The translations under genes and the position numbers were made by a program. A stretch of 64,000 nt of DNA, taken from an uncultured Candidatus Saccharibacteria bacterium. GTDB lineage: Bacteria > Patescibacteriota > Dojkabacteria > SC72. Shown in pieces: positions 1 through 64,000 of the stretch; the first letter of the stretch is position 1, and every line of letters starts with the position of its first letter. The notes beneath the pieces were generated by a model. The model worked only from the letters and a program-made list of their open reading frames with translations. It did no database searches and was not told the origin of the DNA. The stretch lies in contig CAYOEG010000002.1 in assembly GCA_964403155.1 (NCBI GenBank), positions 74,296-138,295 of the forward strand, read 5' to 3'.

Positions 1-1
1 T

Positions 2-598
2 TCTAAAATTACTTCTAATCTACTACTAATCGAAAAGGACGATGAACTTGCAAAAGAGCTTTCCCTTTCATATCCCAATGTTCTCAATATAGATTTCTTA
101 GATTGGGATTTCAAAGAGTTAAACAGCGAGAAAAGCAAAAAAATAATATTTTTTGGATCCTTGCCATACAATGTAAGCAAGCCAATTATCCAAAAGATCA
201 TCTCATCTGAGTTCTTTAATAATAACTGTTATTTCATAATTCAAAAAGAAGTTGCAGATAAATACATAGCAAAGAGCCCAAACTCAAATATCCTCTCACT
301 TAAATCTCAACTTTTTGCTAATCCAACCAAATTATTTGATATCTCTCCTGGTTCATTCTTCCCTCCTCCCAAAGTGACAAGCAGTTTGATTTGTTTTGCC
401 CCCAAGTTACAGAAAATACAGCTAGATAATGAGAAATTTATAAAATTTCTTGAAAAATCTTTTAAATCACCAAGAAAAACCCTCAGAAACAATCTCAAAG
501 GTACAAATTTCAATGCAGACATACTTGCACTATTAGATAAACGCCCACAAGAGTTAACATTAGATGAATATCTTTTCCTATTCAACAATCTGATATAA
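2..598 (+). CDS. rsmA: 16S rRNA (adenine1518/1519-N6)-dimethyltransferase RsmA/KsgA, 5'-truncated by the window edge
   Basis: The reading frame is open from position 2. It contains the KsgA-type NLPY-like motif (GSLPYNVSKPIIQKII) and a C-terminal helical domain. Confidence 0.7.
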   Translation, partial: SKITSNLLLIEKDDELAKELSLSYPNVLNIDFLDWDFKELNSEKSKKIIFFGSLPYNVSKPIIQKIISSEFFNNNCYFIIQKEVADKYIAKSPNSNILSLKSQLFANPTKLFDISPGSFFPPPKVTSSLICFAPKLQKIQLDNEKFIKFLEKSFKSPRKTLRNNLKGTNFNADILALLDKRPQELTLDEYLFLFNNLI

Positions 599-608
599 TA
601 GTCTAATT

Positions 609-1079
609 ATGAAAAAGGCTAAAAAATCAGAAAAGCCGAAAGAGGAGAAAGTAAAACAACTTGATCTCGGCATAAAAGATCCATTTAAAAACAAGATTTA
701 CAAGATTAAAGGAAAAACCGACAATATCATTCTCCAATTTGAGGTAAGGAAGTTCTTTAAGGATCCATTCTTCTGGTTTGTAATCGTTTTCAGCTTAATT
801 ATGATTGCCCAGCAAATATATTGGATAATGACTAATATCTCACAGTTCCCATCTTTAACGCCAATACTTAATTACAACCTATCCTCGGATACAAGGCTCT
901 TGCCAAAAGAATACCTCTATATATTCCCTTCAATCTCAATTTTCTCTATAATTATGAGCACTATAGTTACTGCTCGCTACTACAACAAAGAAAAAATGCT
1001 ATCGAAATTGGTACTATTGTGTGGTCTTTTAGCATCCATTTCTGGGACTATAATGTTAATTCATTTAACCATTTCTTAA
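609..1079 (+). CDS. hypothetical small membrane protein
   Basis: 156-aa ORF with a lysine-rich N-terminus and several hydrophobic helices. No recognisable motif. Confidence 0.35.
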   Translation: MKKAKKSEKPKEEKVKQLDLGIKDPFKNKIYKIKGKTDNIILQFEVRKFFKDPFFWFVIVFSLIMIAQQIYWIMTNISQFPSLTPILNYNLSSDTRLLPKEYLYIFPSISIFSIIMSTIVTARYYNKEKMLSKLVLLCGLLASISGTIMLIHLTIS

Positions 1080-1080
1080 C

Positions 1081-2292
1081 ATGGATTTTTCAACAATAGC
1101 AGAGATTTTAAGCACAATACTTTCACTCCCTTTCTTTGAGACAATTGTTAATACTGAATATCATAAATACATACAATATTTACCATTGTTTCTAGGTGGA
1201 GCCGTGCTTTCACTAATTCTCGCACCAATAATTGGACATATTGCTCTCAAGAACGACATTACATACAAACCTGGTGTAAAGAAAAATCATAAGGATTTTG
1301 ACAATCCGGAGAAAGCCCTTCATGAAGGTATAACCCCGGCACTTGGAGGATTGGCAGTCGCTATCCCAGTATTACTTGCAATATTGTTGCTTTTTAAATT
1401 AGATAGCTTTACAATCCCCATTTTAATAGCATTCCTAGTCCTTACTGTCGGATCTACCCTCGATGATATATTGAATCTACCTGCAAAAGTACAACTTGGA
1501 TATCAGATCGTCGCAGCATTAATAATTGCAACTTCAGTAATAAACCTTGGAAACTCTTCATTCGTTGGAATAGATTTTAACTTTGCTACATGGGATTTTT
1601 CACTATTAGGATTACAGCTTTCGCTAGCTTTCCCTGGAGATATAATTCTCTTCATCTGGATTCTAGTATGTATCAATGCTGTAAAATGGACCGCCGGTTC
1701 TCCTGGAATTATTGAGGCAAATTCTTTGACTATTTTTGCCCTCATTTTTGTTATTGCAGTAAGGTACGAATCTGTATTTTCATCCACTCTTTCAATCGTT
1801 GCAGCAGGTGCATTGCTGGTTTTCCTAGTGTTTGCTTTCCCACCACAAAAAATCATGTCTGGATCCACCGGAAAAACGATATATGGCTTCCTAATATGCA
1901 TATTAGCAATAGTAGCAGATACGAAATTTTCAACTACATTGATGCTAGTCCTCATTCCAGTAATAGACTTTGTATATGTAATACTCAAGAGATTAATTGC
2001 ATACAAACCAAAATCTTTTGCAGAGCTATTGCGCATAAATGATACTAGTCACCTACATCATCAATTAATGAAATTAAACCTCACAAGAGGACAAATTGTA
2101 TTAATTGAGATGGTAGTTACACTCTTAATTGGTTCCATTGCCGTTTTAAGTACTGGAGCTATTAGATACTTCGCATTAATTCTGGGTGCTGCACTAGGTA
2201 TTGCCTTTATCGTTATAGCAAATATCCGTGCTTCCAAACAAAAAGAGAAAAAATTGAAAGAAAAATCACCAGAGTCCCGATACTCCTACTAG
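1081..2292 (+). CDS. glycosyltransferase family 4 (MraY/WecA-like polyprenyl-phosphate sugar-phosphate transferase), divergent
   Basis: Polytopic membrane protein with MraY/WecA-type motifs: GITPALGG, the DD motif in STLDDILNL, and a C-terminal HLHH. The central NxxNxxDGxDGL motif is degenerate (AGSPGI). Confidence 0.5.
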   Translation: MDFSTIAEILSTILSLPFFETIVNTEYHKYIQYLPLFLGGAVLSLILAPIIGHIALKNDITYKPGVKKNHKDFDNPEKALHEGITPALGGLAVAIPVLLAILLLFKLDSFTIPILIAFLVLTVGSTLDDILNLPAKVQLGYQIVAALIIATSVINLGNSSFVGIDFNFATWDFSLLGLQLSLAFPGDIILFIWILVCINAVKWTAGSPGIIEANSLTIFALIFVIAVRYESVFSSTLSIVAAGALLVFLVFAFPPQKIMSGSTGKTIYGFLICILAIVADTKFSTTLMLVLIPVIDFVYVILKRLIAYKPKSFAELLRINDTSHLHHQLMKLNLTRGQIVLIEMVVTLLIGSIAVLSTGAIRYFALILGAALGIAFIVIANIRASKQKEKKLKEKSPESRYSY

Positions 2293-2332
2293 TTTCTAGA
2301 CAAATCAAGTAGCTATGAATATAATCTAGATA

Positions 2333-2974
2333 ATGAAAAATCGTAAAACTGTCCTAATAATAGCGATCGCTATTCTTGTTATATCCATAATTCTGTATTT
2401 TCTTCCTCTTGGAAAGATTTTGGGCAGTATCCCTCTCTTAAATGTGTTCTACAACAACACCTCTATGGAGATAATTGTCGAGAAAGGTAAGGCACAGGTA
2501 CAGATCAATGATAAAGATTACGGACAAACCCCCGTAACAGTTGAGAATCTAAAAGAGGGAAAATATGCAATCGAACTTAGTAAAATAGCAGGAGATGATA
2601 CCTTCTATGAAAACCAAACTTTTGAGGTTGAGATCTCAAAAAACACATCTGCAAGGATCGATATTGAAATAGGCCCTGAGAATATTCTTAACGGTACCAT
2701 CCTCTACTATACAGAAGCCGCAAATACCCAAAAGGGCAAAGGCTTGCTCACTATAACTAGTTCGGTTGAAGAAGCCAAGGTATATGTAGATAAGGAATAC
2801 CTGGGGACATCCCCAATTACAAATCTTGAGCTAGCTGATAATCAGTACCAAGTAAAGGTTTCAGCCCAAGGATACGAAGATGTTGAAATCCCTGTTTTTG
2901 TACGATCAGGATACCTTCTCAACCTAAAAACTTTTCATTTCCCTATACCAGTAAATTTTGATACAGTTGAATAA
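2333..2974 (+). CDS. PEGA-domain protein (signal-anchored)
   Basis: N-terminal TM helix and two PEGA-like repeats (AQVQINDKDYGQTPVTV...KYAIEL and AKVYVDKEYLGTSPITNLELADNQYQVKVSAQGYEDVE). Confidence 0.5.
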   Translation: MKNRKTVLIIAIAILVISIILYFLPLGKILGSIPLLNVFYNNTSMEIIVEKGKAQVQINDKDYGQTPVTVENLKEGKYAIELSKIAGDDTFYENQTFEVEISKNTSARIDIEIGPENILNGTILYYTEAANTQKGKGLLTITSSVEEAKVYVDKEYLGTSPITNLELADNQYQVKVSAQGYEDVEIPVFVRSGYLLNLKTFHFPIPVNFDTVE

Positions 2975-2975
2975 C

Positions 2976-5975
2976 ATGAAGAATTCAAAATTAGACAAAA
3001 TTAAAGCACAAACACCAGTCTCTCTCCTTATACATGGGGGAAACAGAACGGGTTATTTAATTGCGAAAACATTAATAGAACAAGGTTGTCATGTCATTAT
3101 CGTAGATAATTACAACTCACAAACTAGCAAGTATATCTCGGAACTTAAAGGCTCCGCCTTAGTAGATTTCTTTGAATTCAAAGGTCTTGAGAATATATAT
3201 AAAGATATTAAGAGATATGACTATCTCTTCTATTTCTTAAACAATGCACTTCAGTCGAAGGAATATGATAGTAAAGAATTCATTCGAGAATCTGGTTATT
3301 TAGAAGAAAGTCTCAAAAGTGCCAAAAAGCACAATGCAAAAGTCTCTCTAATATCTTCACTACGATTAAACCGAGAACTCGCCAACAGAGTTAATAATCT
3401 AAAAATGGCATCCCCATCGCCTTACTCTGGAATGGAATTACAAAAATATTGTGAGACTCTCTCTGCAGAATTCAGAGACAAGACGAATTTGAATATTAGG
3501 ATTCTTAGGTTAGGAACAGTACTTGGTAAAGGTGTAACGAAGATTGATAATGAAACTCTACACGAACTTGTAAAGGATGCTACACAGAAGCCACAGATTA
3601 CAATAAAAGGGGAGGGATTAGATATACACAATATTATTGACGAAAGAGATGCTGTATATGGGATTCTTAAGCTTACATTCTCGGACAAAACGAAAGGCGA
3701 AGTTGTAACTCTCGCCAATAAAAATAATTACACAACGCTATCAATTGCATACAAACTACTCGAACTTAACACAGAATCTCAATCCATAAAGTTTGTAGAA
3801 AATCCTCAAAGGGATTTCGTCGTACAAGATCTGTATGTGCCTGCACCACATGCTTCGAAATATGGATGGGTTCAACAGGTTACATTGGAGGAAACCATGG
3901 CAGATCAGATTCACACGTACTACGATGATATAAACAAGGATTGGAGCTACGATCAAAGACCAACAAAGAAGGCAATCGACAATGTTAAGACTGCCAAGAC
4001 AGGGCTTGGGAAATTTCTGGATAAGCTTGTGAGTCCATTTAGGAAATTAAATCCTGGAGAAAGACAAAAGCGAGAGAAAAAAGAGATAAAACCTGGACAG
4101 GTATTAAAGATCGCCGGGATTACAGCATCATTAATTGTCTCGACGTACTTCTTGATATATCCACTAATTAGCGTCTCTTTGGGACTTCTTTTCATCTCAG
4201 CCAATAGCAAAGATCTCAAGGATTCCCTCGTAAGTATGAATACAACCAATAGTGAAAGGAAAGTTGTACAGATACAGGAGAATGTTGAGAGAATGACAGC
4301 GGGGTTGCAGAATCTCCGATGGGCATTTATCGTTTTTGGTCAGGATGCACTCTATACAAATACAACACAACTTCTACTCAGTGCTCAGTATGCAGCCGAT
4401 GGAGCAGAAGACATGTTACAAGCTACTCAGCCACTTTTCGAATATGTTCGGGACTTCCAACCAGCGATTAGCTTGGGTTCATCTGTTCCAACTACAACCA
4501 GAGAATACACCACATATCTTAACGATATCGAGCAGAATAGTTACAAAATTACTGAAGCTGCATACAAGATTTCGCTAGCAGAAGGGATCTTAGAGCAGGT
4601 GAATATAAATACATTTCCGCAAGCTGGAAGAGATAAGATATCCGAAATTAAAGACACAGTTTCTACTTTAAACACAGCGACCCAGACATTTAAAGAAGTC
4701 CTTACATTCCTTCCGGATGTCTTGGGTGTAGATGAAAGACAAAGATATCTCGTCCTGCTTCAAAACGAATCAGAGCTCAGAAGCACTGGGGGTTGGTTAA
4801 CAAGTTATGGAGTCATTGGCGTAGAAGGGGGGCAAATCAGAGAGTTATTTGTAGATGACATTTACAATGCTGACGGGACACTAAAGGCTCAAGGCAAAAC
4901 ATACACAGCACCTAAATCAATGCAACAAGCACTTGGTGTAACAATATGGCCATTCTCTTTGATAAACTGGTATCCAGATCTTACAGAGACTGAAGTATCC
5001 GCAGAGCCATATATCTCAGATCTTGGAAAAGGTAACGATTTAGATGGTGTGATCACAATTGATGTCGCATTTATTCAAAAACTTCTTCAGAAATGGGGAG
5101 GAATTGAGGTACCTGGGCAGAGCGAACTCATTACCAGCGAGAACCTTTACTCTAAAATCTTCGAGATGCACGAATCATTTACTCCAGGTTCTACACAAAA
5201 AACTACTTTCTTAGCAGATTTGGCAAACCAGATTATAACAAAGGTTCTTTCGATGAACTTTACAGATCTTACAACTCTAGGAGAGGTATTTGAAGAATCC
5301 TTAAATGAAAAACATCTTCAAGCGACATTCGAAAACACAGATGCTTACAATTTCTTTAACAAGAAAGAGTGGGCTGGATCACTAGATTCGCGATACGGGG
5401 AAGCACCAATTGCAATAGACTGGAATTGGGGTGGAAATAAAGCCAATCTGTACCTTACCAAGAATTACAATCTCAATGTTAATATTAAGGATGAAAATAC
5501 AATAGATTTTACATACTCCATAACTACTGAAAACACTTCAAAAACAACAACATATCCAGAAGGAGACTACACAAACTATCAGAGAATATACATACCTGCA
5601 AATGCAACGCTTCTTTCAGCCAAAGGATTTGAGAATAATACATTCAGCACAATAAGAGAAAGTGGGTTCAAGATTATTGGCGGATGGTTCAATATCCCAA
5701 TACAATCAACAAAGACATTAGAGATGTCATACCGAATAACTCGAGAAGGTTCTAACTTCCCATTAGAATTAAATGAAAAGAATATCTTTTTAGATTTAAA
5801 CATATTTAAGCAAGCTGGGGAGAGAGCACATGCATACAAGTTGGATATAACATATCCAGAGAACTGGAATGTAGAATCCTCTGGCAATCTTAATAGCATA
5901 TCAAACCAACTTTCCGGTAGGTTTGAGCTAGCTACAAATCAAACATTTAATATAGTCTGGAACAACGGAAATTAA
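2976..5975 (+). CDS. large envelope protein: N-terminal NAD-dependent epimerase/dehydratase-like Rossmann domain, a TM segment, and a C-terminal DUF4012-like extracytoplasmic domain
   Basis: The N-terminus has a Rossmann glycine-rich motif (LIHGGNRTGYLIAKTLIEQGCHVIIVDN). A TM helix lies near aa 380-410. The C-terminal region resembles DUF4012 (NESELRSTGGWLTSYGVIGVEGGQI). The start was moved to the ATG at 2976, immediately after the upstream stop codon. Confidence 0.45.
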   Translation: MKNSKLDKIKAQTPVSLLIHGGNRTGYLIAKTLIEQGCHVIIVDNYNSQTSKYISELKGSALVDFFEFKGLENIYKDIKRYDYLFYFLNNALQSKEYDSKEFIRESGYLEESLKSAKKHNAKVSLISSLRLNRELANRVNNLKMASPSPYSGMELQKYCETLSAEFRDKTNLNIRILRLGTVLGKGVTKIDNETLHELVKDATQKPQITIKGEGLDIHNIIDERDAVYGILKLTFSDKTKGEVVTLANKNNYTTLSIAYKLLELNTESQSIKFVENPQRDFVVQDLYVPAPHASKYGWVQQVTLEETMADQIHTYYDDINKDWSYDQRPTKKAIDNVKTAKTGLGKFLDKLVSPFRKLNPGERQKREKKEIKPGQVLKIAGITASLIVSTYFLIYPLISVSLGLLFISANSKDLKDSLVSMNTTNSERKVVQIQENVERMTAGLQNLRWAFIVFGQDALYTNTTQLLLSAQYAADGAEDMLQATQPLFEYVRDFQPAISLGSSVPTTTREYTTYLNDIEQNSYKITEAAYKISLAEGILEQVNINTFPQAGRDKISEIKDTVSTLNTATQTFKEVLTFLPDVLGVDERQRYLVLLQNESELRSTGGWLTSYGVIGVEGGQIRELFVDDIYNADGTLKAQGKTYTAPKSMQQALGVTIWPFSLINWYPDLTETEVSAEPYISDLGKGNDLDGVITIDVAFIQKLLQKWGGIEVPGQSELITSENLYSKIFEMHESFTPGSTQKTTFLADLANQIITKVLSMNFTDLTTLGEVFEESLNEKHLQATFENTDAYNFFNKKEWAGSLDSRYGEAPIAIDWNWGGNKANLYLTKNYNLNVNIKDENTIDFTYSITTENTSKTTTYPEGDYTNYQRIYIPANATLLSAKGFENNTFSTIRESGFKIIGGWFNIPIQSTKTLEMSYRITREGSNFPLELNEKNIFLDLNIFKQAGERAHAYKLDITYPENWNVESSGNLNSISNQLSGRFELATNQTFNIVWNNGN

Positions 5976-6310
5976 AGAATAACCTTTGGGTTTTCTTTCA
6001 AACATGTGTATATTTCAAGGATATTCTGGGGTGTTATCTCTTTTTCACTGGAGAATTTTTTAAGCTCTTTTACATCAAGATCTGTATTTATTGCCACTCG
6101 ATTACTAATACCAAGTGGAATAACTAACGTAGCAATGTGCTTTGATTTACAATTATGACACGAAAAGTGTATAATGCTTGATACTCCAGTGTTCTGGATT
6201 ATATTAACATCTTCAAGAGCATACTGAGTGCCACATTTATCACAAAACCGAGCAACGGTATCTAAGAAAAATTGTTTCTTTTGTATTAACATGTCCTTTT
6301 TACTGTCCAT
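5972..6310 (-). CDS. hypothetical zinc-ribbon protein
   Basis: Two Cys pairs (CDKCGT...CHNCKS). The start was trimmed to an internal Met (6310) to avoid overlap with the divergent rpoD start. Confidence 0.35.
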   Translation of the reverse strand: MDSKKDMLIQKKQFFLDTVARFCDKCGTQYALEDVNIIQNTGVSSIIHFSCHNCKSKHIATLVIPLGISNRVAINTDLDVKELKKFSSEKEITPQNILEIYTCLKENPKVIL

Positions 6311-6337
6311 ATCTAAAATTATATCATAATTCCTTCT

Positions 6338-7417
6338 ATGACAGACAAAGAGAAAGCCATTAAAATATTGGTTGAGAAAGGGAAAGATCAAGGTTTCCTT
6401 ACACAAGAGGATCTTTTAGATGTATTTCCAACAGTAGAAGAAGACGTAGAGCTTTTGGATGATATTTTCGCTTCATTGCAAGAGAATGATATTGAGGTAC
6501 TAGAGCCAGAAGAAAATCCTGAGACATTAGAAAAAGAAGAGCTTACACTCGAGAAGAAAATCCGGATTCTTAAAACTATTCAATCCAGTCTTTCCACTGA
6601 TGCTATTAGGTCATACCTGTATGAGATAGGGAGGATTCCCCTACTTACAGGAGAAGAAGAGAAGATCCTTGCAAAAAGAATCGAGGCAGGAGATGAGGAA
6701 GCTACACAGTTGTTAATAACTGCAAACCTTAGATTGGTTGTCAGTATTGCAAAGAAATACAGTAAGAGCGGATTAGAACTATTAGATTTAATCCAAGAGG
6801 GAAACATCGGTTTGATGAGGGCAGTTGAGAAATTTGATTACACTAAAGGTTTCAAGTTCTCTACATATGCTACTTGGTGGATCAGACAAGCAATTACAAG
6901 AGCAATCGCAGATCAAGCAAGAACTATCCGTGTACCAGTGCATATGATTGAAACCATCAACAAATTCAACAAGGTTAACAACGCATTAACCACCAGATTG
7001 GGTAGACCTCCTGTAGATGAAGAAATCGCAAAAGAGATGGATATTGAGTTAGAGAAGGTTGCAGAAATTAGAAAGATCAAACAGAATCCTACTTCTCTTT
7101 CTACACCAATAGGGGAGGAGAAAGATAGCAAGCTTCAAGATGTCATCGCCGATGATTGGTCACAATCTCCAGAAGAGTATGCTACTTCGGAGTATCTTAG
7201 GAATCAGTTGAAGGACATTTTAGATACTCTTCAAGACAGAGAAAGAAGAGTCCTATCTCTAAGATTTGGATTAGATGATGGTGTTTCCAGAACATTAGAA
7301 GAGGTTGGAAAAGAATTCGGTGTAACCAGAGAAAGAATCAGACAGATCGAAGCGAAGGCATTAAAGAAACTCAAGGAGAAATCCGCCCAACAGAAATTAG
7401 ATGACTATATAGATTAA
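6338..7417 (+). CDS. rpoD: RNA polymerase primary sigma factor (sigma-70 family)
   Basis: Regions 1.2 through 4 are recognisable. Motifs include [72 protein letters not shown], and a C-terminal HTH ([24 protein letters not shown]). Confidence 0.9.
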
Positions 7418-7659
7418 TTTGAACTTTCCGTTAAGTTCAAAAACTGGGAGGGAGATACTGTAAAACTCTTAGATGTTCTCTCTGTAACAAGATTCAATTC
7501 TTCTTCATCAAAAGAGGGTGATAATTGTTTTGTATATGATGAAGCATTTGGGTTAACATCTACATCATTTGTACTGAAATATATTGTAGACCCAACCCAA
7601 ACAACAGCCACTACTAGGAGAAGAACTAGTGCTATTAATGATTTTTTAATCCATTCCAT
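7414..7659 (-). CDS. small single-pass membrane protein
   Basis: 81-aa ORF with an N-terminal TM helix. It is the last gene of a minus-strand trio with the PilN/PilO-like genes. Confidence 0.3.
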
Positions 7660-7664
7660 ATTGC

Positions 7665-8291
7665 TTAGTTATAAAAGTTATTATTATCTATTTTATAAAT
7701 TCTCAGGGTTATACTAAAGTTTGTTAGACCACCGGAATCCTTCTGATCAGAATAGGCAAACGATTCCACTACTGGATACATTGGTAAAGCTTCCAAACTT
7801 TTCAGTAAATTCACCACATTTGATATATTTCCCTTTGCAACAACCTGCATAGACCATGGGATTAAAACTTTGGGTGTAAAAGTGACATTCTTGTCACTAT
7901 ATTTATCAAAATCTACACCTATCATGGAGAAGCTATTTCTTGATAAAACAGATTCTATATTTGCGAGAAGCAAACTAAAATTCCCATTAGAAGGATATAT
8001 CAGTTCAAGATCGCCCAAGTTCGTACTAAGATCCTCGTACTGTTTATCTAATGTGCTTAGTGTATTAATCTTCGCCTCCAATGAGGTATTCAACCTGTTC
8101 TTTTCCTTAATACTCGAATTTATCTGTGTAATTGTGATAATTGTCGGACGAACAGCAAATATTATCAAAAGAATAGAGACAAAGACTGTAACTCCAGCGA
8201 AGATATATCCCTTCTTCTTCTCCGGAGATTCCTTAATTAATTTAATATATTCCGTTGTATTCAATCCTTTTTCTTCCATATTAATCAACAA
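7665..8291 (-). CDS. PilO-like type IV pilus assembly protein (tentative)
   Basis: N-terminal TM, a coiled coil (NRLNTSLEAKINTLSTLDKQYEDLS), and a C-terminal segment resembling PilO (LLKSLEALPMYPVVESFAYS). Confidence 0.35.
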   Translation of the reverse strand: MLINMEEKGLNTTEYIKLIKESPEKKKGYIFAGVTVFVSILLIIFAVRPTIITITQINSSIKEKNRLNTSLEAKINTLSTLDKQYEDLSTNLGDLELIYPSNGNFSLLLANIESVLSRNSFSMIGVDFDKYSDKNVTFTPKVLIPWSMQVVAKGNISNVVNLLKSLEALPMYPVVESFAYSDQKDSGGLTNFSITLRIYKIDNNNFYN

Positions 8292-8832
8292 TAATTGAGA
8301 AATTTACATTAACAACTATCTCGCTACTGTCCTTGTTTATATTGAATGATACATCTGAGTAATTAGGATTATTTTTCAACGAGGATTCATAATCTTTTAT
8401 TGCATCCAAACTATTGGATGTAAGCCTGAGGGCGACCTTGTTTACAGAATATCCGAATGTAGAAAGATGCAAGGAAGAAGGAATACCGCTGATCAATTCG
8501 CTTATCTTTACCGAATTTATTTCCTGTCTCTCCCTTATTATTCCGATATCGTTTAAAAGATATTGATAATTTTCATAAAGTGCAGCATTTTTTTGCCAGG
8601 TCTCATTCGAAAGAAGAGTTACTTTCCCATTAACATCTTCTGTCAGATCATTATTCTGTTTATCCAATATGAATCTTGAAAAGAAAACCCCTAAGACAAC
8701 CACCTCCACAGCGATCAACATATATTTTCCTACATTGGTCAACCATATATATGCATTGGCCCAGATATCAGTAGGGGAATATACAGGCTGAAGGAAGTCT
8801 ATCGATTGTGGCTGTTTTTTACTATTAAACAT
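8281..8832 (-). CDS. PilN-like fimbrial assembly protein (tentative)
   Basis: Bitopic architecture (TM helix, then a periplasmic domain). Its stop overlaps the start of the PilO-like gene. Confidence 0.3.
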   Translation of the reverse strand: MFNSKKQPQSIDFLQPVYSPTDIWANAYIWLTNVGKYMLIAVEVVVLGVFFSRFILDKQNNDLTEDVNGKVTLLSNETWQKNAALYENYQYLLNDIGIIRERQEINSVKISELISGIPSSLHLSTFGYSVNKVALRLTSNSLDAIKDYESSLKNNPNYSDVSFNINKDSSEIVVNVNFSIIVD

Positions 8833-8871
8833 TTGGCAGTTTTAATTTTTTACTACGTTTAGTATAGCATA

Positions 8872-10323
8872 TTATGTTTCTATTTTAGGGAAGAGTATAA
8901 CCTTCTCAAAATTTTCTAATGCATTATTAGCATTTTCTGTACTAATTGGGATAATAGGGGAGTAACAAGCGATTACATGTTTTAAGAGGTAGCTCAAATT
9001 GTTCAATATGATTCCAGCTTCTCCTACTTCTTTGCTCCACGGTTCTTCTTTCGTAATATATTTGTTTCCATAGTCTGCAAGTTGATCAATCTTTTCACCA
9101 GCAGAATATAGTTCATAATTTTCATACAAGCTATTAATCTCGCCTACATACCCGTCAACTGTTGTCTTGAACTCCTTTTCTACTTTCTCTTCATTATTCA
9201 TCTCTACCTCCTTCGCATTGGCAAGATGGATGACTCTGTTGAGAAGATTTCCAAAGTTGTTTGCTAATCTCGAGTTATACATGTTAACCAAGTCGTCTTC
9301 TTTGTATGCAGCATCGTCATAAGTGGTTATACCAGTTAGCAGATAGAATCTAACTATCTCTGCACCATATTTCTGTTCCTGTTCAAAAGGAGAGATTATG
9401 TTACCTACGGTTTTTGACATTTTAGTTCCATCAGATCCCAGTACCATACCATGTACTAGTAACTTGTCTGATTGTGGCAATCCTGCGGACGCCAACATAC
9501 CTTGCCATATTGCACCTTGGAATCTCAAGTTATCCGGGCCACATGTTTGTACTGGTCCCCACCATTGATTAAATCTCTCTTCATCACGTCCATATCCTAC
9601 TGCAATAGCATAGTTGGTCAATGCATCAAACCAGACATACATCATCTGAGTAGGGTCGTCAGGAACTTCAATACCCCATGGGAGATTTTCTCTTAATCTT
9701 GAGATGCTAATATCTTCCATCTCAGATATGAATTTCTTCAATTCCTCCATTTTGTATGCAGGTTTTACAAAGTCTTTGTTTTCATCTAGCCACTTTAAGA
9801 GTTGATCTCGGTATTTAGAAAGTCTGAAGAAATAGTTTTCCTCTGTCTTTTTCTCTGGTTCTGTATGATGATCTGGACATTTACCATCTACCAATTCTTT
9901 TTCTGTTAGATATCTTTCACAACCTACGCAATAGAGTCCTGTGTATTCCTTTTTGTATATATCTCCACTCTCATTGCATTTATTCCAGAATACTTGTGCT
10001 AATTCATGATGCTTAGGATCAGAGGTTCTGTAGAAGTTGTCATATGATATGTCAAAGAGTTTGCAAAAATCCATTACTCTTTGTGCATATTTATCTACAA
10101 ATGTTTTTAATTCCAATCCTTCTTCTTGTGCTTTGTAATATATTTTCTGTCCATGTTCATCTGTTCCTACATTGAAGAATACATTTTCCTTTCCTAATTT
10201 GTTTCTAAAATATCTTACTATTGTATCTGCTTGTACAAATTCTAAGGCGTGTCCTATATGGAGTTCTGCATTTACATAGGGGAGTGTAGTTGTTAGGTAG
10301 AATTTTTGTTTATTCATAAGCAA
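8872..10323 (-). CDS. metG: methionine--tRNA ligase (short form)
   Basis: Class I HIGH motif (LHIGHAL), GTDEHGQKI, a Cys knuckle (CVGCERY...CPDHH), and KMSKT. Confidence 0.8.
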   Translation of the reverse strand: MLMNKQKFYLTTTLPYVNAELHIGHALEFVQADTIVRYFRNKLGKENVFFNVGTDEHGQKIYYKAQEEGLELKTFVDKYAQRVMDFCKLFDISYDNFYRTSDPKHHELAQVFWNKCNESGDIYKKEYTGLYCVGCERYLTEKELVDGKCPDHHTEPEKKTEENYFFRLSKYRDQLLKWLDENKDFVKPAYKMEELKKFISEMEDISISRLRENLPWGIEVPDDPTQMMYVWFDALTNYAIAVGYGRDEERFNQWWGPVQTCGPDNLRFQGAIWQGMLASAGLPQSDKLLVHGMVLGSDGTKMSKTVGNIISPFEQEQKYGAEIVRFYLLTGITTYDDAAYKEDDLVNMYNSRLANNFGNLLNRVIHLANAKEVEMNNEEKVEKEFKTTVDGYVGEINSLYENYELYSAGEKIDQLADYGNKYITKEEPWSKEVGEAGIILNNLSYLLKHVIACYSPIIPISTENANNALENFEKVILFPKIET

Positions 10324-10449
10324 AATAATAGCAAAAATGTAGTAAATATACCACTATTAAACAACATCTTAGCCTACTGTAAAACAACGATTAACGAAAT
10401 CGCCGTACGGAATACTGTATTATATTATTATAGAATCCAATTCAAGGAA

Positions 10450-11196
10450 TTACTTTTTAATTGGTTCAAGATCTATTCCTGTCAAAGCATCTAAATCTTG
10501 CTGGATAGATGCTTGTTCAAATTCCACCATATGAGAAGATTCTTTTGCCGCATCAACCAATGATTGCACTTCCTGTCTAGTTGCTTGCCTTAACCTGAAG
10601 TAAGAACTGCTTTCATCTCCAAGAAGTACCTGCATCGAATGTGAAGGATCTACAGAACCAAGAGATAGCAACTCCCTATTATCAGCTAATTTTTTGTAGT
10701 ATGGAGATTCCGACATTGGGATAGAAGATGTTAGAGTGAGTGATTCATGTGCAGGCCTAAAAGTCTTTCCTTTGGGAAAAATCTCTTTTTGTAATCTATC
10801 TTCAGAATATTCGTAAGAACTAAGCTCCCCTTTTGGATAGCTGATCATGTCTAAAATTCTAGCCCCATATGGAGTAGAAATCAGATGTCTTTCAACTTTA
10901 TGCTCAATAGTTCCGTATTTTTCTGGATCAAGATTAGGTTCTTCATCAACAACAGGGGTCTTCATAATGACGAATTCCTCTCCAACTGATCCGAACTTGA
11001 GAGCTTCATTTGGGAATTTCTCAAGTAACTGTTTTTGTAATTCCATTGCAGCTTCAAGCCTTTGATTCTCTAAAGATTTTTCTTGTGTGTCTGTTTGTAT
11101 AGCTTGCTGAGTTACTGCGTCTGTTTGAACAGCCTGTTGAGTTACTGCGTCCGTTACTGTTCCTGTATTTTCCTCTACTTCTCCAAATTCGCTCAT
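10450..11196 (-). CDS. hypothetical protein with an N-terminal tandem repeat
   Basis: TDAVTQQA(V/I)QTD is repeated. It is encoded by two 30-bp tandem DNA units at 11091-11150. Confidence 0.35.
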   Translation of the reverse strand: MSEFGEVEENTGTVTDAVTQQAVQTDAVTQQAIQTDTQEKSLENQRLEAAMELQKQLLEKFPNEALKFGSVGEEFVIMKTPVVDEEPNLDPEKYGTIEHKVERHLISTPYGARILDMISYPKGELSSYEYSEDRLQKEIFPKGKTFRPAHESLTLTSSIPMSESPYYKKLADNRELLSLGSVDPSHSMQVLLGDESSSYFRLRQATRQEVQSLVDAAKESSHMVEFEQASIQQDLDALTGIDLEPIKK

Positions 11197-11265
11197 TGTT
11201 AGTAAAATAAAAAATTATTTCTTCATAAAAGATATCTTTATTCAAAAGCTATGTCAACTTAAGGA

Positions 11266-13551
11266 CTAAACCTGTCCAACCATTAATACTCCCTCAGCTA
11301 ATCCCAATTTTACTAATTCCTGCCATACAGCCTCAGTAACAAAAGGAACAAAAGGATGCATAATCTTTAAATTTTCTTTCAACAACCAAAGTAATTCAGA
11401 TAGTTTTGCAATACGAATATCACTACCAATAGGTTGATCCTTAACCTCACCCTTGATCTCTTCAATCCATTTGTCACATAATTCATGCCAGAAAAATTCT
11501 CTAATAGCTTCCGCTCCTAAGTTCAACTGATACCTCTCGAGGTATCCTTTAACCTTAGTAATATGCTCATTTGTTAACTTCATCCTCTCAGAATACATAG
11601 GTTGTAAATTCTTAATACCTTCAATCTCCTCATCCTCAATATTCATTAATATAAATCTACTCGCATTCCAAATCTTGTTAACGAAATTTCTATTCCCCTT
11701 TATCTTTTCCTCCCTTAGTGGAGCATTAGAACCAGGAAGAGCATCACTGTAGTACCAAAGTCTTAAAGCATCTGCGCCATATTTCTCAAATACCTCTTTT
11801 GGTTCAATACCATTCCCCTTAGACTTAGACATCTTGGAGCCATCGGAAGCTAAAATCATCCCCGTAAGCAAAACTGTGGAGTAGGGAACATGATCAGTTC
11901 TGTATAGACCAAACATAATCATACGAGCGGTCCACCAGAACAAAATATCTCTAGCATGTATCATCATCTGAGTAGGGTAGTATTTAGAATAGTCATCACC
12001 CTCCGGACCACCCAAAACAGAGTAAGGTATCTGACCCGAGCTAAACCATGTATCAAACACATCTGATTCAGCCTCCCATATTCCCTCTGCGGGGCAGACC
12101 TCGCCTACATATATTTCTCCGGACCCGTTCGCATCAACCTTAAACTCTTCCTCGAACTTAGTAATAAGGGCAGACCTAGGGCTGCCCCCATCAGAATTTT
12201 CTTCTAACCAATCATGCAACTTTTTACTACCAGAATACCAAACGGGAATTCTTTGTCCCCACCATAGTTGTCTTGAAATACACCATGGCTCAATATTCTC
12301 ATAGAAAAATTCCAAGGCTCTTTGTTGACCTTCTGGAACAACCTTAACTTCACCATTTTTCAAAGCTTCAAGGGCTCTCTTTGCTAACGGCTCTACATTC
12401 ACATACCATTGTTTAGAGATAACGGGCTCAACAGGAGTACCACATCTCTCACACACAGCCACCTCATGTTTAATATTTTCAATCTTCACTAACAAACCAG
12501 CTTCATCCAATTCCTTACATAATGCTTTAGAGCATTCTACTGTTCCCATACCCTTAAATCTCTCAGGAATATTACCCGTCATCTTTCCTTCCTCATCTAT
12601 TACATTCACAATATCCAATCCATGTGTTTTTCCAATCTTGAAATCAACAGGGGAATGGGCAGGTGTAACCTTCAAAGCACCGGTACCGGTTTCAATATCT
12701 ACCTCTGATTCTCCAATGATTGGAATCTCCCTATCAGCGATTGGAAGTAAAACCTTCTTGTCAATGAACTCTTTGTATCTCTCATCCTCTGGATTGACAG
12801 CCACGGCAGTATCACCCAACATAGTCTCTGGTCGAGTAGTAGCAACTGTAATACCTTCTACACCAAATTTCTTTTTTGCTAATTGCTTGTCTTCTTCATT
12901 AACAAAAGGATAGACAATATATGCAAATATACCTCTTTGCTCTTGATGATCCGTATCTATATCTGCCAATGCAGTTTTACAATTAGGACAGATATTTACA
13001 ATTCGTTTATCTCTGTAAACCATCTTGTCTGCATACATTTTGTAGAATGTCTCGTAAACAACCTTGGTTAATTTAGGATCAAGGGTAAAGAACTCTCGTG
13101 TGTAGTCTGCTGAAAGCCCAATATTTTTTTCTTGAGATCTAGCATTGTCAGCATTTTGCATACAGAATTCATAGCATCGTTTGTAAAATTCTTCTCTTCC
13201 CATTTCCCATTTATCCTCGCCATTATTTTGTAACACTTTTGTAAATGCACTTTCAGTTTGGATACCTGCATGGTCTTTTCCAGGCACAAGTAGAGTAGGA
13301 TGACCTGTCATTCTATTAAATCTTGCAAATGCATCATGGAATGAATAGCCACACATATGGCCCAGATGAAGATTACCATTCGCATTTGGAGGTGGAAGGG
13401 TTATTGTAAAAGATTTTTTTACATCCAGTCCTTTGTCTTTCAAATATTGTTCCACCTTTTCTGGCGTAGAGTAGCCCGAGGATTCCCAGAGTTTGTAAAT
13501 ATTGGGTTCGGATGTACTCGATTCATATGCTTTTGGTATATTACGCTCCAT
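11266..13551 (-). CDS. valS: valine--tRNA ligase (lacks the long C-terminal coiled coil)
   Basis: PPPNANGNLHLGHMCGY...PGKDHAGIQTE and KMSKSKGN. The editing domain is present. Confidence 0.85.
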   Translation of the reverse strand: MERNIPKAYESSTSEPNIYKLWESSGYSTPEKVEQYLKDKGLDVKKSFTITLPPPNANGNLHLGHMCGYSFHDAFARFNRMTGHPTLLVPGKDHAGIQTESAFTKVLQNNGEDKWEMGREEFYKRCYEFCMQNADNARSQEKNIGLSADYTREFFTLDPKLTKVVYETFYKMYADKMVYRDKRIVNICPNCKTALADIDTDHQEQRGIFAYIVYPFVNEEDKQLAKKKFGVEGITVATTRPETMLGDTAVAVNPEDERYKEFIDKKVLLPIADREIPIIGESEVDIETGTGALKVTPAHSPVDFKIGKTHGLDIVNVIDEEGKMTGNIPERFKGMGTVECSKALCKELDEAGLLVKIENIKHEVAVCERCGTPVEPVISKQWYVNVEPLAKRALEALKNGEVKVVPEGQQRALEFFYENIEPWCISRQLWWGQRIPVWYSGSKKLHDWLEENSDGGSPRSALITKFEEEFKVDANGSGEIYVGEVCPAEGIWEAESDVFDTWFSSGQIPYSVLGGPEGDDYSKYYPTQMMIHARDILFWWTARMIMFGLYRTDHVPYSTVLLTGMILASDGSKMSKSKGNGIEPKEVFEKYGADALRLWYYSDALPGSNAPLREEKIKGNRNFVNKIWNASRFILMNIEDEEIEGIKNLQPMYSERMKLTNEHITKVKGYLERYQLNLGAEAIREFFWHELCDKWIEEIKGEVKDQPIGSDIRIAKLSELLWLLKENLKIMHPFVPFVTEAVWQELVKLGLAEGVLMVGQV

Positions 13552-14032
13552 TTGTAGTATGTGTTTTCAAATTATTTTCTAACAATTTTGCAGTCTCACC
13601 AAGAGAATGTGCCACACCTCTATTTCCATTCTTTAATTCATACTCTTTTCGCTGATTAATATATGCCAAGGTCTTTTGCCCAAAACTAAAATCTTTAAGC
13701 TCACTCGCTATCTCCTTCCAACCCGAAATACTTTGAATTGTTACTACCAATGCTTTAAACTCTTGTTCTTCTCTAGCAAAAAAGAATAATTGATACATTT
13801 TCCCCTGTTCCTCAAGTGCTCCTCGTAAATCTTCATCTTCTTTAGATTCTCTTTCATCATTAACAAGATAGTGTGTAAGCGAAATAGGTGAGAATGCCAT
13901 ACCCAAGGTAATTTCGCTTTCATATAGCTCTTTAATAGCATTATCTGATGGAAAGAACTTTGATTGGAAAACTCCTTCGAGCGGTTCTTCTCGTGTTTCT
14001 TCATCTTTTACTGTAGATATCAAATCTGACAT
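13541..14032 (-). CDS. hypothetical acidic protein, first gene of the T-box-controlled operon with valS
   Basis: ORF overlapping the valS start. Its start was set at Met16 (14032) because an intrinsic terminator occupies 14046-14099. Confidence 0.35.
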   Translation of the reverse strand: MSDLISTVKDEETREEPLEGVFQSKFFPSDNAIKELYESEITLGMAFSPISLTHYLVNDERESKEDEDLRGALEEQGKMYQLFFFAREEQEFKALVVTIQSISGWKEIASELKDFSFGQKTLAYINQRKEYELKNGNRGVAHSLGETAKLLENNLKTHTTNGA

Positions 14033-14045
14033 AGATAAAGTATAT

Positions 14046-14099
14046 AAAATAAAAAAGCCCTTACACCAGAATACCATATTGATACTCTAATGTAAGGGC
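14046..14099 (-). terminator. Rho-independent terminator of the T-box leader
   Basis: On the minus strand: GCCCUUACA, a 25-nt loop, UGUAAGGGC, then UUUUUUAUUUU. Confidence 0.6.
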
Positions 14100-14252
14100 G
14101 AATCCACGCGTTACCACCTTACTTCTTTAAGATATCACTATCTTAAACTCACACCCTAACATAGGGTAGGGGTTCTAATCTTCATATATATGAATTTCTT
14201 CCCAAGCCTCCAAGGTGACTAATCTTGTACTAACGGTTTCCATATTATATCA
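14046..14252 (-). promoter_or_regulatory. T-box riboswitch leader with promoter, upstream of hypothetical gene plus valS
   Basis: There is an extended -10 box (TGATATAAT on the minus strand, 14244-14252). The T-box core AAGGUGGUAACGCG sits at 14104-14120. The antiterminator is UAAGG[UGGUAAC]GCG-UGGAUU-CGC-CCUUA, which is mutually exclusive with the terminator. GUU and GUC valine codons are present in the putative Stem I. Confidence 0.65.
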
Positions 14253-14262
14253 CACCCATATC

Positions 14263-14271
14263 TGATATAAT
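14263..14271 (+). promoter_or_regulatory. extended -10 promoter (TGATATAAT) for rnj, making a leaderless or near-leaderless mRNA
   Basis: The TGnTATAAT box ends 9 nt before the rnj ATG. Confidence 0.4.
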
Positions 14272-14280
14272 GTCCACATT

Positions 14281-15966
14281 ATGATGTTTACAAACAAAAA
14301 AGAATTATTAAAGCTATGCACATTATCAGGAACTACAGAGATTGGAAGAAATTGTAATTTTGTAGAATATTCAGATGAAATAGTAATGATAGATGCAGGG
14401 TATTCATTCCCTGGGCAAGAGATGTACGGTATCGACTACCTGATTCCCAATACTAGCTATTTACAAAAGAACAAAACAAAAATTAAAGCGATACTAATAA
14501 CTCATGGTCACTTAGATCATATCGGTGCACTGAAATGGGTATTACCCGAATTAGACTATCCTCCAATATATGCAGGTGGTTTTGCAAAAGCCCTAATAGA
14601 AGAGAAAATGCGTGAATATGGGATGTTAAGCAAGGTAAAGATATATGGCGTAGATAGAAAATCGACCATAAAAATTGGAAGATATTTCAGAGCTACATTT
14701 GTAGGTATCAATCACAGTATTCCGGATGCATTCTCAATTTTCTTAGAAAGTCCAAATGGCAACGTATTCTTCTCTGGGGATTACAAAATTGACATGACTC
14801 CAGCAAATGAACCTCAAACTGATTACGATACTTTAAGAAAATTAAGAGGGCATATCGACCTAGCATTGATGGAAAGCACTAATGCCACCAATCCTGGAAA
14901 AGCCCCTTCTGAGAAGCAGATTTTTGAAAATCTTGCAGATCTCATCAAACAACAAAAGGGGAGAGTTATCGTCGCAGCATTCTCATCATTAATAACTCGA
15001 CTATACTCTCTAATCGAAGTAGCAAAGATGACAAACAGAAAGATCGTACTTTCTGGAAGAAGTCTTGAGCAATCTTTAGATATTGCAAGAAAGAAGCACT
15101 ACATAAATATCGATGACAAGATGATTGTCAAAGAGAGGGATATAAATAAGTATGCAGATAATGAGTTACTTTTACTTTGTACTGGAAGCCAAGGGGAAAG
15201 ATTTGCAGCACTAAATAGAATCTCACTTAATGAGCACAAGTTCATTAAGATTAAAAAGGGAGACTTGGTAATTATGTCCTCTTCAGAAATCCCAGAGAAT
15301 ATTAGTAGCATCGAGAGAATGACAGATAGAATAATCGCTCTCGGGGGCGACCTAATCAAAGACACTATTGATCTCAAGATCCATTCAACAGGGCACGGTA
15401 ATCAGGAAGATATGAAGATGATGCATGAAATGATACAACCAAGAGCAGTCATGCCAATCCATGGGCCATTGACCTTTAGATATTTCAATAAACAAAATTT
15501 CTTAAAGTGGGGAATGAGAGATGAAGACATATTCCTTACTGATGACGGTCAAACATGGCTCTTCAACGGACATTCTTGGAAGAGGGGAAAGAAGATTGAA
15601 TCTAAGCCGATATTAATAGATGGTTTAGGAGTAGGTGACACTGGCGACATAGTTCTTAAAGACAGAAAACAACTATCCGAGTTCGGAATGTTTGTAGTTG
15701 TCTTGAATATGAATATTAAGAACAAACGAATAATTGGAAGACCAAGATTTGTTTCTAGGGGATTTGTCTACATGAAGGGTTCTCAGGAACTTCTCAAGGA
15801 AATTGAGAATCAGATATTTGATATTCATAGAAGCTGGCTTTCACAATCTAACAGTACTAAACAATACAAGATTGAAAACCTCAGAGAGACAATAGAAAAG
15901 GATCTAAGCAAACTCATTTACAAGAAAACTGAGAGAGAACCGATTATACTTACTGTCATTATATAA
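14281..15966 (+). CDS. rnj: ribonuclease J (metallo-beta-lactamase/beta-CASP)
   Basis: HxHxDH motif (ITHGHLDHIGAL), RNase J N-terminal signature (VMIDAGYSFP), and a beta-CASP region. Confidence 0.85.
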   Translation: MMFTNKKELLKLCTLSGTTEIGRNCNFVEYSDEIVMIDAGYSFPGQEMYGIDYLIPNTSYLQKNKTKIKAILITHGHLDHIGALKWVLPELDYPPIYAGGFAKALIEEKMREYGMLSKVKIYGVDRKSTIKIGRYFRATFVGINHSIPDAFSIFLESPNGNVFFSGDYKIDMTPANEPQTDYDTLRKLRGHIDLALMESTNATNPGKAPSEKQIFENLADLIKQQKGRVIVAAFSSLITRLYSLIEVAKMTNRKIVLSGRSLEQSLDIARKKHYINIDDKMIVKERDINKYADNELLLLCTGSQGERFAALNRISLNEHKFIKIKKGDLVIMSSSEIPENISSIERMTDRIIALGGDLIKDTIDLKIHSTGHGNQEDMKMMHEMIQPRAVMPIHGPLTFRYFNKQNFLKWGMRDEDIFLTDDGQTWLFNGHSWKRGKKIESKPILIDGLGVGDTGDIVLKDRKQLSEFGMFVVVLNMNIKNKRIIGRPRFVSRGFVYMKGSQELLKEIENQIFDIHRSWLSQSNSTKQYKIENLRETIEKDLSKLIYKKTEREPIILTVII

Positions 15967-15992
15967 TCCTCCAAATGTGATATACTTTTCGT

Positions 15993-17246
15993 ATGCTAAA
16001 CTTGCCTTTTCTGAGACACCTCTCGGATAACAATTCGTTAATAGATACAAATAAGAATGTAATAGCATTAGATATCGGTACAGAGAAGTTAAAAAGCATA
16101 CTTTTCTCTATGGATTCTACGGGTATCAACATTAAAAAGATCTCTCGAATAGACCAGCAACAAAATGCTATGAAGAGTGGAATCATTACCAACCTTGATA
16201 CAGTATTGGAGAACTGTCGACTTTCAATCGCAGAGCTTACCAATCGTCTCCCAGATGAAGAATTGCCACAATATGTAGTCATGGGTATTGCGGGAGAGTA
16301 CATACAGGGTGTCTCCATTGTCATCAACTACCAGAGGGAAGAGAATTTCGATACAGAGGTAACACAAAAAGAGCAGAATAATATCATTAAACAAATTAAA
16401 GAGAAAATCGAGGTAAATGGGAAACAAGATTTAAGTCAAAGAACTGGGCTACACAGTGAGGATATCGAAATCTTGCATATTACCAAGACAGGCTTGGAAA
16501 TAGGGGGAATGCCTGTGGATTCACTAGTTGGATACAAAGGAAGAGATGTAAAATTGAATTTCTACGCTTCCTTCGCACCCAAAACATATGTTGAGGCACT
16601 CAGAAAAGTTGCCCAAGAGCTTCATCTTGGAATCCTAGGGATTGTATCCCAACCATTTGCAGTAGCAAGATCTTTTAACGGATCTTCGAGCAAAGATTTC
16701 TCTGCAATATTCATAGATATCGGAGGTGGAACTTCTGACATCGCTGTGGTAGACAGGGGAAATATTGTTGAGACAAAGATGTTTGCATTTGGAGGAAGAA
16801 CATTCACAAAGGAATTAACAAATGTTCTTTCCCTAGATTACAGACACGCAGAGCAGAGGAAGATAAAATATTCCGAAAAAGATTTGAATAAGGACTTGGC
16901 ACGGGAGGTACAAAAAATTATGTATCCTGTCGCCAAACTTTGGATGAAAACACTGAAAACAGCATTTTACAGCTGTGATGATGTTGATACATTCCCTGGT
17001 CAGATATATCTTTGTGGAGGTGGAGCATTACTTCCTGAAATCAAAGAGGTCATGCTTGAGTTCCCTTGGAAGAAATTCCTTCCTTTCCCTGTAGTACCAA
17101 GAATCGAATACTTTACACCTCAGAAGTTAGACAATATCATAGATCATAGTGGAGACCTAAAATACATTTTTGATGTAACACCTGCTGCACTTGCTAAATT
17201 TGCGTATGATAACGAGATAAATAAATCGAAAAATATAGCAATATAA
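15993..17246 (+). CDS. actin-like ATPase of the FtsA/PilM family
   Basis: Phosphate-1 motif ALDIGTEKLKS and phosphate-2 motif FIDIGGGTSDIAVV. At 417 aa its length is FtsA-like. Confidence 0.5.
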   Translation: MLNLPFLRHLSDNNSLIDTNKNVIALDIGTEKLKSILFSMDSTGINIKKISRIDQQQNAMKSGIITNLDTVLENCRLSIAELTNRLPDEELPQYVVMGIAGEYIQGVSIVINYQREENFDTEVTQKEQNNIIKQIKEKIEVNGKQDLSQRTGLHSEDIEILHITKTGLEIGGMPVDSLVGYKGRDVKLNFYASFAPKTYVEALRKVAQELHLGILGIVSQPFAVARSFNGSSSKDFSAIFIDIGGGTSDIAVVDRGNIVETKMFAFGGRTFTKELTNVLSLDYRHAEQRKIKYSEKDLNKDLAREVQKIMYPVAKLWMKTLKTAFYSCDDVDTFPGQIYLCGGGALLPEIKEVMLEFPWKKFLPFPVVPRIEYFTPQKLDNIIDHSGDLKYIFDVTPAALAKFAYDNEINKSKNIAI

Positions 17247-19102
17247 TGGAAGAAAACAACAAGATTACCAAGATAGTAGTGAATTCTGAAGACGAGCTGA
17301 CAGATATCGTTAGTGGAATACAGAGTGCAAAGACAGAAAAAGTCATACTCACCTTTGCGGAAGAATCAGATATCCTCATTAGTCCTATCAATCTCGCTGT
17401 TATAAAAGAAACTGCAGATGAGGTAGAGAAGGTCTTAGTATGCCAAATTATCAAAAATCCTACAGGATTAAGAAATTCAAAAATGGCAGGTATCATAACA
17501 ATAGATACCCCAAATAACCCAACTGAAGATACATGGGCAGAAGCAAAAAAAGTGGAAGAGCCAATTACAGAAGCTGTTAAAGAAATTCCCGAACATCCAG
17601 TGGAGAAAAAAGATTTTAATACTGAGAATCCCAATAATTCAACAGATTTCGAGAAACGAATCAATCAAGCCATCTTGAAAAATAAAAGCGAGATGGAAAA
17701 AAGAAAAGAAAATAAGACGATAAACCAAGATGGTTTAGTCATATCACTTGATGAAGATTTGCCTACTATGAATGAAGAGACCACTTTAAAACCGGATCTT
17801 TCAAAGATTGATTTTCAAAATACTCATGAAAGAAAGAGTCCCTTTGCATTTAAGATACCAAAATTACAACTTCCCTCTTTCTTAAAAAGGAAAAATCCCA
17901 GACAAGAGATACCAAGCAATGCGCCAGTATTAATAAAGAAGATGCGTAGATATTGGCCAATCTATCTCATTTCTCTCGTTTTAGTGATAATCCTCGTGGG
18001 GGTAATATATTACACAACGGTTCCATTTGTAAAAGTAAGAATATTTGTAAAGGCACAAGAGGTTAGTATTGAAAAGACTTTCGTAGGAGATACAAATATC
18101 AAAGAGATTGATTTTGAGAATTACAAAATACCAGTAAAGACAGAATCTATTGAGGAATCTAGATCAACAACTGTAACTGCAACAGGGAAAGCATACAAAG
18201 GAGAAAAGGCTACTGGAAATATTACCCTTACACATCCAGGTCCTACAGAATCTTGTACTAAGCTTGCGCTTTCGGCAGGACAAGTTGTCATATCTTCCGA
18301 TGGAAAAACATATTCATTAGATAGTGCTACAGATTTAGAATGCAATAGCTATGTGACAGTTGCCGTACATGCAACGGATATAGGGGAGGAGTACAATACC
18401 TCAAGTACATATTTCACTGTTCAGAATTTCTCTAGTAGCGAGGCATTTGGTTACAGGTCTGGTACTTTTTCTGGTGGTTCAAAAGAGGAATATACTGTGC
18501 TTTCTCTTTCTGATGTAAATACTGCAGCCGAAGAATTAAAGAAATCAACAACGGAAGAGGCAGAACAGAAGTTAAGGGCAAAAGATGGGGAATGGAAACT
18601 CATTACAGACAGTATTAAGAGTGAGGTCAAAAAAGATAGTCAGAAAACTGATGTTGCGATAGGGGCAGCGGCGACTCAGGCCAATCTTTCGCTAACTGTT
18701 ACAAGTATAGGTACTTTCTACTACAACCAAGGGTTTGATGATGGGGTGGCTACTTTGTTGACTACAGAGGCTCAATCAAAAAATCTCTTTGAAAGTACAA
18801 GTAACCTTGAATTGACACTTGGGGATGAGATTGAGAAAGAGGTGACTGTAGTTCAAAGTACTGCAGATTCTTTCTCCATAAAGCTTGTTGCTCAGGGTTC
18901 TGTTCAACCGAAGATAGATAAGGAGCAGTTTGTTAATACTTTGAAACAGATGAAGTGGAAGGAAGGATCTGAATATCTTGATTCCATAAAATATTCCGAC
19001 AAGAATACTCTCTATGAGTTTAATCCCGTTAATTTCCCGAAGTTCCTCTATCACTTCCCAAGTAGGCAGGGTGGTATCATGATTGATGTGGTAGATATAT
19101 AA
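17246..19102 (+). CDS. hypothetical bitopic membrane protein, translationally coupled (TAATG) to the FtsA/PilM-like gene
   Basis: A cytoplasmic N-terminal portion of about 230 aa, one TM helix (YWPIYLISLVLVIILVGVIYY), and a large extracytoplasmic C-terminal domain. Confidence 0.4.
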   Translation: MEENNKITKIVVNSEDELTDIVSGIQSAKTEKVILTFAEESDILISPINLAVIKETADEVEKVLVCQIIKNPTGLRNSKMAGIITIDTPNNPTEDTWAEAKKVEEPITEAVKEIPEHPVEKKDFNTENPNNSTDFEKRINQAILKNKSEMEKRKENKTINQDGLVISLDEDLPTMNEETTLKPDLSKIDFQNTHERKSPFAFKIPKLQLPSFLKRKNPRQEIPSNAPVLIKKMRRYWPIYLISLVLVIILVGVIYYTTVPFVKVRIFVKAQEVSIEKTFVGDTNIKEIDFENYKIPVKTESIEESRSTTVTATGKAYKGEKATGNITLTHPGPTESCTKLALSAGQVVISSDGKTYSLDSATDLECNSYVTVAVHATDIGEEYNTSSTYFTVQNFSSSEAFGYRSGTFSGGSKEEYTVLSLSDVNTAAEELKKSTTEEAEQKLRAKDGEWKLITDSIKSEVKKDSQKTDVAIGAAATQANLSLTVTSIGTFYYNQGFDDGVATLLTTEAQSKNLFESTSNLELTLGDEIEKEVTVVQSTADSFSIKLVAQGSVQPKIDKEQFVNTLKQMKWKEGSEYLDSIKYSDKNTLYEFNPVNFPKFLYHFPSRQGGIMIDVVDI

Positions 19103-19139
19103 AAACAGGGTTCTTTGTGATAAAATACCCCAAGAATAT

Positions 19140-19216
19140 GTACCTGTAGCTCAATTGGATAGAGCAATTGCCTTCTAAGCAGTAGGTCGTCGGTTCGAAT
19201 CCGGCCAGGTACGCCA
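19140..19216 (+). tRNA. tRNA-Arg (anticodon UCU)
   Basis: Hand-folded cloverleaf. The acceptor stem is GTACCTG/CAGGTAC, the anticodon loop is CTTCTAA, the T-loop is TTCGAAT, and CCA is encoded. Confidence 0.8.
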
Positions 19217-19227
19217 TGTTGTTTCTA

Positions 19228-19314
19228 GGAGAGATGCCTGAGTGGCCGAAAGGAAACGCTTGGAAAGCGTTCGTACGAGTAATCGTACCATGGGTTCGAA
19301 TCCCATTCTCTCCG
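19228..19314 (+). tRNA. tRNA-Ser (anticodon GGA), type II
   Basis: The acceptor stem is GGAGAGA/TCTCTCC, the anticodon loop is TTGGAAA, it has a long variable arm, and the T-loop is TTCGAAT. Confidence 0.8.
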
Positions 19315-19330
19315 TATTAAAACATCCTTG

Positions 19331-19906
19331 TTACTTTTTCTGAAAAACACCACATGTCACTAATGGCATAGGACGCATTTCTGGATGGGAAATAAACGGT
19401 TCTCTATAATGAGAGCATTCTATTTGCTCACATGACAACACTTTGAAATTTGGAGACATAATAGATATTAATTCTTTTGCCGTAGGCCTGAGACCATTGT
19501 CTATCGGAGATTCGTGATATTCAATATTGTAGGGCACAGTTACAACACAATACCCGTCATCCATTAAAATCTCGTGCATATTCTCCAACAATATGCTTAT
19601 CCTCTCGAGTTCAACATGCTCTAATAAATTACATATCAACAGCAAGCCACAAGTCTTCGGCCTGATGCTATGTAGACAATTTCTATCTGTAACATCGCAT
19701 ACTATATTGACCCCAGCGCTTTCATAAAAATCAACTGATGAGATTTTTATATTCGTCAATGCCTCAATTTTTTTATACATATGATTTATATATGGCTGTT
19801 TCTTCGTTCTGTAGAAAATATTGCTAGAACCGATATCTAAAATCGAACTACATGGATTTAATAAAGATACTTTTTCTAAAATCCAATTAGATTCTTCTAA
19901 AAACAT
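19331..19906 (-). CDS. putative SAM-dependent methyltransferase
   Basis: A motif-I-like ILDIGSSN sequence near the N-terminus. Otherwise weak. Confidence 0.35.
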   Translation of the reverse strand: MFLEESNWILEKVSLLNPCSSILDIGSSNIFYRTKKQPYINHMYKKIEALTNIKISSVDFYESAGVNIVCDVTDRNCLHSIRPKTCGLLLICNLLEHVELERISILLENMHEILMDDGYCVVTVPYNIEYHESPIDNGLRPTAKELISIMSPNFKVLSCEQIECSHYREPFISHPEMRPMPLVTCGVFQKK

Positions 19907-19912
19907 AATTAG

Positions 19913-21307
19913 CTAATAGATAATAATTAGATAAAAAATCGATAACAGCATTAGTCCTTGTGGCAAACTAAACAAATAATGATCAAAACATCCAATAACC
20001 ACAATTACAAAAATAACCAACCACTTAAACCAACTCATCCTTTTAACATTCCTTAACAAAATGCTACCCAACAACAAACAATAGAGTAGAGTACCCACAA
20101 TCCCCAACTCTGAAACCATTAACAATGGAACATTATGCACAGGCTGTATCAACATAACCCCATTACTAGTCAGAGGAATATTATTCTCCATACCCTTAGT
20201 AAACCTCCCTAATCCAATACCCATTAACCAATTCTCCTTTATAACCTCAAAACTACTTCTCATTAAATTAACCCTATCACTCCAACTCGTATCACCACCA
20301 GACAGTAGATTAAGAAATCTTTCAACTAATAATCCAAAAGAAAAGGAATACAAAACCTTTCTCTTAAAAACAAACCCTAAGAACAAAAATACCAACCAAA
20401 TTCCTAACACCAATACAACGCAAATCCTTGAAAAAGTAAAAATAACAAAAATACTACTCAAAATACCCAATAGAAGAGTAGCCCCTTTCCACTTAAAATC
20501 CTTCTTCATATACAAGAACAAAGAAACGAGCAAACACGTCACTAAATATCCACCAAAGATATTAGGGTGGGGGAATGTACCATAAGCACGCAAAAACACC
20601 TCGCTGTTTAAAGTTACAAAACTCGATCCTTGCATACCACTAACAATCGTGGATTCTCCAAACATACCTAATCCTAAAGAAGAACCCATCTTAAACTGCA
20701 AAACTCCAACAATTCCTTGAATAATCACAGAACCTAACAAAATAAACAGTAAATATTTCCAGAAATCTTTGTGTTTTTGTAATTTAAAGAAATCAATCGT
20801 AAGAATCAAACATACAAAACCCAAAACTATTCTTCCACCGTTCAGAAGTGTTAAGAAACTGGAGTTTAATATCGTAGAGAAGAGCAAATAGCCTACAAAG
20901 AGGGCAATCCAAATGGAGTAGCTATGGAGTAAAACCTTAACATGCTTAAATCCAAACTCATAAACATATGAAGCAATTAGAAGAATCAATCCTAGATCTA
21001 GAATAGATATGGTAGGTATTAAATAGTTAGTGGCAATACCACTTACATATGGATCTGTATGAAAAAATAGAACATCAGTTGGCAACTGGTAGGTGATATT
21101 GAATGGGAGTGTAATTAATATATACAAAAGACTACTTACAACAGTACTCTTAAACCCAATACTCATACCTAGCCATACAACCATGGAGATTACAATAGCA
21201 ACCATTCTGGAAGTATTCTCCCTTGCTAAAAAGAGTAGGGTGAGAGCTACGAAAACAAATACCAATATTGAAAAAATTTTCCGTTTGAGAAATTCTTTAA
21301 CTTTCAT
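19913..21307 (-). CDS. O-antigen ligase/polymerase (Wzy_C)-family polytopic membrane protein
   Basis: At least ten TM helices and a periplasmic loop with a Wzy_C-like motif (SWSDRVNLMRSSFEVIKENWLMGIGLGRF). Confidence 0.45.
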   Translation of the reverse strand: MKVKEFLKRKIFSILVFVFVALTLLFLARENTSRMVAIVISMVVWLGMSIGFKSTVVSSLLYILITLPFNITYQLPTDVLFFHTDPYVSGIATNYLIPTISILDLGLILLIASYVYEFGFKHVKVLLHSYSIWIALFVGYLLFSTILNSSFLTLLNGGRIVLGFVCLILTIDFFKLQKHKDFWKYLLFILLGSVIIQGIVGVLQFKMGSSLGLGMFGESTIVSGMQGSSFVTLNSEVFLRAYGTFPHPNIFGGYLVTCLLVSLFLYMKKDFKWKGATLLLGILSSIFVIFTFSRICVVLVLGIWLVFLFLGFVFKRKVLYSFSFGLLVERFLNLLSGGDTSWSDRVNLMRSSFEVIKENWLMGIGLGRFTKGMENNIPLTSNGVMLIQPVHNVPLLMVSELGIVGTLLYCLLLGSILLRNVKRMSWFKWLVIFVIVVIGCFDHYLFSLPQGLMLLSIFYLIIIY

Positions 21308-21320
21308 TAATTGATTCTAC

Positions 21321-21800
21321 CTACTTAAGAGGCATAATCACAATATGGCGGTCCATACCCTCTCCGCGACTCTCGGTAGTAATATCGTCAAATCTCTCCA
21401 AAGCAATATGTACAATTCTTCTGTCAGAGGGCTTCATAGCTGGAAGCTCAACTTCCTCCCCAAGGATTCTAACATCATCTGCTTTTTGAAGTGCCATCTC
21501 CTCAAGCTTTTTATCCTTCTCCTCTCTGTATCCACCAACATCTACAAATACCTTAAAGACTGTATCTTCTGGAAGTTTTCTCCCTAAAATAACCTGGAGC
21601 ATGAATTGAAGAGAGTCTAAATGTCTACCTCTGTTACCAATCATATATCCGAGATCATCACCACTAAAAACAACTTTAATATATTTTTCGCCCTCGTTTC
21701 CATCTTCAATACTACTCTCCTTAACACACTCAACAGTTAAAAGCTCACACAAAGTTGATACTTCTTGGTCAACAATTTTTAGAATATCTTTATCCTTCAT
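21321..21800 (-). CDS. jag: Jag/KhpB-like RNA-binding protein (KH + R3H)
   Basis: KH motif (GYMIGNRGRHLDSLQ) and R3H motif (DRRIVHIALERF). It lies downstream of yidC as in the canonical cluster. Confidence 0.7.
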   Translation of the reverse strand: MKDKDILKIVDQEVSTLCELLTVECVKESSIEDGNEGEKYIKVVFSGDDLGYMIGNRGRHLDSLQFMLQVILGRKLPEDTVFKVFVDVGGYREEKDKKLEEMALQKADDVRILGEEVELPAMKPSDRRIVHIALERFDDITTESRGEGMDRHIVIMPLK

Positions 21801-21842
21801 ATCAAAACAATATTTAAATTATTTTTCAAAATAACTGGGGTG

Positions 21843-22691
21843 TTATTTAGATTTCTTAAAATATCTCGTAAAGAGATTCTGTACGCCTTTCTTTGTCTTG
21901 TCCCAATCCAAAATCCAATACTGCGCGATCAACATAAATGATTGAACAATCCAATATACACTTAATGCAGAAGGTGCGCTCACAGCGATAAAAACGGTCG
22001 AAAGAGGAAGTATTAAGTTCATAGACTTGGTCATCTTCTTCTGCATATCTTCAGCGGATGGTGCCGCACCCTTCTTTTTTGTCTCGTTTGTAGGAGCTAG
22101 AGGGTTCTGAATCTTCTGGGTAAATACTGTAGTAAAGTACTGTGAAATACCAACAAGAAAAGCAAGTATCAAATATGAAATTGCTTGAATTGAGAATTTG
22201 CCTGCTTCAGCAGCGATATTAGAGTAAGATTTTGTTAAATCCCACCAAAGGAAATGCGTATTAATTATCAAGTCTCCACCTGCAGGGTTCAACCATTCTT
22301 GCATAAATGGATATACTCCACTTAGCTGATTGTTTGTAACATTACGTATTACAACAATTAAGACTGAGAGAACAACAAGTTGTGGTATAAAGGTAACCAA
22401 GCAACCTAATGGATTGTAACCAACCTTCTTGTACAACTTCATCTGCTCTTCAGACAACTTCTGAGAATTATTTGCGTATTTCTTTTGCAATTCGTCTAAC
22501 TGTGGTTTAAGTCCAGCCATCTTTCTAGTCATATTGGTCTGCTTCTTAGTGAGAGGAATGAGGATTAATCTGGTAATGACAGCTATTGCTAGAATAGCAA
22601 TCCCTAAGTTATCCCAGAAAATATGGTAGAAGCCAAGAGTTAAGTTGAGTAGGGGATATGTAAATATATTGTTCCAAATATCTGCAAGCAT
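21843..22691 (-). CDS. yidC: membrane protein insertase YidC/Oxa1
   Basis: Short YidC core with conserved helices (MTRKMAGLKPQLDELQKKY...YKKVGYNPLGCL). Confidence 0.8.
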   Translation of the reverse strand: MLADIWNNIFTYPLLNLTLGFYHIFWDNLGIAILAIAVITRLILIPLTKKQTNMTRKMAGLKPQLDELQKKYANNSQKLSEEQMKLYKKVGYNPLGCLVTFIPQLVVLSVLIVVIRNVTNNQLSGVYPFMQEWLNPAGGDLIINTHFLWWDLTKSYSNIAAEAGKFSIQAISYLILAFLVGISQYFTTVFTQKIQNPLAPTNETKKKGAAPSAEDMQKKMTKSMNLILPLSTVFIAVSAPSALSVYWIVQSFMLIAQYWILDWDKTKKGVQNLFTRYFKKSK

Positions 22692-22742
22692 ATTCTAAGT
22701 ATTAAAGTAATTTCCGATTATATACAATCTTCTGTTATTTTT

Positions 22743-22985
22743 CTATGGTACAGGATCATATTGTCCTGGCTCCGTCTTAGGATTACATCTAGCAATTCTA
22801 TTAAGCGCTAATTTTGTACCTTTAAAAACACCATACTTTTTAATTGCATCATATCCATATTGGGAGCAGGTTGGGGTAAATTTACATGGTCTCGTATTTG
22901 GAAATATCTTTCCCATTAAACCATAATCATAGGAAAATGTTTTTTGATACAGCTTTATGAAAAAGAGTAGGAGATATTTCATCAT
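22743..22985 (-). CDS. yidD: membrane protein insertion efficiency factor YidD
   Basis: KLYQKTFSYDYG...CKFTPTCSQYGYDAIKKYG. Confidence 0.8.
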   Translation of the reverse strand: MMKYLLLFFIKLYQKTFSYDYGLMGKIFPNTRPCKFTPTCSQYGYDAIKKYGVFKGTKLALNRIARCNPKTEPGQYDPVP

Positions 22986-23308
22986 GAAAGCGCTTGCTTA
23001 ATCTGCTTTTCGAATTCAACCTTGATGATTTCTTTAGAGTCACAGAATTCAAACGCAACATATTCTAAATCAAAAAGTTTATTTTCAATATTTAACTCTT
23101 TTACTAATTCAAGAAAAGAAACTCGCAGAAGTCTAGTCATTCTGTGTCTTTTTATGGCATTACCTATCTTCTTGTTTATGACAAAACCTATTTTAAGTGA
23201 TTTTGAAGGAGTAGTAACAAGCATCCCATATTGGCCGCGAAATTTTAACCCCTTGGCATAAACATTACGAAAATCTTTTGCTGGTAATCTGTATTTTTTA
23301 GGAAGCAT
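22982..23308 (-). CDS. rnpA: ribonuclease P protein component
   Basis: LPKKYRL...F.........GFVINKKIGNAIKRHRMTRLLR. Confidence 0.8.
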   Translation of the reverse strand: MLPKKYRLPAKDFRNVYAKGLKFRGQYGMLVTTPSKSLKIGFVINKKIGNAIKRHRMTRLLRVSFLELVKELNIENKLFDLEYVAFEFCDSKEIIKVEFEKQIKQALS

Positions 23309-23315
23309 CTTACTC

Positions 23316-23498
23316 CTATCTTATACTTTTTGTAGTCTTTTTTCTAAGTGCTTTGTATTCCTCACTTGCAGAAAGTCTCTTTCTTCCGACAGCTCTTCTT
23401 CTTTTCAATACATTCTTTCCATCTGCACTCTTGTTTCGTGCCATGAATCCAAACTTTCTAATTCTTTTTACATTTTTGGGTTGGAATGTTCTTTTCAT
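23316..23498 (-). CDS. rpmH: 50S ribosomal protein L34 (slightly extended)
   Basis: [22 protein letters not shown]...[17 protein letters not shown]. Confidence 0.8.
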
Positions 23499-23558
23499 TT
23501 CTTTCTTTATCTATATGATATCGTGGGTATTATATATGATGAGTAGGGAATTGGCAAA

Positions 23559-24119
23559 TTACACTAAAATATGAAGACGCATTGAAATATATTCGCCATT
23601 TTCTTGAAGTTTCTTCCATCTTTTAATAAATTTGTTGCCTAGACCTTTGTTGTAATAAAAATCCTCACTCAAGACTAGAAAAATCTCATCGTCGGATTTA
23701 TAAAAAAACGCTTTTGTTTTTCTTCCCATTCTCTTGCTAACGTTTAGTACTTTTTCTCCCTTCTCAGACAATTCCTCGTTTAAACTCCTCTTCGTATCTA
23801 AATCCTTTATCCCAAAGAAAAAATTTAATCCAAATTTATTATGATTTATCTCCTCCTCAAGCAATTCATCTACAGTGGGATTTGGCTCCTGGGGACTCCA
23901 GCCATGCCATACATATCCGGAGGTTGCAAGCTCTTGCTGTATCTTCTCTTTCCTTTTTTCTTCTAGTGGATTATCACTCACTAAGAAATTCATGATAATA
24001 GGTATTGCCTTGGGCGAAGGCAAGAGGATTTCTCTTGCTTCTCCTTTTTGTTCAGGATTCTCTTGATCTAAAGTCATTATTCTTAAGACAAAATTATATT
24101 TATATACTATCACAAACAC
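23559..24119 (-). CDS. hypothetical protein
   Basis: 186-aa ORF between rpmH and dnaA. No motif recognised. Confidence 0.3.
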   Translation of the reverse strand: MFVIVYKYNFVLRIMTLDQENPEQKGEAREILLPSPKAIPIIMNFLVSDNPLEEKRKEKIQQELATSGYVWHGWSPQEPNPTVDELLEEEINHNKFGLNFFFGIKDLDTKRSLNEELSEKGEKVLNVSKRMGRKTKAFFYKSDDEIFLVLSEDFYYNKGLGNKFIKRWKKLQENGEYISMRLHILV

Positions 24120-24302
24120 ACCTCTAATTTTTCTAGAGTCGCTCTTACCTAAGAATAATCCCTTGGTATAGCAGTGTTTCTGCGTATCCTAGAATACATA
24201 TCCACATTTCTAAAAAAATATATATAATGGATCAAAGTCCCAATCGGCTAGATACTGCCCCCTAAACTGCCTTGTATATATAACCAAACTTTAGACAAGT
24301 CT

Positions 24303-25766
24303 ATGAACAAAGCAGAATTCGACCAATATATAGAGAAGATCCCCAAGCCACAATATACAACTGAAAGTACACCCTCTTACACATTGAACCCTGATGCTCT
24401 TTGGCGATCTACAAAAGAGAATTTGAAGTTAACAATAGGGACAGAAATTTTTAACAATGCTTTTGGAGGAACATATATAGAGAATATTGGAAATGGAGTA
24501 GTACAAATGTCATGTGATTCTGCCTACAAGAGAGAGAAGATATTAAGAGACTATAGCTTTGCATTAAAGGAAGCCCTTAAGAAAGCGTGTGGGCAAAATT
24601 TTGAGATAGAGATAAATATAAGAGAAAATACAATGGTCAAAGATAAATACAAATATGAATATCATGATCCCAGATCTAACCAACCAGTAGATCTCTTTTC
24701 GTCTGCAGAGAATGAGAAAAATCAGAAAGAAGAGACTTTGAGAAAAGCCCAGCTTAATCCTAGATATCTTTTCTCCAATTTCATAGTAGGTACAAACAAT
24801 CGGCTAGCAGAGGCTGTGGCCCAAGCTGTAGTTGATAGCCTTGGAGAAGCATATAATCCTGTGTTCTTTCATGGCAATACAGGAGTAGGAAAAACCCATC
24901 TCATGCAAGCAATAGGGAACGAAGTCATCAACAGATATCCAAACAAGAAGGTTGTATATATCTCCATTGAGCAGTTCCTTAATGAAATGGTGGAATCCAT
25001 AAGAACAAAAAAGAACGAGGAGTTTAGGAATAAATACAGAGCTGTGGACCTACTGATAATAGATGATGTTCAATTCGTTGAAACATTCCCTCGAACACAA
25101 GAAGAGCTCTTTCACACATTTAACACTCTGTATCAAGCAAACAAACAGATTGTTTTGGCGTCTGATAGATCACCAAAAGAGATAAAGAATATTACAGATA
25201 GACTAAGATCTAGATTTGAAGGTGGGATGGTCGCGGATATCCAGGCACCTGATTATGAAACAAGATTGGCAATATTACAGCAGCATCTAATAGAGAAGAA
25301 TTTGAATATTGACGTTCCCCACGAATATCTAGATCTCATTGCTAAAAATGTAGAAAACAACATCCGAGAGCTAGAGGGAGCCTTAACCAAGGTCTTGTCT
25401 CTTTTCAAGTTAGGTATGAACCCTACAGAAGAGGATGTCGCGAAACTTCTGCAGATTGATCTAGATAGTAAACGAAAGAAAATTTCTCCTGTTAAAGTAA
25501 TGAAGGGTGTTTCTGAAGTCTTTGATGTAAAACTTGCGGATATTAAGGGAAGTCGCAGAACGGCATATGTTGCTCAGTGCAGACAAATTGTCATGTATAT
25601 TCTTAGAAATGAGCTTGGCATGCCATTGGAGAGAGTTGCAAAAGAGGTAAATAGAAAAGATCATACTACTGTACTTCATGCTTGCGAAAAAATTAAAAAT
25701 TTGAGAGAAAAAGACTCTAGATTCAACGAAAAAATGCTCGCCTGCTTCAAATTGATAAGAGAGTAG
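24303..25766 (+). CDS. dnaA: chromosomal replication initiator DnaA
   Basis: AAA+ Walker A (GNTGVGKTHL), Walker B (LLIIDDVQF), and a C-terminal DnaA-box-binding HTH (RQIVMYILRNELGMPLERVAKEV...HTTVLHA). Confidence 0.9.
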   Translation: MNKAEFDQYIEKIPKPQYTTESTPSYTLNPDALWRSTKENLKLTIGTEIFNNAFGGTYIENIGNGVVQMSCDSAYKREKILRDYSFALKEALKKACGQNFEIEINIRENTMVKDKYKYEYHDPRSNQPVDLFSSAENEKNQKEETLRKAQLNPRYLFSNFIVGTNNRLAEAVAQAVVDSLGEAYNPVFFHGNTGVGKTHLMQAIGNEVINRYPNKKVVYISIEQFLNEMVESIRTKKNEEFRNKYRAVDLLIIDDVQFVETFPRTQEELFHTFNTLYQANKQIVLASDRSPKEIKNITDRLRSRFEGGMVADIQAPDYETRLAILQQHLIEKNLNIDVPHEYLDLIAKNVENNIRELEGALTKVLSLFKLGMNPTEEDVAKLLQIDLDSKRKKISPVKVMKGVSEVFDVKLADIKGSRRTAYVAQCRQIVMYILRNELGMPLERVAKEVNRKDHTTVLHACEKIKNLREKDSRFNEKMLACFKLIRE

Positions 25767-26219
25767 ATCTGTGGATAACTTTGTGGAAACTTTACGTATA
25801 TCTCCGGATAACTAACATGATTACCCACTCCTTGAAAATGTTGGAATATCGTTGAGGCTTTATTGGTAAAAGATTTCTTAAAAACATTATACCCACACAT
25901 ATCTTTACTTACTCTTAAGTTACCCGAAAAATTAAGCACATCAAAAAAGAAAAGTATGTAGAGGATATCTACGAAGTTGCTTAAATAATTTGCACTAAAG
26001 ATATCCACAGTTATGAACATAAAAAGATTTGATTATAGAAAAGGGAATATCTATCGCGTGGTGGATGTTATCAACATATCCATACTCACTACTACATCTA
26101 TTACTTTTTATATATAAAAAGAAATTTAGAACAATAGGACATAAATTTTTATCAAACACAAAAGGTGATACAATATACATAACAACTGCCCAACTATATT
26201 ATTTTAACTCTTAATAAAG
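25767..26219. promoter_or_regulatory. probable oriC: DnaA-box cluster plus an AT-rich unwinding region
   Basis: A perfect TGTGGATAA box is at 25770-25778. Near-boxes are at 25781-25789, 25804-25812, 26001-26009 (ATATCCACA), 26060-26084 (GTGGATGTTATCAACATATCCATA). The AT-rich stretch 26090-26219 directly precedes dnaN. Confidence 0.6.
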
Positions 26220-27341
26220 ATGCAGTTCTCATGTAATCAAGATACATTCGCAAAATACTTAAATATAATAAGTAGAGTTGTTAACAATAAACCAGGATTG
26301 CCAATACTCAATAATGTCTTGTTTGAAGCATTGAAAGGAAAAGTAATATTGAAAGCAACAGATTTAGAATTAAGTATAAGCACGTGGATAGGTGCAGATG
26401 TAAAAGTTGATGGAAGGATTACGGTGCCAGCAAAACAATTATCTGAATTCATAACCTCCATTCCAGAGGAGAAGGTTGATGTAGAATTGGATAAACAGAG
26501 TTTTAATATCTCTACTGAGAACAACTCTGCGAGTTTTAACACTATGCCTGCGGATGACTTTCCAGCTATACCAGAGGTAGGAGAGGGACAGAAACCAGTT
26601 ATGAAGATAAATAAAGATGATCTAGTAATGGCTATTAACAGAGTGGCTTTTGCTGCTGCAAGAGATGACATCAAACCCGTTTTAACAGGAGTAAAAGTAG
26701 AGATAGATGAATCAAATGTATCTTTTGTATGTACTGATGGTTTGAGACTTTCAAGACAGGTGATCAAGGCAGAAAAAGGTGCTGAGAAGAAGGATATATT
26801 AGTTCCTGTAAGAGCTTTTGAGGAGTTGGCTTACATTGTATCTGCACTAGATAACGAAGACGAAATTATAGAAGTCTATGTGTTAAGTGATAGAAATCAG
26901 GTACTATTTCGATTCGGTGAAGTTGATTTAATATCAAGATTGATAGACGGAGAGTTTCCAGAGTACAAGCAGATCATACCAACAGGATACAAAACAAGAA
27001 GTGAGGTTTCTAAAAGCGATTTCTTGAATTCTTTAAAGGTTATAAATATCATTGCGAGATCAGTATTAGGGAATAAAATGATTTTGGATATATACAAGGA
27101 GGGCAAAATCTCATTGTCAGCGACTCAATCGGATCTTGGGAAAAATCAGAGCAATATGACATGCAAGGTAGAAGGGGAAGATATCAAGATAGCTTTTAGT
27201 GCAAAGCTTCTTTCTGATGTCTTAAACCATGTTGATTCTGAAGAGATTGTTTTTGAATGCTCAGAAGCAGTAAGGCCAGGGGTGTTTAAGATAAAGAAAG
27301 ACGAGAATTTTGTGCACCTAGTGATGCCGATGATGCTTTAG
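26220..27341 (+). CDS. dnaN: DNA polymerase III beta sliding clamp
   Basis: Three-domain clamp of 373 aa with a typical N-terminus (MQFSCNQDTFAKYLNIISRVVNNKPGLPILNNVLFEA). Confidence 0.9.
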   Translation: MQFSCNQDTFAKYLNIISRVVNNKPGLPILNNVLFEALKGKVILKATDLELSISTWIGADVKVDGRITVPAKQLSEFITSIPEEKVDVELDKQSFNISTENNSASFNTMPADDFPAIPEVGEGQKPVMKINKDDLVMAINRVAFAAARDDIKPVLTGVKVEIDESNVSFVCTDGLRLSRQVIKAEKGAEKKDILVPVRAFEELAYIVSALDNEDEIIEVYVLSDRNQVLFRFGEVDLISRLIDGEFPEYKQIIPTGYKTRSEVSKSDFLNSLKVINIIARSVLGNKMILDIYKEGKISLSATQSDLGKNQSNMTCKVEGEDIKIAFSAKLLSDVLNHVDSEEIVFECSEAVRPGVFKIKKDENFVHLVMPMML

Positions 27342-28019
27342 AGGCTTCTCTTCCATCTTGTATCCTACGCCATGCACAGTCTTAATGAGATTTTTGTTTT
27401 CCAACTTGTCTCTAAGTCTTTTGATATGCACATCGATTGTATTGGAACCAACATATTCTCGATAATCCCACACATGATCTAGTAATTCACATCTTGATAT
27501 TGCACGATCCTTGTTTCTCAAAAGATATTCGAAAAGAGAATACTCTTTTTTCCGCAAAGCAATATCGTGATTACCTTTGAAGACAGTCTTACTGTCTGTA
27601 TCTAATACATAATCACCAATATATAGATTCTCTTCGACATAATTAGTAGGCCTTCTAATTAAAGCCTGAATGCGCGCAAGCAACTCTTGAACAGGAAAAG
27701 GGTAGGTGAGAACATCATCTCCTCCGTGGTTAAGAAATTCAACCTTCTCTACCCAACTCCCCTTATTACATACTCCTAGAATTTTCGTTTTCTTATGATA
27801 TTTCTTTAAAAATAACAGAATCTCGAAGGACCTTCCTGCCTCCAAGTTTGTATTCAATATAACAAAATCGAATATGCCTTTTTTAGCAAGAGATTTACTT
27901 TCGAATTCTGAAGTGTCTAAAGTAGTGTTATATCCATATGCACAGAGAGATTTCTGTAAAAGTTGGGAAAGAGTAGCAGAATTTTCTATAATTAATATAT
28001 TCATATCTTTAAAAAACAA
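27318..28019 (-). CDS. OmpR/PhoB-type winged-helix response regulator, atypical: the receiver lacks the phospho-acceptor Asp
   Basis: Receiver fold with IIEN replacing the acidic DD pair and FVILNTNL replacing the hhhhD phospho-site. The C-terminal trans_reg_C domain reads SRCELLDHVWD...TIDVHIKRLRDKLE...VHGVGYKM. No cognate kinase is adjacent. Confidence 0.65.
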   Translation of the reverse strand: MFFKDMNILIIENSATLSQLLQKSLCAYGYNTTLDTSEFESKSLAKKGIFDFVILNTNLEAGRSFEILLFLKKYHKKTKILGVCNKGSWVEKVEFLNHGGDDVLTYPFPVQELLARIQALIRRPTNYVEENLYIGDYVLDTDSKTVFKGNHDIALRKKEYSLFEYLLRNKDRAISRCELLDHVWDYREYVGSNTIDVHIKRLRDKLENKNLIKTVHGVGYKMEEKPLKHHRHH

Positions 28020-28077
28020 ATTATTAAATTGATGATATGAAGCTAACGGTTATCGATAAAAACCTAGAGAAAGAATT

Positions 28078-28446
28078 ATGATTAAATATCTTTTTACAAC
28101 AGGGTTAACATTAATCTTCTCTGTAGGTTTTCTGTACTATTTAATTCAAAATCCGAATTTCTTCCCAATAGGAACAAGTGGTTACGAATGGGTTAATATC
28201 CTCGTTTTCTTTTTCCTCTTGATCATTGGTTGTGCAAGCTTTTTCTGCTTAGTTATCTTTGTATTTAGAAAACTATTCTTTAAGCAGGTAGAGGAGAGAG
28301 TACAGATTAAAAGAAGTGTTAAATATGGCTTGTTATTAACATTTGGATTATTTGTAGTATACCTTTTGCATTTTTATCATATTCTTGGTTTTTGGTGGGG
28401 GTTAGGTATCTTAATAGTTGTTATATTAGCCATTTTTGTTATATGA
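28078..28446 (+). CDS. hypothetical integral membrane protein
   Basis: Four predicted TM helices. Confidence 0.3.
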   Translation: MIKYLFTTGLTLIFSVGFLYYLIQNPNFFPIGTSGYEWVNILVFFFLLIIGCASFFCLVIFVFRKLFFKQVEERVQIKRSVKYGLLLTFGLFVVYLLHFYHILGFWWGLGILIVVILAIFVI

Positions 28447-29122
28447 TATCCCTATGAACAAAGAATTTGACGATATTGCAAAGATTATTTCCGGAGAGAT
28501 GGCCCTTGAGAAGAAGCAAAAAGCTTTAGAAAAGGCAAAGAAAGAGGCCATAAAGGAACAGAAAAATAGGAGAAGAGAAGGAATAGAGAAGGGGAGTATA
28601 AAGCTGAAGGAAGACGAGGAAGTTGAGACAAAGAAAGTGATACAGAATATTAAGCTTTTTTCTTGGGAGGCTAAGGATAGACTTCCAATTAAGTACAATA
28701 ACAATTCGTTTTTGATACTTGTTGCTGCTAGCTTGGCATTTATTCTTTTATTAGCAGTTTTGGGTCACTACTTCTTAATGGGTTGTATCATAGCTATGGT
28801 ATTCCTGATCTATGTGCTTGGTACTACTAAACCTCAAACAGTAATACATACAGTAACTGCAAGAGGGATAGAAACAGGAAACAGGCTCTATCAATGGTAT
28901 TTGCTTAAGAACTTTTACTTTTCCAACAAGGAGGGGCAGATCTTTATGATTGTTGAAACCAATCTTAATATTCCAGGGGCATTAGTATTCTTAGTAGGGA
29001 AGAAAGATCAGGGCCCATTGTTTGTGCTTTTACAAGAGAAACTTCTTTACAAAGATGTTAGGAAACAGGGTTGGTTAGAGAAACAGAATTATGGTACATA
29101 TATACCATTAGAAGAGGTTTAA
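28436..29122 (+). CDS. hypothetical membrane protein
   Basis: Lysine- and glutamate-rich N-terminus followed by a TM hairpin. Confidence 0.3.
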   Translation: MLYDIPMNKEFDDIAKIISGEMALEKKQKALEKAKKEAIKEQKNRRREGIEKGSIKLKEDEEVETKKVIQNIKLFSWEAKDRLPIKYNNNSFLILVAASLAFILLLAVLGHYFLMGCIIAMVFLIYVLGTTKPQTVIHTVTARGIETGNRLYQWYLLKNFYFSNKEGQIFMIVETNLNIPGALVFLVGKKDQGPLFVLLQEKLLYKDVRKQGWLEKQNYGTYIPLEEV

Positions 29123-29129
29123 TAAACGA

Positions 29130-29216
29130 GGAGGGATGCCTGAGTGGCTGATAGGGATGCTTTCGAAAAGCATTGTATGGGAAACCATATCGGGGGTTCG
29201 AATCCCTCTCCCTCCG
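29130..29216 (+). tRNA. tRNA-Ser (anticodon CGA), type II
   Basis: The acceptor stem is GGAGGGA/TCCCTCC, the anticodon loop is TTCGAAA, it has a long variable arm, and the T-loop is TTCGAAT. Confidence 0.8.
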
Positions 29217-29267
29217 TTTTTCATATATATTCAGTGTTGTTTTTATCTAGAGTGAGCTACTGATACA

Positions 29268-29287
29268 TTATCCATATATGTGGATAA
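29268..29287. promoter_or_regulatory. perfect 20-bp palindrome made of two inverted DnaA-box-like half sites
   Basis: TTATCCATATATGTGGATAA, located upstream of the 29436 gene. Confidence 0.35.
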
Positions 29288-29435
29288 GTGCTTGGCACTC
29301 TTAGAAACCCCAGAACAAAGGCATTTCTAAGAACGCGAACACTATATCTTCTGCGTTATATACCTATAGGCGAAACAATTATCGAACTCGCCAGGGCTTA
29401 GTAGAAAAATTTTTCAGGATTATGTATATTGAACT

Positions 29436-29924
29436 ATGAAAGGATTTATAAAAGCCCCAAATCCTCAAAAGAAGGAAAAAAGACCCATTCTCTTGGAAAT
29501 ACTTCTTGGATTTGCAATATGTCTTGTGATAGGGCTGGGTATATACATGACGCTTAATCCCCAGAAAAACGAAGAAGAATCGAGAAACTCTACGCGTAGC
29601 CAAGCCATTGTAGAAATAGCTGCGGCTGTAAAAAAATATGTAGATACAACAGGCAACACCCCATCAGAAATTCCTCTTAACAGAGAATGCGCAAGTATAG
29701 GAAATGAAATTTGCAAATTAGATGCTACTGATTGTGCCGGCTATGTTAAATTAGACTCCCTGACTGATTCTGGCCTATTATCACAAATCCCAGTGGACGG
29801 ACTAAGAGTTTCTGGTAATGGATCAGGATATTACATTTCACACGATGGAGACGGCAACATAATGGTATGTGCACCACTTGCCGAAAGGGGGGCAGATATA
29901 TCACTCAAACAGTTTGTATATTAA
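29436..29924 (+). CDS. secreted or anchored Cys-containing protein, weakly pilin-like
   Basis: Basic leader, then a hydrophobic helix containing Glu (RPILLEILLGFAICLVIG), then ...TRSQAIVEIAAAVKKYVDTTGNTPS. The C-terminal Cys pairs are reminiscent of type IV pilins, but the prepilin Gly at -1 is missing. Confidence 0.3.
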   Translation: MKGFIKAPNPQKKEKRPILLEILLGFAICLVIGLGIYMTLNPQKNEEESRNSTRSQAIVEIAAAVKKYVDTTGNTPSEIPLNRECASIGNEICKLDATDCAGYVKLDSLTDSGLLSQIPVDGLRVSGNGSGYYISHDGDGNIMVCAPLAERGADISLKQFVY

Positions 29925-29941
29925 TTTTGATTTAAAGCTTA

Positions 29942-30904
29942 ATGGAAAAAACAAAGTTAAACAGACAGCATATAGATGCACAATTTTTAGCATTATGCCT
30001 GGCTATTCTTGCGTTCCTAGGGCTATCATATTGGATTGGAGAAATTGTTTGGTTACAAGACTTTCAACTCTTTGTAACTTTGATATCAGGAGTTTTTGCA
30101 CTCTTCATTGGAGTTATTGCTCTTCTTCGTTACTACACCAAAAAATCTTCCGTTAATTTCCTTTTCATAGGGCTAGGATTCTTAGGAGTTGGACTGCTTG
30201 ATGTTTTCCAACTAATGTTAGATCTTGGGGCATTCCAGAGCCTTTTTGTAGCTCCAGAAAACCAAGTGTATTCCCTAACCTCTGTTATCTCAAAGGTGTT
30301 CCTATCTGCATTGATGTTTGTAAGCTGGTTTGTTAACAGGAATGCTAACAAGGTAAGTAGGACTACAAGGAAACAAGAGAAAACACTCATGCTTATGGTT
30401 TCTGTATGTTTTGTATTGTTCGTTAGTGTATTTCTTTTTTTGATGGTAAAGGGAATACAGATGGATAGTTTGGCAGTCATAATAATAGGGTTGGTATCAC
30501 TTATGTTCCTACTTCTGGCAATTGTTGGATATCTACTAGATAGAGGATGGATGTATGATGACTTCAACTATTGGATAATATTTCTTCTAGCATTCTTAGT
30601 ACTTTCTCAGATATTTTATCTACCCCTTTTCAATCTAGAATATTTAAATATGATGAATCTTTCAGTATGGGCAAGATTCTTTGCGTATCTTGGACTTTTA
30701 GTTGGTTTCCTGAATAGTATCTATGTTATGTTCCAGAAGGAAATTGCAACACAGAAAGAATTAGAAGAGAAAAACAAAATGATAGGGGAGACAAAAGCGA
30801 AGGTAGAGGAAGCATATTTGCTTCTTAGAGAGGAGAAGTGGTCCTTGGCGAGAAGTAAGGGAAGTGCAGACAAGATTTTGAAGGATATCGTAAAGGATAT
30901 ATAA
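29942..30904 (+). CDS. hypothetical polytopic membrane protein with a C-terminal coiled coil
   Basis: About eight TM helices, ending in a charged helix (KELEEKNKMIGETKAKVEEAYLLLREEK). Confidence 0.35.
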   Translation: MEKTKLNRQHIDAQFLALCLAILAFLGLSYWIGEIVWLQDFQLFVTLISGVFALFIGVIALLRYYTKKSSVNFLFIGLGFLGVGLLDVFQLMLDLGAFQSLFVAPENQVYSLTSVISKVFLSALMFVSWFVNRNANKVSRTTRKQEKTLMLMVSVCFVLFVSVFLFLMVKGIQMDSLAVIIIGLVSLMFLLLAIVGYLLDRGWMYDDFNYWIIFLLAFLVLSQIFYLPLFNLEYLNMMNLSVWARFFAYLGLLVGFLNSIYVMFQKEIATQKELEEKNKMIGETKAKVEEAYLLLREEKWSLARSKGSADKILKDIVKDI

Positions 30905-30910
30905 TAAGGG

Positions 30911-31636
30911 ATGTTTGAACCGAAATTAAAAAAATATCTGAAGAAGTTTGATTACTCATATGCCTTGGGAACGTATCCTACGATTGATTTACTCCGATAC
31001 AAACGCGAGCATTTGCTCAAAGTTTTGATTAAATCAAAAGTAGATGAGAGCGAGGGGGTGGAGGAGGTGCTTGCTCTCTGTAAAGAGAACGGTATCAAAG
31101 CAGAGGTGCAGGATAGAGCAATAGAGAAAATCTCAGTAAAAGAGAATACGTATGCGGTTGGAGTTTTTAAGAAATATGATTGTACATTGGATATGGATGC
31201 AAACCATCTTGTGCTTGTTGAACCAAGGAATATGGGTAATCTAGGTACGATTATTCGTACTATGTTAGCTTTTGATTTTAAAAATCTTGCAATTATTAAG
31301 CCAGCTGCGGATATTTTTGATCCTACGGTTGTACGTTCTACAATGGGCGCGGTATTTCAGATTAATTTCGAATATTTTGAGAATATCCAAGAATACATAG
31401 AGAAATATGGGAAGAGAAATATATACACCTTTATGTTGGATGGTGCAGAGGATATTAGGAATGTGAATTTCCAAGAACCATTTAGTATGGTGCAGGGGAA
31501 TGAGAGCAAGGGCTTGCTATCAGAATATTCTAAGATTGGAAAGAGTATATATATTCCTAATTCTAGGAATGTTGATTCACTTAATCTATCCATTGCTACT
31601 GGGATAGGGTTGTGGGAGGCTAGGAGGGGTAAATAA
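30911..31636 (+). CDS. SpoU/TrmH-family RNA 2'-O-methyltransferase
   Basis: SPOUT motifs: LVLVEPRNMGNLGTIIRTMLAFDF and IPNSRNVDSLNLSIATGIGLWE. Confidence 0.8.
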   Translation: MFEPKLKKYLKKFDYSYALGTYPTIDLLRYKREHLLKVLIKSKVDESEGVEEVLALCKENGIKAEVQDRAIEKISVKENTYAVGVFKKYDCTLDMDANHLVLVEPRNMGNLGTIIRTMLAFDFKNLAIIKPAADIFDPTVVRSTMGAVFQINFEYFENIQEYIEKYGKRNIYTFMLDGAEDIRNVNFQEPFSMVQGNESKGLLSEYSKIGKSIYIPNSRNVDSLNLSIATGIGLWEARRGK

Positions 31637-31693
31637 TCATCAAAAATGGTATAATGTATTTGGGATAGCAATATCCTAGATCTTTTTCAATTT

Positions 31694-32105
31694 GGGGACG
31701 TAAGGCTTTCGACAGGAGTCTGCGTTTAGTTGTCACAAACCGAGGGTTGTCTCGTTAATCAACGCACAATGATAAGTGTAAAAAACAAAATCGTCGCCTT
31801 TGCAGAGAATATTAAAGCAAGTTTGGCTATGCCAGCTTTCAACTTTAACTTTGCTTAAGGTTTAGTCAATTAAGTTTGACTAATGTCTTCTTTTTCTATT
31901 CCTAGTTAGGAATTTAAGACAGTCGTTACTAGGATATATACTTACTATTTTGTCGGTAGAGTAGTGAGCACGAAAGTAATTACTGAGTGGATATATCTTT
32001 TTGCTAATCCTTTTAGATATGTCTAACTATTTAGGATTAGATATGTTTGTACATGATGCTAGACAATGCTTATGGACGTGGGTTCAATTCCCACCGTCTC
32101 CACCA
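31694..32105 (+). ncRNA. ssrA: tmRNA (ssrA)
   Basis: The 5' end is GGGGACGUAAGGCUUUCGAC, the 3' end is a tRNA-like GGACGUGGGUUCAAUUCCCACCGUCUCCACCA, and the acceptor pairing is GGGGACG/CGUCUCC. The tag reading frame ends ...AMPAFNFNFA-stop (approximately 31796-31858). Confidence 0.85.
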
Positions 32106-32117
32106 TTATTGAAAATA

Positions 32118-32435
32118 TTATTGTTTTTGATTAGGAAATTTTTCTTCGATATCATCAACGAATTCCACAATGCCCTCTCTTAAGCGTCTTGGTCCTGTCA
32201 TTGTCGAGAAACCCTTCAATATTTCCGTAGGTATATGTTGGACAAGAAAAAGGTTCGGGGTCATTTTTATAGTTGTGACTTCTACGTAATGAGGTTCTAA
32301 ATCAATATCTTCTTTGTAAGAGTCTGCTAGAGTTGCCTTTTGAAATTCTTGCTGTAGCAAGTCCTGTTCTGCCAATGCTGCTTTTAACTGTTCCGCATTT
32401 TGAAGTATTTCTCCTTCTTGACTATCTTCGCCCAT
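32118..32435 (-). CDS. hypothetical acidic protein (islet 1)
   Basis: 105-aa ORF between the ssrA 3' end and att-like repeat A. Confidence 0.3.
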   Translation of the reverse strand: MGEDSQEGEILQNAEQLKAALAEQDLLQQEFQKATLADSYKEDIDLEPHYVEVTTIKMTPNLFLVQHIPTEILKGFSTMTGPRRLREGIVEFVDDIEEKFPNQKQ

Positions 32436-32503
32436 TGCAATATATAGATGTCATATTTTAATAAATAATTTTACTAAATATAGAGAAAGATTGCGACAAG
32501 GGC

Positions 32504-32549
32504 TTTAAGTTCCAAGCTATCCAACACATCCCACCATATTGAAAATATT
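32504..32549. repeat. att-like direct repeat A, related to the ssrA 3' flank and to repeat B
   Basis: TTTAAGTTCCAAGCTATCCAACACATCCCACCATATTGAAAATATT. Its 3' half, CCACCATATTGAAAATATT, matches CCACCATTATTGAAAATATT at 32100-32119 (the tmRNA end plus flank). Confidence 0.5.
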
Positions 32550-32582
32550 CCCTGTGAACTATCTTTTTGATATATTTATATC

Positions 32583-33170
32583 ATGAACGAATTCGAGAAA
32601 TTATTACAGGAAGCAAGGGAATTGGCATATTCTGAAGCAAAGAAATATTCTACACCAATACTAAAACATATAGATTTTGCAACACACCAAGGAATTACTC
32701 TGGCGGAGAAATTGGTTGCAAACAAGAGAATTGTTGAGGTTGGAACGTTACTTATGGATATAAAGATAGGAGAGGCTGTTAACCAAGGAAAATTATCCGA
32801 GCATGTTCAGATGTCGCATGATTTTACAAAAGAGTTATTATCTAAATATTCTGAAATTTCGGACGAAGATAAGACGAACATAGAGGCTTGTGTCCTTGAG
32901 CATCATGGTAAAGAGAAGTTTTACTCTATAGAGTCAGAGATATGTTGTAATGCAGATTGCTACAGATTTTGTTCTGTAGAAGGAGTCTCATATGTACTAA
33001 GATACTTCCGAGATATAGAGTTTAAAGATTTGGTTGCTTTAATAAATCATAAAATTGAAGAAAAATGGAATGCACTATCGTTAGATATTTGTAAAAGAGG
33101 ACTAGAACCGCAGCATAAGATTCTTCTCACATTTATGAAATATTTAAAAGAAGAACAAGCGAGATTTTAA
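32583..33170 (+). CDS. HD-domain protein (putative metal-dependent phosphohydrolase), islet 2
   Basis: H...H...HD...HH...D pattern (ATHQGI..., MSHDFTK, LEHHGKEK). Confidence 0.4.
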   Translation: MNEFEKLLQEARELAYSEAKKYSTPILKHIDFATHQGITLAEKLVANKRIVEVGTLLMDIKIGEAVNQGKLSEHVQMSHDFTKELLSKYSEISDEDKTNIEACVLEHHGKEKFYSIESEICCNADCYRFCSVEGVSYVLRYFRDIEFKDLVALINHKIEEKWNALSLDICKRGLEPQHKILLTFMKYLKEEQARF

Positions 33171-33204
33171 GTTCCAAGCTCTCCAACACATCTCACTACA
33201 TTGG
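33166..33204. repeat. att-like direct repeat B (copy of repeat A)
   Basis: TTTTAAGTTCCAAGCTCTCCAACACATCTCACTACATTG. About 33 of 37 positions are identical to repeat A. It overlaps the HD gene stop. Confidence 0.45.
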
Positions 33205-33273
33205 GCTCATTGTTTCAAGAGGGGAATCCATCATATAGTGTATAATCGAAAAAATAAATTGAAATTATAAGAA

Positions 33274-33954
33274 ATGGCAAACTCTGATTTTCTAAGGGCA
33301 AATCTAAACCAACATGCAGTAAAGAACTCTAAATCTAAAAAAATGGATGAAGAGATTGATGTTGCAGTTCAAAAATTGATCCCTTTCCTCTCTGAAAAAT
33401 ACCCCGAACTTGATTTTGAACATCAAAAAAAGATGCTTTTAAAGGACATTATTTCAATGTTATCCTTACAATTTCCGGGATATTCAAATTTTTTTAGATG
33501 TGAAAAAGAGACGAGCTTCATAAAACCAGATGGAGGTTTCCTTTTTGCGAAGAATAAGAGAGGAGAAAGACGTTTAGTTCTAGTTGCAGAAGTAAAAAGG
33601 CAGGGAACCAATGATAAGAGATTTGAAGAAGGGTTAAGTAGCCAAGCCATGGGGAATGCAATAGAAAGGTTAGGGAAAAATCTCATAGGTATAAGGACGA
33701 TTTTTAAAAATGAAGGAGTTTTGCCTTTTATCTGCTTTGGTTCGGGTCATGATTTTAGAGAAGGATCTTCCATCTTGGACAGAGTTATAACTATGAACGA
33801 ATTCTTCCCATTAAACCAACTCTTCGTAGAGAAGGACTTTATGCCATTTGAACCTGTTTCCATGATGTTTAGATATGAACCTTGGACTGTTGACGAAATG
33901 TTTGAAAGCATGAAAAAGGTTGCAATAAAGGCAATAGAGTATAAGTTTGTTTAA
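33274..33954 (+). CDS. putative type II restriction endonuclease (PD-(D/E)xK)
   Basis: IKPDGGFLF, about 20 residues, then LVLVAEVKRQG forms a PD...ExK signature. It is convergent with, and overlaps by 4 bp, a Dam-like methyltransferase gene. Confidence 0.4.
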   Translation: MANSDFLRANLNQHAVKNSKSKKMDEEIDVAVQKLIPFLSEKYPELDFEHQKKMLLKDIISMLSLQFPGYSNFFRCEKETSFIKPDGGFLFAKNKRGERRLVLVAEVKRQGTNDKRFEEGLSSQAMGNAIERLGKNLIGIRTIFKNEGVLPFICFGSGHDFREGSSILDRVITMNEFFPLNQLFVEKDFMPFEPVSMMFRYEPWTVDEMFESMKKVAIKAIEYKFV

Positions 33955-35099
33955 TTCTTTTTCAATAACCACAAGAGTTCTTTAACCTTGATTGTTCTTT
34001 CTCTTAGGTTTCGAGAACCTCTATACGTGTTGTAATCTTGTTCGTAAAGAATGTAATCCCCATGTTTTTCTAGCATCTTCTTGAAAGTATCTATCGGTAT
34101 AATACCCTCATTGTTGTAAGAGATAAGGATGTATTTTGCTTTTGTGTTTTCTAAAAGGTTGTTCATAAAAACTTCTGCCTCTTGTCTTTTGTTGTATTTT
34201 GACTTGTTCCACTCTTTTGAGATTCCACTTACTCCATCCTGAATATCTGTAGGTTTACCACTATTTATTATATTCAACATGAAATAATTTGAACCATAAG
34301 GATGTTGGTTGTATGGAGGATCGTAATATGCTAAATCAACTTCTGGAAGTTCCAAAATCAGGTTATTAATATCTTCTTGATAGACAGTATAATCACATTC
34401 AACTTCTGAGAAAATCGGCACTTCTAATTCTATCTCACCTTTTATTCGTGTTAATGCATTCTCCCCTTTGCCTCCAAAGTGTCCAATCCCGTCCTTTTTG
34501 TGAAATCCTTTGAAAACACCGGAAGTGTTTGTATGTATAGAAGATTCGACTAGAAGATTTGCCAGACAATATTTTTGTAAATCCTTGTCTAATGTATCTA
34601 TTAAAAATCTAACATTATCAATAATTAAAGCATTTTTATGTGTATAAAAAACGCGCTCTCCTTCCTGAATATTATTGTCATCCTTTGGTGCATAATTTCT
34701 AGTGATAAAATATTCAGATTTAGTTTTTTCAAGTTTCTTTGCATTTAAATATTCTATTGAGTCAGAGAGCTTCTTTATATTAACAGAACTTTTGTTATCC
34801 AAATAAGCAGAGTTAATAGTAAAGGCATAACTTTCTAAGTCATTTACAAGGAGATCCTTTGAGTGATATTTTAGTAACCTTGATACAGAGCCACTTCCAG
34901 CAAAACCATCCAAGGATGTTATTTTATCTTTTCCTAATTCCTTTTTTATTTCTACAATCGCTTGATTAAGAAAAGGAAGTAGCTTTCTCTTATTACCAAT
35001 ATATGTAATTAAGTGTGAAGAAAAGTAGTCCTGGTTAAGAAAGTCACGATCTGTATCATCTTCGAAAAGAAATAGTTTCTGTATATGTTTTCTCTTCAC
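33951..35099 (-). CDS. N6-adenine-specific DNA methyltransferase, D12 (Dam-like) class
   Basis: N-terminal YIGNKRKLLPFL (the Dam 'WAGGK'-type motif), SAM motif LDGFAGSGSV, and catalytic DPPY (AYYDPPYNQHPYGSNYF). Confidence 0.75.
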   Translation of the reverse strand: MKRKHIQKLFLFEDDTDRDFLNQDYFSSHLITYIGNKRKLLPFLNQAIVEIKKELGKDKITSLDGFAGSGSVSRLLKYHSKDLLVNDLESYAFTINSAYLDNKSSVNIKKLSDSIEYLNAKKLEKTKSEYFITRNYAPKDDNNIQEGERVFYTHKNALIIDNVRFLIDTLDKDLQKYCLANLLVESSIHTNTSGVFKGFHKKDGIGHFGGKGENALTRIKGEIELEVPIFSEVECDYTVYQEDINNLILELPEVDLAYYDPPYNQHPYGSNYFMLNIINSGKPTDIQDGVSGISKEWNKSKYNKRQEAEVFMNNLLENTKAKYILISYNNEGIIPIDTFKKMLEKHGDYILYEQDYNTYRGSRNLRERTIKVKELLWLLKKN

Positions 35100-35310
35100 T
35101 TTTTATTCGCACTAAGAAGTTAGATTTGTAGTATAGGTTACTGAGAACAGGTAAATTATATCATGTGATATACAGAGTAGATATTCAAGATTATTGTTGC
35201 TTAGGATATAATTCAAGCGGTGAAAATGGTATTGTAAAGAAGAAAGGTTCTTAGTGAGTTCGAACTTTTGAATACGACACTCACCAATTTAATATATAAA
35301 CCATAAGGGT

Positions 35311-36066
35311 ATGAACAAGATCGCAATTCCTAAGTTCGTTTTAATTTTACTAGGTTTTCTTCTTCTGACTGCGTGTGTTGCAATAGGATTGCTCTTTTTC
35401 AACGATGAGCAATGTGCTGTAGAGGAGAATAAGACAGGACAGAATACTGAAGAGGTTGAAGATGTAAATGATAAGTGTGTAGATATAGATTTGAAAGATA
35501 CCTCTGGTGCATGGAGATACTTAGAGAAGATTGAAAAGATAGCGAATGATACTTCGTATGGTGTGGTTATTACTGTTACAGAAGTTGATGAAAATGGAAG
35601 CAAGACAGGAGAATGCAAATTGTATATTACTGATTATGTAGAAGAGGGTTTGGGTGTTTCGAATACGCAATTGGGTGCATTATCCGAGATTGTATATATA
35701 GGGGAGGGTAGTGTTGCTTACAATTATGGCAATGCTATATACACACAAAAGATTGAGGAGGATGCAAAGGCAGTCGTAATTGCAAATCAAGAATTAGCTG
35801 CGGAAACATCACTGGAAGAAGAGGGTGAGACTTTGATTTTTGATGGTCCATTTTTAGTAGACAAGGGAGAAAAGACGGGTGTTTCAGAGACAGGGCAATT
35901 TGTTTTCCTTGTAGATTTTATATTTGGTTGTGAGACAGATACTCTCCCGAGATCTTGTGAAGAAATGACTTCTTTGAGCCAAGAGCTTGAGGAACAGGGT
36001 GTCACAGGCTGGTGGATGTATAAGGGCCTTCCTGGTGGTGGGATAGTTCATCTGATCGAGGATTAA
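35311..36066 (+). CDS. putative lipoprotein, acidic and secreted
   Basis: Signal peptide with a lipobox (LLTAC). Confidence 0.4.
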   Translation: MNKIAIPKFVLILLGFLLLTACVAIGLLFFNDEQCAVEENKTGQNTEEVEDVNDKCVDIDLKDTSGAWRYLEKIEKIANDTSYGVVITVTEVDENGSKTGECKLYITDYVEEGLGVSNTQLGALSEIVYIGEGSVAYNYGNAIYTQKIEEDAKAVVIANQELAAETSLEEEGETLIFDGPFLVDKGEKTGVSETGQFVFLVDFIFGCETDTLPRSCEEMTSLSQELEEQGVTGWWMYKGLPGGGIVHLIED

Positions 36067-36086
36067 TTTAAATTACTGGTATCTAG

Positions 36087-36734
36087 ATGGAGATATTGTT
36101 GATTAATGGTAGTGCAAGAAAAGGAGGATTCTGTAATACTATTGCCCAAGGACTTAAAGCAAACTTGGATTCAATAAGCAGTAGTAAGCATGAAGTGCAC
36201 ACAAAGATCTTCACAATAGCAGAGAAGGACATTAAGTTTTGTGCCGGTTGTGTGAGTTGTTGTGCAGAGGAGAATAGATATTGCTATATAAAAGATGACA
36301 CATACGAAGCATACAAATTAATGGAAAACGCAGATTCCATCGTCTATATCTCTCCAATTTATGAAAGTTTTATTTCTGGTATATTAAAGAATTTTTTTGA
36401 TAGGACCAATCACTATACATCTTTTTTCAAGCTAGCAGGGAAACCAATGAACTTAATTTTGTGTGGAGTGCAACCTCTCAGCTTCGGGAAAAAGGAATTC
36501 TCAAACAGACATGTTATTAAAAATGTTAACCAGTACTTTAGAAATTATTCAATAATCACACACACAATCTATCACTTCCTAGGATTTTTCCATCACGAGG
36601 ATCACCATTCAGTAACAAATAAGTCTAATTTAGAGAAGTTCGAAAAACAGTTAAGAAGTATTGCTCAAAAGTTGGCAAAGCAAAAGATAGAAAAAAAGAA
36701 AAGTAAGGAGAGAGAAACGTCATATAGTGTTTAA
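36087..36734 (+). CDS. NAD(P)H-dependent FMN reductase-like flavoprotein (flavodoxin fold, Cys-rich)
   Basis: MEILLINGSARKGGFCNT flavodoxin-like N-terminus and a compact Cys cluster (CAGCVSCC), as in iron-sulfur flavoproteins. Confidence 0.45.
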   Translation: MEILLINGSARKGGFCNTIAQGLKANLDSISSSKHEVHTKIFTIAEKDIKFCAGCVSCCAEENRYCYIKDDTYEAYKLMENADSIVYISPIYESFISGILKNFFDRTNHYTSFFKLAGKPMNLILCGVQPLSFGKKEFSNRHVIKNVNQYFRNYSIITHTIYHFLGFFHHEDHHSVTNKSNLEKFEKQLRSIAQKLAKQKIEKKKSKERETSYSV

Positions 36735-36766
36735 ATTGCGAACCTTTTAATCAATTCAAAATCTCT

Positions 36767-37600
36767 TTACTCCACAGCACTCATACTCCCCAATATTCCA
36801 TCTATCTGTACTAGTTCATCTCCAGATATATCCTCCGGGAATTTGTAAAAGTATGCCTCATATGCAGGACCATCAGAATTGGCATCCTCAAAGGTAACGC
36901 CATCTAATGCAACTACAATATTAAAACATGGAGCCTCAAAAAATTCGTTACCCTCTTCGTCGTCCTGATAGAATCTATTGGCTACTCTTCTTGTAGTATG
37001 TCCTAACCACTCAAATTCTGTATATGGCATACTGCTAAAATCATTTATATTTAGAGTATCACCCATCTCATCTGCCATATCCTCCATCTCTTGTCTATAA
37101 TCTGGATTATCATCTTCAAAAGCATAGTATTCATTGCAACCAGCAAAACCAATACCATTAACACCCTTTAACCAGAACATCTCTTCATCATTCGCATTAA
37201 ATATTTTTAAACCTGTTAAACCAGAGTAAGTAACACCCTCTACTAAAGAATCTGATCCTTCTCCATCAAAATATTCTTCAATACTCCAACCCTCAGGAAG
37301 AGTGGCGGATATTACCTCGCCAGTAAATGTTTCTGTTATCTCTTCGTTTTCAGTTTCTGCAATTGTATTGTCATCTGTATCCTTTATTTGTGTGTTGGTA
37401 TCTGTATCCGATTTGCCTAAGAAAGGTATTTCTACTAGGCCTTTTTGATTCGCAATATATACCAAAAGACATACAATGATTAAGCCCAATATTGTGCAAA
37501 GGGCTATTAGTCCTCCATTACTTTTGGGTTTTGATACGGGAGGTGTAGGCATTGGTGGAGTAGTGGTTTGTGTTTCCACAACATTTGGTTGATTATCCAT
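36767..37600 (-). CDS. hypothetical acidic surface protein (Pro/Thr-rich N-terminus plus a TM anchor)
   Basis: TTPPMPTPP, a TM helix, and an Asp/Glu-rich ectodomain. Confidence 0.3.
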   Translation of the reverse strand: MDNQPNVVETQTTTPPMPTPPVSKPKSNGGLIALCTILGLIIVCLLVYIANQKGLVEIPFLGKSDTDTNTQIKDTDDNTIAETENEEITETFTGEVISATLPEGWSIEEYFDGEGSDSLVEGVTYSGLTGLKIFNANDEEMFWLKGVNGIGFAGCNEYYAFEDDNPDYRQEMEDMADEMGDTLNINDFSSMPYTEFEWLGHTTRRVANRFYQDDEEGNEFFEAPCFNIVVALDGVTFEDANSDGPAYEAYFYKFPEDISGDELVQIDGILGSMSAVE

Positions 37601-37619
37601 AGTTAAATATATTATTAAT

Positions 37620-37862
37620 TTAATTATTTTCTTCGCATGTCATTAATGTACAGACAACTTGTCCGTCACTGCATGCACAATAGTTGCAATTATCTGAAGA
37701 TTTAAAGGACTCTCCACTTGCATAGGACCATCCGTTGTAATCACACCTAGATTTTTGTTGAGAGATTGTTTCGTTATATACAATGAAGCTTACAAGACCA
37801 ATGATTATGGTACCAAGGGTAATACATAGTCCTAGGAGAAAGTTGTGTTTTTTCTCATCCAT
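37620..37862 (-). CDS. small membrane-anchored Cys-rich protein
   Basis: A TM helix followed by eight Cys in 40 aa (CDYNGW...CNYCACSDGQVVCTLMTC). Confidence 0.3.
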   Translation of the reverse strand: MDEKKHNFLLGLCITLGTIIIGLVSFIVYNETISQQKSRCDYNGWSYASGESFKSSDNCNYCACSDGQVVCTLMTCEENN

Positions 37863-37922
37863 AGTTTTAGTATATATATTTTTGAAGAAAAATGGAAAAA
37901 CTTTTAAAGTACTACTGACTAG

Positions 37923-38657
37923 TTATTCTATCCTCTGATATCCTAAAACCTCAAAGTTTCCACCATCTCTCTGTATTTCTTCCATAAATCCATCGACCTC
38001 TTCATCAGACAAAACACCACCGTCTTTGTGATGGTTCAAAGCGACTCTCTTCTGATCTAAGAAGTCTGATACCTCAAAACCAAGGGGATTAAATCTCATA
38101 TAAGAATCGGAGAGTAAGAATTCAGATACATAGCACGGTTTTAATCCTTGCTGTATCTGCTCTGGGAAGAACCCGTTATCTCGACAATATGGATATGTAG
38201 CATCGAACACCATCTGAGAAAATTTGCGATGATCTCTGTGATTAATCCATCTAATATCCTCTGAGAAATCATTTATTAACTCAAAAGGATTGTGTGTAAT
38301 AACTATATCAGGTTGGAACTCTCTTAGATGATATACAATCTTCCCGATATTCTCATAAGATTCTTCGACCTGTCCATCTGGAAAGTTTAGGTTAAAGATT
38401 TCGTCATCTTTTAAGCCCAATTCTTTTCCTGCTTCTCTTTGTGAATTTAATCTAATCTTTTTGAATTCCTCTGTAGTGTAGTTTGCTTCATGCATACCTT
38501 TGTCGCCATTTGTAGCTACAACAGTTCTTACTTTTTTACCATCTTTGATCAATCTTGCAATTAACCCGCCACATATGATTTCTGCATCATCTGGATGTCC
38601 CAAGAGGGCAAGGATCTTATGTTTATTAGAGAAAATCTTACTGTATGAGTCTTCCAT
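37923..38657 (-). CDS. LmbE/PIG-L-family N-acetylglucosaminyl deacetylase
   Basis: ILALLGHPDDAEIICGG (the HPDD(E) zinc motif), then VVATNGDKG. Confidence 0.75.
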   Translation of the reverse strand: MEDSYSKIFSNKHKILALLGHPDDAEIICGGLIARLIKDGKKVRTVVATNGDKGMHEANYTTEEFKKIRLNSQREAGKELGLKDDEIFNLNFPDGQVEESYENIGKIVYHLREFQPDIVITHNPFELINDFSEDIRWINHRDHRKFSQMVFDATYPYCRDNGFFPEQIQQGLKPCYVSEFLLSDSYMRFNPLGFEVSDFLDQKRVALNHHKDGGVLSDEEVDGFMEEIQRDGGNFEVLGYQRIE

Positions 38658-38680
38658 ATTAAAATGGTTTATTTTATTTA

Positions 38681-38772
38681 TGGCGGAGAGGGCGGGATTC
38701 GAACCCGCGATAGGTTTTAAAGCCTATGACTCGTTAGCAGTGAGTTCCTTTCGGCCTCTCAGGCACCTCTCC
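38681..38772 (-). tRNA. tRNA-Ser (anticodon GCU), type II, CCA encoded
   Basis: The reverse complement folds into a cloverleaf. The acceptor stem is GGAGAGG/CCTCTCC, the anticodon loop is CTGCTAA, it has a long variable arm, and the T-loop is TTCGAAT. Confidence 0.8.
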
Positions 38773-38798
38773 ATTTAACAGGTACCATTATAATTCAT

Positions 38799-39620
38799 TT
38801 AAGGCTTTTCTACCAGAATATCATGCCATTTTAGAGGTTTAGATAATAAACTAAACAGTTGGGCTACTGCAGCAGGGTTAGGTACTCTCTCTGCTATCCA
38901 AACCTGTTCTCCATTTTGCATCGTCTTTAATTCTGCAAAGTTTTCTTCATCCATGGCTAATCTCTTCTCTGATATCTCTAAGAGTGGAATTCGTATCTGT
39001 TCGGCGTAGAAGGCAAGTTTTTTTAGGTAATTAAATAGTGGCTCATATGGTAGCCTAAAGGAATATGATAGATTATGGAACGTCATCTTTCTTCCAGAGA
39101 AAGATTCAGTAGTGTGAGTCCCTTCGGGAGTTGTCTCAATGTGTGGAAATGAAATGCCTGCAAGCTGTAAATATTGGGCGAGACCTTCTACAAGGAAGAT
39201 AGCAGTATCAGCATGATCAATATTATGTGGACTCAATCGGTTCAAAGGAGTTAACGATTGTTCCATTGGGGTTCCAGCGTGATCACCAATTCCACTATAG
39301 ATGTACATCCAAACTCCTCCCCCAGCATCAGGCATTATACATTCTAGAGAGTAATTCTCACCCTTTTTTATCCAATCTAATCTTGTATCAGGATAATCAT
39401 GAATTTGACATAGAACTTCAAATTCACGAGCGAAGTCTTCTGCGTTCTTCCTCGTGATTTGTATGCCAGGTATGAGCCTCTGTACTAAAGCATTTCTATC
39501 AAATGTTCTCCAAGCTATCCCATACCCAGAGGAGCAATCTTCAACGACGGGAAAATCATATTTCTCATAATGTATATTCTCGGGGGAATTAAGTAACTCT
39601 GGATTCAAGTCGTCTGCCAT
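38799..39620 (-). CDS. hypothetical protein
   Basis: 273-aa ORF. No motif recognised. Confidence 0.35.
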   Translation of the reverse strand: MADDLNPELLNSPENIHYEKYDFPVVEDCSSGYGIAWRTFDRNALVQRLIPGIQITRKNAEDFAREFEVLCQIHDYPDTRLDWIKKGENYSLECIMPDAGGGVWMYIYSGIGDHAGTPMEQSLTPLNRLSPHNIDHADTAIFLVEGLAQYLQLAGISFPHIETTPEGTHTTESFSGRKMTFHNLSYSFRLPYEPLFNYLKKLAFYAEQIRIPLLEISEKRLAMDEENFAELKTMQNGEQVWIAERVPNPAAVAQLFSLLSKPLKWHDILVEKP

Positions 39621-39702
39621 AGTGTTTTGTATTTAATTTAAAACAATAGGCAGTTGTATATATCAGTATAATTCATTTAACCTTTTTGTGCTACAATAAA
39701 CT

Positions 39703-40572
39703 ATGTATTACGGAATACACACATCCTCTGCAAGAGGAATAGAAAATACCATCAAAGCAGCCCAGAAGTATGGAGTAAATGCCATACAAATAATGCCAAC
39801 CATACCAATGAGATGGGCAACCAAGCTCCTTCCTGATGAAATGGTTCAAACATTTGTTAATGAATTAGAAAAATCTAATGTTAAAAAGATCCTTATCCAC
39901 GGCATATACCTTACTAACCTTGCTCGAGAAGACAAGCAAATGTTCCATCTAGGTAAGATGGGTCTTGTGGTATATCTCGACTTTGCAGAAAGAGTCGCAA
40001 ATGAAATATCAGAAAGAAAGATAGACGCAGTAATACTAGGGGTATGTTTCCATCCAGGAGCACAAAAAGAACTACCATACGAAGACAGCTTAGAAAGAAT
40101 TACCCATGGGATGAACTGGGTGCTAGAACAAGTCCCAGGAAATCAGAAATTACTAATTGAAAGTACCGCGGGGACGGGAGGAACACTTGGAAGAAGCTTT
40201 ACAGAATTAGGGATTCTAAGAAATGGAGTAGAAGACAAGAAACGAGTAGGGTTTGTCATAGACACGGAACATACATATGCAGCTGGCTACGACTGGGTAA
40301 ATGATATGGAAGGAGTACTAACAGATATGGACAGAGAAATAGGGATAGAGAACGTAAAAGCTATCCATCTGAATGATTCTGCTGTAGGATGTGGTACAAA
40401 CAAAGACAGACATGCTAACTTGGGAAAGGGTAATATAGGAGAAGCAGCATTAAGAAAAATTATACATGACAAGAGATTGGAAAAAGTACCTTTCATACTC
40501 GAAACACCTGCTCTAAAAGACGAAAAATCTACCTTTGAAGAGGTAGAAACATTAAAAAATTTAATTAATTAA
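39703..40572 (+). CDS. nfo: endonuclease IV (AP endonuclease family 2)
   Basis: TIM-barrel Nfo signatures: NAIQIM, VIDTEHTYAAGYD, and HLNDS...DRHANLGKGNIG. Confidence 0.85.
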   Translation: MYYGIHTSSARGIENTIKAAQKYGVNAIQIMPTIPMRWATKLLPDEMVQTFVNELEKSNVKKILIHGIYLTNLAREDKQMFHLGKMGLVVYLDFAERVANEISERKIDAVILGVCFHPGAQKELPYEDSLERITHGMNWVLEQVPGNQKLLIESTAGTGGTLGRSFTELGILRNGVEDKKRVGFVIDTEHTYAAGYDWVNDMEGVLTDMDREIGIENVKAIHLNDSAVGCGTNKDRHANLGKGNIGEAALRKIIHDKRLEKVPFILETPALKDEKSTFEEVETLKNLIN

Positions 40573-40713
40573 AACTATTATGAAAAGAATTTTTAAAACC
40601 AAGTTAATAGCCATTCTCCAAGAAGCTCCAAGCAGTAAGTTATTACTTATTTTTTCCTCAGGAATACTTCTTGCGGTGATTGTATATATTTGTATATTAC
40701 TTTCTAGATAATT

Positions 40714-43700
40714 ATGACGGAGAAGGTAAAGCTAAATGAAAATCAGAAGAAGGCTGTTCAGTATGTAGAGGGGGATCTTCTGATTATTGCTGGTGCAGGG
40801 ACAGGTAAAACGGCAGTCATAACCCAGAGGATATTACATCTCATCAAAAAATGTAATGTAAAACCTTCGGAGATACTAGCTTTAACATTCACAGAGAAGG
40901 CTGCTGCTGAGATGCAGGAGAGAATAGATAATGAGATGGAGTACGGGTACGAAGAACCTTGGATATCCACATTCCATTCATTCTGTGATGGTATTTTGAA
41001 GGAAGAAGGCTACAACATTGGTTTGGATGGAAACTATTCATTGATGACCACAGCGCAGTCATATATCTTCATCAGAAAATACCTGCACGATTTACCATTG
41101 AAGACGCTCAAGCCAAGAGGGATGGTGACCAAGACACTCAATGACATCCTTAAACATTTCTCAAGACTTCAAGACGAGGATGTATCTCCAGAAGACTATC
41201 TAGCATTTGCTAAAAAATTACCTAAGAATACTGAAGCAGAGAAGGCAGATTTTGATAAATACAATGAGTTAGCAGAGACATACAATATGTATTCTGATCT
41301 GAAGTTGAAAGAATCCAAGGTAGATTTTGGAGATTTAATTATCCTTACATTAAAGCTGTTCAGGGAGAGACCAAATATTTTAGAAAAATACAGGAAGAAG
41401 TTTAAATATATCTTGGTAGATGAATTTCAGGATACTAATTACACTCAAAATGTGTTGGTAAATATTCTTACTTTAGGCCTAGATGAAAGTAAAAAGAAGG
41501 AATCGAAAAGAAAAAATGAAAATCAAAGACCACTTCTTACTGTCGTAGGGGATGACGATCAAGCAATTTACAAATTCAGAGGTGCCGCAATCTCCAACAT
41601 TCTTCAGTTCAAAGAAACATATCCTGATGCTATGGAAGTGGTTTTAACTGAAAACTATCGTTCAAGACAAGAAATCCTAGATGCATCACACACCCTAATT
41701 GAAAAAAATAACCCAAATAGATTGGAAGTGACAGAGGAGATAGACAAAAAGCTTGTTGCAAAGGGAGTGTTTAGGGAAGATGAAAATATTGTGAATCTAA
41801 TTACCGCAGGAAACGAAACAGCTGAAGCAGAAAAGATTGCAGAAGAAATTGCGAAATTAACAGGCTTTGGGGAGTACGCAAAAGAAACAGAAAAGGCACA
41901 AGTATTTGATGAAACAGGGCAATCTTCTTTAGTTTCTAACACAGGTGAGATGCCATACAAATTCTCGGATATAGCAATATTAGTAAGGGCCAATTCTCAT
42001 TCAGAGGCGATTGTTCAAGCATTGAGGGATATGGGTATAGAGTACAAGCTAGGAGGATCAAGGGGTTTGTATTTCAGACCTGAGATCCAGGACATTATTG
42101 CCTATATGAAGATACTTACAGACTACTCTGACGAGATATCTATGTACAGGATATTAGCTATGCCAATATGGAAGTTGAGTCCAAGGGAGTATATGGACGT
42201 AAATAGGTTGGCAAGAGAGGAAAAGATATCGCTATTCCAAGAATTAGAAAAACTTTGGAATGTAAGATTAGGGGAGGGAAAAACTGATGAGATTGCAGTT
42301 ATTGAAAATAATTTGATAGAAAAGGTATTCAACGCAGAGAGTATCGCAAGTATTACAAATCTGTTAATCATTTTGAATGAATCCATATTAAAAGTTAAAG
42401 ACGGAAGGCCGATTACAGAGATTCTGTATGATTTTGTAAAAACAAGTGGATATTTGGATTCGTTTGTTACAGAGAATACATCCGAAAGTCTCTTTGCAGT
42501 CTCAAATATTCAGAAATTCTTTGAATCAATTAGAAAATATGAAAAAGACAACCAAAATACAAATATCTACGAATATGTTGACTATCTAAACTATTGTATA
42601 GAGGTAGGGGAGTCTCCAGTGGTTGATCAACTCGAGATGGAGGAATTTAATGCTGTGAATATTATGACAGTACATGGGGCAAAAGGCTTGGAGTATCCAG
42701 TTGTGTTTTTGACCAATCTTGTGTCACAGAGATTTCCATCTAGAAATATGAGTGATTCAATTCCAATGCCGGAAGAACTTGTTAAAGAAGTATTGGACAA
42801 GAAGATGAGCGCAGAGGAATCACACATGCAAGAGGAAAGAAGGCTTTTTTATGTTGGAGCTACACGTGCGAAAGAGAAATTGTATCTCACCGCGGCGAGT
42901 TTCTATGGTGATGCTAAAACTAAGAAAAAACCAAGTGTGTTCCTTTATGAAATTCTTGATAGGGATGTGGCAGAAGAATTCTCGGGAGAAAAGAGTGATA
43001 TTAATATTGATAGCTTTGAAGAAAAAGAGAGTGTTTCAATAACTGGGGCGGATGTAAGAATCCAAGTTGCTAAAAATTTCAGTTACTCGCAGTTAGATAC
43101 GTATGAAGTATGCCCTAGAAAATATGAATATGCATATATATTGAAAGTTCCCCAGAAACCCAATGCGGCGCTTTCATTTGGTATAACGGTGCATAATACA
43201 TTGAATAACTTCTATGCATTGCATAAGAAAGCACAAGAGGGGATAGAAGGAATAGTTCAGTATCCTATGGAAGATGAAATGATAGAACTTTATGAGAAGA
43301 ATTGGACCAGAACAGGCTACGATAGTAGCAAACATGAGCAATTAAGGAAGACCCAGGGAGAGAATATTCTGAGAGAATATTTTAAGAATATATATTCAAA
43401 GGAAGAAAGAATATTAAATCTTGAGGAGAATTTCTCAGTACATACAGCTGAATACAGCTTTGGTGGTAAGGTGGATAGGATTGATTTGGTAGAGGAAGTA
43501 GGGGGTGTGAAGCAGGTTAGAATTGTTGATTACAAAACGGGGAAGGTGAAGAAAGAAGCGGAGATAAAGAATGACCTGCAACTTCCTTTGTATGCGATTT
43601 TTGTAGAGCAAAAATTCGGATACAAAGTAGTGGGTGCCAGGTACATTTTCTTAGAAGAGGGCGTTTCCATTGATGTTGATTTGTTAGAGAAACGAAGAGA

Positions 43701-43827
43701 AAAGGCACAAGAGAAGATGGTCGAGCTTGTTTCTAAAATCCAATCAAAAGAATTCCCAGCAGATCCAGATCCATTCAAATGTAGTATGTGTGATTACAGA
43801 TCTGTGTGCGAATTCGCCAAAATATAG
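40714..43827 (+). CDS. UvrD/PcrA-family helicase fused to a C-terminal RecB-like PD-(D/E)xK nuclease with a Cys cluster (AddA-like single chain)
   Basis: Helicase motif I (IIAGAGTGKT). Nuclease motif GKVDRIDLVEE...RIVDYKTGK. Terminal CSMCDYRSVCEF. Confidence 0.75.
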   Translation: MTEKVKLNENQKKAVQYVEGDLLIIAGAGTGKTAVITQRILHLIKKCNVKPSEILALTFTEKAAAEMQERIDNEMEYGYEEPWISTFHSFCDGILKEEGYNIGLDGNYSLMTTAQSYIFIRKYLHDLPLKTLKPRGMVTKTLNDILKHFSRLQDEDVSPEDYLAFAKKLPKNTEAEKADFDKYNELAETYNMYSDLKLKESKVDFGDLIILTLKLFRERPNILEKYRKKFKYILVDEFQDTNYTQNVLVNILTLGLDESKKKESKRKNENQRPLLTVVGDDDQAIYKFRGAAISNILQFKETYPDAMEVVLTENYRSRQEILDASHTLIEKNNPNRLEVTEEIDKKLVAKGVFREDENIVNLITAGNETAEAEKIAEEIAKLTGFGEYAKETEKAQVFDETGQSSLVSNTGEMPYKFSDIAILVRANSHSEAIVQALRDMGIEYKLGGSRGLYFRPEIQDIIAYMKILTDYSDEISMYRILAMPIWKLSPREYMDVNRLAREEKISLFQELEKLWNVRLGEGKTDEIAVIENNLIEKVFNAESIASITNLLIILNESILKVKDGRPITEILYDFVKTSGYLDSFVTENTSESLFAVSNIQKFFESIRKYEKDNQNTNIYEYVDYLNYCIEVGESPVVDQLEMEEFNAVNIMTVHGAKGLEYPVVFLTNLVSQRFPSRNMSDSIPMPEELVKEVLDKKMSAEESHMQEERRLFYVGATRAKEKLYLTAASFYGDAKTKKKPSVFLYEILDRDVAEEFSGEKSDINIDSFEEKESVSITGADVRIQVAKNFSYSQLDTYEVCPRKYEYAYILKVPQKPNAALSFGITVHNTLNNFYALHKKAQEGIEGIVQYPMEDEMIELYEKNWTRTGYDSSKHEQLRKTQGENILREYFKNIYSKEERILNLEENFSVHTAEYSFGGKVDRIDLVEEVGGVKQVRIVDYKTGKVKKEAEIKNDLQLPLYAIFVEQKFGYKVVGARYIFLEEGVSIDVDLLEKRREKAQEKMVELVSKIQSKEFPADPDPFKCSMCDYRSVCEFAKI

Positions 43828-43844
43828 TGTGGTATAGTATAATA

Positions 43845-44201
43845 ATGCCTATGAATATTATAGAAATGCTAAATAATTTGTTCCCAGTACAGAAGGCATA
43901 CGCATCGTTGGGATCTTCGTTGAGTGGGGAACTGGAGAAGTTATCTGACTCTAGTGCAGCAGATGAATATGGATTGGTAGAGATTGTAAAAAATATTGCC
44001 ATCCCATTAAGTGTTATCTGTGTTGTACTTTTATTGATTTATGGAGGGTATATGCTTATGTCTAGCAAGGGTGATCCAGATAAGCTTCAGGAAGCAAAGC
44101 AGGTTATAACTAATGCAATTATTGGTTTTGTTGTTATATTATTATGTGTGGCAATATTAATATTAATTTCTAATACATTAGGTTTGGGAATCTATGAATA
44201 A
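43845..44201 (+). CDS. VirB2/TrbC-type (T4SS) pilin-like protein, paralog 1
   Basis: C-terminal two-helix hairpin (IYGGYMLMSSKGDPDKLQEAKQVITNAIIGFVVILL) shared with four downstream paralogs. The start was moved to the ATG at 43845, after the helicase stop. Confidence 0.45.
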   Translation: MPMNIIEMLNNLFPVQKAYASLGSSLSGELEKLSDSSAADEYGLVEIVKNIAIPLSVICVVLLLIYGGYMLMSSKGDPDKLQEAKQVITNAIIGFVVILLCVAILILISNTLGLGIYE

Positions 44202-44493
44202 CTTAGCAATCAACATATCACAATTTTCCTCCATCTTTACAACAAAGTACTATGATGTTGAGACATTTGCAAACAGTAAGCTGGCGGAAATTATAAACTG
44301 GGCTACTGGGTTTGCAGCTTTGGTGGCAGTAATATTTCTCATCATTGCAGGATATACATATATAACAGCAGCTGGTGATGCAGATAAGATTGAAAAAGCA
44401 GGGAAAACTATAACCGCAGCAATAATTGGATTAGTAATTGTTTTTGTAGCGAGGGTATTGGTAGAGTTCGTTTTAAGAAAGCTTATAGGGTAA
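44194..44493 (+). CDS. VirB2/TrbC-type pilin-like protein, paralog 2
   Basis: INWATGFAALVAVIFLIIAGYTYITAAGDADKIEKAGKTITAAIIGLVIVFVA. Confidence 0.5.
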   Translation: MNNLAINISQFSSIFTTKYYDVETFANSKLAEIINWATGFAALVAVIFLIIAGYTYITAAGDADKIEKAGKTITAAIIGLVIVFVARVLVEFVLRKLIG

Positions 44494-44556
44494 TCTTGAA
44501 ACATTTCTATCATTTGTATATAATAAACACATAAATTAATATATTTTTAGATTTTT

Positions 44557-44913
44557 ATGAAAACACCAAAAATCTTAGCAGGCGCAACATCTATTTTCTC
44601 AGGATTATATTTAGCTTCTGCAGCTTTCGCAGGCGCAACATCCGATGCAGAGGGTCTTATACAAAATATCGGCGGTACTGGAAAAGCAGACCTTATGACT
44701 TTGATCTATAGCTTAATAAACTGGGCTATCGGCATTGCGGCTTTGGTTTGTGTAGTAGTCTTAATCTTCAGTGGTTATAAGTATATTACTGCTGCAGGAG
44801 ATGAGGCTAAGGTAGAGAGTGCTACAAAAACATTAACCTTTGCAATTATTGGTTTAGTTGTTTGTTTCATTGCAGTCATCTTAGTAAAATTTGTTCTCCA
44901 GAAGCTCGTTTAA
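44557..44913 (+). CDS. VirB2/TrbC-type pilin-like protein, paralog 3 (with signal peptide)
   Basis: Signal peptide MKTPKILAGATSIFSGLYLASAAFAGA, then INWAIGIAALVCVVVLIFSGYKYITAAGDEAKVESATKTLTFAIIGLVV. Confidence 0.5.
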   Translation: MKTPKILAGATSIFSGLYLASAAFAGATSDAEGLIQNIGGTGKADLMTLIYSLINWAIGIAALVCVVVLIFSGYKYITAAGDEAKVESATKTLTFAIIGLVVCFIAVILVKFVLQKLV

Positions 44914-44940
44914 TAGCTCAAAGAGAGAAACGCTTAAGTT

Positions 44941-45210
44941 ATGGGAATAGATTTGAGCCCTTTGGTGGGTACTAGCTATGAAAATTTGCAGGAGTTTTTG
45001 TATTTTTTAATTAACTATGCAATAACGATTTCTGCAGTGGTTGCAGTCGTTTCATTAATAATATCAGGGTTTAAATACATTCTATCTTTTGGTGATGATA
45101 AGAAGGTAAAGGCCGCAACTAGCTCAATCATATACTCTCTAGTAGGTTTGGTACTTGTGTTTGCAGCCCCTATAGTTATAAAATTTGTTATTAATACTTT
45201 ACTAAAATAA
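44941..45210 (+). CDS. VirB2/TrbC-type pilin-like protein, paralog 4
   Basis: INYAITISAVVAVVSLIISGFKYILSFGDDKKVKAATSSIIYSLVGLVLVFAAPIV. Confidence 0.5.
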   Translation: MGIDLSPLVGTSYENLQEFLYFLINYAITISAVVAVVSLIISGFKYILSFGDDKKVKAATSSIIYSLVGLVLVFAAPIVIKFVINTLLK

Positions 45211-45212
45211 TA

Positions 45213-45572
45213 ATGAACAAATTACTTGGTTTGATAACGTATTTTTCATCTCTTTTCTTTGCAACACCAGTCTTGGCAACGAATACAGACCCAGGTGGTA
45301 TGGGTAATACAGTTGTTGGTGCAGGGGATGAACCACTAAAGATAGAAGTAATAGCTGGTGTCGTTGATAAAGTTATGAATATCGTATTCCCAGTAGCCGG
45401 AGTCCTGTGTGTAATATTTATCATTATTGGAGGATATATGTGGATTGCTTCTGCAGGTGATCCTGCTAAGGTAAAACAGGCACAAGGGACATTGACTTGG
45501 GCAATCATAGGTTTAGTCTTTGTATTAGTAGTGAGGCTAATAGTTAGTGCAGTGATAGGTGCTTTAGAGTAA
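45213..45572 (+). CDS. VirB2/TrbC-type pilin-like protein, paralog 5 (with signal peptide)
   Basis: Signal peptide MNKLLGLITYFSSLFFATPVLA, then FPVAGVLCVIFIIIGGYMWIASAGDPAKVKQAQGTLTWAIIGLVFVLVV. Confidence 0.5.
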   Translation: MNKLLGLITYFSSLFFATPVLATNTDPGGMGNTVVGAGDEPLKIEVIAGVVDKVMNIVFPVAGVLCVIFIIIGGYMWIASAGDPAKVKQAQGTLTWAIIGLVFVLVVRLIVSAVIGALE

Positions 45573-45607
45573 TCCAAAAATATCATTCATATAGTGTATA
45601 ATTAGCT

Positions 45608-47449
45608 ATGGTTAAAAAGCCCCTAAATTTCTTACAACTTTGTTTAACTGTCATCCTTTGTGGATATGGGTTTATGCTTTTTACAAATCCTGTATATTCT
45701 GATGAGGCAACAGATCTTGAGAATCAGATAAATCAAAAGAATCAAGAATTAAATGAGAAACAAACAACCCTTTCCCAAGTAGAAGCTAGAATTAAGGAGA
45801 TTAGTGGAAGTAACTATTCAGTAAGTCAAAAGATTGCATTGATAAATGAAGAGATAGCAAAACTAGATGCTAGTATTGCTGCAAATTCGGAGGCTTTGAA
45901 TTCGAAGATCAAGGAGATTGAGGGCAGACAAGCCCTTATTGCTCAGAAGAAAGTAGAGATGGATCAGCTTTCTACAGATCTATATATGCAATCTAGATAT
46001 AGGATGGCAACATTCTTCCTCTCAGGTAAGGATTGGGATATTTTAGTTAAGGAATTTTTCTTAAAACAGAGTAGTATTTCTGTTTTAAAAACAGAGGTTG
46101 AACAGATTAATGGAGAATTTAGTAGTTTAGAAGAGAGTAGGGCGTTGTTAGAGGCAGAAAAAACAAATCTTGAGGCTCAGAAGAAGGATATGGATGATTC
46201 TTATGCTTTGTTAGCTGCTGAGAAGGCAAAGTTGCAGAGTGAATTAAATAGTCAGTATGCAAGTAAGAGTTCGTTGACTAAGACCATAGGGAGTCTTTCT
46301 AAAGAAATTTCTCAATTACAACAATATCTTTTGACAGTGAAATCTGGCGGTACTGTTGTGAATGCGAATTCTGTTCCCCAAAGTTCTTCTGATCCTCAAT
46401 CGTCTCAACTATATTTTCGAAACAATGCTCCATCTGGTGCCTTCGCAGTTTTCTCGTATGGTGCATATACATGGAGACATGGTATGAGTCAGTGGGGGGC
46501 AAGGGCAAGGGCTGATGCGGGACAGTCATATCAGACCATCCTCTCTGCTTATTATCCTGGTACAACGATGGTGAGTGATACAATGAGCACGATAACTGTG
46601 AGATCTTGCAATAGAAACGGCGCACGTTGTAGTGTTTGCAATAGTCCTACATATGCAACATACAGTTTTGAAGACTATTACATGAAGAAAATTGCTGAAA
46701 TGCCAGATGATTTTGGACCAGAGGCTTTGAAAGCACAAGCAATCGCTACAAGAACCTATGCACTTAAAGCAACAAACTATGGGGCAGAAGCAATAGATGA
46801 TGACGAATGTGATCAGGTATTTAATGCAGGTGTGAATAAACCCAATTGGGAGGCCGCAGTTGCAGCCACCAGTGGTATTGTCCTTGCAACTGGGGGAACA
46901 TTAGCAGATACCCCATATGCAGCTGTTCATGGTGGGTATTCATATGATATGGGTTGGGATACCAAATCGGGCAATGGAGGATATTTAGATTGGGAAAAAG
47001 ACGCTTGGGAGAGTGCATCCCAAGTCAGTTGGTTCTACAAAAACTGGTTTAGAAAGGGGTATTCTTTAAGCGGAAATAACTGCGGACGTAATCCATGGCT
47101 AACAAATATTGAAATGGCGGATATATTAAATGCATATTTAAGATGGACGCAAGTTAGTAGCGACTCTAGAATTGTTGCGGTAGACACAACTAGTTGTTGG
47201 GGACAAGCTGCTAACCCATACAGTATTGCTCAACTTCAAGCTGTTGTCTCGAATCCGGTAACATATGTGTATAGCTCAGTCGTAACGAACTCGAATGGTA
47301 CCACGACGAATGTGTCATTTAACACAAACAGGGGAGTTATAAATATACCAGGTCAAGATTTCAAGACAGTTTTCAATATGAGGGCTCCAGGTGCAGTAAG
47401 AATTCCTCAAAATGGAACAATCATGAACATCAACATAGAGTACAAATAA
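45608..47449 (+). CDS. membrane-anchored coiled-coil protein with a SpoIID/LytB-like peptidoglycan hydrolase domain
   Basis: N-terminal TM helix, about 230 aa of coiled coil, then SpoIID-type motifs (MSQWGARARADAGQSYQTILSAYYPGTT and PEALKAQAIATRTYALKA). Confidence 0.6.
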   Translation: MVKKPLNFLQLCLTVILCGYGFMLFTNPVYSDEATDLENQINQKNQELNEKQTTLSQVEARIKEISGSNYSVSQKIALINEEIAKLDASIAANSEALNSKIKEIEGRQALIAQKKVEMDQLSTDLYMQSRYRMATFFLSGKDWDILVKEFFLKQSSISVLKTEVEQINGEFSSLEESRALLEAEKTNLEAQKKDMDDSYALLAAEKAKLQSELNSQYASKSSLTKTIGSLSKEISQLQQYLLTVKSGGTVVNANSVPQSSSDPQSSQLYFRNNAPSGAFAVFSYGAYTWRHGMSQWGARARADAGQSYQTILSAYYPGTTMVSDTMSTITVRSCNRNGARCSVCNSPTYATYSFEDYYMKKIAEMPDDFGPEALKAQAIATRTYALKATNYGAEAIDDDECDQVFNAGVNKPNWEAAVAATSGIVLATGGTLADTPYAAVHGGYSYDMGWDTKSGNGGYLDWEKDAWESASQVSWFYKNWFRKGYSLSGNNCGRNPWLTNIEMADILNAYLRWTQVSSDSRIVAVDTTSCWGQAANPYSIAQLQAVVSNPVTYVYSSVVTNSNGTTTNVSFNTNRGVINIPGQDFKTVFNMRAPGAVRIPQNGTIMNINIEYK

Positions 47450-47492
47450 CCTTGTTCTAACCTTTATTCTATGATATCGTTATACAACCAAT

Positions 47493-48116
47493 ATGAAAGA
47501 CATAATAAGTCAGAACAATAACATCCCTAAGAAATTCAGAAACCTGAAGAGATCTTTCGTAGAAACAATCGCTTTGCACAATGACCACTCCTTTAAATCA
47601 TTTCCCAAAGGATTAAAATTCCATGGAAAAGAACAGGGAGAAGAAATTGTATTGGTCATAAGATCACATTGGATAATATATCTACCACAGATATTGGCAA
47701 CACTATTAGTATTGGCCTTACCATGGATCCTTGTTGGGATATTTAGCTCTATCCTACACAATTTCACAATATTCCTGGCCTTACTAATAACCTCGTTCTT
47801 AATTGCTGCTAGTATTGTAGTCTCATCAATCCTAAAATGGTATTACAATGTCAGTATAATAACTGATCAGAGAGTCATAGATTTGGATTTCCCTAATATA
47901 ATGGCACATTCTATGTCTGAAGCTCAGCTTGAAAAAATTGAAGATGTAACACACAAACAGCTTGGGATATTAGGAAGTTTCTTTGATGTAGGATCGGTAT
48001 ATATCCAAACCGCAGGAACAGCTCAAAATATCGAATTTACAAATGTCCCAAGACCAAGAGATATTCAAGATATTTTAATAGATATGTTGGAATCTAAGCA
48101 GAAAGGAGAAATATGA
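47493..48116 (+). CDS. membrane protein with a C-terminal bacterial PH-like (YdbS/YdbT-type) domain (tentative)
   Basis: Two TM helices, then a beta-rich segment with a YdbT-like pattern (VIDLDFPNI...SVYIQTAGTAQNIEF). Confidence 0.3.
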   Translation: MKDIISQNNNIPKKFRNLKRSFVETIALHNDHSFKSFPKGLKFHGKEQGEEIVLVIRSHWIIYLPQILATLLVLALPWILVGIFSSILHNFTIFLALLITSFLIAASIVVSSILKWYYNVSIITDQRVIDLDFPNIMAHSMSEAQLEKIEDVTHKQLGILGSFFDVGSVYIQTAGTAQNIEFTNVPRPRDIQDILIDMLESKQKGEI

Positions 48117-48385
48117 TGGATAATCCAAATGATATATTGGACAATTTAGGTAAAAATCCATTATCAGGGTTAGGAATAAATGCAATCGGTCTTCTCAAAG
48201 CACCAATAATCATAATCCTCATAGGTAATCTTCTCTTCTCAGCACTACTCTTCTTAAGATCTAGAATCCTAGCAGACACATTTGAATCTTCCAGTAACAA
48301 AGTTATAAAAATAATAGTATCTAGTTATCTTGTTCTAACAGTTATAGGAAGCATAGTCACGGTACTATTTCTTTTAATTGGATAA
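48113..48385 (+). CDS. small two-TM membrane protein
   Basis: 90-aa ORF whose start overlaps the upstream stop. Confidence 0.3.
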   Translation: MMDNPNDILDNLGKNPLSGLGINAIGLLKAPIIIILIGNLLFSALLFLRSRILADTFESSSNKVIKIIVSSYLVLTVIGSIVTVLFLLIG

Positions 48386-48387
48386 TT

Positions 48388-50583
48388 ATGAAAATTACTG
48401 CTCAACAGTTTGTTTCAAATAGCAAAGAAGGGAACTCCTTTGTATCAATCTTCAAACATTTTGCGAACTCTGGTGAAAAGAAGACAGAGAGAGAAGGGGA
48501 CCTGTACTGCCTTCTTAATATCTCTGGGAAAGAAAATATCCCTGCAGAAAGAATAAGTAAGTTCGTTTGGGATGGGATTTTAGATGGGTATATATATTCC
48601 AACGAAAAAAGCACAAACAACGCACTCAAAGATGGGATTAATAACGGAGTTCAGAAACTTAGAGATCTCATAAAGAATGATCAAACATTGGAAGAACTGG
48701 GGGTTAATGTTGATTTTGTACTTGTAGCTCAGAGGAAAGAGGGATTGTATATTGGGAATCTCGGAGAAAATGAAATATATGCCTACAAGGCTGGAAAGTT
48801 TGTAGATATATCAGAAATATTGAAGAAAAGTAGGGCAAATACCGCAGGTATCGCACTTGAAGAACAGGATATGCTAGTAATCTCTACAAAAGGTGTCTTA
48901 GAAGGATATATCAACTCACTATCCAACTCGAAAGATTCCAAAAATGTTGTATTAGGGCTTAAGACTTTAGGTGGAGGATTGAATGGGTCTGGTGGTTTTG
49001 TGCTTTTCTTAGATGAAGAATTGAATGAGACTACAGAGTTAGAAGAAATACCAATAGATGGAGAAGAACCTCTTCTGCATCAACATCCAAAAGAATCGGA
49101 GAAATATGCAGTAATGGCAGAGCATACAATCAAATACACGAAGGGCAGATTTTTCCAAGGATACGGTCTGATCAAGGATGGTGCAGTTGAATATTTCCAA
49201 AGGATAAAGGAATGGGTAAAGAATATTCTTGGGAATCGTAAATGGTTTAAAAAGTTTGCATCCAAGGTTTCTGAAATCAAGATAAATACAAAACCGATAA
49301 CTTCGATGAAAGGTATGCGCATAGATGGTTACAAGACAAAAGATCTTCGTACGAGGAGGGTTCGAATGGTGGTAATAGGTGTTGCAATAATAGTACTCTT
49401 AGCTTTGGGAATAAATTTCACAATCAAAGCAAGGAATGCAAGCATCGTACATAAGCAGGCAACTGCGGTATTTACAGAAGTTGAAAACCTTGTTAAGAAG
49501 GCAGAGAATTATGCAACCTCGGACAAAAGTACTGCAGAAATGTCCATATATCAGGCAAAAAACCAACTCAATGGCCTTCCTGCAACCCTCTCTGAGAAGG
49601 ATATGGGTATCAAGGTGGGATACGATTCTAGAATATTGTCTTTAGAGGATTCGATGTACTATCGTGTTGGGCTAACAGACAACGATGGAAAACTGTCGAC
49701 ATTCTTGGATTCCAGACTTGCCTTTGGAGAAGGGTCTAATCCTACAGACATAGAGATATACTCTGATTCCTCTGGGAATAGATATCTGATTGTAACAGAC
49801 AAGGGACTCAAGTCTGTATATAGAGTCGCTTTGTATGACAAGGTGACAGAGAAGCTAATAGATACCAGTAACCTTTTGAAGGAACCAATGTATGTTTCAA
49901 TGGGCAATTCCGGGGTGTTTGTTTACGACGAAAGAGTAGGAGTACTTAAAGCACCCTTTGATGATAGTAAATGGTTCTCGACATTTGTGGCAATTTCTGG
50001 ATTAAGTAGAGAAAGCATCAAGCCAGACCAAATCAGTGAGTTCATTGTATTAACGGAATCGGACAATATATATATATTGGCACAGGATGAGAATTCCCTG
50101 CTTAAATCTGTTTTCTCATATGAAAATAGATATGGCCTTTATTACAGATACATTACAGATGACAGATTCACAAATTCTACAGATGTATTAGCAGACCTTA
50201 GTGTATATTTCTTAACATCAGACGCTCCATACCTATTAAGATACAGTTACAACTATGCAGAACAGATTCAGAAAGAAAATCCTTTGACAATATCTGGCGT
50301 AAACGGAGATCTTGGAATATTAACAAAGGGTTTTACAACTGAGAGTCTTGATGAAGGGTTGTATGTATTTGATTCTGCAAACAAAAGATTTGTGAAGTTT
50401 GAAAAACCTCAGGAAGCAGGTAGCAATATAATTCACCCGAATGAAGTAGTATTAAAAGCACAGTGGGTATACAGGGGATCTAAGAGTGGAGTGTGGGATA
50501 ATATCAAAGACTTCGTAGTAGATTCTTCTACTGGAGATCTATATATTCTCGATGGCTCTACAGTTTGGAAGGTCGTGATATAA
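48388..50583 (+). CDS. bitopic membrane protein with an N-terminal degenerate PP2C-like (pseudophosphatase) domain and a large extracytoplasmic C-terminal domain
   Basis: The PP2C motif order is retained but metal-binding Asp residues are replaced: DGxGG becomes LNISGK, GDSR becomes NLGENEIYAYKAGKF, SDG becomes STKG. One TM helix (VRMVVIGVAIIVLLALGINF). Confidence 0.4.
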   Translation: MKITAQQFVSNSKEGNSFVSIFKHFANSGEKKTEREGDLYCLLNISGKENIPAERISKFVWDGILDGYIYSNEKSTNNALKDGINNGVQKLRDLIKNDQTLEELGVNVDFVLVAQRKEGLYIGNLGENEIYAYKAGKFVDISEILKKSRANTAGIALEEQDMLVISTKGVLEGYINSLSNSKDSKNVVLGLKTLGGGLNGSGGFVLFLDEELNETTELEEIPIDGEEPLLHQHPKESEKYAVMAEHTIKYTKGRFFQGYGLIKDGAVEYFQRIKEWVKNILGNRKWFKKFASKVSEIKINTKPITSMKGMRIDGYKTKDLRTRRVRMVVIGVAIIVLLALGINFTIKARNASIVHKQATAVFTEVENLVKKAENYATSDKSTAEMSIYQAKNQLNGLPATLSEKDMGIKVGYDSRILSLEDSMYYRVGLTDNDGKLSTFLDSRLAFGEGSNPTDIEIYSDSSGNRYLIVTDKGLKSVYRVALYDKVTEKLIDTSNLLKEPMYVSMGNSGVFVYDERVGVLKAPFDDSKWFSTFVAISGLSRESIKPDQISEFIVLTESDNIYILAQDENSLLKSVFSYENRYGLYYRYITDDRFTNSTDVLADLSVYFLTSDAPYLLRYSYNYAEQIQKENPLTISGVNGDLGILTKGFTTESLDEGLYVFDSANKRFVKFEKPQEAGSNIIHPNEVVLKAQWVYRGSKSGVWDNIKDFVVDSSTGDLYILDGSTVWKVVI

Positions 50584-50593
50584 TAGCGATATT

Positions 50594-51037
50594 ATGAAGA
50601 TTTTCAATAAAAAGGCATCTTTCAATTATGAGATACTTGAGACATTTGAAGCAGGTATTGTCTTAACAGGGGCTGAGGTTAAATCCGTAAAGACGGGAAG
50701 ACTAAATCTTGGAGATGCATATGTAAAAATAATAAATAATGAGTTATGGCTCGTTAATGCAGATATTCCTAGATATAAATATTCTTCGGATGAGCACTAT
50801 GATTCAACTAGATCAAGGAAGCTTTTAATAAATAGGGATCAGTTTGTTAAATTGCAAAGTAAGATAAAACAAGGTAATCTGACATTAATGCCTGTGAGTA
50901 TGTATGATACGAGAGGTTTTTTGAAGGTAGAAGTAGGTATTGGTAGAGGAAAGAAACACTATGAGAAGAAGCTAAGAGAGAAGGAGAGGGATTTGGATAG
51001 GGAACTCCACTTGGAGAACAGAAAATATGTGATATAA
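50594..51037 (+). CDS. smpB: SsrA-binding protein SmpB
   Basis: NKKASFNYEILETFEAGIVLTGAEVKS...GDAYVKI...ELWLVNADIPRY...RSRKLLINRDQ.... Confidence 0.9.
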   Translation: MKIFNKKASFNYEILETFEAGIVLTGAEVKSVKTGRLNLGDAYVKIINNELWLVNADIPRYKYSSDEHYDSTRSRKLLINRDQFVKLQSKIKQGNLTLMPVSMYDTRGFLKVEVGIGRGKKHYEKKLREKERDLDRELHLENRKYVI

Positions 51038-51049
51038 TGTTATAGGATT

Positions 51050-51385
51050 ATGACAGACTTAAATATTGGTTTAGAAAAAGGAAAGAATTCTGAGACAAAA
51101 CCACTTTCTCCAGAGGGCTTAGATTCTGCTAAAGGTGCTGATTTAGAGAACAACACTCTCGCTCAAGAACCTGCTGCAAAGCCAGAAGATGAACAGGACC
51201 TTCCAAAAGTGCAGTCTCCAGTACAGGCACAGAAAGATAATAAAGTTGCAGAGGAAACTCTGCCAGGAGTTGGATATCAATTGCCTGCAGAAAATGTGCT
51301 TATAGAATCTGATGAAACAATAGCAAGACTTTTGATATTGCGTGACAAAATGAGAAATGGTGGAATCCCTTCCAACCAACAGTAA
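51050..51385 (+). CDS. hypothetical acidic low-complexity protein
   Basis: 111-aa ORF. No motif recognised. Confidence 0.3.
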   Translation: MTDLNIGLEKGKNSETKPLSPEGLDSAKGADLENNTLAQEPAAKPEDEQDLPKVQSPVQAQKDNKVAEETLPGVGYQLPAENVLIESDETIARLLILRDKMRNGGIPSNQQ

Positions 51386-51410
51386 CTCTCTTTGATATAT
51401 ATATCCCTGT

Positions 51411-53975
51411 GTGATATTCTTTAAGCATAAGATTACCTTACTGCCATTAATGAATTCAGATGAATTCACATATTCACAAGTAATAGGTCCAATTAAAGAT
51501 CCTACCAAAGAAATTGAAACTGGTTCTAATGTTGTGTATCCAAATAATTCATACGAGGAATATTATGGAAACAACAATATAGAGATCCCGTGGGGTTGGA
51601 TTATTTTCGCACTTGTATTAATAGGTGGCCTTGTAGTAGCTTTTTTCCTTGTTAAGAAAAAATTAATTAGGAAAGACAGAAATGAAAAAGCCAATGATGG
51701 AGTATTAATGGAGGTACGGGTTCCAAGAGATAACGAAGTGGAAATAGGAGTCGCAGAACAGATGTTCGCAAATCTCTACGGTATTGGTGGAAAAGGAGAT
51801 GGCTTAGCAGAACACTTTACAGTAGGTAACGCAGTAAGTTTTGAAGTTGTTGGATTACCTGGTGAAATTAGGTTCTTTGTGCATTGCCCAAGGAAATTCG
51901 CTGACTTAGTTGAGAAACAAATCTTAGGATCATACCAAGATGCTGATGTCTCGATAGTGAATGAGTACAATATATTTGCTCCCAATACTAAATCAGCATA
52001 CACAAGGTTAGTCTTAGACGAGGAACCATATTGTCCATTAAGAGTAGCAGAGAATTTTACAGGAGATCCATTTGCAAATGTACTTAGCACACTTAGCAAG
52101 ATGTCTGAAAATGAAGGTGCTGTTGTACAGATAATTGTTACTCCTACAGATAGTACTTGGCAGAAAAATGGGGCGAAGTTTGTACAGAAGGTAGAAAACA
52201 ACAACTCAGATCCCGAAAAGAAAAAGATAGGGATCTCACAGGAGAAGTTGCAAGGAATAGGGAAGAAGGTTGCAAAGCCAGGGTTGGCCACCGAGATTCG
52301 TATTATGACAAGTGCTCCTGACGAGGCGATTGCAAAGATGCATTTAGATAATATTGTTGGTGCATTCGACCAATACAATAACCCAGGGGTGAACAAATTA
52401 AAGAAGGCAAAGGTAGAGAAGAAAGACGAGAAGAGATTCCTTTATGATGTCATATATAGGAGGACGCCAGAAGCAAAGGAATCTATTCTTAATGTCGAAG
52501 AGCTTGCGGCCTTATATCATTTCCCTAATAAAAATATTACAACACCCAATATTCATTGGTTGCTATCAAGAGAGTTAGTGGCAGATAATTCAATTAGTTC
52601 TGACATAAAGTCTAAGGATACGATATGGATCGGGAACAATTATTTTAGAGGAAAGAAGAAGATTATATGTTTTGAACGGGATGATAGAAGAAGGCATTCG
52701 TATATTCTTGGTCAGACGGGTACGGGTAAGTCTTGGCTTATGAAGAGGATGATATTGCAAGATATATACAATGGCGATGGGGTTTGTTTCATAGATCCAC
52801 ATGGAGAAACAGCAGAAGATATTTTAGAGTTGATCCCACCAGAGAGGGCAGAGGATGTTATCTACTTTAATGCAGGAGATTTTGAACGTCCTTTTGGTTT
52901 GAATATTATGGAATTTTACAATGAGCAGCATCAGCACCAAATTGTTAATAGCTTCATTGCTTTGTTGATTAGGTTGTTTGACCCTCACAATCAAGGATAT
53001 GTAGGTCCGGCAATGCAACAAGCGGTAAGAAACTCTATGCTTACAGCTATGGCAAAAGAAGGGTCGACTCTAATTGAGGTTGTTAGAATATTGCAGGATG
53101 AGGAATGGGTTATGAATTATTGGTTACCAATGGTAAAGGATGAACTGGTAAGAAGGTACTGGACTGATCAGGTGGCGAAGACAGACAAAAAGACTAAGTC
53201 TGAATCTTTGACATATTTCATTAGTAAGTTTGATAAATTCACAACAAATCTGGCAATTAGAAATATTATTGGTCAGTCTAAATCATCTTTTGATTTCAGA
53301 GATGTGATGGACAACCAGAAAATCCTGATAATCAACCTTTCGAAGGGTGCGATAGGGGATGAGAATATGTCCTTCATCGGTCTTCTTGTTGTACAGAAAA
53401 TGTTGGCTGCGGCACTAAGTAGAGAGAATATTCCTCAAGAACAAAGAAAAGACTTTTTCTTCTATGCTGATGAGTTCCAGAATTTTGCAACAGAGGAATT
53501 CTCTTCTATTTTGTCCGAGGCAAGAAAGTACAAATTAAATCTCACAATTGCACATCAATATATTGGTCAACTACCGGAAGAAATTAAGAATGCAGTGTTT
53601 GGTAACGTTGGTTCTTTATTCATAACAAGGTGTAGTGCAGAGGATGCAAAGTTTTTGGAGACTCAGTTTGAGCCATATGTTAAGGCGGGAGATATGGTTA
53701 ACCAAGGTTCTGGACATTGGTATGTTAAATTACTGAACAATGGTGTATATCCTGCGCCTTTCTCGCTTAATTCTTTCTATGGACCGAAATTCCCTGATTC
53801 TGGTTTTGATCTTCCTGTTAGAAAGGATGTGGCAGATATTATTAAGAAATACTCAAGAGCTAAGTATGGTAGGGATGTGGCAGTAATTAATGAGGATATT
53901 AAGATAAGGTCACAGTTGGACAGAAAACCTGAACCTAATCCTATGAATTCTCCATTCCCGCAAATGGGATTCTAA
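51411..53975 (+). CDS. membrane-anchored FtsK/HerA-superfamily P-loop ATPase of type IV secretion type (VirD4/TraD-like coupling protein, or VirB4-like)
   Basis: N-terminal TM helix. Walker A is YILGQTGTGKSWLM, Walker B is DFFFYADEFQNFA, and there is a downstream TIAHQYIGQL motif. Confidence 0.55.
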   Translation: MIFFKHKITLLPLMNSDEFTYSQVIGPIKDPTKEIETGSNVVYPNNSYEEYYGNNNIEIPWGWIIFALVLIGGLVVAFFLVKKKLIRKDRNEKANDGVLMEVRVPRDNEVEIGVAEQMFANLYGIGGKGDGLAEHFTVGNAVSFEVVGLPGEIRFFVHCPRKFADLVEKQILGSYQDADVSIVNEYNIFAPNTKSAYTRLVLDEEPYCPLRVAENFTGDPFANVLSTLSKMSENEGAVVQIIVTPTDSTWQKNGAKFVQKVENNNSDPEKKKIGISQEKLQGIGKKVAKPGLATEIRIMTSAPDEAIAKMHLDNIVGAFDQYNNPGVNKLKKAKVEKKDEKRFLYDVIYRRTPEAKESILNVEELAALYHFPNKNITTPNIHWLLSRELVADNSISSDIKSKDTIWIGNNYFRGKKKIICFERDDRRRHSYILGQTGTGKSWLMKRMILQDIYNGDGVCFIDPHGETAEDILELIPPERAEDVIYFNAGDFERPFGLNIMEFYNEQHQHQIVNSFIALLIRLFDPHNQGYVGPAMQQAVRNSMLTAMAKEGSTLIEVVRILQDEEWVMNYWLPMVKDELVRRYWTDQVAKTDKKTKSESLTYFISKFDKFTTNLAIRNIIGQSKSSFDFRDVMDNQKILIINLSKGAIGDENMSFIGLLVVQKMLAAALSRENIPQEQRKDFFFYADEFQNFATEEFSSILSEARKYKLNLTIAHQYIGQLPEEIKNAVFGNVGSLFITRCSAEDAKFLETQFEPYVKAGDMVNQGSGHWYVKLLNNGVYPAPFSLNSFYGPKFPDSGFDLPVRKDVADIIKKYSRAKYGRDVAVINEDIKIRSQLDRKPEPNPMNSPFPQMGF

Positions 53976-54027
53976 TAGATGTATCTTCTAAAAACCTTCA
54001 TCTTTTGGTAGAATAGGCTACTTTAAT

Positions 54028-54100
54028 GGGAGTATAGCTCAGTCGGCAGAGCGCGGTTCTTATAAAGCCGTGGTCGATGGTTCGATTCCATCTACTCCCA
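54028..54100 (+). tRNA. tRNA-Ile (anticodon UAU), no encoded CCA
   Basis: Hand-folded. The acceptor stem is GGGAGTA/TACTCCC, the D-arm is GCTC...GAGC, the anticodon stem is CGGTT/AGCCG, the loop is CTTATAA, and the T-loop is TTCGATT. Confidence 0.7.
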
Positions 54101-54142
54101 TATTTCATCAATATTTAATAACTGCAGAGTACAATCTTCGTT

Positions 54143-54625
54143 ATGAAGATTTATGTATTTATAGACGAACAGAACCTGTATTTAAGCATAAAGTCTCAGG
54201 GGTGGAAGCTAAATTATGAAAGATGGTATAGATATCTACGAGATAAATATCGTGCAGGCAAAATGCTTGTATTCCTTGGCTTCCTCGACAAAAGAAGATT
54301 TTTCTATAAACAGTTACAAGATATTGGATTTGAACTAGTCTTCAAGGAAGTAACAAAACACATAGAAAATGGAAAGGTATCTTACAAGGGGAACATAGAT
54401 GCTGAACTAGTATTGTATTGTGCACGAATAGAACATGACAACTATGACAAGGCAATTATTGTTAGTGGGGATGGAGATTTTAAATGTTTAATTGCATATC
54501 TTGAGCAAAATCGTAAATTAGGAAGAATATTAATTCCTAATAAAAAATCTTTCTCGTCATTACTTCTAAGTTACGATAAGTATCTAGATTTCGTAAGTGA
54601 TCAGAGGGATAGGCTGAAAGAATGA
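54143..54625 (+). CDS. NYN/LabA-like (PIN-fold) domain protein
   Basis: MKIYVFIDEQNLY...AIIVSGDGDFKCLIAYL. Confidence 0.55.
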   Translation: MKIYVFIDEQNLYLSIKSQGWKLNYERWYRYLRDKYRAGKMLVFLGFLDKRRFFYKQLQDIGFELVFKEVTKHIENGKVSYKGNIDAELVLYCARIEHDNYDKAIIVSGDGDFKCLIAYLEQNRKLGRILIPNKKSFSSLLLSYDKYLDFVSDQRDRLKE

Positions 54626-54729
54626 AATGGGGGTATTGCTTTGAAGACTTACCTTCAAAGACCTCTCCCCCTGGTGACGCTTACATTATATCTCTGTGAG
54701 AATAATTTGGTCAAGAAAACAATTGTGAA

Positions 54730-55617
54730 TTACAGTTCTTTAAGATTCTTTTGATCCTCTTTTTGCATCTTAACAAGGTTAAGATACTTTTCTGTAGTAG
54801 AAAGTCTCTTGTGACCAACTAACTTGGAAACAACAACAAGACTTACACCATTAGCTAAGTGATGTGCAATAAAGGTATTTCTAAGATCATTAACCTTTGC
54901 ATTCTTAATACCACCTCTCTCAAACGCCTTATCTATCGCAGTTCTAATATTTCTTACCAAGAGAGGTCTACCATTCTTTGTTACAAACAATGTATCATCT
55001 TCTGTCTCCGGTCTTACTTCTAAATATTCATCAATAGCCTTCTTTGCCGATTTGTTTAGAGGAACCTTCCTGAATGGGTGGCTACCAGCAGCTTTGATAT
55101 ACAAATAATCGATCTTTCCATCTTTAGATTTTCTAATATCTTCCAAAGAAAGAGCTGCCAATTCTCCAATTCTAATACCAGTTTGTAATAGCACTTCTAC
55201 GATAGAGTAGAGACGGATATCAATTCTACTGACATCTCTCAATGCCCTGTATTCCATTTCTGTTAATACTCTAGGAGGTTTAGTCTCAAACTTAGGATGT
55301 GCTAATTTCTCTGATGGATTATCAGAAATCATAGAGTTATCCATTAGATATCTGTAGAAGGTTCTGGTACTGTTTATCTTTCTGGAAATACTCTTTGGGG
55401 TGTAGTTATTATCCTGTAAATACTGTTTGTACTTCTCCAAATCTTCAATAGTGGTGTCTTGGATAGTAGCTCTAGCTTCTTTCGAAAAGAAATTTAGCAA
55501 TTGCTCGATATCTTTAGCATAAGCTATAACAGTGGCTTCAGACCTACCCTTAGATCTTAAATCACCTATAAACTTATTTCTTTTCTCTTCAAAATTTGGA
55601 TTATTTATTGCTCCCAC
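54730..55617 (-). CDS. tyrosine recombinase (XerC/XerD or phage-integrase family)
   Basis: The N-terminal SAM-like core-binding domain and the catalytic R...H..R...Y residues (TGIRIGEL, HHLANG, LVGHKRLSTTEKY). Confidence 0.8.
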   Translation of the reverse strand: MGAINNPNFEEKRNKFIGDLRSKGRSEATVIAYAKDIEQLLNFFSKEARATIQDTTIEDLEKYKQYLQDNNYTPKSISRKINSTRTFYRYLMDNSMISDNPSEKLAHPKFETKPPRVLTEMEYRALRDVSRIDIRLYSIVEVLLQTGIRIGELAALSLEDIRKSKDGKIDYLYIKAAGSHPFRKVPLNKSAKKAIDEYLEVRPETEDDTLFVTKNGRPLLVRNIRTAIDKAFERGGIKNAKVNDLRNTFIAHHLANGVSLVVVSKLVGHKRLSTTEKYLNLVKMQKEDQKNLKEL

Positions 55618-55754
55618 CGTATTAAGTCTTTAATTTATTAACACTATTTGTATATAGCAAAATTATATCACCTTGGGATGCCAAGGGCAATAATAAATAT
55701 ATATGGGGTAGAGGATGGCTTCCTTAATATTGAGGACTAGAATATAATATCATT

Positions 55755-56201
55755 ATGCCCACAATTTCATATAGACCTAATAGGCCGAGAGCGAATAATA
55801 CTATTAAAAATAACATAGCACCTGCTATTTTTGAGAATACAGTAGTAAAACTGATATTCGTAGGGATATCTATATTCCTTCTCTACAATGTTTTGCATTC
55901 AGTAGATATTACGATTCAGAAGGTAAATATATTAAAAAACGCTAGAGAAGAGGTAGAAAGCTTAAGAGTAACCAATTTGGAGTTAGCTACTCAGTTACAA
56001 AGTATGCAAAATCCTGAATATATTGAAGTAGAGGCTAGGGATAGATTGAATTTCTCTGGAACTAATGATGTGGTTTTTGTAATTCCGGATTCTCTTCTGG
56101 AGACAGCTAGTGAGCGTCTTTCTATGATATGGGATGAGAATGTTGTACAGGAGAAATCAAATTTTGAAGCTTGGGTAGATTTATTGGTAAATGGGTCTTA
56201 A
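55755..56201 (+). CDS. FtsB/DivIC-like septum formation initiator (tentative)
   Basis: TM helix, a coiled coil, then PEYIEVEARDRLNFSGTNDVVFVIP matching the FtsB C-terminal motif. Confidence 0.45.
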   Translation: MPTISYRPNRPRANNTIKNNIAPAIFENTVVKLIFVGISIFLLYNVLHSVDITIQKVNILKNAREEVESLRVTNLELATQLQSMQNPEYIEVEARDRLNFSGTNDVVFVIPDSLLETASERLSMIWDENVVQEKSNFEAWVDLLVNGS

Positions 56202-56248
56202 TTGGACTATTCATATTTTTGTAGTATAATCAGCATTACTGTTGTTAT

Positions 56249-56323
56249 CGCGGAGTAGAGCAGTGGCAGCTCGTCAGGCTCATAACCTGAAGGTCGTTGG
56301 TTCGAGTCCAACCTCCGCAACCA
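56249..56323 (+). tRNA. initiator tRNA-fMet (anticodon CAU)
   Basis: C1·A72 mismatch (CGCGGAG/CTCCGCA-A-CCA), anticodon loop CTCATAA, and T-loop TTCGAGT. Confidence 0.75.
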
Positions 56324-56420
56324 GTTCTCCTCTTTAATTTTGATCTCCCATGTGCTAGAATTACGCCGGAAACGACTCTAATACAGCATTTCTGAATAAA
56401 TAGTTGTTAGAAAGAAAAAT

Positions 56421-56981
56421 ATGCCATTAACAAATCAACCAGTAAAAGGTATGTATATCATTGAAGAGGGGAAGATATTCCATATCATTGATAGACAATT
56501 AAAAACACAAGGAAGACAGGGTGGATTAATAATCATGAGATTGCAGTCTATGGAGACCGGTAATCAAATTACTAAAACCATTAAATCTGGAGCTAAGGTT
56601 GAGCATATTGAGCCTGAAACAAAGGAGATGCAATATTTGTATTCTGATGAGTCTGGTTCTTACTTTATGGACTCTGATACCTACGAAACTATGTTTGTAG
56701 CTAAGGATATTATCGGTAATTATGTGAATTTCTTGAAAGAGGGTTCTACAACATTGATGTTGATGTACGAGGGTAAGATATTGAATATTAAGGAGAATCC
56801 TACAGCGGTATTAAAGGTTACTGATACTACTGATGCTGTTAAGGGTAATACTGCAAATAGTGCTACAAAGGATGCTACTTTAGAAACAGGTTACCATGTT
56901 CAGGTTCCTCTCTTTATAAAGGTAGGGGATGAGATTAAGGTAAATACTGATACTGGTAGTTATTCAAGCAAAGCAAATTAA
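56421..56981 (+). CDS. efp: elongation factor P
   Basis: Three-domain EF-P with the loop KTQGRQGGLIIMRL. Confidence 0.9.
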   Translation: MPLTNQPVKGMYIIEEGKIFHIIDRQLKTQGRQGGLIIMRLQSMETGNQITKTIKSGAKVEHIEPETKEMQYLYSDESGSYFMDSDTYETMFVAKDIIGNYVNFLKEGSTTLMLMYEGKILNIKENPTAVLKVTDTTDAVKGNTANSATKDATLETGYHVQVPLFIKVGDEIKVNTDTGSYSSKAN

Positions 56982-57007
56982 GAATTTGGTATAATCTTGT
57001 ACTACTT

Positions 57008-57081
57008 GGTGGAATAGCTCAGAAGGTTAGAGCATGGGATTCATAAACCCAAGGTCGGTGGTTCGATTCCACCTTCCACCA
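57008..57081 (+). tRNA. elongator tRNA-Met (or tRNA-Ile2), anticodon CAU
   Basis: G1-C72 (GGTGGAA/TTCCACC), anticodon loop TTCATAA, and T-loop TTCGATT. Confidence 0.7.
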
Positions 57082-57115
57082 TATTTTCACAAAAAGGAAC
57101 TTATAGTATAATCAA

Positions 57116-57622
57116 TTGTCGTTGGATGCTTTTGCATCCTCAAAAAAGCTCTTTTTCATAATAAGAAAGGATTGGCTGAAGATGAAAACCATCATAGATG
57201 TGGCCGGTGCGTTTGTTTTAAGGGGATTTCTTCCTTACGTGCACATTTCTGCTCATAAAGAAAGTTGGAAGCTATCCCTCAACCAAGGAAATTCTTCTTT
57301 AGGAATATTGTTCTTTACAATTCCACATGGTAATCTCTTTTGGTCTTTCTTGATCTATTGTCCAGAAGAGTGGAACAAATGGAAATACTCTTCCTGTCAG
57401 GGAAAAGTTCCAAGAATGATTCTCTCCACGGCTTCTGCAAATACTCGACCTCAGATCTCTGTGATGGAGTTTATGCATGCTAATGAACCGATGCCTGCAT
57501 ATATAGATTTCTCCACTGTGGGAATCAATATGGTAATAGCATCATCACTAGGGGGGGCAGATCAAAAGATTATGGAGGAGATCAAGAAAAGAATGATCTC
57601 CATAATGGAGCAAGAATTATGA
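57116..57622 (+). CDS. hypothetical protein (weak)
   Basis: 168-aa ORF with no competing ORF. An alternative internal start is possible. Confidence 0.2.
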   Translation: MSLDAFASSKKLFFIIRKDWLKMKTIIDVAGAFVLRGFLPYVHISAHKESWKLSLNQGNSSLGILFFTIPHGNLFWSFLIYCPEEWNKWKYSSCQGKVPRMILSTASANTRPQISVMEFMHANEPMPAYIDFSTVGINMVIASSLGGADQKIMEEIKKRMISIMEQEL

Positions 57623-57726
57623 AAAACGAGCTAACCCTACGGGTATCCGTAAAAAGATATCCGTAGGTCTTAGCAAAACTTGCATCGTATAGTATTATTA
57701 TATATTCAATTAAGCACCAAGAATCT

Positions 57727-58131
57727 ATGGTAGAAGTGAGCTCATCTGAATGGGATTTTGAGGTCTTAGACACCACAGAATTTCTTCAAAAATTCTCAGA
57801 AATAGCCCAAATAGAATATGCAAAATTCGGTTTAGCAGGATACATTGCTGTTGTCGCAAAAGATCCACGAGGAATGTTCCATACAGTAGCATTGGGTGTT
57901 AATGAAGAAAGCGGAAGAAAGGGCTGGGGAGCAGGAGTTTCCGAGCCAAGTGAACGTGCAATTGCTACGTTAACTGGTAAGCAGACAAGAGTGAGATCCA
58001 ATGTAATATTTATAAATGAAACCCATGTCATATGTGCCATAAGTGATGACGGAAAAGGATACCCTGAGAAGAACGACGAAAGAGATGCTCAAATAATACA
58101 GAATGTATTAATAGAAATGTGTGGAGAATAG
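57727..58131 (+). CDS. hypothetical protein, possibly GlcG/DUF336-like
   Basis: FGLAGYIAVVAKDPRGMFHTVALGVNEESG...GAGVSEP... resembles the DUF336 pattern. The upstream region shares a motif with the next gene. Confidence 0.3.
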   Translation: MVEVSSSEWDFEVLDTTEFLQKFSEIAQIEYAKFGLAGYIAVVAKDPRGMFHTVALGVNEESGRKGWGAGVSEPSERAIATLTGKQTRVRSNVIFINETHVICAISDDGKGYPEKNDERDAQIIQNVLIEMCGE

Positions 58132-58134
58132 CAG

Positions 58135-58175
58135 ACTCTGATATAATCATATACCTAATAAATTAGTAATCTAAA
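58135..58175 (+). repeat. 41-bp exact direct repeat, copy 1 (contains the extended -10 box TGATATAAT at 58139-58147)
   Basis: ACTCTGATATAATCATATACCTAATAAATTAGTAATCTAAA is identical to 58849-58889. Confidence 0.7.
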
Positions 58176-58328
58176 ATTGTAATTTGGATGCCTGTAGGTC
58201 TTAGTAAACATATTTCCAACGATATAACCTTATAGTATAATTATCCTTGATATTTATATATCATTAGCTCGTTTTCCAACCGTCAGCTATTTTTGATGGA
58301 TCATATTCATTCCAAGAGGAGATAAAAA

Positions 58329-58766
58329 ATGAATGCAAAAAGGAAGGCTAAGGTCTTGGCAAGAAAGGCAGCATCCTTGACTCCTTATCGTGGTGTCGTT
58401 GGTGTTGCAATGTTCGAGAAAGGAAATCTGTGTGTGTGTTGTGTTTCATTCAACACAAGTAAAGATTTCTGGGAAGCTAATATCATGCGCGAAGAAGACC
58501 AAAAGTTTGATCCCGTAGCACTGGAACGAAATCTTATGTGTTTTGCTGCTGCTGATGTATCAGAGGCTTTTGAGGAATTCGTCTGTGATTCAGCCTTTTG
58601 TGGTAATGAGGATAAAAATAGGGACACGGATGAAGATATTTCTTTAAGCAATGAAACTCCTGTGTCTTGCGCGTATATCCTCGATCCCAATACCGCTGCT
58701 TCAATAGTGATTAGCCCATACGCACCGGCTCTTCAATACGATCTTCTTAAAAAAATGAAAATATGA
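58329..58766 (+). CDS. hypothetical Cys-containing protein
   Basis: 145-aa ORF flanked by the two repeat copies. Confidence 0.35.
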   Translation: MNAKRKAKVLARKAASLTPYRGVVGVAMFEKGNLCVCCVSFNTSKDFWEANIMREEDQKFDPVALERNLMCFAAADVSEAFEEFVCDSAFCGNEDKNRDTDEDISLSNETPVSCAYILDPNTAASIVISPYAPALQYDLLKKMKI

Positions 58767-58848
58767 TAACCAAACGAGCATCCGACAGGTGTAAACAAAA
58801 TACACCTGTCGGTACGTTCAAGAAATCTTTCCTTTAGAATACTAATAT

Positions 58849-58889
58849 ACTCTGATATAATCATATACCTAATAAATTAGTAATCTAAA
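58849..58889 (+). repeat. 41-bp exact direct repeat, copy 2. This is the ftsH promoter and 5' leader (-10 box at 58853-58861)
   Basis: Same 41 bp. It ends 2 nt before the ftsH ATG. Confidence 0.7.
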
Positions 58890-58891
58890 GA

Positions 58892-60754
58892 ATGGATAAC
58901 ACAGAACCAAAAAAGAAAGTTGTAAAAATAGATATAAGGAAATTACCACCCCAGAGAAGAGTAAACATCCCCAGCATTATCGTCTCCGTAATCCTAACCC
59001 TAGCATTAGCAGGAGGATTCTTTCTCTTAAGGAATTTGGGAAGTAAGGGAACACAAGTAGCAGTAAGCGAAATAGTAACAGACATCTCTGATAAGAAATA
59101 TGAAAGTATCCTTTTGAAAGATGACACCGTTACTTTGCAGGAAAGGGACACAAACAACCTTTTGTTTAAAAAATTCGCATTACTACCACAAGGAACAGAC
59201 TTCTACCAAGTACTCTCTGATTCTGGAATAAATATCAAAGATTTGAAAAATGACTACTACGAACCAGCAGTAGGAATATCGTTTAGTGACATAATCAGCA
59301 TAGTATTCCTAATTGTTGGAGGTATATTAGTCTTCATTATGGTAAAAAACATGCAAGCCTCTGGTGGTAAGATCATGGATTTTGGAGAGAGTAAAGCAAA
59401 GTTACTCTTTGGAAAGAAAACAGGTATCAATTTTGACGATGTAGCGGGAATAGAAGAGGTAAAAGAGGAGTTAACAGAGATTGTAGATTTCTTGAAAAAT
59501 CCTAAAAAATACCAAGCTGCAGGCGCAAGAATTCCAAGAGGAGTATTACTAGCAGGAGCACCAGGAACAGGAAAAACATTACTAGCTAAAGCCGTCGCGG
59601 GCGAGGCCGGAGTACCGTTCTTCCATACCTCTGGTTCGGAATTTGAAGAGATGCTTGTGGGTGCAGGTGCATCTAGAGTTAGAGATCTGTTTAAAAAGGC
59701 AAGAAGTGCATCTCCATGTATCATCTTCATAGATGAAATAGATGCAGTCGCAAAAAAAAGAGGAACAGTACTACATTCTGGAGCAGGAGAACAGACATTG
59801 AACCAGATACTTGTAGAGATGGATGGATTGGAAGCAAGAGAGAATGTAATTGTACTTGCAGCCACAAACAGACCAGACGTATTAGACCCTGCAATTTTAA
59901 GACCTGGAAGATTTGACAGAACTGTAGTAGTACAGATGCCAGATATGAAAGGAAGAAAGGCAATACTTGAAGTCCATGCTAAGAACAAGAAGCTCGAGGA
60001 AGGTGTTGATTTAGAGGTATTAGCAAAGAAGACAGTTGGATATTCAGGAGCAGATTTAGAAAATCTCCTTAACGAAGCAGCTATCATGGCAGCAAAAGAA
60101 GATCGTAAGAAGATTAGCCAAGCAGATATCATGGAGGCATATCTTAAAGTTAAGCTTGGGAGAAAGAAGAAGAATGATAAAGGGGAAGAGGATATAAAGA
60201 CTGTTGCATACCATGAAGCTGGGCATGCAGTTGTTGCAAGATACACAGAAGGTTCCGATCCAGTAGAGCAGGTATCCATAATTTCGAGAGGAATGGCGGG
60301 TGGTGTAACAGTATATCTTCCGGAGAAAGATAGCGCATTTGTTTTTAAGAAGCAATTAATTGCAAGATTAAGAACTGGAGTAGCAGGAAGAGCTGCAGAA
60401 GAAATATTCTTGGGAGACATATCAATGGGGGCATCTGGAGATATTGAACAGATAACCGAAATTGCAAAAGAAATGATCACTCAATATGGAATGAGTGAAA
60501 AATTAGGAATGGTGAAGTATGGTGATATGGAGGAGACAAAACATCTCGGATACACATATGGTGGAGGTAAAGATTTTAGTGAAAAGACAGCACAACTCAT
60601 AGATGAGGAAATCAAAAAGATGGTTGATGACGCATATGATTATGCGAAGAAACTACTCAAGGATAAAAAGGAAGAAGTTGAAAAGCTAGTGTCCGCGCTA
60701 CTAGAGAAAGAAGTTGTTACAAGGGAAGAGTTTGAAGCACTTCTGCTTAAGTAG
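58892..60754 (+). CDS. ftsH: ATP-dependent zinc metalloprotease FtsH
   Basis: Two N-terminal TM helices, AAA Walker A (GAPGTGKTLLAKAVAGEAGVPFF), SRH, and HEAGHAVV. Confidence 0.9.
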   Translation: MDNTEPKKKVVKIDIRKLPPQRRVNIPSIIVSVILTLALAGGFFLLRNLGSKGTQVAVSEIVTDISDKKYESILLKDDTVTLQERDTNNLLFKKFALLPQGTDFYQVLSDSGINIKDLKNDYYEPAVGISFSDIISIVFLIVGGILVFIMVKNMQASGGKIMDFGESKAKLLFGKKTGINFDDVAGIEEVKEELTEIVDFLKNPKKYQAAGARIPRGVLLAGAPGTGKTLLAKAVAGEAGVPFFHTSGSEFEEMLVGAGASRVRDLFKKARSASPCIIFIDEIDAVAKKRGTVLHSGAGEQTLNQILVEMDGLEARENVIVLAATNRPDVLDPAILRPGRFDRTVVVQMPDMKGRKAILEVHAKNKKLEEGVDLEVLAKKTVGYSGADLENLLNEAAIMAAKEDRKKISQADIMEAYLKVKLGRKKKNDKGEEDIKTVAYHEAGHAVVARYTEGSDPVEQVSIISRGMAGGVTVYLPEKDSAFVFKKQLIARLRTGVAGRAAEEIFLGDISMGASGDIEQITEIAKEMITQYGMSEKLGMVKYGDMEETKHLGYTYGGGKDFSEKTAQLIDEEIKKMVDDAYDYAKKLLKDKKEEVEKLVSALLEKEVVTREEFEALLLK

Positions 60755-60766
60755 TAGAATCTACAT

Positions 60767-63445
60767 ATGAATATACAAAGATCCTCTAAGGATATCTTCC
60801 TCGCCATTGACGCTAATGCCATAGTTCATAGAGCTTTTCATGCGTATCCATCCAACCTTCAAACAGAGGATGGTATCCAAGTAAATGCGGTATATGGGTT
60901 CACAACAATGCTACTCGAAGCTTTAAAACTTTTTCACCCAGAATATGTGTTGTGTGCATTTGATACTAAAGCACCTACATTTAGACATACAGAATTCGCG
61001 GAATACAAAGGAACTCGTAAACCTACGGATCAATCATTGCTAGATCAGTTTCCCCTTGTAGAGGAGGTGTTAAAAGCTTTCAATATTCCCATCATTAAGA
61101 GAGAAGGTTTTGAAGCAGACGACACATTAGGAACAATCTCCAAGATGGTAGATACGGGAAAGTGGAGTAATGAAAACCTAGATCTGTACATACTGAGTGG
61201 GGACAGAGATCTCCTGCAACTTGTTAAAAACGATATAAAGGTGTGTTTACCATCTGGGAATTTCAAGAACCTTGTGGCATATGATACCGAGGAAGTATTT
61301 AAATATATGGGAGTGTATCCACACCAAATTATCGATTACAAAGGTATTGTGGGAGATGCATCAGATAATATACCTGGTATTAAAGGTATTGGGGAGAAAA
61401 CAACAGTCGAGCTTCTTAAGGAATATGGCGATATGAATACCATATACAAAAATCTCACCAAACTTAAACCAAGATTGCAGGTGCTTTTTGGAGAAAGTAT
61501 TGAACAGGCAGAAATGAGTAGGAGATTGGCAACAATAGAGCAAAATATGGATATCAGCATTAAGTTAGAGGAGTGTAGGACAAAGGATTTCGATAGAAAA
61601 AACGTTTTAGAGGTATTTAAAAAATATAGTTTTAGATCATTGATGAACAGATTAGATGAGATATTTGGCAAAGAGGAGCAATTTAATTCTCCGCAATTGA
61701 ATATCTTCGAGACTGCGACAAATACCGACATACAATGGAAGAGTAAAGAAGATTTCAAATCTGAAATTAGGTCTGCACAATCGATCGTGGTTGCAAATAT
61801 CGCTTCGTATGAGTCATATAGCGGAGAGAGATTTTTTGCAGTCAGGTTTGTTAATGGAGACCAGAGTCACAAAGATCTACTATTCAAGGATATCGATTTG
61901 AGAGGTATCAAGGGTGTAGATATGACCTTCTACAATTGGGAAGATCTGTCCTCAATTGAGGATTGGAACATTGAATATGAAAAAGCCTTCGATGTACTAA
62001 TTTTTGCACATACCATAAGCTCGGGAAAGAAGATAGAAGGATTTAAGGATCTAGCCTTTGACTATGCAGGGAAAGTGTTTAATGAAAAACTCTCTCCTCT
62101 CAATATGTCCGATATTTTAGATGCAGTTATGGAAATCAAAGAAAAGGAAATTAATAGGGCAAATAATACAGAATTGTACGAGTATACAATGAAGAGTGTA
62201 AGGGAATTTCTGAAGATAGGTGAGGACTACCTTGTAAATATTCATAGGAAAATAGAAATGCCAGTATCCGAGATATTGGGTAAGATGGAACGAAGAGGTA
62301 TAAAAGTAGATATTGGGTATCTTGAAAAACTTAATGACGAAGTAAAACAAAAGCTTGATGGACTGGCCAAGGATATCTTTGGTTCTGTTGGGCATGAATT
62401 CAATATCAACTCCCCAAAACAATTAGCAGATGTCTTGTTTAATGAACTTCAGCTCCCAACAACTGGCAAACAATCAACGAGAGAGGATGTCCTGTCAGGA
62501 TTAGTTGGAACACACCCATGCGTGGAGAAACTTTTAGAATACAGAGAAGTATCAAAAATATATGGTACATATACATCTCCATTACTTGAAATGGCAAAAA
62601 ATGATTCCAATACCGCCATCCATACAGACTTTAAACAAACAGGAACTACCTCAGGAAGATTCTCTTCCACAAATCCCAACATGCAAAACCTTCCAGCCTC
62701 TGGAGATTGGTCTGTTAAACTCAGGAAAGCCTTTGCTCCTAATGATGGATTCAAACTAGTGGGGATGGACTATGCACAAATGGAGTTGAGAATAATGGCT
62801 GATATGTCAAAGGATGATTTGCTCATAAAGGATTTCTTGGATGATCTTGATATACATAAAGCAACCGCAGCTAGAATCATGGATAAGGATATTGGGAATA
62901 TAACGAAAGCAGAGAGAAGTATTGGGAAAACGGTTAACTTTGCAATACTTTTTGGGCAAACGCCATTTGGTCTATCTAGGTTGCTAAATATTGATGCTCA
63001 AAAAGCTTCTGAATATATTAGGCACTATTTCGAGCACTATGTAGGAGTGGAGAATTACATAAGAATATTGGAAAAAGAAGCCTACAAACATGGCTATGTA
63101 CAAAGTATGTTTGGTATGACTAGAAGAATTGCAGCAGTTAAGTCAAAAAATATCACTGCACGAAGGGCTGCACTTAGAGAAGCTGTAAATATGCCAATAC
63201 AGGGTACCGAAGCAGATATCATGAAGCTAGGGATGGTAAAGATTAACGAGCTTATAGAGAAAGAATTCCCAGATCAAGCCTTTACATTACTTCAGATCCA
63301 TGATGAGCTAGTATTTGAAGTTAAAGAGGATAGGGCGGATGAATTTGTAAAGAAAGTATCAGATCTACTCAAGAATGTAGTGGCACTGGCTACCACGCTA
63401 GATGTTCATGCAAGCATAGGGAATGATTTGTCCGAATTGAAGTAG
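60767..63445 (+). CDS. polA: DNA polymerase I
   Basis: 5'-3' exonuclease N-terminus (AIDANAIVHRAFHAY). Pol A motifs: DYAQMELRIMA, RRAALREAVNMPIQGTEADI, and QIHDELVFEV. Confidence 0.9.
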   Translation: MNIQRSSKDIFLAIDANAIVHRAFHAYPSNLQTEDGIQVNAVYGFTTMLLEALKLFHPEYVLCAFDTKAPTFRHTEFAEYKGTRKPTDQSLLDQFPLVEEVLKAFNIPIIKREGFEADDTLGTISKMVDTGKWSNENLDLYILSGDRDLLQLVKNDIKVCLPSGNFKNLVAYDTEEVFKYMGVYPHQIIDYKGIVGDASDNIPGIKGIGEKTTVELLKEYGDMNTIYKNLTKLKPRLQVLFGESIEQAEMSRRLATIEQNMDISIKLEECRTKDFDRKNVLEVFKKYSFRSLMNRLDEIFGKEEQFNSPQLNIFETATNTDIQWKSKEDFKSEIRSAQSIVVANIASYESYSGERFFAVRFVNGDQSHKDLLFKDIDLRGIKGVDMTFYNWEDLSSIEDWNIEYEKAFDVLIFAHTISSGKKIEGFKDLAFDYAGKVFNEKLSPLNMSDILDAVMEIKEKEINRANNTELYEYTMKSVREFLKIGEDYLVNIHRKIEMPVSEILGKMERRGIKVDIGYLEKLNDEVKQKLDGLAKDIFGSVGHEFNINSPKQLADVLFNELQLPTTGKQSTREDVLSGLVGTHPCVEKLLEYREVSKIYGTYTSPLLEMAKNDSNTAIHTDFKQTGTTSGRFSSTNPNMQNLPASGDWSVKLRKAFAPNDGFKLVGMDYAQMELRIMADMSKDDLLIKDFLDDLDIHKATAARIMDKDIGNITKAERSIGKTVNFAILFGQTPFGLSRLLNIDAQKASEYIRHYFEHYVGVENYIRILEKEAYKHGYVQSMFGMTRRIAAVKSKNITARRAALREAVNMPIQGTEADIMKLGMVKINELIEKEFPDQAFTLLQIHDELVFEVKEDRADEFVKKVSDLLKNVVALATTLDVHASIGNDLSELK

Positions 63446-63494
63446 ATGATATAATTGTAACAATCAATAAATTTATCACGATTGTGGATAACCA

Positions 63495-63875
63495 ATGGTA
63501 AACTCCTCAAAACATAGTGATGGTGTATGGAGCACAATTTTGACACTTGCAGGTGTAGCTGCTGGTGTATTTTTGATGGCAAAACTTACACACCAAGAAA
63601 CATCTAAAGTGCCTATGTCTAAAGAAAGTGATCCAAAGCCTAAGCTCGAAGAAAAGATCACAGAACCCAAGATGGATGGTGGAAATGGTAGGCAGCAAAG
63701 AATCCTTGCCGTTGTAAAAGAGAAGGGGATGATTACTCCAAAAGAACTGCAATCACTACTCCCAGACGTATCTACTAGAACATTAAGGAGAGATATGGAT
63801 GCTCTGGCTAAGGCAAAACTTATATCTCAGAAAGGTAGCACTAAATCAACATTTTACAAATATATAGGGAAGTAA
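63495..63875 (+). CDS. membrane-anchored winged-helix (DeoR-like HTH) protein
   Basis: TM helix, then RQQRILAVVKEKGMITPKELQSLLPDVSTRTLRRDMDAL. Confidence 0.4.
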   Translation: MVNSSKHSDGVWSTILTLAGVAAGVFLMAKLTHQETSKVPMSKESDPKPKLEEKITEPKMDGGNGRQQRILAVVKEKGMITPKELQSLLPDVSTRTLRRDMDALAKAKLISQKGSTKSTFYKYIGK

Positions 63876-63877
63876 CT

Positions 63878-64000
63878 ATGGATAGAGTATCATTCAAAAA
63901 AGTATGTGAGGTATTCCAGCAATTAGAGGTGACAGATTCTAGGAATGAGATGACTCAATATCTTTCTGATTTTCTGAAAACACTCGATCCAAAAGACGCT
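63878..64000 (+). CDS. ATP-dependent DNA ligase, N-terminal 41 codons (3'-truncated by the window)
   Basis: MDRVSFKKVCEVFQQLEVTDSRNEMTQYLSDFLKTL fits the F..L...F..LE.TtSR.E....L..FL pattern of Lig N-termini. No stop codon before the window end. Confidence 0.45.
   Translation, partial: MDRVSFKKVCEVFQQLEVTDSRNEMTQYLSDFLKTLDPKDA

Follow-up and report, generated by a model that had tools for sequence, protein, structure and literature searches.

The valine--tRNA ligase gene (valS) in the 64-kb stretch of DNA analysed here, referred to as the window, is preceded on the minus strand by a structured leader. The locus raises the question of whether this leader is a T-box riboswitch and, if so, which type of aptamer it carries and at which step of expression it would act. 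A first-pass annotation had described it as a canonical T-box in control of a hypothetical gene and valS. The leader is a real T-box riboswitch, stripped-down and non-canonical. A probability of about 0.8 is given to its being a functional valine T-box in this Dojkabacteria leader, and the control that it exerts is quite likely to be mainly transcriptional.

Anatomy of the leader

The elements of the leader and of the genes behind it are collected in Table 1. The extended -10, the T-box sequence, the antiterminator with its bulge and the terminator lie on the minus strand where the first-pass annotation had placed them. Transcription probably starts at ~14243-14237, judging from the position of the extended -10, which was not called by a simple -35/-10 scan because the -35 is poor. 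Counted from ~14243 to 14047 (-), the leader is roughly 195 nt long, close to the ~190 nt claimed before.

Table 1. Features of the leader and of the regulated genes; leader numbering starts with 1 = 14243
Feature	Window coordinates	Strand	Leader numbering	Basis or remark
Extended -10 promoter element, TGATATAAT	14252-14244	(-)		Direct reading of the sequence
Ultrashort Stem I, 36 nt	14239-14204	(-)	5-40	Rfam alignment and covariation
Specifier loop UUAGUCA	14222-14216	(-)		Val codon GUC 14219-14217, purine A 14216
Stem II with S-turn	14203-14170	(-)	41-74	Covariation and identity with the N. farcinica S-turn
Small hairpin at the place of the IIA/B pseudoknot	14167-14153	(-)	77-91	Pairing kept in relatives
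Stem III, 9 bp, loop GUGA, followed by purine string GAAG	14147-14126	(-)	97-118, then GAAG	MFE fold and Rfam
T-box sequence, AAGGTGGTAACGCG	14120-14107	(-)		Re-extracted from the sequence
T-box bulge UGGUAAC, 7 nt	14116-14110	(-)		Re-extracted from the sequence
Antiterminator: A1 UAAGG/CCUUA, bulge, A2 GCG/CGC, loop UGGAUU	14121-14093	(-)	123-151	RF00230 alignment
Intrinsic terminator hairpin, GCCCTTACA...TGTAAGGGC (arms also given as GCCCUUACA...UGUAAGGGC)	14099-14057	(-)	145-187	Terminator scan; 20 pairs, 3-nt loop
Terminator U-run, TTTTTTATTT	14056-14047	(-)	after 145-187	Directly after the hairpin
ORFx, 163 aa (164 codons with stop)	14032-13541	(-)		First gene after the terminator
valS, valine--tRNA ligase, 761 aa	13551-11266	(-)		NCBIfam equivalogs and Pfam

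Stem I is reduced to two short helices. The base helix of 5 bp (AAACC/GGCUU; AAGCC/GGCUU in the anatomy based on the alignment) leads into an asymmetric internal loop at the K-turn position, with GUUAGUA on its 5' side (GUUARUA in the alignment) and GA on its 3' side. The upper helix of 4-5 bp (CAAGA/(C)CUUG; CAAGA/UCUUG in the alignment) is capped by an apical loop of 7 nt. No specifier internal loop, AG bulge or distal loop was found in Stem I, which ends in the specifier loop. The first of the two valine specifiers proposed earlier for Stem I, GUC in UUAGUCA, is found in this apical loop, and its third-position C conforms to the 'C rule'. The 3' strand of the stem, GGAGGCUUGGGAAGAA, is close to that of N. 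farcinica, GGAGCCUUCGGAAGAA, and at the K-turn position its G-GA-GG has the same form as the G-GA-GC of that species. The 7-nt 5' strand GUUARUA is devoid of the consensus G.A / A.G pairs; a standard K-turn therefore cannot be drawn, and the kink at this place is a proposed one.

Stem II follows with a 3-bp base (GGG/CCC), the 5' strand AAGAAA, a distal hairpin (UUCAU-AUAU-AUGAA) and the 3' strand GAUUAGAA. The small hairpin occupies the place where a IIA/B pseudoknot is usually found, and inspection of the relatives' alignment revealed there no complementary 3' segment, no IIB helix and no F-box.

The 3' half of the leader contains two competing structures. The 5' arm of the terminator holds the 3' strands of A2 and A1, nucleotides 14099-14093 being common to both structures, and the terminator and antiterminator folds are therefore mutually exclusive. 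The terminator hairpin, with 7 of its 20 pairs G-C and UUUUUUAUUU immediately after it, has an energy of -28.4 kcal/mol versus -4.5 kcal/mol for the antiterminator alone, from which an OFF default state follows. The whole leader reaches -51.8 in the terminator fold versus -27.1 in the antiterminator fold. Compared with shuffles, the fold of the full leader has z = -4.1. For the 5' half, single-sequence folding was uninformative (z = +0.9): its MFE fold (-15.4) is unlike the covariation-supported fold (-15.2), and the two energies are equal.

The T-box family RF00230 gave no match in the default gathering-score scan of the 64-kb window (gathering score 93). With permissive filters the segment 14242-14091 (-) was matched at 32.7 bits; the E value is 1e-5 when 401 nt are searched and 0.0016 when all 4227 families are run against the entire 64 kb. 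The significant hit that had been anticipated is thus present by E value, locally and window-wide, and missing at the gathering score. This match is the sole T-box signal in the 64 kb and RF00230 the sole family covering the whole leader. Stem III, the T-box bulge and the antiterminator are aligned at a posterior near 1, and the region of Stem II and IIA/B is poorly aligned.

Relatives, covariation and regulated genes

Among species-representative genomes, a query with the ValRS protein yielded 51 loci, nearly all of which bear the label Candidatus Dojkabacteria or belong to mislabelled CPR MAGs. The leader was recognised by nhmmer and a covariance model (R1) at six of the 41 loci with at least 500 nt upstream (L001, L002, L004, L019, L020 and L041). 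Seven more leaders came from a search of metagenomes for a Stem I pattern in which the loop triplet was left free, all of them in front of valS and all with GUC, and another two from contigs found through ORFx. Together with the window's copy these 15 other loci make 16 leaders, all upstream of valS and all in one Dojkabacteria subclade. Covariation between the specifier and the gene class was not seen, as the free-triplet scan returned only valS/GUC leaders. The R1 model detected no other T-box in the window or in the 51 valS loci; a second match, at 1-45 (-) of L052, was rejected as an Illumina-adapter chimera. The distant Dojkabacteria valS loci carry unrelated upstream sequence, in which nhmmer and a regular expression for the T-box core gave nothing convincing.

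Stems I, II and III are backed by covariation in the 16 homologous leaders. In the alignment (A3), which was fitted to the model and consists of closely related sequences, 11 of them distinct, 93.9% of the cells are paired and 11 pairs are changed on both sides. These values were reached in 0 of 500 shuffles, and the register control showed a sharp peak at slide 0, a one-column slide reducing pairing to 46-58%. Both sides are changed in the Stem I base-helix pairs 6-39 and 7-38, and the upper-helix pairs 19-31 and 21-29 display compatible variation. The Stem II base pair 43-72 (GGR/YCC in the alignment) switches from G-C to A-U, and 2-3 pairs of the distal hairpin, 51-62 and 52-61 among them, are changed on both sides. 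The same applies to three pairs of Stem III, in which 99% of the cells are paired. In all relatives the small hairpin keeps 4-6 bp while its sequence changes (CCCUU..AAGGG; UCCUA..UAGGA and an extra hairpin in L019), including one A-U to U-A change, and its loops of 3-6 nt are unconserved. No covariation evidence comes from the upper Stem I helix or the antiterminator, both of which are invariant.

The specifier GUC is present in 16/16 leaders and the loop YUAGUCA is invariant in all of them except at its first base (U/C). The Stem II strands AAGAA and A(G/U)UAGAA are invariant as well and equal the N. farcinica S-turn, G37 A38 A39 / G67 U68 A69 G70 A71. In the window's subclade AUUAGAA stands in place of AGUAGAA, a G-to-U change equivalent to G67U, which costs the model ileS T-box only 2.4-fold in tRNA binding. 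The antiterminator differs among the 16 leaders only in the loop and at a single position of the bulge. A pairing of CCGUUA in Stem I with UAAC of the bulge was considered and rejected, as the bulge of L019 reads UAUC with no compensation. The extended -10 is kept in all aligned relatives (TGgTATAAT in L019) and also at two T-box-less loci, L003 and L036. The terminator and the U-run are likewise kept in all relatives; in L019, with several 3'-arm substitutions, the hairpin is still a continuous one of 22 bp (-28.5 kcal/mol), then CCUUUUUAAUAU.

The identification of valS was borne out by two NCBIfam equivalogs (NF004349, 793 bits vs a cut-off of 704; TIGR00422, 760 vs 612) and by the Pfam domains tRNA-synt_1 and Anticodon_1. 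An orthologue of valS is found downstream of 16/16 leaders, which makes it the conserved regulated gene. The first gene, ORFx, had been described as a 164-aa protein whose stop overlaps valS. It does encode a small protein and the overlap with the valS start (13551) amounts to 11 nt; its length is 163 aa, 164 being reached only as codons with the stop. Homologues of ORFx occupy the same place in 14/16 leader-bearing loci (12 of the first 14, then L059 and L060). In L001 (ValRS 90% identical) and L019 (69%) it is absent and the leader adjoins valS directly, so ORFx is an optional passenger of the regulated unit. The family is fast-evolving, acidic and all-helical, with a mean column identity of 33% and W105, F117 and T147 invariant. 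A search of 5.8 billion proteins returned only 6 relatives, none with a Pfam domain or a name, and ORFx itself gave no Pfam or NCBIfam match. Its AlphaFold model (pLDDT 82.8) has eight helices and matched no PDB fold at E<2. An RNase J gene adjoins the unit in divergent orientation.

Proposed mechanism and alternative readings

The proposal is that a valine T-box controls ORFx and valS by transcription attenuation via a minimal Class III-like aptamer. The RNA would start a few bases past the extended -10, and the nascent 36-nt Stem I would present GUC-A in its apical loop. Stem II would form next, its S-turn purines (AAGAA / UAGAA) docking beside the codon, followed by the short hairpin at the usual place of the IIA/B pseudoknot, and Stem III and the antiterminator would finish the leader. 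The anticodon of an uncharged tRNA-Val would pair with GUC under lateral stabilisation by the S-turn, while its 3'-ACCA would pair with UGGU of the bulge. The weak antiterminator, held by the tRNA, would then block the terminator and RNA polymerase would read into ORFx and valS. A charged tRNA-Val would be unable to cap the bulge; the terminator would consequently form and transcription would stop in the U-run. The cognate tRNA-Val is presumably one with anticodon GAC and discriminator A73, and on the assumption of that discriminator the bulge UGGU suits it, as the first-pass annotation had pointed out. Neither the 64-kb window nor any of 62 loci yielded a tRNA-Val gene.

The same aptamer could act mainly after transcription, on translation initiation or mRNA stability, if the hairpin and the U-run were an inefficient terminator. 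Capture of the tRNA may be too slow co-transcriptionally for an aptamer with no elbow platform, the divergent RNase J gene lies next door, and terminator-like sites in the wider 8-kb region are not enriched (4 vs 4.2 in shuffles). The hairpin is, however, a textbook intrinsic terminator in its length, its G-C pairs and the tract behind it, and it is conserved throughout the relatives. Moreover, it sequesters no Shine-Dalgarno sequence and no genuine start codon, the ATG of valS or ORFx lying ~25-30 nt past it in A/U-rich sequence. An in-frame ATG at 14077, inside the terminator, would imply start-codon sequestration; it was rejected because it is out of frame in L004, and 14032 is therefore taken as the start of ORFx. 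A mainly post-transcriptional mode is accordingly considered unlikely.

A decaying relic, which would bind no tRNA and be at most a constitutive partial terminator, is less plausible still. The element is missing at 35/41 of the Dojkabacteria species-representative valS loci, and the K-turn and the pseudoknot are non-consensus. At L003 and L036 (ValRS 84% identical) the promoter and a degenerate stretch of the first ~28 nt run straight into valS. This remnant, as its sequence reads, is a deletion relic at 2 of the 35 T-box-less loci, and the loss of the element there means that it is dispensable. In the loci that retain it, on the other hand, the specifier loop, the S-turn strands, the bulge and the antiterminator helices have stayed invariant although their ValRS are 69-90% identical to that of the window, and the compensatory changes in the helices are the pattern expected of a working RNA. 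Decay is thus very improbable as an account of these leaders.

The proposed valine T-box attenuator was also compared with a canonical Class I element, which would have a specifier internal loop in a long Stem I, an elbow platform and a IIA/B pseudoknot. In its 3' half the leader cannot be told apart from canonical T-boxes, and it contains CCGUUA, which matches the F-box consensus, though inside Stem I. The ~96 nt between the promoter and Stem III are nevertheless filled by covarying hairpins of 36, 34 and 15 nt. Rfam, moreover, aligns the 5' and 3' ends of Stem I to the GA/K-turn region and deletes the distal part, 70 model positions being replaced by 7 nt. The low RF00230 score is due to this missing tRNA-elbow platform, which would take up ~70 nt of Stem I. 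With that score, with the codon in an apical loop and with the AG bulge and the distal loop missing, the term canonical had to be given up; a Class I element is already contradicted and hardly credible.

The least credible reading takes as specifier the GUU of CCGUUA, the second candidate of the first-pass annotation, which is also a Val codon and equally invariant. This triplet, however, belongs to the 5' strand of the internal loop at the K-turn position, whereas known specifiers are found in apical loops or in the 3' strand of internal loops. It also breaks the third-position C rule of the S-turn, and it is GUC-A, not GUU, that aligns with AUC-A.

Place among the known T-box classes

The primary studies behind the class III ileS T-boxes are reportedly those of Sherwood 2015, Suddala & Zhang 2019 and Battaglia 2019. 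The ileS elements of N. farcinica and M. tuberculosis/smegmatis (PDB 6UFM, 6UFG) are summarised in PMC7583486 and PMC10482949, and the aptamer sequences of N. farcinica (T99) and M. tuberculosis (T87) are given in Supplementary Table 2 of PMC10651847. [quoted passage not shown] In the ileS model systems tRNA is bound tightly only if the IIA/B pseudoknot is present; a hairpin substituted for it in N. farcinica recovered only ~200 of the 1200-fold binding loss in vitro. In the four-class scheme of PMC10482949, Class III is defined by a short Stem I that has no double T-loop platform, an apical-loop specifier in a loop of 5-6 nt and dependence on Stem II. By the features of its sequence the aptamer described here is Class III in that scheme.

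The correspondence with the solved ileS aptamers is extensive. In a side-by-side alignment the Dojkabacteria leaders share with T99 and T87 the strings xUCAyCxxGGAGsCUUsGGAAGAA and AGUAGAAyC. Both groups have a short Stem I with no double T-loop elbow platform and an apical-loop specifier followed by A and ending in C, so that GUC-A aligns with AUC-A and the loop YUAGUCA with CCAUCA of N. farcinica. In both, Stem II comes directly after, with identical S-turn strands (AAGAA / AGUAGAA) and a near-identical junction, GGAGsCUUsGGAAGAA, that includes the five-purine string. The aptamer is ~90 nt here and 87-99 nt in the models, and Stem III, a 7-nt UGGN bulge and the helices A1/A2 are common to both. 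There are also differences. An intrinsic terminator is found here in contrast to a Shine-Dalgarno sequestrator there, valine and valS instead of isoleucine and ileS, and a CPR host instead of an actinobacterium. Likewise, the apical loop has 7 nt compared with 5-6 nt, and where the models carry a 21-nt IIA/B pseudoknot that includes the F-box, a plain hairpin is present. On the 5' side of the K-turn position GUUARUA takes the place of GAC-GA-U, and the bases of Stem I and Stem II have 5 and 3 bp, against 3 and 5 there.

As a class, the mechanism is well understood; what is unusual is to find a short aptamer, a missing pseudoknot, a terminator, valS and a CPR host together. According to the reviews, transcriptional T-boxes generally need the elbow platform of a long Stem I for fast tRNA capture, since the tRNA has to be bound before the polymerase gets to the terminator, and a short Stem I goes with translation control, on which no time limit is imposed. 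Class III T-boxes are said in PMC10482949 to be 'mostly' translational, a wording that leaves room for known exceptions. A short aptamer joined to a terminator bears on this stated kinetic rule. There is roughly an even chance that the leader represents a working transcriptional T-box with neither elbow platform nor IIA/B pseudoknot. It would then be the smallest non-glycine T-box aptamer linked to a terminator, and CPR bacteria would have their first reported T-box; a search of the available literature found no paper linking T-boxes with CPR or Patescibacteria. If true, the elbow contact would be no general kinetic requirement for co-transcriptional tRNA sensing, and a decoding module made up of Stem I, the S-turn and a simple hairpin as backstop would suffice. 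A working leader would also offer a natural test of the kinetic arguments that tie the architecture of Stem I to the mode of control, as well as a very compact tRNA-sensing part (~150 nt) for engineering.

Such T-boxes are missed by standard Rfam annotation at 32.7 vs 93 bits, so that the extent of T-box regulation may be underestimated in CPR and other poorly studied phyla. The short-Stem-I model of TBDB was searched only in Actinobacteria and among RF00230 hits, in which this leader would not have been included.

[quoted passage not shown] The ~90-nt Stem I of Class I, with its K-turn, specifier internal loop, AG bulge and elbow-stacking distal loop, is missing here, and so is the IIA/B pseudoknot. 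The Class II glyQS T-boxes offer the other parallel, being minimal natural transcriptional elements that have also dispensed with one standard module. In glyQS, however, the long Stem I is kept and Stem II is dropped, whereas the Dojkabacteria leader has done the opposite.

Loss of the riboswitch and a duplicate that is not one

In two of the compared relatives, L003 and L036, the extended -10 promoter is retained and is the same as that of the window. The first ~28 nt of the leader follow as a degenerate copy (ATGGAATTGTTAGCACACATCTAATCAC) and then valS directly, an arrangement which, as judged from the sequences, indicates that the riboswitch was lost by deletion. Both loci belong to close relatives, with 84% identity of the valine--tRNA ligase (ValRS). 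The apparent second T-box of L052 is ruled out, as this inverted partial copy of Stem I, placed at the contig end, is fused to the Illumina adapter AGATCGGAAGA and corresponds to an assembly chimera.

The CCGUUA string in Stem I

The CCGUUA string is invariant and identical to the F-box consensus, and it occupies part of the 5' strand of Stem I, not a Stem IIA/B pseudoknot. The GUUA portion of the string and the UAAC of the T-box bulge are complementary. A pairing between both segments is rejected by L019, in which the bulge reads UAUC without a compensating change. The presence of CCGUUA in Stem I and its complementarity to the bulge are probably a coincidence.

The valS gene and its surroundings

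ORFx, the reading frame that precedes valS, represents an orphan helical protein family found solely between this T-box and valS, with six relatives among 5.8 billion proteins. Its AlphaFold model is confident and has no fold match in the PDB. The loci L001 and L019 lack ORFx, and in L057 the leader and valS are separated by a gap of ~1.1 kb that may hold two ORFx-like reading frames.

The ValRS encoded in the window is short (761 aa). Its valS profile match ends at position 686 of 860 and no C-terminal coiled-coil domain is seen after the anticodon-binding domain. No terminator was found after valS in the window; the next reading frame (248 aa, no family) is followed by metG.

Other RNA genes and a sub-threshold match in the window

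Features of the window and of the compared loci
Feature	Position	Strand	Remark
Promoter-like TTGACA-17-TATCTT	window 11229-11257	-	between valS and next ORF
valS	window 11266-13551	-	
ORFx	window 13541-14032	-	
CCGUUA	window 14231-14236	-	
tmRNA	window 31694-32105	+	412 nt, 126.9 bits
RF03531 (n00280)	window 42803-42900	+	Rfam, sub-threshold
tRNA-Ile, anticodon TAT (UAU)	window 54027-54101	+	ARAGORN
tRNA(CAT)	window 56249-56323		near tRNA-Ile(UAU)
tRNA(CAT)	window 57007-57082		near tRNA-Ile(UAU)
Retained promoter and degenerate leader copy	L003:2940-3003		
Retained promoter and degenerate leader copy	L036:2940-3003		
Partial Stem I copy	L052:1-60		

The match to RF03531, a C. difficile sRNA located inside a helicase gene, reaches 45.9 bits (E = 2e-4), below the gathering threshold of 65.2. 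Compared with the Rfam model, the tag region of the tmRNA, which encodes the peptide VKNKIVAFAENIKASLAMPAFNFNFA, contains 60 inserted nt. The tRNA-Ile(UAU) is an uncommon bacterial means of reading AUA.

Follow-up and report, generated by a model that had tools for sequence, protein, structure and literature searches.

The question raised by this locus is what placed two near-identical short repeats, each at the far end of a single gene, directly downstream of the tmRNA gene ssrA. An earlier note, made from the sequence alone, had read them as fossil integration sites, in which successive insertions at the 3' end of ssrA had each regenerated a partial attachment site and left two one-gene islets. 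The window, i.e., the whole stretch of 64,000 nt (64 kb) that was analyzed, comes from a low-GC genome (~36% GC), of the Saccharibacteria or candidate-phyla type to judge by the carriers of the repeat described below and by the source names of protein homologues, and a gene for a SpoU protein lies upstream of its ssrA. The features from ssrA onward are as follows.

31694-32105, forward strand: ssrA (tmRNA), found by ARAGORN and by Rfam RF00023 (126.9 bits, full model, positions 1-374).
32100-32119, forward strand: proximal junction, CCACCA plus TTATTGAAAATATT, the latter being the start of cassette 1 (from the sequence; the layout in the related contig L127 is identical).
32118-32435, reverse strand: cassette 1 gene, an ORF of 105 aa, convergent with ssrA and with no known domain.
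32504-32536, forward strand: site A, TTTAAGTTCCAAGCTATCCAACACATCCCACCA, type I and intact, comprising an element-side arm and the CCACCA core (nhmmer, 30.5 bits, E=1.4e-8).
32537-32549, forward strand: TATTGAAAATATT, a repeat of the flank that follows the tmRNA end (from the sequence).
32583-33170, forward strand: cassette 2 gene, an ORF of 195 aa with an HD-superfamily fold (AlphaFold fold match).
33166-33198, forward strand: site B, TTTAAGTTCCAAGCTCTCCAACACATCTCACTA, type I with a mutated core (nhmmer, 18.1 bits, the alignment ending before the core).
33274-33954, forward strand: EcoRI-like endonuclease (Pfam).
33951-35099, reverse strand: D12 methyltransferase (Pfam).
35311-36066, forward strand: 251-aa protein.
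36087-36734, forward strand: FMN reductase.

Repeats A (32504-32541) and B (33166-33203) are 89% identical over 38 nt, and a 30-nt pattern covering both had two matches in the 64 kb, A and B themselves, with none expected from 100 shuffles. The repetition described in the earlier note was thereby confirmed, without a third copy in the window. Its other observation, that some 20 nt spanning the tmRNA end recur downstream, was borne out as well: CCACCATTATTGAAAATATT (32100-32119) and CCACCATATTGAAAATATT (32531-32549, in the 3' half of A) are one indel apart, and this 19-20 nt repeat brackets cassette 1, with its 105-aa ORF verified on the reverse strand. Taken alone, the flank repeat is modestly unlikely, with ~1% of random flank pairs elsewhere giving at least 13/16 identities. 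A 13-nt flank repeated both after the tmRNA and after A is a rare arrangement; adjacent flanks at other loci are about as similar as random pairs.

The attachment point (B arm) is the tRNA-like 3' terminus of ssrA (...GGGTTCAATTCCCACCGTCTCCACCA / ...CCGTCTCCACCA / GGGTTCAATTCCCACCGTCTCCACCATT). Cassette 1 begins at 32106, directly after the tmRNA end at 32105, so that the insertion abuts an intact tmRNA gene. CCACCA is all that A and B have in common with the tmRNA, and no distal direct repeat of a displaced ssrA 3' part was found beyond these six bases. The remainder of A and B occurs behind tRNA-Val in other genomes, and is therefore derived from the element and not a piece of ssrA. What is conserved in the 5' portion of A and B is an arm carried by the element; it belongs to a site family that usually targets tRNA-Val, and the proposal that A and B are regenerated portions of an ssrA attachment site has to be given up.

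The 105-aa protein has no Pfam match and only three homologues were found, one of which (68% identity) adjoins the same tmRNA. The gene between A and B had been called an HD-domain gene; the 195-aa ORF is present and its AlphaFold model (pLDDT 97) resembles HD-superfamily hydrolases such as YpgQ (TM 0.65-0.75), but the protein has no Pfam HD match. A profile of its family found no match among PDB sequences. The TAA stop codon of this gene falls within site B, and upstream of the gene is TGATATATT, which resembles an extended -10 element; a consensus promoter and terminator scan of 31600-33400 returned nothing exceeding shuffled sequence. The endonuclease and D12 methyltransferase come next after the 195-aa gene and repeat B and form a restriction-modification pair, in agreement with the earlier note. 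The local lack of a recombinase also held up, with no integrase detected at 29-40 kb (Pfam, ORFs of at least 150 aa, plus all four ORFs from ssrA to 35.1 kb). The sole recombinase in the window is encoded by an XerC/D-like gene (54730-55617) that is 21.5 kb away, and no homologue of the large serine recombinase (LSR) described below was found in the window or on the contigs of its relatives.

The 24-nt core of A/B was scanned against one genome per species, and was found in eight other species genomes of Saccharibacteria and Dojkabacteria, with conservation stopping abruptly at ...CCCACCA. The core of site A is exactly as in the family and its 24 nt are matched exactly in these eight genomes; site B has CTCACTA in place of CCCACCA, i.e., two C-to-T changes. 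The same loci contain several co-oriented, weaker copies, one per intergenic gap, which represent several sequence types with one common form, TTAAGTTCCAWGC-N13-CCACCA(TT), of ~33 nt, and this form is found at >110 loci of Saccharibacteria and Dojkabacteria. A generalized pattern retrieved 106 further metagenome loci and three viral loci, and the type I pattern had no match in viral contigs. When a profile made from the site copies was run over the loci (nhmmer), 292 matches fell on the same strand and 3 on the opposite one. Sixty-six loci carry two or more sites, up to a maximum of eight. Among the 47 loci with an upstream tRNA, on the same strand as the sites, it is tRNA-Val(gac or tac) in 42, and tRNA-Lys, tRNA-Ile(tat), tRNA-Ala or an unassigned tRNA in the other five; none of these 47 loci has a tmRNA upstream. 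Targeting of ssrA is seen in one lineage only, that of the window and its close relatives.

Immediately 3' of CCACCA only TT is conserved, and TATAAT-like sequences peak 13-17 nt further on. There is in general no conserved right-hand arm or target duplication after CCACCA, and since the right side lacks conservation beyond TT, most junctions are half-sites. Folding of type I and II sites as DNA, on both strands, revealed no hairpin potential (z +0.3 to -0.8), so these sites are not attC-like. Type III sites copy the 3' end of the host's own tRNA-Val, mosaic site variants exist, and at one locus (L088) a 27-nt repeat extends across the tRNA end and its flank. Two other identities for the site were tried and rejected: a true tRNA 3' half, for which base pairing at the T-arm position is impossible and the arm exceeds the expected length by 4 nt, and a retroelement using the tRNA-like CCA end, for which no reverse transcriptase was found.

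The sites delimit arrays of small genes. For the 159 distinct intervals between sites, the median length is 671 nt (10-90% range 399-1469 nt), and the largest ORF occupies a median of 91% of the interval, with the main ORF on the strand of the site in 93 cases and on the opposite strand in 53. The cargo, represented by 139 cassette proteins, is diverse and includes methyltransferases, KsgA/Erm-type rRNA methylases, NUDIX, UDG and TatD proteins and aminoglycoside or choline kinase-like enzymes; there is no recombinase among the families listed for these proteins. Homology between loci breaks off in a modular fashion. Right-hand ends lie within 40 nt of a site in 141 of 221 cases, and exactly at CCACCA+2 in 57 of the 221, and left-hand ends are spread within the arm, from -35 to 0. 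The cassettes of locus L009 recur in L073 at 99% identity with their order reversed, and identical cassettes are adjacent to the tRNA in some arrays and internal in others. From homology that ends at sites, a permuted order and a varying position it follows that the mobile unit begins with a variable stretch, continues with a single gene in either orientation, and closes with an arm and its CCACCA. This cassette system occurs widely among Saccharibacteria and related candidate-phyla (CPR) bacteria.

Comparison with related genomes places the two islets of the window among these cassettes. Three contigs (L127-L129) come from one relative, with the same tmRNA tag peptide as the window. Two of them, L127 and L129, can be aligned at 84% nucleotide identity from the tmRNA through a 104-aa gene to the site, where the alignment stops at window position 32547, 11 nt beyond CCACCA; the shorter L128 stops within cassette 1, at 32482. 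As both L127 and L129 have cassette 1 and the site, cassette 1 is older than the split of the two lineages. The L127 site has diverged to much the same extent as the DNA around it. After the site, L127 continues with an unrelated 208-aa gene and returns to homology with the window at 36782, so that 32548-36781 is specific to the lineage of the window. The third cassette of a tRNA-Val array (L121), which has sites on both sides, encodes the closest homologue of the HD-fold protein, at 76% identity; more distant homologues occur in contexts without a detectable site. These comparisons with L127 and L121 support insertion junctions at the 3' end of ssrA that bound two one-gene islets, as had been proposed. 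The part of the lineage-specific DNA from 33199 to 36781, with the endonuclease, the methyltransferase, the 251-aa protein and the FMN reductase, is also absent from L127, and a site search of the window found no distal site for it; this segment represents either a third insertion or ancestral DNA that the relative has lost. The first 117 loci contained no homologues of the window's cassette proteins or of the neighboring proteins.

A recombinase is linked to the site at several loci. In L014 (the same as L092) and L100, ~12.5 kb separates tRNA-Val from the site. This element encodes a 601-aa recombinase with Resolvase, Recombinase and zinc-ribbon (Zn_ribbon) domains, along with an FtsK-like protein, a small-terminase-subunit-like protein and a type IIG restriction-modification enzyme, and the recombinase ORF terminates within the tRNA gene, in antisense to it. 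The tRNA-Val acceptor stems of the two hosts differ and the distal arm is the same. Homology between the two loci starts in the tRNA and ends at the CCACCA+TT of the site, which puts the crossover within CCACCA or directly beyond it. Four more LSR homologues (56-76% identity), on contigs within L133-L138, overlap the 3' end of tRNA-Val and have sortase, trigger factor and ClpP genes upstream. On the contigs that are long enough (L134, L136/L137 and L138) there is a site 6.8-9.2 kb beyond the LSR, and in L134 and L136/L137 a cassette array beyond that site; the first site in L136 is type I, as in the window. Overall, the LSR elements span 6.8-12.5 kb and the site is their outer end (P arm of attR). 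In L113, an LSR remnant adjoins tRNA-Ala. Only about six distinct LSR elements were found among >120 loci, and no LSR relatives were found in viral contigs beyond the LSR's own contig. The LSR is the sole recombinase type found in ~800 kb of such loci; a phmmer search of these for tyrosine recombinases found none, with the Xer-like protein of the window as the one query, so that distant relatives could escape it.

The inner arm, next to the tRNA, is also conserved and, when reversed, resembles the outer arm, such that the two would make up a ~56-bp imperfect palindrome centered between the two CCA triplets of CCACCA. In the attP reconstructed for four related elements, 15-18 of 30 arm positions are symmetric, which is modestly above shuffled sequences (mean best fraction 0.43, 95th percentile 0.52). 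The distance from a GTTC motif to the end of CCACCA is 28 nt in the element arm and 24 nt in tRNA-Val. A conserved gene of 132-137 aa upstream of the LSR is a candidate for the directionality factor.

From these results, A and B are very probably cassette-end junctions of the site family, with ssrA as an alternative, tRNA-like target. The more specific reading, that an LSR-linked system inserted two single-gene cassettes in succession at the CCACCA 3' terminus of ssrA, with A and B as their distal junctions, is probable, although held with less confidence. Since the arm is the outer end of LSR elements that have the recombinase at their other end, the LSR family is the likely maker of the junctions, with crossover in or just after CCACCA. 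A new unit would enter beside the tRNA-like 3' end and displace older units outward, the usual target being tRNA-Val and, in the window, the tRNA-like domain of the tmRNA. The variable start of the unit would often bring its own promoter. Cassettes that lack a recombinase may have been moved in trans or left behind by LSR elements, and a possible route is excision of an LSR element via a more distal or a more proximal arm, by which cassettes would be picked up or left, in the manner of the staphylococcal SCC elements discussed below. Canonical LSRs recombine only attP with attB and not an occupied site, so repeated entry at an occupied tRNA end would require relaxed site choice, and as an account of how the arrays grow this is offered tentatively and is rather doubtful. 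In addition, the 13-nt flank repeat and the type III sites suggest longer segments of identity than an LSR needs, a misfit with a simple 2-bp crossover. Also counting against the LSR are its absence from the window and from the contigs of the relatives, the small number of LSR elements among the loci, the half-site nature of most junctions, the modest symmetry of the reconstructed attP, and the single lineage in which ssrA is the target.

A wider reading is possible but less likely than not, and would make the arrays an LSR-based, integron-like platform for gene capture in Saccharibacteria and related candidate-phyla bacteria, in which single-gene half-site cassettes accumulate mainly behind tRNA-Val and now and then at ssrA or at another tRNA with a CCACCA end. 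As parts of the same reading, the cassettes would include a tRNA-shaped non-coding RNA (118 nt), the half-site end would mimic a tRNA 3' end, and recombinase-bearing elements would shuffle or ferry cassettes by choosing alternative distal sites.

Four other explanations were weighed against the LSR-linked cassettes. The mention of tmRNA ends as classic attB sites implied a tyrosine integrase, and the locus could then represent two islands that integrated at ssrA, duplicated blocks of identity, and were each later deleted down to one gene. The gene ssrA is reportedly a well-known, established target of tyrosine integrases (Williams 2002, cited in the tycheposon preprint discussed below), the direct repeat of 19-20 nt around cassette 1 and the 27-nt repeat over the tRNA end and flank in L088 are of the expected kind, and the window does contain an XerC/D-like gene. 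Nevertheless, this explanation is improbable: the conserved part of A/B does not come from ssrA, the Xer-like gene lies at a distance of 21.5 kb and has no homologue in the ~800 kb of array loci, the site terminates LSR elements, and random deletion would not yield 159 intervals that are uniformly one gene long. In related loci the associated recombinase is an LSR, and the implied tyrosine integrase was not upheld. A more serious rival, though still unlikely, is homologous recombination, in which cassettes would be swapped or inserted through the homology that their 33-nt arms provide (e.g., following natural transformation), with no dedicated recombinase, and the LSR would move large elements only. 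It would account well for arms that are near-identical among cassettes and genomes, for left-hand breakpoints that are spread through the arm (-35 to 0), for mosaic site variants, and for the many junctions without a conserved right half-site. It would not account for right-hand breakpoints sharply at CCACCA+2; a site-specific system would be expected to give sites that all have one orientation and are anchored at the 3' end of a tRNA, and 33 nt is near the minimum for RecA-dependent exchange.

The two remaining explanations are contradicted by the data. An intergenic position and the TATAAT-like sequences that often follow would suit a generic regulatory or REP-like element (promoter, terminator or insulator), but in the 64 kb of the window the repeat is present only as A and B, immediately after ssrA, and at other loci it occurs exclusively in arrays behind a tRNA and keeps to the strand of that tRNA, irrespective of gene orientation (292 of 295 matches on one strand), which argues against a REP-like repeat. 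With no hairpin (z +0.3 to -0.8) and no terminator-like site found either, such an element has almost nothing to recommend it. An integron-type array, with sites that are attC recombined by an IntI-type integrase, shares the single-ORF cassettes, the site at the cassette 3' end and the addition of new units by the anchor, and is just as improbable, given sites without attC-like folding, no IntI or other tyrosine recombinase near the arrays, and genes on both strands with their own promoters.

The LSR-linked cassettes thus remain the preferred explanation, and the description of the window sites as fossils was correct in part. The mutated core of site B and the drifted site in L127 agree with it, but site A still has the exact core of the family. 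With no LSR in the window and a degraded site B, the locus is probably inactive now, and the sites are probably relics. If the explanation is true, it has several consequences. Candidate-phyla bacteria have genomes of ~1 Mb, and to our knowledge their described mobile elements are very few, so how they gain accessory genes is poorly understood; a shared cassette platform at one tRNA would explain both the entry point and the reshuffling of strain-specific genes. The cargo includes restriction-modification, nucleotide-repair and nucleotide-hydrolase genes, and its rRNA-methylase and phosphotransferase genes may confer resistance. Such a platform would also mean that a serine recombinase, too, can give rise to an integron-like architecture, and would provide natural pairs of recombinase and attachment site for engineering Saccharibacteria.

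Several known systems resemble the arrays in part. In the composite islands of staphylococcal SCC elements (SCCmec, pseudo-SCC), LSRs insert at the 3' end of one conserved gene, and elements are found in tandem with short conserved insertion-site repeats between them and with recombinase-less units in the same arrays (bioRxiv 10.1101/336396). The 3'-end target, tandem stacking, short site repeats and recombinase-less units are all features of the arrays described here, whereas the SCC target is rlmH and not a tRNA or tmRNA gene, the units have many genes and 10-60 kb in place of single genes of ~0.7 kb, and the hosts belong to another phylum. The tycheposons of Prochlorococcus, which also inhabit streamlined genomes, integrate at a few tRNA genes and the tmRNA gene; in their islands newcomers push older elements outward, remnants and integrase-less cargo are found, and a minority use LSRs (bioRxiv 10.1101/2020.12.28.424599). 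They are similar in their tRNA/tmRNA targets, outward accretion and cargo without an integrase, but their separators are partial tRNA copies, while here the separator is an element-borne arm with only CCACCA in common with the target, and the units are single genes with very regular boundaries.

Integrons share the single-gene cassettes, a recombination site at the 3' end, diverse cargo and shuffled order. The arrays described here differ in lacking both IntI and attC folding, in carrying genes of either orientation that bring promoters of their own, and in being anchored at the 3' end of a tRNA or tmRNA gene. Serine integrases of the phiC31, Bxb1 and A118 type have the recombinase gene next to attP, an imperfectly palindromic attP, to which the ~56-bp one reconstructed here may correspond, and hybrid junctions generally without long direct repeats. 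An offset between attP and attB is reportedly known for these enzymes (Rutherford et al. 2013), and the 4-nt offset of GTTC (28 nt in the element arm against 24 nt in the tRNA arm) resembles it. The canonical system differs in having one insertion per attB and a directionality factor for reversal, and we know of no description of arrays of half-site junctions for it. A full-text literature search, of incomplete coverage such that an earlier description is possible, found no account of these arrays. They would combine a known kind of process, site-specific accretion at tRNA and tmRNA genes, with integron-like single-gene cassettes and a serine recombinase.

At the loci where a large serine recombinase gene abuts the 3' end of tRNA-Val (L014, L100 and L133-L138), the recombinase ORF reads antisense into the final 15-30 nt of the tRNA gene, and the overlap encodes a C-terminus of ...WWAIRDSNL*. 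Since the ORF runs into the tRNA end, this C-terminus would differ after excision of the element. A third copy of TTAAGTTCCATG lies immediately 5' of every one of these recombinase start codons. Among the cassette-end sites, one type terminates in the last 13 nt of the host's own tRNA-Val (L088, L134, L136 and other arrays), and at L088 these 13 nt include the host-specific variant GTACCGCCCACCA. Sites that copy the host tRNA-Val end are hard to reconcile with a crossover within CCACCA, the position proposed here along with that just after it.

The only recombinase encoded within the window is XerC/D-like, and its gene is adjoined by a tRNA gene and an ATPase gene:

54730-55617 (-), XerC/D-like tyrosine recombinase, 295 aa
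54027-54101, tRNA-Ile(tat)
51411-53975, VirD4/HerA-like ATPase

The recombinase scored under the NCBIfam equivalog cut-offs, and no homologue of it was found near any of the cassette arrays.

Two other features of the window are:

24303-27341, dnaA and dnaN
57007-57082, tRNA-Met, gene end CCACCA without encoded CCA

The position of dnaA and dnaN makes it likely that the replication origin region lies about 4.4 kb upstream of ssrA. Two Logan contigs from the same strain (L001 and L002) start exactly at 32082, in the tmRNA T-loop, and at 32504, the first base of site A, the cassette-end site that follows ssrA. These starts fit a branching of the assembly graph that arises because further genomes of the sample also contain the site and the tmRNA end. 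Behind tRNA-Met, 15-22 nt downstream (within 57083-57110), TAAGTTCC is present as its reverse complement, probably by chance, as this 8-mer occurs four times in the window.

The cassettes include a non-coding unit of about 118 nt, represented at L014 by:

12633-12750 (oriented), non-coding cassette

It recurs at L018, L047, L060, L098, L113, L134, L009 and at least ten other loci, mostly as the first unit behind tRNA-Val, with 85-94% identity between copies; the window has no copy. The predicted fold is a tRNA-like cloverleaf, closed by a helix of 8 bp and comprising D-like and T-like hairpins as well as a long central arm; three of its base pairs show compensatory changes. The unit has a TATAAT of its own upstream, and matched no Rfam family, even at E<=10. 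Among the cassette proteins of L004-L120, KsgA/Erm-type rRNA adenine dimethylases (nine cassettes) and aminoglycoside or choline kinase-like phosphotransferases (four or five) are possible resistance cargo.

Follow-up and report, generated by a model that had tools for sequence, protein, structure and literature searches.

Chromosomal type IV secretion systems (T4SSs) with arrays of VirB2-like pilin genes have already been published for Patescibacteria (Wang 2023; Quinonero-Coronel 2025), where the arrays were described to comprise 2–11 genes and the chromosomal T4SS to come without a relaxase. Essentiality of the T4SS was described in S. epibionticum, and Table S1 of PMC12102498 records VirB4 as present in Dojkabacteria assemblies.

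The DNA analyzed here, referred to as the window, is a 64-kb stretch carrying a tandem pilin array, a set of envelope protein genes and a membrane-anchored ATPase gene. Homologs of this ATPase carry the names Dojkabacteria or WS6, which identifies the organism as Ca. Dojkabacteria (Patescibacteria), a group of ultra-small "CPR" bacteria. The window is chromosomal, as it contains dnaA, dnaN, the tmRNA gene (31694–32105), tRNA genes and aminoacyl-tRNA synthetases. Its GC content is uniform (0.34–0.39). All genes listed for the locus in a previous sequence-only reading were found at their coordinates on the + strand; this co-orientation is real yet uninformative, because from 39.7 to 64 kb all real genes lie on the + strand with xerC as the sole exception, and the GC skew is positive over the same range, as expected of a leading strand downstream of dnaA. 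The gaps from uvrD through the ATPase gene range from −8 to +64 bases, a tight spacing that allows co-transcription of the whole string, ATPase included. Within the 64-kb window, searches for VirB4, VirB6 and PrgI gave zero matches. The UvrD-nuclease fusion, for which a part in DNA uptake had been suggested, is an unremarkable helicase-nuclease, as syntenic as the rest of the region, and no link to uptake was found.

The array consists of pil1 (43845–44201, +, 118 aa; hydrophobic helices at 47–65 and 91–109), pil2 (44194–44493, +, 99 aa; helices at 33–51 and 76–94), pil3 (44557–44913, +, 118 aa), pil4 (44941–45210, +, 89 aa) and pil5 (45213–45572, +, 119 aa), with an 8-base overlap between pil1 and pil2 and an alternative GTG start of pil1 at 43806 that overlaps the end of uvrD. 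All five exceeded the Pfam gathering score of PF18895 (T4SS_pilin, 26.6 bits), with 35.5, 47.6, 53.6, 47.5 and 47.5 bits, respectively, and pil3 additionally scored 42.9 bits against the Mycoplasma ICE pilin-like model NF045849 of NCBIfam (cut-off 40). Judged by these profile matches, the genes are VirB2-type T4SS pilins as had been proposed. All five also matched PF04956 (TrbC), but below threshold. In each pilin, a Lys-rich loop with a conserved 'GD..K' motif connects two strongly hydrophobic helices; clear N-terminal signal peptides were found in pil3 (ending AFA|G) and pil5 (ending VLA|T), and pil4 has no signal peptide.

Five-gene arrays account for 36 of the 43 complete arrays from Dojkabacteria species genomes and contigs, and the extra copies in the larger arrays of 6 to 8 genes are mostly pil3-like (five of six arrays). 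Among 34 five-gene arrays from GTDB species loci, the best match of a pilin was the paralog of the same index at 169 of 170 positions (pil1, pil4 and pil5 each 34/34, pil2 33/34), and the identity between paralogs is only 24–52%. The paralogs are ancient and have each retained their own place in the array. They likely fill five non-redundant structural roles, for instance one as major subunit and others as minor, tip or base subunits, and are less likely to form an antigenic-variation cassette.

In each of the 43 complete Dojkabacteria arrays, the last pilin gene is directly followed by the gene of a membrane-anchored coiled-coil protein with a SpoIID/LytB domain (45608–47449, +, 613 aa), which was scored above threshold by both TIGR02669 (99.6 bits, threshold 83.3) and PF08486 (52.2 bits, threshold 23), in agreement with the earlier assignment. 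The protein has a single membrane helix at residues 8–26, matches to coiled-coil families over about 220 residues, and a conserved 'E-M-P ... AQA.A.RTYA' motif; E364 occurs in 50 of 51 orthologs, and the AQA.A.RTYA part in 50–51 of 51. These features make it a candidate cell-wall-cutting enzyme, putatively acting on glycan strands.

Three membrane protein genes follow. The PH-like and tiny membrane proteins of the sequence-only reading correspond to a 207-aa two-helix protein (47493–48116, +; helices at 67–85 and 92–110), whose C-terminal bPH_2 domain scored just under the threshold of PF03703 (20.8 vs. 22 bits), and a 90-aa two-helix DUF5657 protein (48113–48385, +; helices at 30–48 and 72–90; PF18901, 29.8 vs. 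25 bits). The two genes overlap by 4 bases, which suggests translational coupling. For the bitopic 731-aa protein (p731; 48388–50583, +), Pfam and PDB sequence searches gave zero matches, and the AF2 model (pLDDT 82.4) predicted a cytoplasmic PP2C-like domain (1–215) and one membrane helix at ~320–345, with a helical stalk and a six-bladed β-propeller (426–731) making up the part outside the cell. In Foldseek searches, the propeller matched Pizza6/NHL propellers (E 9e-10, TMt 0.74) and the N-terminal domain matched the PP2C phosphatases tPphA, SpoIIE, PstP and PppA (E ~1e-7, TMt 0.5–0.57). Zero invariant Asp was found in the latter domain across 60 orthologs, D66 alone being nearly invariant. 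The degenerate PP2C domain previously proposed is supported.

Between p731 and the ATPase gene lie smpB of trans-translation (50594–51037, +; PF01668, 6e-46), a housekeeping gene that is outside any secretion system, and an acidic, low-complexity 111-aa ORF (51050–51385, +; 20 Asp/Glu vs. 12 Lys/Arg) that gave no match in a family search. Because the string includes smpB in its midst, the operon-like spacing cannot be taken as a sign of shared function. The propeller, smpB and the acidic ORF had been passed over in the sequence-only reading.

The ATPase gene (51450–53975, +) encodes 841 aa, or 854 aa from a GTG start at 51411, with one membrane helix at 48–70, a DUF8128 domain at ~85–400 and, at ~400–790, a VirB4/VirD4/HerA-type nucleotide-binding domain that contains a helical insertion. 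The Walker A (GQTGTGKS), Walker B (FFFYADEFQNF) and 'TIAHQ' motifs noted earlier are all present, and the C-terminal tail 'SR.KYGRD' is conserved. Sequence models grouped the protein with coupling proteins, VirB4 models covering the P-loop stretch only, while its best full-length Foldseek matches were TrwK/VirB4 (E 4e-16). The family comprises 4,745 clusters at 50% identity (E ≤ 1e-30), with named members from Microgenomatia, Paceibacteria, Gracilibacteria and Saccharimonadia, and the median identity within Dojkabacteria is 75% for the ATPase vs. 71, 64 and 58% for FtsH, EF-P and PolA. By these sequence comparisons, the family is spread across Patescibacteria under housekeeping-level constraint. 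A search of 2.9 million viral contigs gave no full-length DUF8128 homolog, the relatives recovered there matching the nucleotide-binding domain only.

All Dojkabacteria loci examined share the gene string, as do three deeper relatives (L084, L091 and L103) whose ATPases are only 44–49% identical to that of the window; L091 and L103 retain the SpoIID-to-ATPase block, L084 retains it minus the bPH and DUF5657 genes, and only the downstream end of the block is visible on the short contigs L169 and L171. Elsewhere, the ATPase occurs without the other locus genes: the pilin, SpoIID, bPH, DUF5657, p731 and smpB genes are all missing near the ATPase in L085–L090 and L092, and among the 27 metagenome loci that have 6 kb or more of upstream sequence, only one has any of them. 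The claim that the ATPase is a member of the pilin locus is not supported, as its orthologs outside Dojkabacteria-like lineages lack these neighbors. Within a single class, synteny does not tell functional linkage from common ancestry. The tight spacing and the retention of the string at 44–49% ATPase identity leave room for real coupling within this lineage.

Downstream, the window carries a xerC-type tyrosine recombinase gene (54730–55617, −; PF00589, 8.8e-27), convergent with the ATPase gene, and then a divIC/ftsB-type septum protein gene (55755–56201, +; PF04977, 1.2e-9). The same order is present in L084, L086 and L091, and at 19 of the 33 non-Dojkabacteria metagenome loci with enough sequence (40 of 80 loci overall), the 8 kb downstream of the ATPase contain opposite-strand xerC followed by divIC. 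In the Saccharimonadia locus L085, the order is a small ORF, ATPase, gyrB and gyrA, and similar unannotated ORFs, unconserved in sequence, lie directly upstream of the ATPase in L084–L086 and L088–L091. The order in S. epibionticum is SEML1_0141, SEML1_0142, two intervening genes and gyrB; SEML1_0141, the counterpart of the acidic ORF, and SEML1_0142 were both scored essential, and SEML1_0293, a paralog of SEML1_0142, non-essential. The window and L085 ATPases are 34% identical and collinear across 836 residues. By synteny through a third genome, the window ATPase is probably orthologous to SEML1_0142 rather than to SEML1_0293.

We therefore consider the interval to be, with good probability, a composite stretch of Ca. 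Dojkabacteria chromosome in three parts, not one machine. The five pilins would form the pilus-subunit set of a Patescibacteria-type chromosomal T4SS, whose core (VirB4, VirB3, VirB6 and TrsD) probably lies elsewhere in the genome, since published tables list VirB4 in Dojkabacteria genomes, the assemblies tabulated being other than this one. Each pilin would enter the membrane as a two-helix hairpin, its Lys-rich loop facing the cytoplasm, and pil3 and pil5 would lose their signal peptides; VirB4 would then pull the pilins out and polymerise them into a tube or fibre reaching through the wall to the host cell. The SpoIID/LytB, bPH_2, DUF5657 and p731 genes are found behind the array in Dojkabacteria-like lineages only. 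They are plausible lineage-specific accessories, with the SpoIID enzyme as a possible wall opener analogous in function to VirB1 and the p731 propeller as a possible surface receptor or scaffold, but they may just as well have general roles in the envelope or in division. In the third part, with smpB and the acidic ORF, the ATPase is most likely a ring-shaped, coupling-protein-like membrane motor, which would serve the T4SS from a separate locus or act in another translocation process.

The sequence-only reading, whose observation was confirmed and whose interpretation is partly supported, had instead proposed a minimal, non-canonical pilus or DNA-translocation apparatus encoded in ~10 kb. On a self-contained model of this kind, the DUF8128 ATPase would polymerise the pilins in place of VirB4, the SpoIID protein would act as an analogue of VirB1, p731 would be a stalk or receptor, and VirB6, VirB8, VirB9 and VirB10 would be dispensable. 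The co-directional, tightly spaced genes, the string retained in Dojkabacteria and three relatives, and the TrwK/VirB4 structural matches are in its favor; however, absence of VirB4 and VirB6 from the window is not absence from the genome, a separate VirB4 is reported for Dojkabacteria, and S. epibionticum has VirB4 (SEML1_0008) as well as a DUF8128-type ATPase. Together with the coupling-protein grouping, the scarcity of pilin or SpoIID neighbors in other classes, the embedded smpB and the co-orientation general on the replication arm, these make such an apparatus improbable.

Somewhat less doubtful, although still unlikely, is that T4SS membership is limited to the pilins, the ATPase being a chromosome or division motor acting with XerC and DivIC, and the SpoIID, bPH, DUF5657 and p731 proteins serving division or envelope remodelling. 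SpoIID-type enzymes and coiled-coil hydrolase partners work at septa in other bacteria, and the xerC–divIC association, the adjoining gyrB and gyrA in Saccharimonadia and ftsW, murG and mraY in L087, and the essentiality and constraint of the ATPase are consistent with this explanation. Yet a canonical FtsK, itself essential, is already present in S. epibionticum (SEML1_0096), the ATPase and xerC genes are convergent, hence not co-transcribed, and are separated by variable inserts of 9–5,314 bases, and the 80 loci are probably clustered phylogenetically, so that inherited gene order may account for the association. An integrated-conjugative-element remnant, suggested by the tRNA-Ile gene (54027–54101) and the recombinase just downstream of a coupling-protein-like ATPase, is very improbable, as the recombinase is the most conserved gene of the region (median identity 79% within the class) and syntenic in all Dojkabacteria loci examined, a relaxase is absent, GC content is uniform, and full-length DUF8128 homologs are missing from the viral contigs.

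The composite explanation is in line with the described systems, in which ~42% of Patescibacteria pilin genes were reported away from virB4, and which derive from the conjugation machinery of single-membrane bacteria (MPF-FATA class). To these published pilin arrays, the present locus adds a new detail, the positional orthology of five pilin paralogs across a whole class.

The pilin-to-ATPase locus lies in an AT-rich (GC 0.34–0.39) chromosomal piece of a Patescibacteria genome, which also carries dnaA (window 24303), dnaN (26220), ftsH, polA, aminoacyl-tRNA synthetases and tmRNA, with eight tRNA/tmRNA genes. All genes of the locus listed by the sequence-only reading were recovered in place, together with smpB and a 111-aa ORF that it had not mentioned. 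In detail, the five tandem pilin genes (pil1–pil5, 43845–45572, + strand) are followed by genes for a SpoIID/LytB protein (613 aa, 45608–47449), a bPH_2 protein (207 aa), a DUF5657 protein (90 aa), a 731-aa bitopic protein (p731, 48388–50583), smpB, the 111-aa acidic ORF (51050–51385) and the DUF8128 ATPase (841 aa, 51450–53975, + strand). A scan of the genome collection with the ATPase alignment recovered almost exclusively Dojkabacteria (66–93% identity), plus one outgroup. Across 79 Dojkabacteria loci of GTDB species the gene order was invariant: uvrD, pil1–5, SpoIID, bPH, DUF5657, p731, smpB, small ORF, ATPase, xerC (opposite strand), divIC, efp, ftsH and polA. The housekeeping flanks are equally syntenic within the class, so synteny there is no proof of functional linkage. 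Predicted promoter and terminator sites were rarer in the window than in shuffled sequence, and the scans therefore yielded no operon boundaries.

Several other features of the window were also recorded. An NYN-domain gene (54143–54625), located between xerC and a tRNA-Ile gene (54027–54101) with the anticodon UAU, is absent from 79 other Dojkabacteria loci and is thus probably a small strain-specific insertion. The tRNA-Ile anticodon UAU is uncommon among bacteria; two tRNA genes with CAU anticodons are found at 56249 and 57007. At 33274–35099, the gene of an EcoRI-like restriction endonuclease (+) is convergent with that of a D12-class N6-adenine methyltransferase (−), the two probably forming a type II restriction-modification pair. 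Further upstream (15993–19102), the stop codon of a gene for an FtsA/PilM-like actin-fold protein overlaps the start of a 618-aa ORF for which Pfam and NCBIfam gave no match.

All five pilin ORFs matched the Pfam model PF18895 T4SS_pilin at 35.5–53.6 bits vs. a gathering score of 26.6, bearing out their earlier assignment as VirB2/TrbC-type pilins, and their matches to PF04956 (TrbC/VirB2) were weaker and under threshold. All five contain a pair of hydrophobic helices with a conserved Lys-rich 'GD..K' loop, and a clear signal peptide was found in pil3 and pil5 only. As judged from profiles and hydrophobicity, the predicted pilins belong to a T4SS of a recognised kind. Five-gene arrays account for 36 of the 43 complete arrays; the extra copies in the six larger arrays are pil3-like in five and pil5-like in the sixth. 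When 34 five-gene arrays from GTDB species loci were compared with the window, the paralog of the same index was the best match at 169 of 170 positions, and the median pilin identity across Dojkabacteria was 47–56%. That Dojkabacteria keep five positionally orthologous paralogs favours a pilus of heteromeric or major-plus-minor composition over simple antigenic variation, and this fixed set is one of three testable points added by the locus. Tubular structures at a Patescibacteria–host interface have been described in a 2026 preprint. Contig breaks, considered separately as a sign of pilin microdiversity, were spread over SpoIID, pilins and p731 with no convincing enrichment.

Chromosomal T4SSs of Patescibacteria have VirB2-like pilin arrays of 2–11 genes and no relaxase, and derive from conjugation systems of single-membrane bacteria (PMC10633639; PMC12102498); their pilin arrays were surveyed by Quinonero-Coronel et al. 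(2025, PMC12102498). According to the Patescibacteria literature, the coupling-protein homologs are mostly distant from virB4, only 148 of 5,713 being nearby. In S. epibionticum the T4SS is essential, and its gene cluster is SEML1_0006–0019 (Wang et al., 2023, PMC10633639). Profile searches returned no VirB4-type match in the 64-kb window, and Pfam and NCBIfam gave no match there to VirB3/PrgI, VirB6 or TrsD, with several small ORFs remaining that matched no model at all. Neither VirB4 nor VirB6 was found in the 43 kb upstream or the 10 kb downstream. With the window giving no match to VirB4, VirB6 or PrgI, its array is one of the approximately 42% of cases not adjacent to virB4. VirB4 itself is listed as present in Dojkabacteria assemblies (Table S1, PMC12102498).

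Among the envelope genes, the membrane-anchored, coiled-coil SpoIID/LytB protein scored above threshold on both TIGR02669 (99.6 bits vs. 83.3) and PF08486 (52.2 bits vs. 23). Its motif E-M-P/AQA.A.RTYA is conserved, and E364, which by its motif probably corresponds to the SpoIID catalytic Glu, is present in 50 of 51 orthologs. The DUF5657 protein is also above its Pfam threshold (29.8 bits vs. 25). Its gene is translationally overlapped by that of the bPH_2 protein, which has two helices and a bPH_2 match slightly under threshold (20.8 bits vs. 22), with weak precomputed bPH_2 matches in the orthologs. For p731, no sequence match was obtained in Pfam or NCBIfam (Stp1 of NCBIfam gave 13.7 bits vs. 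a cut-off of 230), and a sequence search of the PDB gave nothing below E 0.2. AlphaFold2 modelling from 60 orthologs (pLDDT 82.4) predicted an alpha/beta domain (residues 1–215), a membrane helix (~320–345), an extracellular helical stalk and a beta-propeller (426–731). In Foldseek comparisons the propeller resembled six-bladed Pizza/NHL propellers (E 9e-10, TMt 0.74), and residues 1–215 resembled the PP2C proteins tPphA, SpoIIE, PstP and PppA (E 9e-8 to 1e-6, TMt 0.5–0.57). PP2C phosphatases bind metal by Asp residues. In the N-terminal domain of the 60 orthologs no Asp is invariant, D66 being nearly so, while R55, Y68, Y121 and G126 are; hence the 'degenerate PP2C' of the sequence-only reading was correct, and the PP2C domain is probably catalytically dead. 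The median identity of p731 in Dojkabacteria was 38%. The SpoIID wall enzyme and the pseudo-PP2C/propeller surface protein are candidate lineage-specific partners, and the lineage-specific envelope genes may or may not be accessories of the T4SS.

The window ATPase matches an NCBI protein at 100% identity, and its close homologs, named Candidatus Dojkabacteria or candidate division WS6, carry DUF8128 (PF26449) in the N-terminal part. Residues 400–723 group with type IV coupling proteins by sequence profile, scoring over the thresholds of PF02534 (30.5 bits vs. 20.1) and PF10412 (23.8 vs. 20.5), the family profile found DotL and TrwB as its only PDB matches, and G421, G424, G426, K427, D674 and E675 were invariant in 82 sequences. 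None of the curated coupling-protein equivalogs (TraD, VirD4-like CD1115 etc.) was reached, the best scores being 43.5 bits vs. 366 and 39.9 vs. 250. The VirB4 models of NCBIfam matched the ATPase at the P-loop only, and PF03135, the VirB4 N-terminal domain, had no match; likewise, six isolated DUF8128 domains scanned against Pfam at E ≤ 10 gave no recurrent match and no link to PF03135. The AlphaFold2 model from the 82-sequence alignment (pLDDT 85.9, pTM 0.75) predicted one membrane helix (about 50–68), an alpha/beta domain of ~320 residues and a RecA-type nucleotide-binding domain with a helical insertion. In the structural comparison, the tabulated figures were 30.2 for 4ag5 (VirB4 of a single-membrane bacterium), 28.8 for the DptH C-domain, 27.4 for TrwB, 24.5 for HerA, 23.9 for DotL and 17.1 for FtsK, which place the ATPase in the VirB4/VirD4/HerA group and not with FtsK. 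By this predicted structure, which does not decide between VirB4 and VirD4, the ATPase belongs to that group; the PF01580 motor domain plus gamma domain of FtsK/SpoIIIE was not found in it. At the C-terminus a two-helix tail (residues ~800–830, window 53850–53945) carries the motif 'SR.KYGRD...E.EI', near-invariant across Patescibacteria classes, with S802, R803, G807 and R820 near-invariant in the 82 sequences.

Few proteins of the region are as constrained as the ATPase, whose median identity is 75% vs. 71% for FtsH, 64% for EF-P, 64% for SmpB and 58% for PolA. The ATPase family comprises 4,745 clusters at 50% identity (E ≤ 1e-30), with named members from Microgenomatia, Paceibacteria, Gracilibacteria and Saccharimonadia. 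Seven loci of other lineages had none of the pilin, SpoIID, bPH, DUF5657, p731 or smpB genes within 8–10 kb of the ATPase gene. Further, among 80 metagenome loci with 47–58% identity to an outgroup ATPase, 27 had at least 6 kb upstream, and any of these genes was near the ATPase in only one of them. Relaxase or T4SS genes were absent near the ATPase in the seven other-lineage loci and in 26 of the 27 metagenome loci. Of the 33 non-Dojkabacteria metagenome loci whose sequence extends at least 4 kb downstream of the ATPase, however, 19 had an opposite-strand xerC there, followed by divIC, and the same convergent arrangement was found in the window (51450–56201) and in Levybacteria. The ATPase–xerC–divIC neighbourhood is much better conserved than any pilin link, the association with a pilin array being seen only in Dojkabacteria-like lineages. 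The SpoIID-to-ATPase block is kept in three deep relatives (L084, L091 and L103; ATPase identity to the window 44–49%, measured for L084 and L091), and L084, an outgroup, retains three pilins upstream of the block. The L084 locus carries an sbcD/sbcC-like pair (1846–5027) that separates the pilins from the SpoIID gene; it also lacks bPH and DUF5657, and its p731 equivalent is encoded by two ORFs, one PP2C-like and one with the propeller. A scan of 2.9 million viral contigs gave no full-length homolog of the ATPase with DUF8128, only relatives of the nucleotide-binding domain alone. Many proteins of ~1,400–1,500 aa (such as P0283, P0295 and P0304; 1370–1510 aa) were also observed, in which the C-terminal nucleotide-binding domain is ~50% identical to the ATPase, while the N-terminal ~1,000 residues differ from it.

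In most lineages an unannotated ORF lies directly 5′ of the ATPase gene, as at 51050–51385 of the window and, among the compared loci, at 9562–9819 in L084, 9572–9982 in L085, 9558–9995 in L086 (Levybacteria), 1122–1814 in L088, 6996–7814 in L089, 7459–8001 in L090 and 5702–6202 in L091. These ORFs are mostly acidic and of low complexity, those of L089 and L090 not clearly so, and comparisons among them gave compositional matches only; the position, not the sequence, is conserved. In L085 (Saccharimonadia) the order is small ORF, ATPase, gyrB and gyrA, and S. epibionticum ML1 has SEML1_0141 (139 aa), SEML1_0142 (1019 aa, annotated as 'TraM recognition domain-containing protein'), two genes and gyrB. 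The window and L085 ATPases are collinear, with 34% identity over 836 residues, and from this alignment together with the synteny, not from a tree, the window ATPase is probably an ortholog of SEML1_0142. Both SEML1_0141 and SEML1_0142 were scored essential, and the paralog SEML1_0293 non-essential. VirB4 and FtsK proper are encoded separately in S. epibionticum (SEML1_0008 and SEML1_0096, respectively); the FtsK is canonical and essential, which weakens a role of the DUF8128 ATPase as an FtsK replacement. No paper in the literature searched mentions DUF8128 or DUF5657.

The sequence-only reading had interpreted the locus as a minimal, non-canonical pilus or DNA-translocation apparatus. Its T4SS pilin part stands, while a minimal apparatus that is self-contained is not supported, given that VirB4 is listed for Dojkabacteria and that the ATPase occurs elsewhere without pilins; the DNA-uptake role suggested for the UvrD-nuclease fusion found no support. 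The best reading is a composite neighbourhood, in which the fixed five-paralog pilin set would serve a T4SS whose core probably lies elsewhere. Alongside it would stand lineage-specific envelope genes, maybe accessories, and, as a third part, the housekeeping smpB and a phylum-wide, coupling-protein-like motor, probably essential, whose conserved neighbours in other lineages are xerC and divIC. A bolder and rather unlikely proposal casts the ATPase, together with the small acidic protein encoded beside it, as the essential coupling or energising motor that is 'missing' from the Patescibacteria T4SS. Dojkabacteria-like lineages would still have this motor in a single transcription string with other surface parts, namely five differentiated pilins, a SpoIID enzyme that cuts the wall and a pseudo-phosphatase receptor bearing a propeller, and all of these would form a host-contact 'feeding tube' module that moves host macromolecules (DNA, RNA or protein). 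Should the ATPase work for the T4SS, it would be this missing motor; otherwise it would be an uncharacterised essential membrane ATPase of the phylum. The coupling-protein-like ATPase represents a DUF8128 family that spans the phylum, is under strong constraint and is probably essential, with xerC and divIC, not T4SS genes, as its recurrent neighbours. Much of the uncultivated diversity of bacteria is patescibacterial, and the T4SS of these bacteria is among the few machines whose necessity for living on a host cell has been demonstrated.

Compared with known motors, the ATPase shares Walker A/B motifs and a helical insertion in the nucleotide-binding domain with the coupling proteins TrwB (R388), VirD4, DotL/IcmO and Cag-beta. 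Coupling proteins typically have two membrane helices followed by the nucleotide-binding domain, whereas the ATPase has one membrane helix and an extra cytoplasmic DUF8128 domain of ~320 residues before the nucleotide-binding domain, and is chromosomal, phylum-wide, essential by probable orthology and without neighbouring relaxase or T4SS genes. With VirB4 (4ag5 of Thermoanaerobacter pseudethanolicus; TrwK of R388) it shares a length of ~800 aa and a large domain before the nucleotide-binding domain, but the N-terminal domains are not superposable, and Patescibacteria have a separate bona fide VirB4. For p731, PstP/SpoIIE and NHL propellers are matches at the fold level and the bitopic layout recalls PstP, although p731 lacks a sequence-model match and conserved metal-binding Asp residues.

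Similar to the published Patescibacteria T4SSs, the window has tandem, divergent PF18895 pilins (24–52% identical among themselves vs. a published mean of 25% and maximum of 54%), a position on the dnaA side of the chromosome, no relaxase, and a coupling-protein-like ATPase that is not beside virB4. In contrast to them, its array does not adjoin VirB4 or VirB6 genes and is followed by SpoIID/LytB, bPH_2, DUF5657 and pseudo-PP2C/propeller genes, which are not described in the published clusters; S. epibionticum has an M23 peptidase and a lysozyme-like protein instead, and its table contains no SpoIID or DUF5657. The fixed, positionally orthologous, class-wide set also fits poorly with the published suggestion of pilin variation for host range. 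Further, all five pilins match NCBIfam NF045849 (E 3e-8 to 3e-11; pil3 alone reaches the cut-off), the 'Mbov_0395 family pilin-like conjugal transfer protein' of Mycoplasma ICEs, which are MPF-FATA-type elements of single-membrane bacteria. This match indicates that, contrary to a general statement in the literature, VirB2-like proteins are not wholly absent from single-membrane conjugation systems, although the Mycoplasma proteins are encoded by single genes on mobile elements, vs. the five-paralog chromosomal array of the window.

Follow-up and report, generated by a model that had tools for sequence, protein, structure and literature searches.

The pilin array and its paralogy

The window analysed here is a 64-kb stretch of a Candidatus Dojkabacteria genome (Patescibacteria/CPR). 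Five adjacent open reading frames on its + strand, between positions 43851 and 45572, form a tandem series of small membrane-hairpin genes (43845/43851–44201, 44194–44493, 44557–44913, 44941–45210 and 45213–45572, all +). The dnaA gene also lies inside the window, about 18 kb from the array. The first product, p1 (43851–44201, +; 116 residues), has a weak signal-peptide-like N-terminus and, besides its two-helix core, an acidic N-tail. The gene for p2 (44194–44493, +; 99 residues) overlaps that of p1 by 8 nt and its product has no signal peptide, while p3 (44557–44913, +; 118 residues) begins with a classical signal peptide (AFA/G). p4 (44941–45210, +; 89 residues) has no signal peptide and carries a 22-residue acidic N-tail, and p5 (45213–45572, +; 119 residues) has a classical signal peptide (VLA/T) and the most variable N-terminal region of the set.

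A first-pass annotation had described these proteins as pilin paralogs with a conserved hairpin core and unrelated N-termini, the alternative being a generic transmembrane hairpin with no conserved positions. The core is indeed shared: an alignment of the five proteins contains 12 invariant columns, which include the G of the G(Y/F) motif, the G-D-x-x-K loop, the A four residues past the K and a G-x-V in helix 2. The paralogs are 29–63% identical to one another in pairwise BLASTP comparisons that use composition-based statistics (E values of 1e-3 to 1e-23 for a nominal database size of 1e6), and the two-helix core is even visible in the DNA of four of the five genes as a 72-nt repeat with 61–71% identity. 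Given the significant composition-corrected E values and the invariant columns, the similarity among the five reflects homology and not hydrophobic composition. The word ‘unrelated’ was, on the other hand, too strong for the N-termini, since the BLAST alignments reach into them (residues 7–102 of p1 with 12–107 of p3, and residues 7–117 of p3 with 4–118 of p5).

Family membership and fold

All five proteins pass the gathering cut-off of the Pfam family PF18895 (T4SS_pilin; 26.6 bits, whole-protein HMM score) by a margin of 9–27 bits, with 35.5 bits for p1, 47.6 for p2, 53.6 for p3 and 47.5 for both p4 and p5, and precomputed PF18895 matches are on record for their orthologs. Matches to PF04956 (VirB2/TrbC) are weak for four of the five (14.7 to 23.8 bits, below the gathering cut-off of 27.9 bits; E of 5e-5 to 0.036) and absent for p3, and some p4 and p5 orthologs elsewhere have PF04956 matches on record. 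The NCBIfam equivalog model NF045849 (Mbov_0395 family) aligns over nearly the whole of its 80 positions with all five pilins; p3 exceeds its cut-off of 40 bits (42.9 bits), and p1, p2, p4 and p5 score below it (33.1 to 38.5 bits). In NCBI, relatives are named ‘pilin’, ‘TrbC/VirB2 family protein’ or ‘Mbov_0395 family pilin-like conjugal transfer protein’.

Hydropathy profiles show two hydrophobic helices separated by a short polar loop in each pilin. An AlphaFold2 model of p3 is likewise a helical hairpin (residues 43–78 and 83–117, core pLDDT of 80–90). Foldseek returned nothing significant for this model against the PDB (best pilin match the conjugation pilus of A. pernix, 8dfu, E of 1.8), as would be expected from a two-helix hairpin too simple to be discriminating, and a sequence profile of 53 pilins found no solved relative among PDB sequences. 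The type IV pilin class was considered and rejected: there is no G/FxxxE motif, there are two hydrophobic helices rather than one, and no type IV pilin or N-methylation family is among the matches at E values of up to 1. The earlier term ‘pilin’ was thus correct as to family, each of the five scoring above the PF18895 cut-off, and the profile matches indicate that the kind is VirB2/TrbC-like, i.e. putative type IV secretion system (T4SS) pilins and not type IV pilins.

We may wonder whether the Pfam match is itself compositional, the genes encoding generic two-helix membrane proteins with no part in secretion, such as holin-like partners of a hydrolase. The hairpin fold is low in information and has no significant structural match, and a peptidoglycan enzyme gene lies directly downstream. 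However, PF18895 is exceeded by a clear margin for every copy, the polar loop motif is invariant and the BLAST E values remain significant with composition correction. A PHROGs scan of the pilins found no holin or phage family (the sole match, with E of 0.0025, is to a family of unknown function), and the genes occupy a core chromosomal locus near dnaA, not a prophage. We consider this explanation very improbable.

Their family suggests that these proteins may form a pilus. VirB2 also has a pilus-independent role in substrate transfer, and the wall-less mycoplasma ICEs have pilin-like proteins. A membrane-embedded translocation channel that never becomes an extended pilus is accordingly the alternative that we take most seriously, although we judge it unlikely. 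It would fit the NCBIfam match, which is to a mycoplasma ICE family, and the short p4 N-tail, which leaves little to expose; moreover, the Gram-positive-type T4SSs that are ancestral to the Patescibacteria system are generally without pili (PMC12102498, PMC10633639). Yet five distinct conserved subunits with fast-evolving N-terminal ectodomains fit a surface-exposed polymer better, and reviews consider a pilus plausible, while noting that it has been demonstrated in none of the Patescibacteria T4SSs (PMC12857230).

Signal peptides and topology

Inspection and hydropathy bear out the classical signal peptides that had been reported at 44557 (MKTPKILAGATSIFSGLYLASAAFA/G in p3) and 45213 (MNKLLGLITYFSSLFFATPVLA/T in p5). 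The other three N-termini had been described as devoid of any hydrophobic segment; p2 and p4 indeed have no signal peptide, but in p1 a weak signal-peptide-like motif (..FPVQKAYA/SLG) is conserved. In p2, remnants (SIF...FA) can still be aligned to the p3 signal peptide. As judged heuristically, p2 and p4 have no signal peptide in any genome examined (0 of 50 p4-type orthologs are signal-peptide-like) and p5 orthologs are mostly signal-peptide-like. The signal-peptide architecture is position-specific. In one genome (L012) the signal peptide of p3 is missing and the gene is intact, which indicates that insertion can do without such a peptide.

Because the loops between the helices carry no net charge, the positive-inside rule is of no help in deciding the topology. 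In the arrangement that we propose, each product would lie in the membrane as a helical hairpin, its two ends outside and the short G-D-x-x-K loop facing the cytoplasm. p3, p5 and possibly p1 would reach this topology via a cleavable Sec signal peptide; in p2 and p4 the short acidic N-tail would be translocated, and helix 1 would serve as a reverse signal anchor.

Promoter-like sites

Two conserved promoter-like sites, identified by a consensus scan, would serve the array, one of them dedicated to p3. The first (TCGCCA-18-TATAAT; 43814–43843, +) has a −10 box that ends 7 nt before the ATG at 43851, implying a leaderless or near-leaderless p1–p2 transcript if this putative promoter is active. 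Six of the eight orthologous loci share its AGTATAAT element; in the remaining two a TATAAT stands a few bases upstream. The second site (TTGAAA-17-TATAAT, 11 of 12 matches; 44496–44524, +) lies in the p2–p3 spacer, and its −35 TTG and −10 ATATAAT are invariant in all eight loci.

In five of the seven orthologous loci compared, a stop in the same frame shortly precedes the gene; this and the conserved TATAAT ending at 43843 make ATG 43851 the most likely start of p1 rather than 43845. We rejected a start at GTG 43806, which would lengthen the signal-peptide-like N-terminus, because stops break the extension in five of the seven loci.

Conservation and divergence of the array

When sought in other genomes, the same array was found complete in 60 species-level genomes, 48 of which have five pilins. 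In a neighbour-joining tree across eight Dojkabacteria genomes, p1, p3, p4 and p5 are each monophyletic; p2 is not, its core identity to p3 ranging from 36 to 62% depending on the genome. Best matches between genomes are position-specific. p3 is the most conserved position (mean ortholog identity of 66%) and p2 the fastest-evolving (48%). The tandem paralogs agree with the local gene duplication that was first proposed; with four of the five positions monophyletic across the eight genomes and five pilins the modal number, these duplications are ancient, not recent.

The N-terminal dN is 2–9 times the core dN, with omega below 1 wherever it can be estimated, so the N-terminal regions are probably still under purifying selection. 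For p5, comparison of the window with L003, the relative closest to it, gives a dN of 0.58 in the N-terminal region and 0.06 in the core; dN is reported because dS is saturated between these two genomes (0.8 to undefined), which makes dN/dS unreliable and omega approximate.

The first-pass annotation had left open whether the copies are major and minor pilins or antigenic variants. The latter possibility, that alternative pilins are used singly or in strain-specific sets for antigenic variation or host-strain matching, finds some support in closely related genomes. Two of four close pairs differ much more in the array than in the sequence on either side of it (nucleotide identities of 73% and 95%, respectively, for L020/L021 and of 71% and 91% for L058/L065), and host-strain adaptation has been proposed for such arrays (PMC12102498). 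In the pair L005/L007 the synonymous divergence of the array is 5–10 times that of the flanking genes, suggesting that it was replaced by recombination. Against this, the same five positions are retained as orthologs class-wide, every copy is intact, with a start codon and conserved promoter-like sites, omega is below 1 throughout and the close pair L071/L072 shows no array divergence. A repeat search of the locus found no silent cassettes, high-identity repeats, invertible elements or meaningful inverted repeats, the 72-nt core similarity being the longest between copies. Five complete open reading frames with conserved orthologs and no switching repeats led us to reject a cassette-type antigenic variation locus. 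Replacement of the whole set at the strain level is, besides, also compatible with a fixed set of subunits. We therefore hold alternative pilins to be improbable. The ancient, position-specific duplications favour distinct, co-maintained subunits (major plus minor) over switchable variants within a genome, and the conservation of p3 and its own promoter-like site make it the candidate major subunit.

Neighbouring genes and T4SS machinery

The order of the locus is conserved class-wide: helicase, pilins, SpoIID-type cell-wall enzyme, membrane proteins, SmpB and T4SS-type ATPase. The SpoIID-type gene (45608–47449, + in the window) comes right after the array in almost every one of the 79 loci that extend far enough, and it encodes a coiled-coil protein, secreted or anchored, with a SpoIID/LytB domain (PF08486, 9.8e-14; TIGR02669, 99.6 bits for a cut-off of 83.3 bits). 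Its product is a possible partner of the pilins, a VirB1 analogue that may remodel peptidoglycan. Three membrane proteins follow: a syntenic protein with a weak bPH_2 match (47493–48116, +; PF03703, 20.8 bits for a cut-off of 22), a syntenic two-helix protein whose orthologs carry DUF5657 (48113–48385, +; PF18901) and a single-pass protein of 731 residues, conserved in position, for which no Pfam or NCBIfam family was matched (48388–50583, +).

The T4SS-type P-loop ATPase (51450–53975, +; 841 residues) lies 5.9 kb downstream of the array. It has an N-terminal transmembrane helix, a DUF8128 domain and an ATPase domain of the VirD4/VirB4 superfamily, with Pfam matches to DUF87, T4SS-DNA_transf and TrwB_AAD_bind. 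By tblastn it is 27–33% identical to plasmid coupling proteins, in alignments that cover 77–89% of the query (lowest E of 6e-58). A full-length AlphaFold2 model built with database homologs has R388 TrwK/VirB4 as its best match (E of 3e-13), with TM-scores of only 0.22–0.25 and a pLDDT of 65. The ATPase thus looks coupling-protein-like by sequence, and VirB4-like only by a low-confidence fold match. No gene in the 64-kb window matches the VirB4, VirB6, VirB3 or VirB8 family models. No canonical VirB4 was located in Dojkabacteria; Table S1 of PMC12102498 marks at least two Dojkabacteria genomes as VirB4-positive.

Comparison with known systems

The closest known system is the T4SS array of other Patescibacteria (SEML1_0006–0019 of Southlakia epibionticum ML1 and the ‘Sec secreted array’ of TM7x; PMC10633639, PMC12102498, PMC12857230). 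VirB2-like arrays of 2–11 genes have been counted 441 times in 383 Patescibacteria assemblies, with a placement near the replication origin (PMC12102498), and S. epibionticum cannot do without its pilin series (PMC10633639). The array described here shares with them the PF18895 family (a profile among those used in PMC12102498), tandem pilins that are divergent in sequence and similar in their two-helix structure, and an origin-proximal chromosomal position in a monoderm CPR host with no relaxase nearby. It differs in belonging to Dojkabacteria, whereas the reported arrays are most abundant in Microgenomatia and Saccharimonadia, and in a within-array identity of up to 63%, where 54% was the highest value reported. 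It has no recognisable VirB3, VirB6 or VirB8 next to it, its neighbours being the SpoIID-type enzyme and the coupling-protein-like ATPase with its DUF8128 N-domain. The consulted text of the three reports contains no description of position-specific orthology, members without a signal peptide or a dedicated p3 promoter. This kind of array is thus already published for the phylum, and ours is a further, well-conserved example and not a new kind of system.

Conjugative pilins of the VirB2/TrbC family (PF04956; Agrobacterium T-pilin, RP4 TrbC and F TraA) resemble the array members in their small size and in two hydrophobic helices with a short charged loop, which follow a signal peptide in p3, p5 and, weakly, p1. 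The array nevertheless scores below the PF04956 cut-off, two of its members have no signal peptide and nothing points to cyclisation or to processing at the C-terminus; the host is monoderm, and five paralogs are co-maintained instead of a single major pilin. The Mbov_0395/MMCAP2_0565 proteins of mycoplasma ICEs (NF045849) are similar in their near-full model alignment, with p3 above the cut-off, but the four other pilins fall below 40 bits and the locus is core chromosomal, not an integrative conjugative element. Several divergent tandem copies of virB2 also occur in the T4SSs of Anaplasma, Ehrlichia and Bartonella, where surface-exposed variation has been proposed to serve host interaction (cited in PMC12102498). 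Those bacteria are diderm intracellular animal pathogens with canonical VirB/D4 machines, unlike this host, and the paralogs here are ancient position-specific orthologs with no sign of variable or differential expression.

A model for the array

We think it reasonably probable that the locus encodes a chromosomal T4SS-like apparatus of five fixed, non-redundant VirB2/TrbC-superfamily subunits that builds a pilus-like filament or conduit. From family and gene neighbourhood we infer that the T4SS ATPase would pull the subunits out of the membrane and that these would polymerise into a filament or conduit across the cell’s own wall toward a host bacterium, the SpoIID-type enzyme from the adjoining gene aiding the crossing of the wall. 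The five subunits would have been fixed early in the class and would not be interchangeable, with p3 as the major subunit and the others as minor or adaptor subunits, and the variable N-terminal segments would be the surface-exposed, host-facing parts.

A bolder and rather doubtful extension of this model is that the filament or conduit is obligately hetero-oligomeric and of fixed composition, with p2 and p4 entering without a signal peptide, that the whole pilin set is a host-range cassette exchanged by recombination among close Dojkabacteria relatives, and that the catalytic or C-terminal half of the SpoIID-type enzyme is exchanged independently. If so, an exchanged fixed pilin set and wall-enzyme half would make the locus a specificity determinant of the epibiotic interaction.

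The role of the Patescibacteria T4SS has been called ‘completely unknown’ (PMC11665869), yet the system is essential in the one species tested (PMC10633639). If the pilus is real, this would be the first T4SS of a monoderm to bear one (PMC12857230). The locus offers a clean class-wide example, in which the number and order of the pilins are fixed, one paralog has its own promoter-like site and two have no signal peptide, and the pilin set is sometimes sharply different between near-identical genomes. These features leave the kind of system unchanged and lead to testable predictions on the roles of the subunits and on host specificity.

Five tandem VirB2-like pilin paralogs

The five pilin genes lie in tandem on the + strand (p1, 43851-44201; p2, 44194-44493; p3, 44557-44913; p4, 44941-45210; p5, 45213-45572), with an 8 nt overlap between p1 and p2 and gaps of 63, 27 and 2 nt between the following genes. 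Alternative starts for p1 exist at 43845 and at a GTG (43806); the longer GTG-initiated form was dropped, as its extension is not conserved. The first-pass annotation had proposed that the five are paralogs with a conserved hairpin core. This is borne out by a MAFFT alignment containing 12 invariant columns (among them the G of the G(Y/F) pair, the G-D-x-x-K loop, the alanine four residues past the K and the G-x-V of helix 2) and by pairwise BLASTP, which recovers every pair (29-63% identity, E-values of 1e-3 to 1e-23, with composition-based statistics and a nominal database of 1e6 residues). The core can also be seen in the DNA as a 72-nt repeat (61-71% identity) in four of the five genes. 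Given these invariant loop and helix columns, the BLASTP matches and the shared repeat, the similarity is not that of a generic TM hairpin lacking conserved GD/K/IIG positions.

All five proteins score 35.5-53.6 bits against PF18895 ('Type IV secretion system pilin'), beyond the curated Pfam cut-off of 26.6 bits. All five also align with nearly the whole length of NF045849, an NCBIfam mycoplasma ICE pilin-like family (p3 alone passes the cut-off), and four of them have sub-threshold matches to PF04956 (TrbC/VirB2). The family profile search gave no type IV pilin match for any of the five, and their sequences contain two hydrophobic helices, not one. As judged from sequence, they are thus VirB2-like T4SS pilins and not type IV pilins. 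Homologs of p3 occur in Candidatus Dojkabacteria (candidate division WS6) and other Patescibacteria, some under the NCBI names 'pilin', 'TrbC/VirB2 family protein' or 'Mbov_0395 family pilin-like conjugal transfer protein'. With 53 aligned sequences as input, AlphaFold2 models p3 as a signal-peptide helix ahead of two long helices that form a hairpin (residues 43-78 and 83-117; pLDDT 80-90 in the core, 73 overall). Foldseek found no significant match to this model in the PDB (an archaeal conjugation pilin, 8dfu, ranked fourth with an E-value of 1.8), and a sequence profile retrieved no solved relative; the modelled fold is consistent with pilin identity but uninformative.

The pilin genes are mirrored by long ORFs on the opposite strand (44250-44513 and 45191-45586, both -). 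In one related locus (L011), the public gene call chose such an ORF (9619-9945, -) in place of p2, the + strand p2 ORF being intact; calls of this kind may cause pilin arrays to be undercounted in automated annotation.

N-termini and predicted promoters

As first noted, p3 (from 44557) and p5 (from 45213) carry classical signal peptides; their n-regions are basic, and the cleavage sites are AFA|G and VLA|T, respectively. The other three had been described as having no hydrophobic segment. This holds for p2, whose tail of about 33 residues has no hydrophobic core although some residues align with the p3 signal peptide, and for p4, in which only a 22-residue acidic tail precedes helix 1 (none of 50 p4-type orthologs has a signal-peptide-like N-terminus), but not for p1, whose weakly hydrophobic N-terminus ends in a conserved (A/V)(Y/F)A|(S/Q) motif. 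The p3 ortholog of locus L012 starts at the conserved ATG without a signal peptide, which shows that p3 tolerates its loss. The N-tails are net acidic, which from general membrane-protein biology is compatible with signal-peptide-independent N-tail translocation; the inter-helix loops are net neutral, and charge therefore leaves the topology unsettled.

We estimated substitution rates (Nei-Gojobori) for the window against L003 and for L005 against L007, all orthologous loci of related genomes. Over both pairs, dN is 0.11-0.58 in the N-terminal regions and 0.03-0.23 in the cores, a two- to ninefold excess for window/L003, whose dS is saturated so that its omegas are rough. Omega is below 1 wherever it can be estimated (maximum 0.50, p5 N-terminus), and on average the estimates give no sign of positive selection. 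Constraint on the cores is strong, and the N-termini are either relaxed or diversifying.

A TATAAT box ends at 43843, 7 nt ahead of the p1 ATG (43851), and is kept in all eight loci; its proximity to the ATG suggests a leaderless p1-p2 message. The p2-p3 spacer holds a near-consensus TTGAAA-17-TATAAT, with the -35 TTG and the -10 invariant in eight of eight loci. These promoter-like sites are consensus matches backed by conservation: scanning this AT-rich region gave five sites versus 9.4 in shuffles, so conservation alone counts for the predicted promoters.

An ancient five-gene set

Seven loci collected through p3 homologs, with helicase identities to the window of 59-90%, all have the same gene order and five pilins. 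Best between-genome matches are position-specific for p1-p5, and in a neighbour-joining tree of the 66-residue cores from the eight genomes p1, p3, p4 and p5 are each monophyletic, while p2 splits in two. In a wider scan with one genome per species (79 loci, nearly all syntenic with the window), 48 of 60 complete arrays have five pilins and nine have six, with one array each of four, seven and eight; additional copies are mostly p3-like. Position-specific orthology and these array sizes argue that the duplications are older than the radiation of the class and that the five-gene set has been retained since. Orthologs of p3 are on average 66% identical, those of p1 and p4 58%, those of p5 54% and those of p2 48%; the helicase reaches 68% and the ATPase 81%. 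The cores of p2 and p3 share 36 to 62% identity, depending on the genome (62% in the window's lineage, the highest value, and 36-41% in L005, L007 and L012), which suggests either partial gene conversion between neighbours or uneven, lineage-specific rates.

Close relatives show a further pattern. L005 and L007 share 90-99% nucleotide identity in the helicase, the N-terminal part of the SpoIID protein and the downstream membrane genes, versus only 68-78% in the pilin array, with sharp boundaries, and 37-59% in the C-terminal two-thirds of the SpoIID protein. The pilin dS is 1.0-1.4, versus 0.12-0.35 in the flanks, a contrast that points to recombinational replacement and not to a higher rate of point mutation. 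Identity between L007 and L008 is 98%, pilins included, yet their SpoIID C-terminal regions cannot be aligned; the array and this segment therefore change independently. Between near-identical genomes, the SpoIID gene (window 45608-47449; L005 12058-13370; L007 12043-13333) is hypervariable from about residue 213 on, SpoIID domain included, with flanks 97-99% identical. Four species-level pairs have helicases that are at least 88% identical. Their array versus helicase nucleotide identity is 73 versus 95% (L020/L021), 71 versus 91% (L058/L065), 89 versus 94% (L044/L077) and 99 versus 95% (L071/L072); in this small sample the array is thus a recurrent, not universal, divergence hotspot. L007 also has an insertion (1671-4173), a few kilobases upstream of the helicase-pilin locus, that the window lacks; it encodes a Phage_rep_O protein along with a large serine recombinase.

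Chromosomal setting and the ATPase

The window is chromosomal and carries dnaA (24303-25766), rpoD, RNase J, FtsH, PolA, tmRNA, aminoacyl-tRNA synthetase and tRNA genes. The locus reads UvrD/PD-(D/E)XK helicase-nuclease, p1-p5, coiled-coil SpoIID/LytB protein, bPH_2-like membrane protein, DUF5657, 731-aa single-pass membrane protein, SmpB, 111-aa acidic protein, 841-aa ATPase, tRNA-Ile, NYN-domain protein and Xer-like recombinase. The smpB gene (50594-51037), whose synteny between the 731-aa protein and the T4SS-type ATPase is conserved, has its partner tmRNA gene (31694-32105) in the window as well. The low-complexity 111-aa protein (51050-51385), directly upstream of the ATPase, keeps its position in every locus with only 18-39% identity between genomes; lacking a TM helix, it was ruled out as a VirB3 equivalent. 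The tRNA-Ile (54027-54101) has a TAT (UAU) anticodon according to ARAGORN, unlike the usual route of AUA decoding by a CAU anticodon plus lysidine. Elsewhere there is a convergent restriction-modification pair, its endonuclease (33274-33954, +) belonging to the EcoRI family and its N6-adenine methyltransferase (33951-35099, -) to the D12 class. An FtsA/PilM-like actin-fold gene (15993-17246), followed by one for a 618-aa protein without a Pfam match (17246-19102), may belong to a module for type IV pili or for division. Some 18 kb separate the array from dnaA, matching the origin-proximal tendency of Patescibacteria T4SS genes reported in PMC12102498.

The ATPase carries a TM helix at its N-terminus, together with DUF8128 and a Walker-A ATPase domain. 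By sequence it is closest to coupling proteins: Pfam matches are T4SS-DNA_transf and TrwB_AAD_bind, PDB matches are DotL and TrwB, tblastn aligns plasmid 'type IV secretion system DNA-binding / TraM recognition' proteins (27-33% identity, E-values down to 6e-58, 77-89% of the ATPase domain), and the NCBI names of its relatives agree. Its full-length AlphaFold2 model (pLDDT 65) best matches full-length TrwK/VirB4 of R388 (E-value 3e-13, about 900 columns, TM-scores of only 0.22-0.25), followed by HerA and, at 1e-6, TrwB. We conclude that it is a T4SS-superfamily ATPase combining a VirB4-like two-domain layout with a VirD4-like catalytic domain. No other gene of the 64-kb window matched VirB3, VirB4, VirB6 or VirB8 models.

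Relation to known VirB2 arrays

Such arrays are already a known type of system. PMC12102498, which applied PF18895, PF04956 and further profiles to 3,035 Patescibacteria genomes, reports 441 VirB2 arrays, each of 2-11 genes, from 383 assemblies (mean within-array identity 25%); it likens them to the virB2 paralogs of Bartonella and Anaplasma and suggests host-strain adaptation. In PMC10633639, the predicted pilin series of the S. epibionticum T4SS cluster is shown to be essential. Several features seen here are not found in the sections of these two papers that were consulted: class-wide position-specific orthology, two positions that consistently lack a signal peptide, a predicted promoter dedicated to p3, a SpoIID-type enzyme adjoining the array instead of a recognisable VirB3, VirB6 or VirB8, and cassette-like replacement between close relatives. 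The pilus that p1-p5 would form is putative. The initial interpretation stands in that these are pilin-family paralogs that arose by tandem duplication, an ancient one; of the two roles it had offered, that of antigenic variants is less likely, and p1-p5 are more likely to be distinct subunits.
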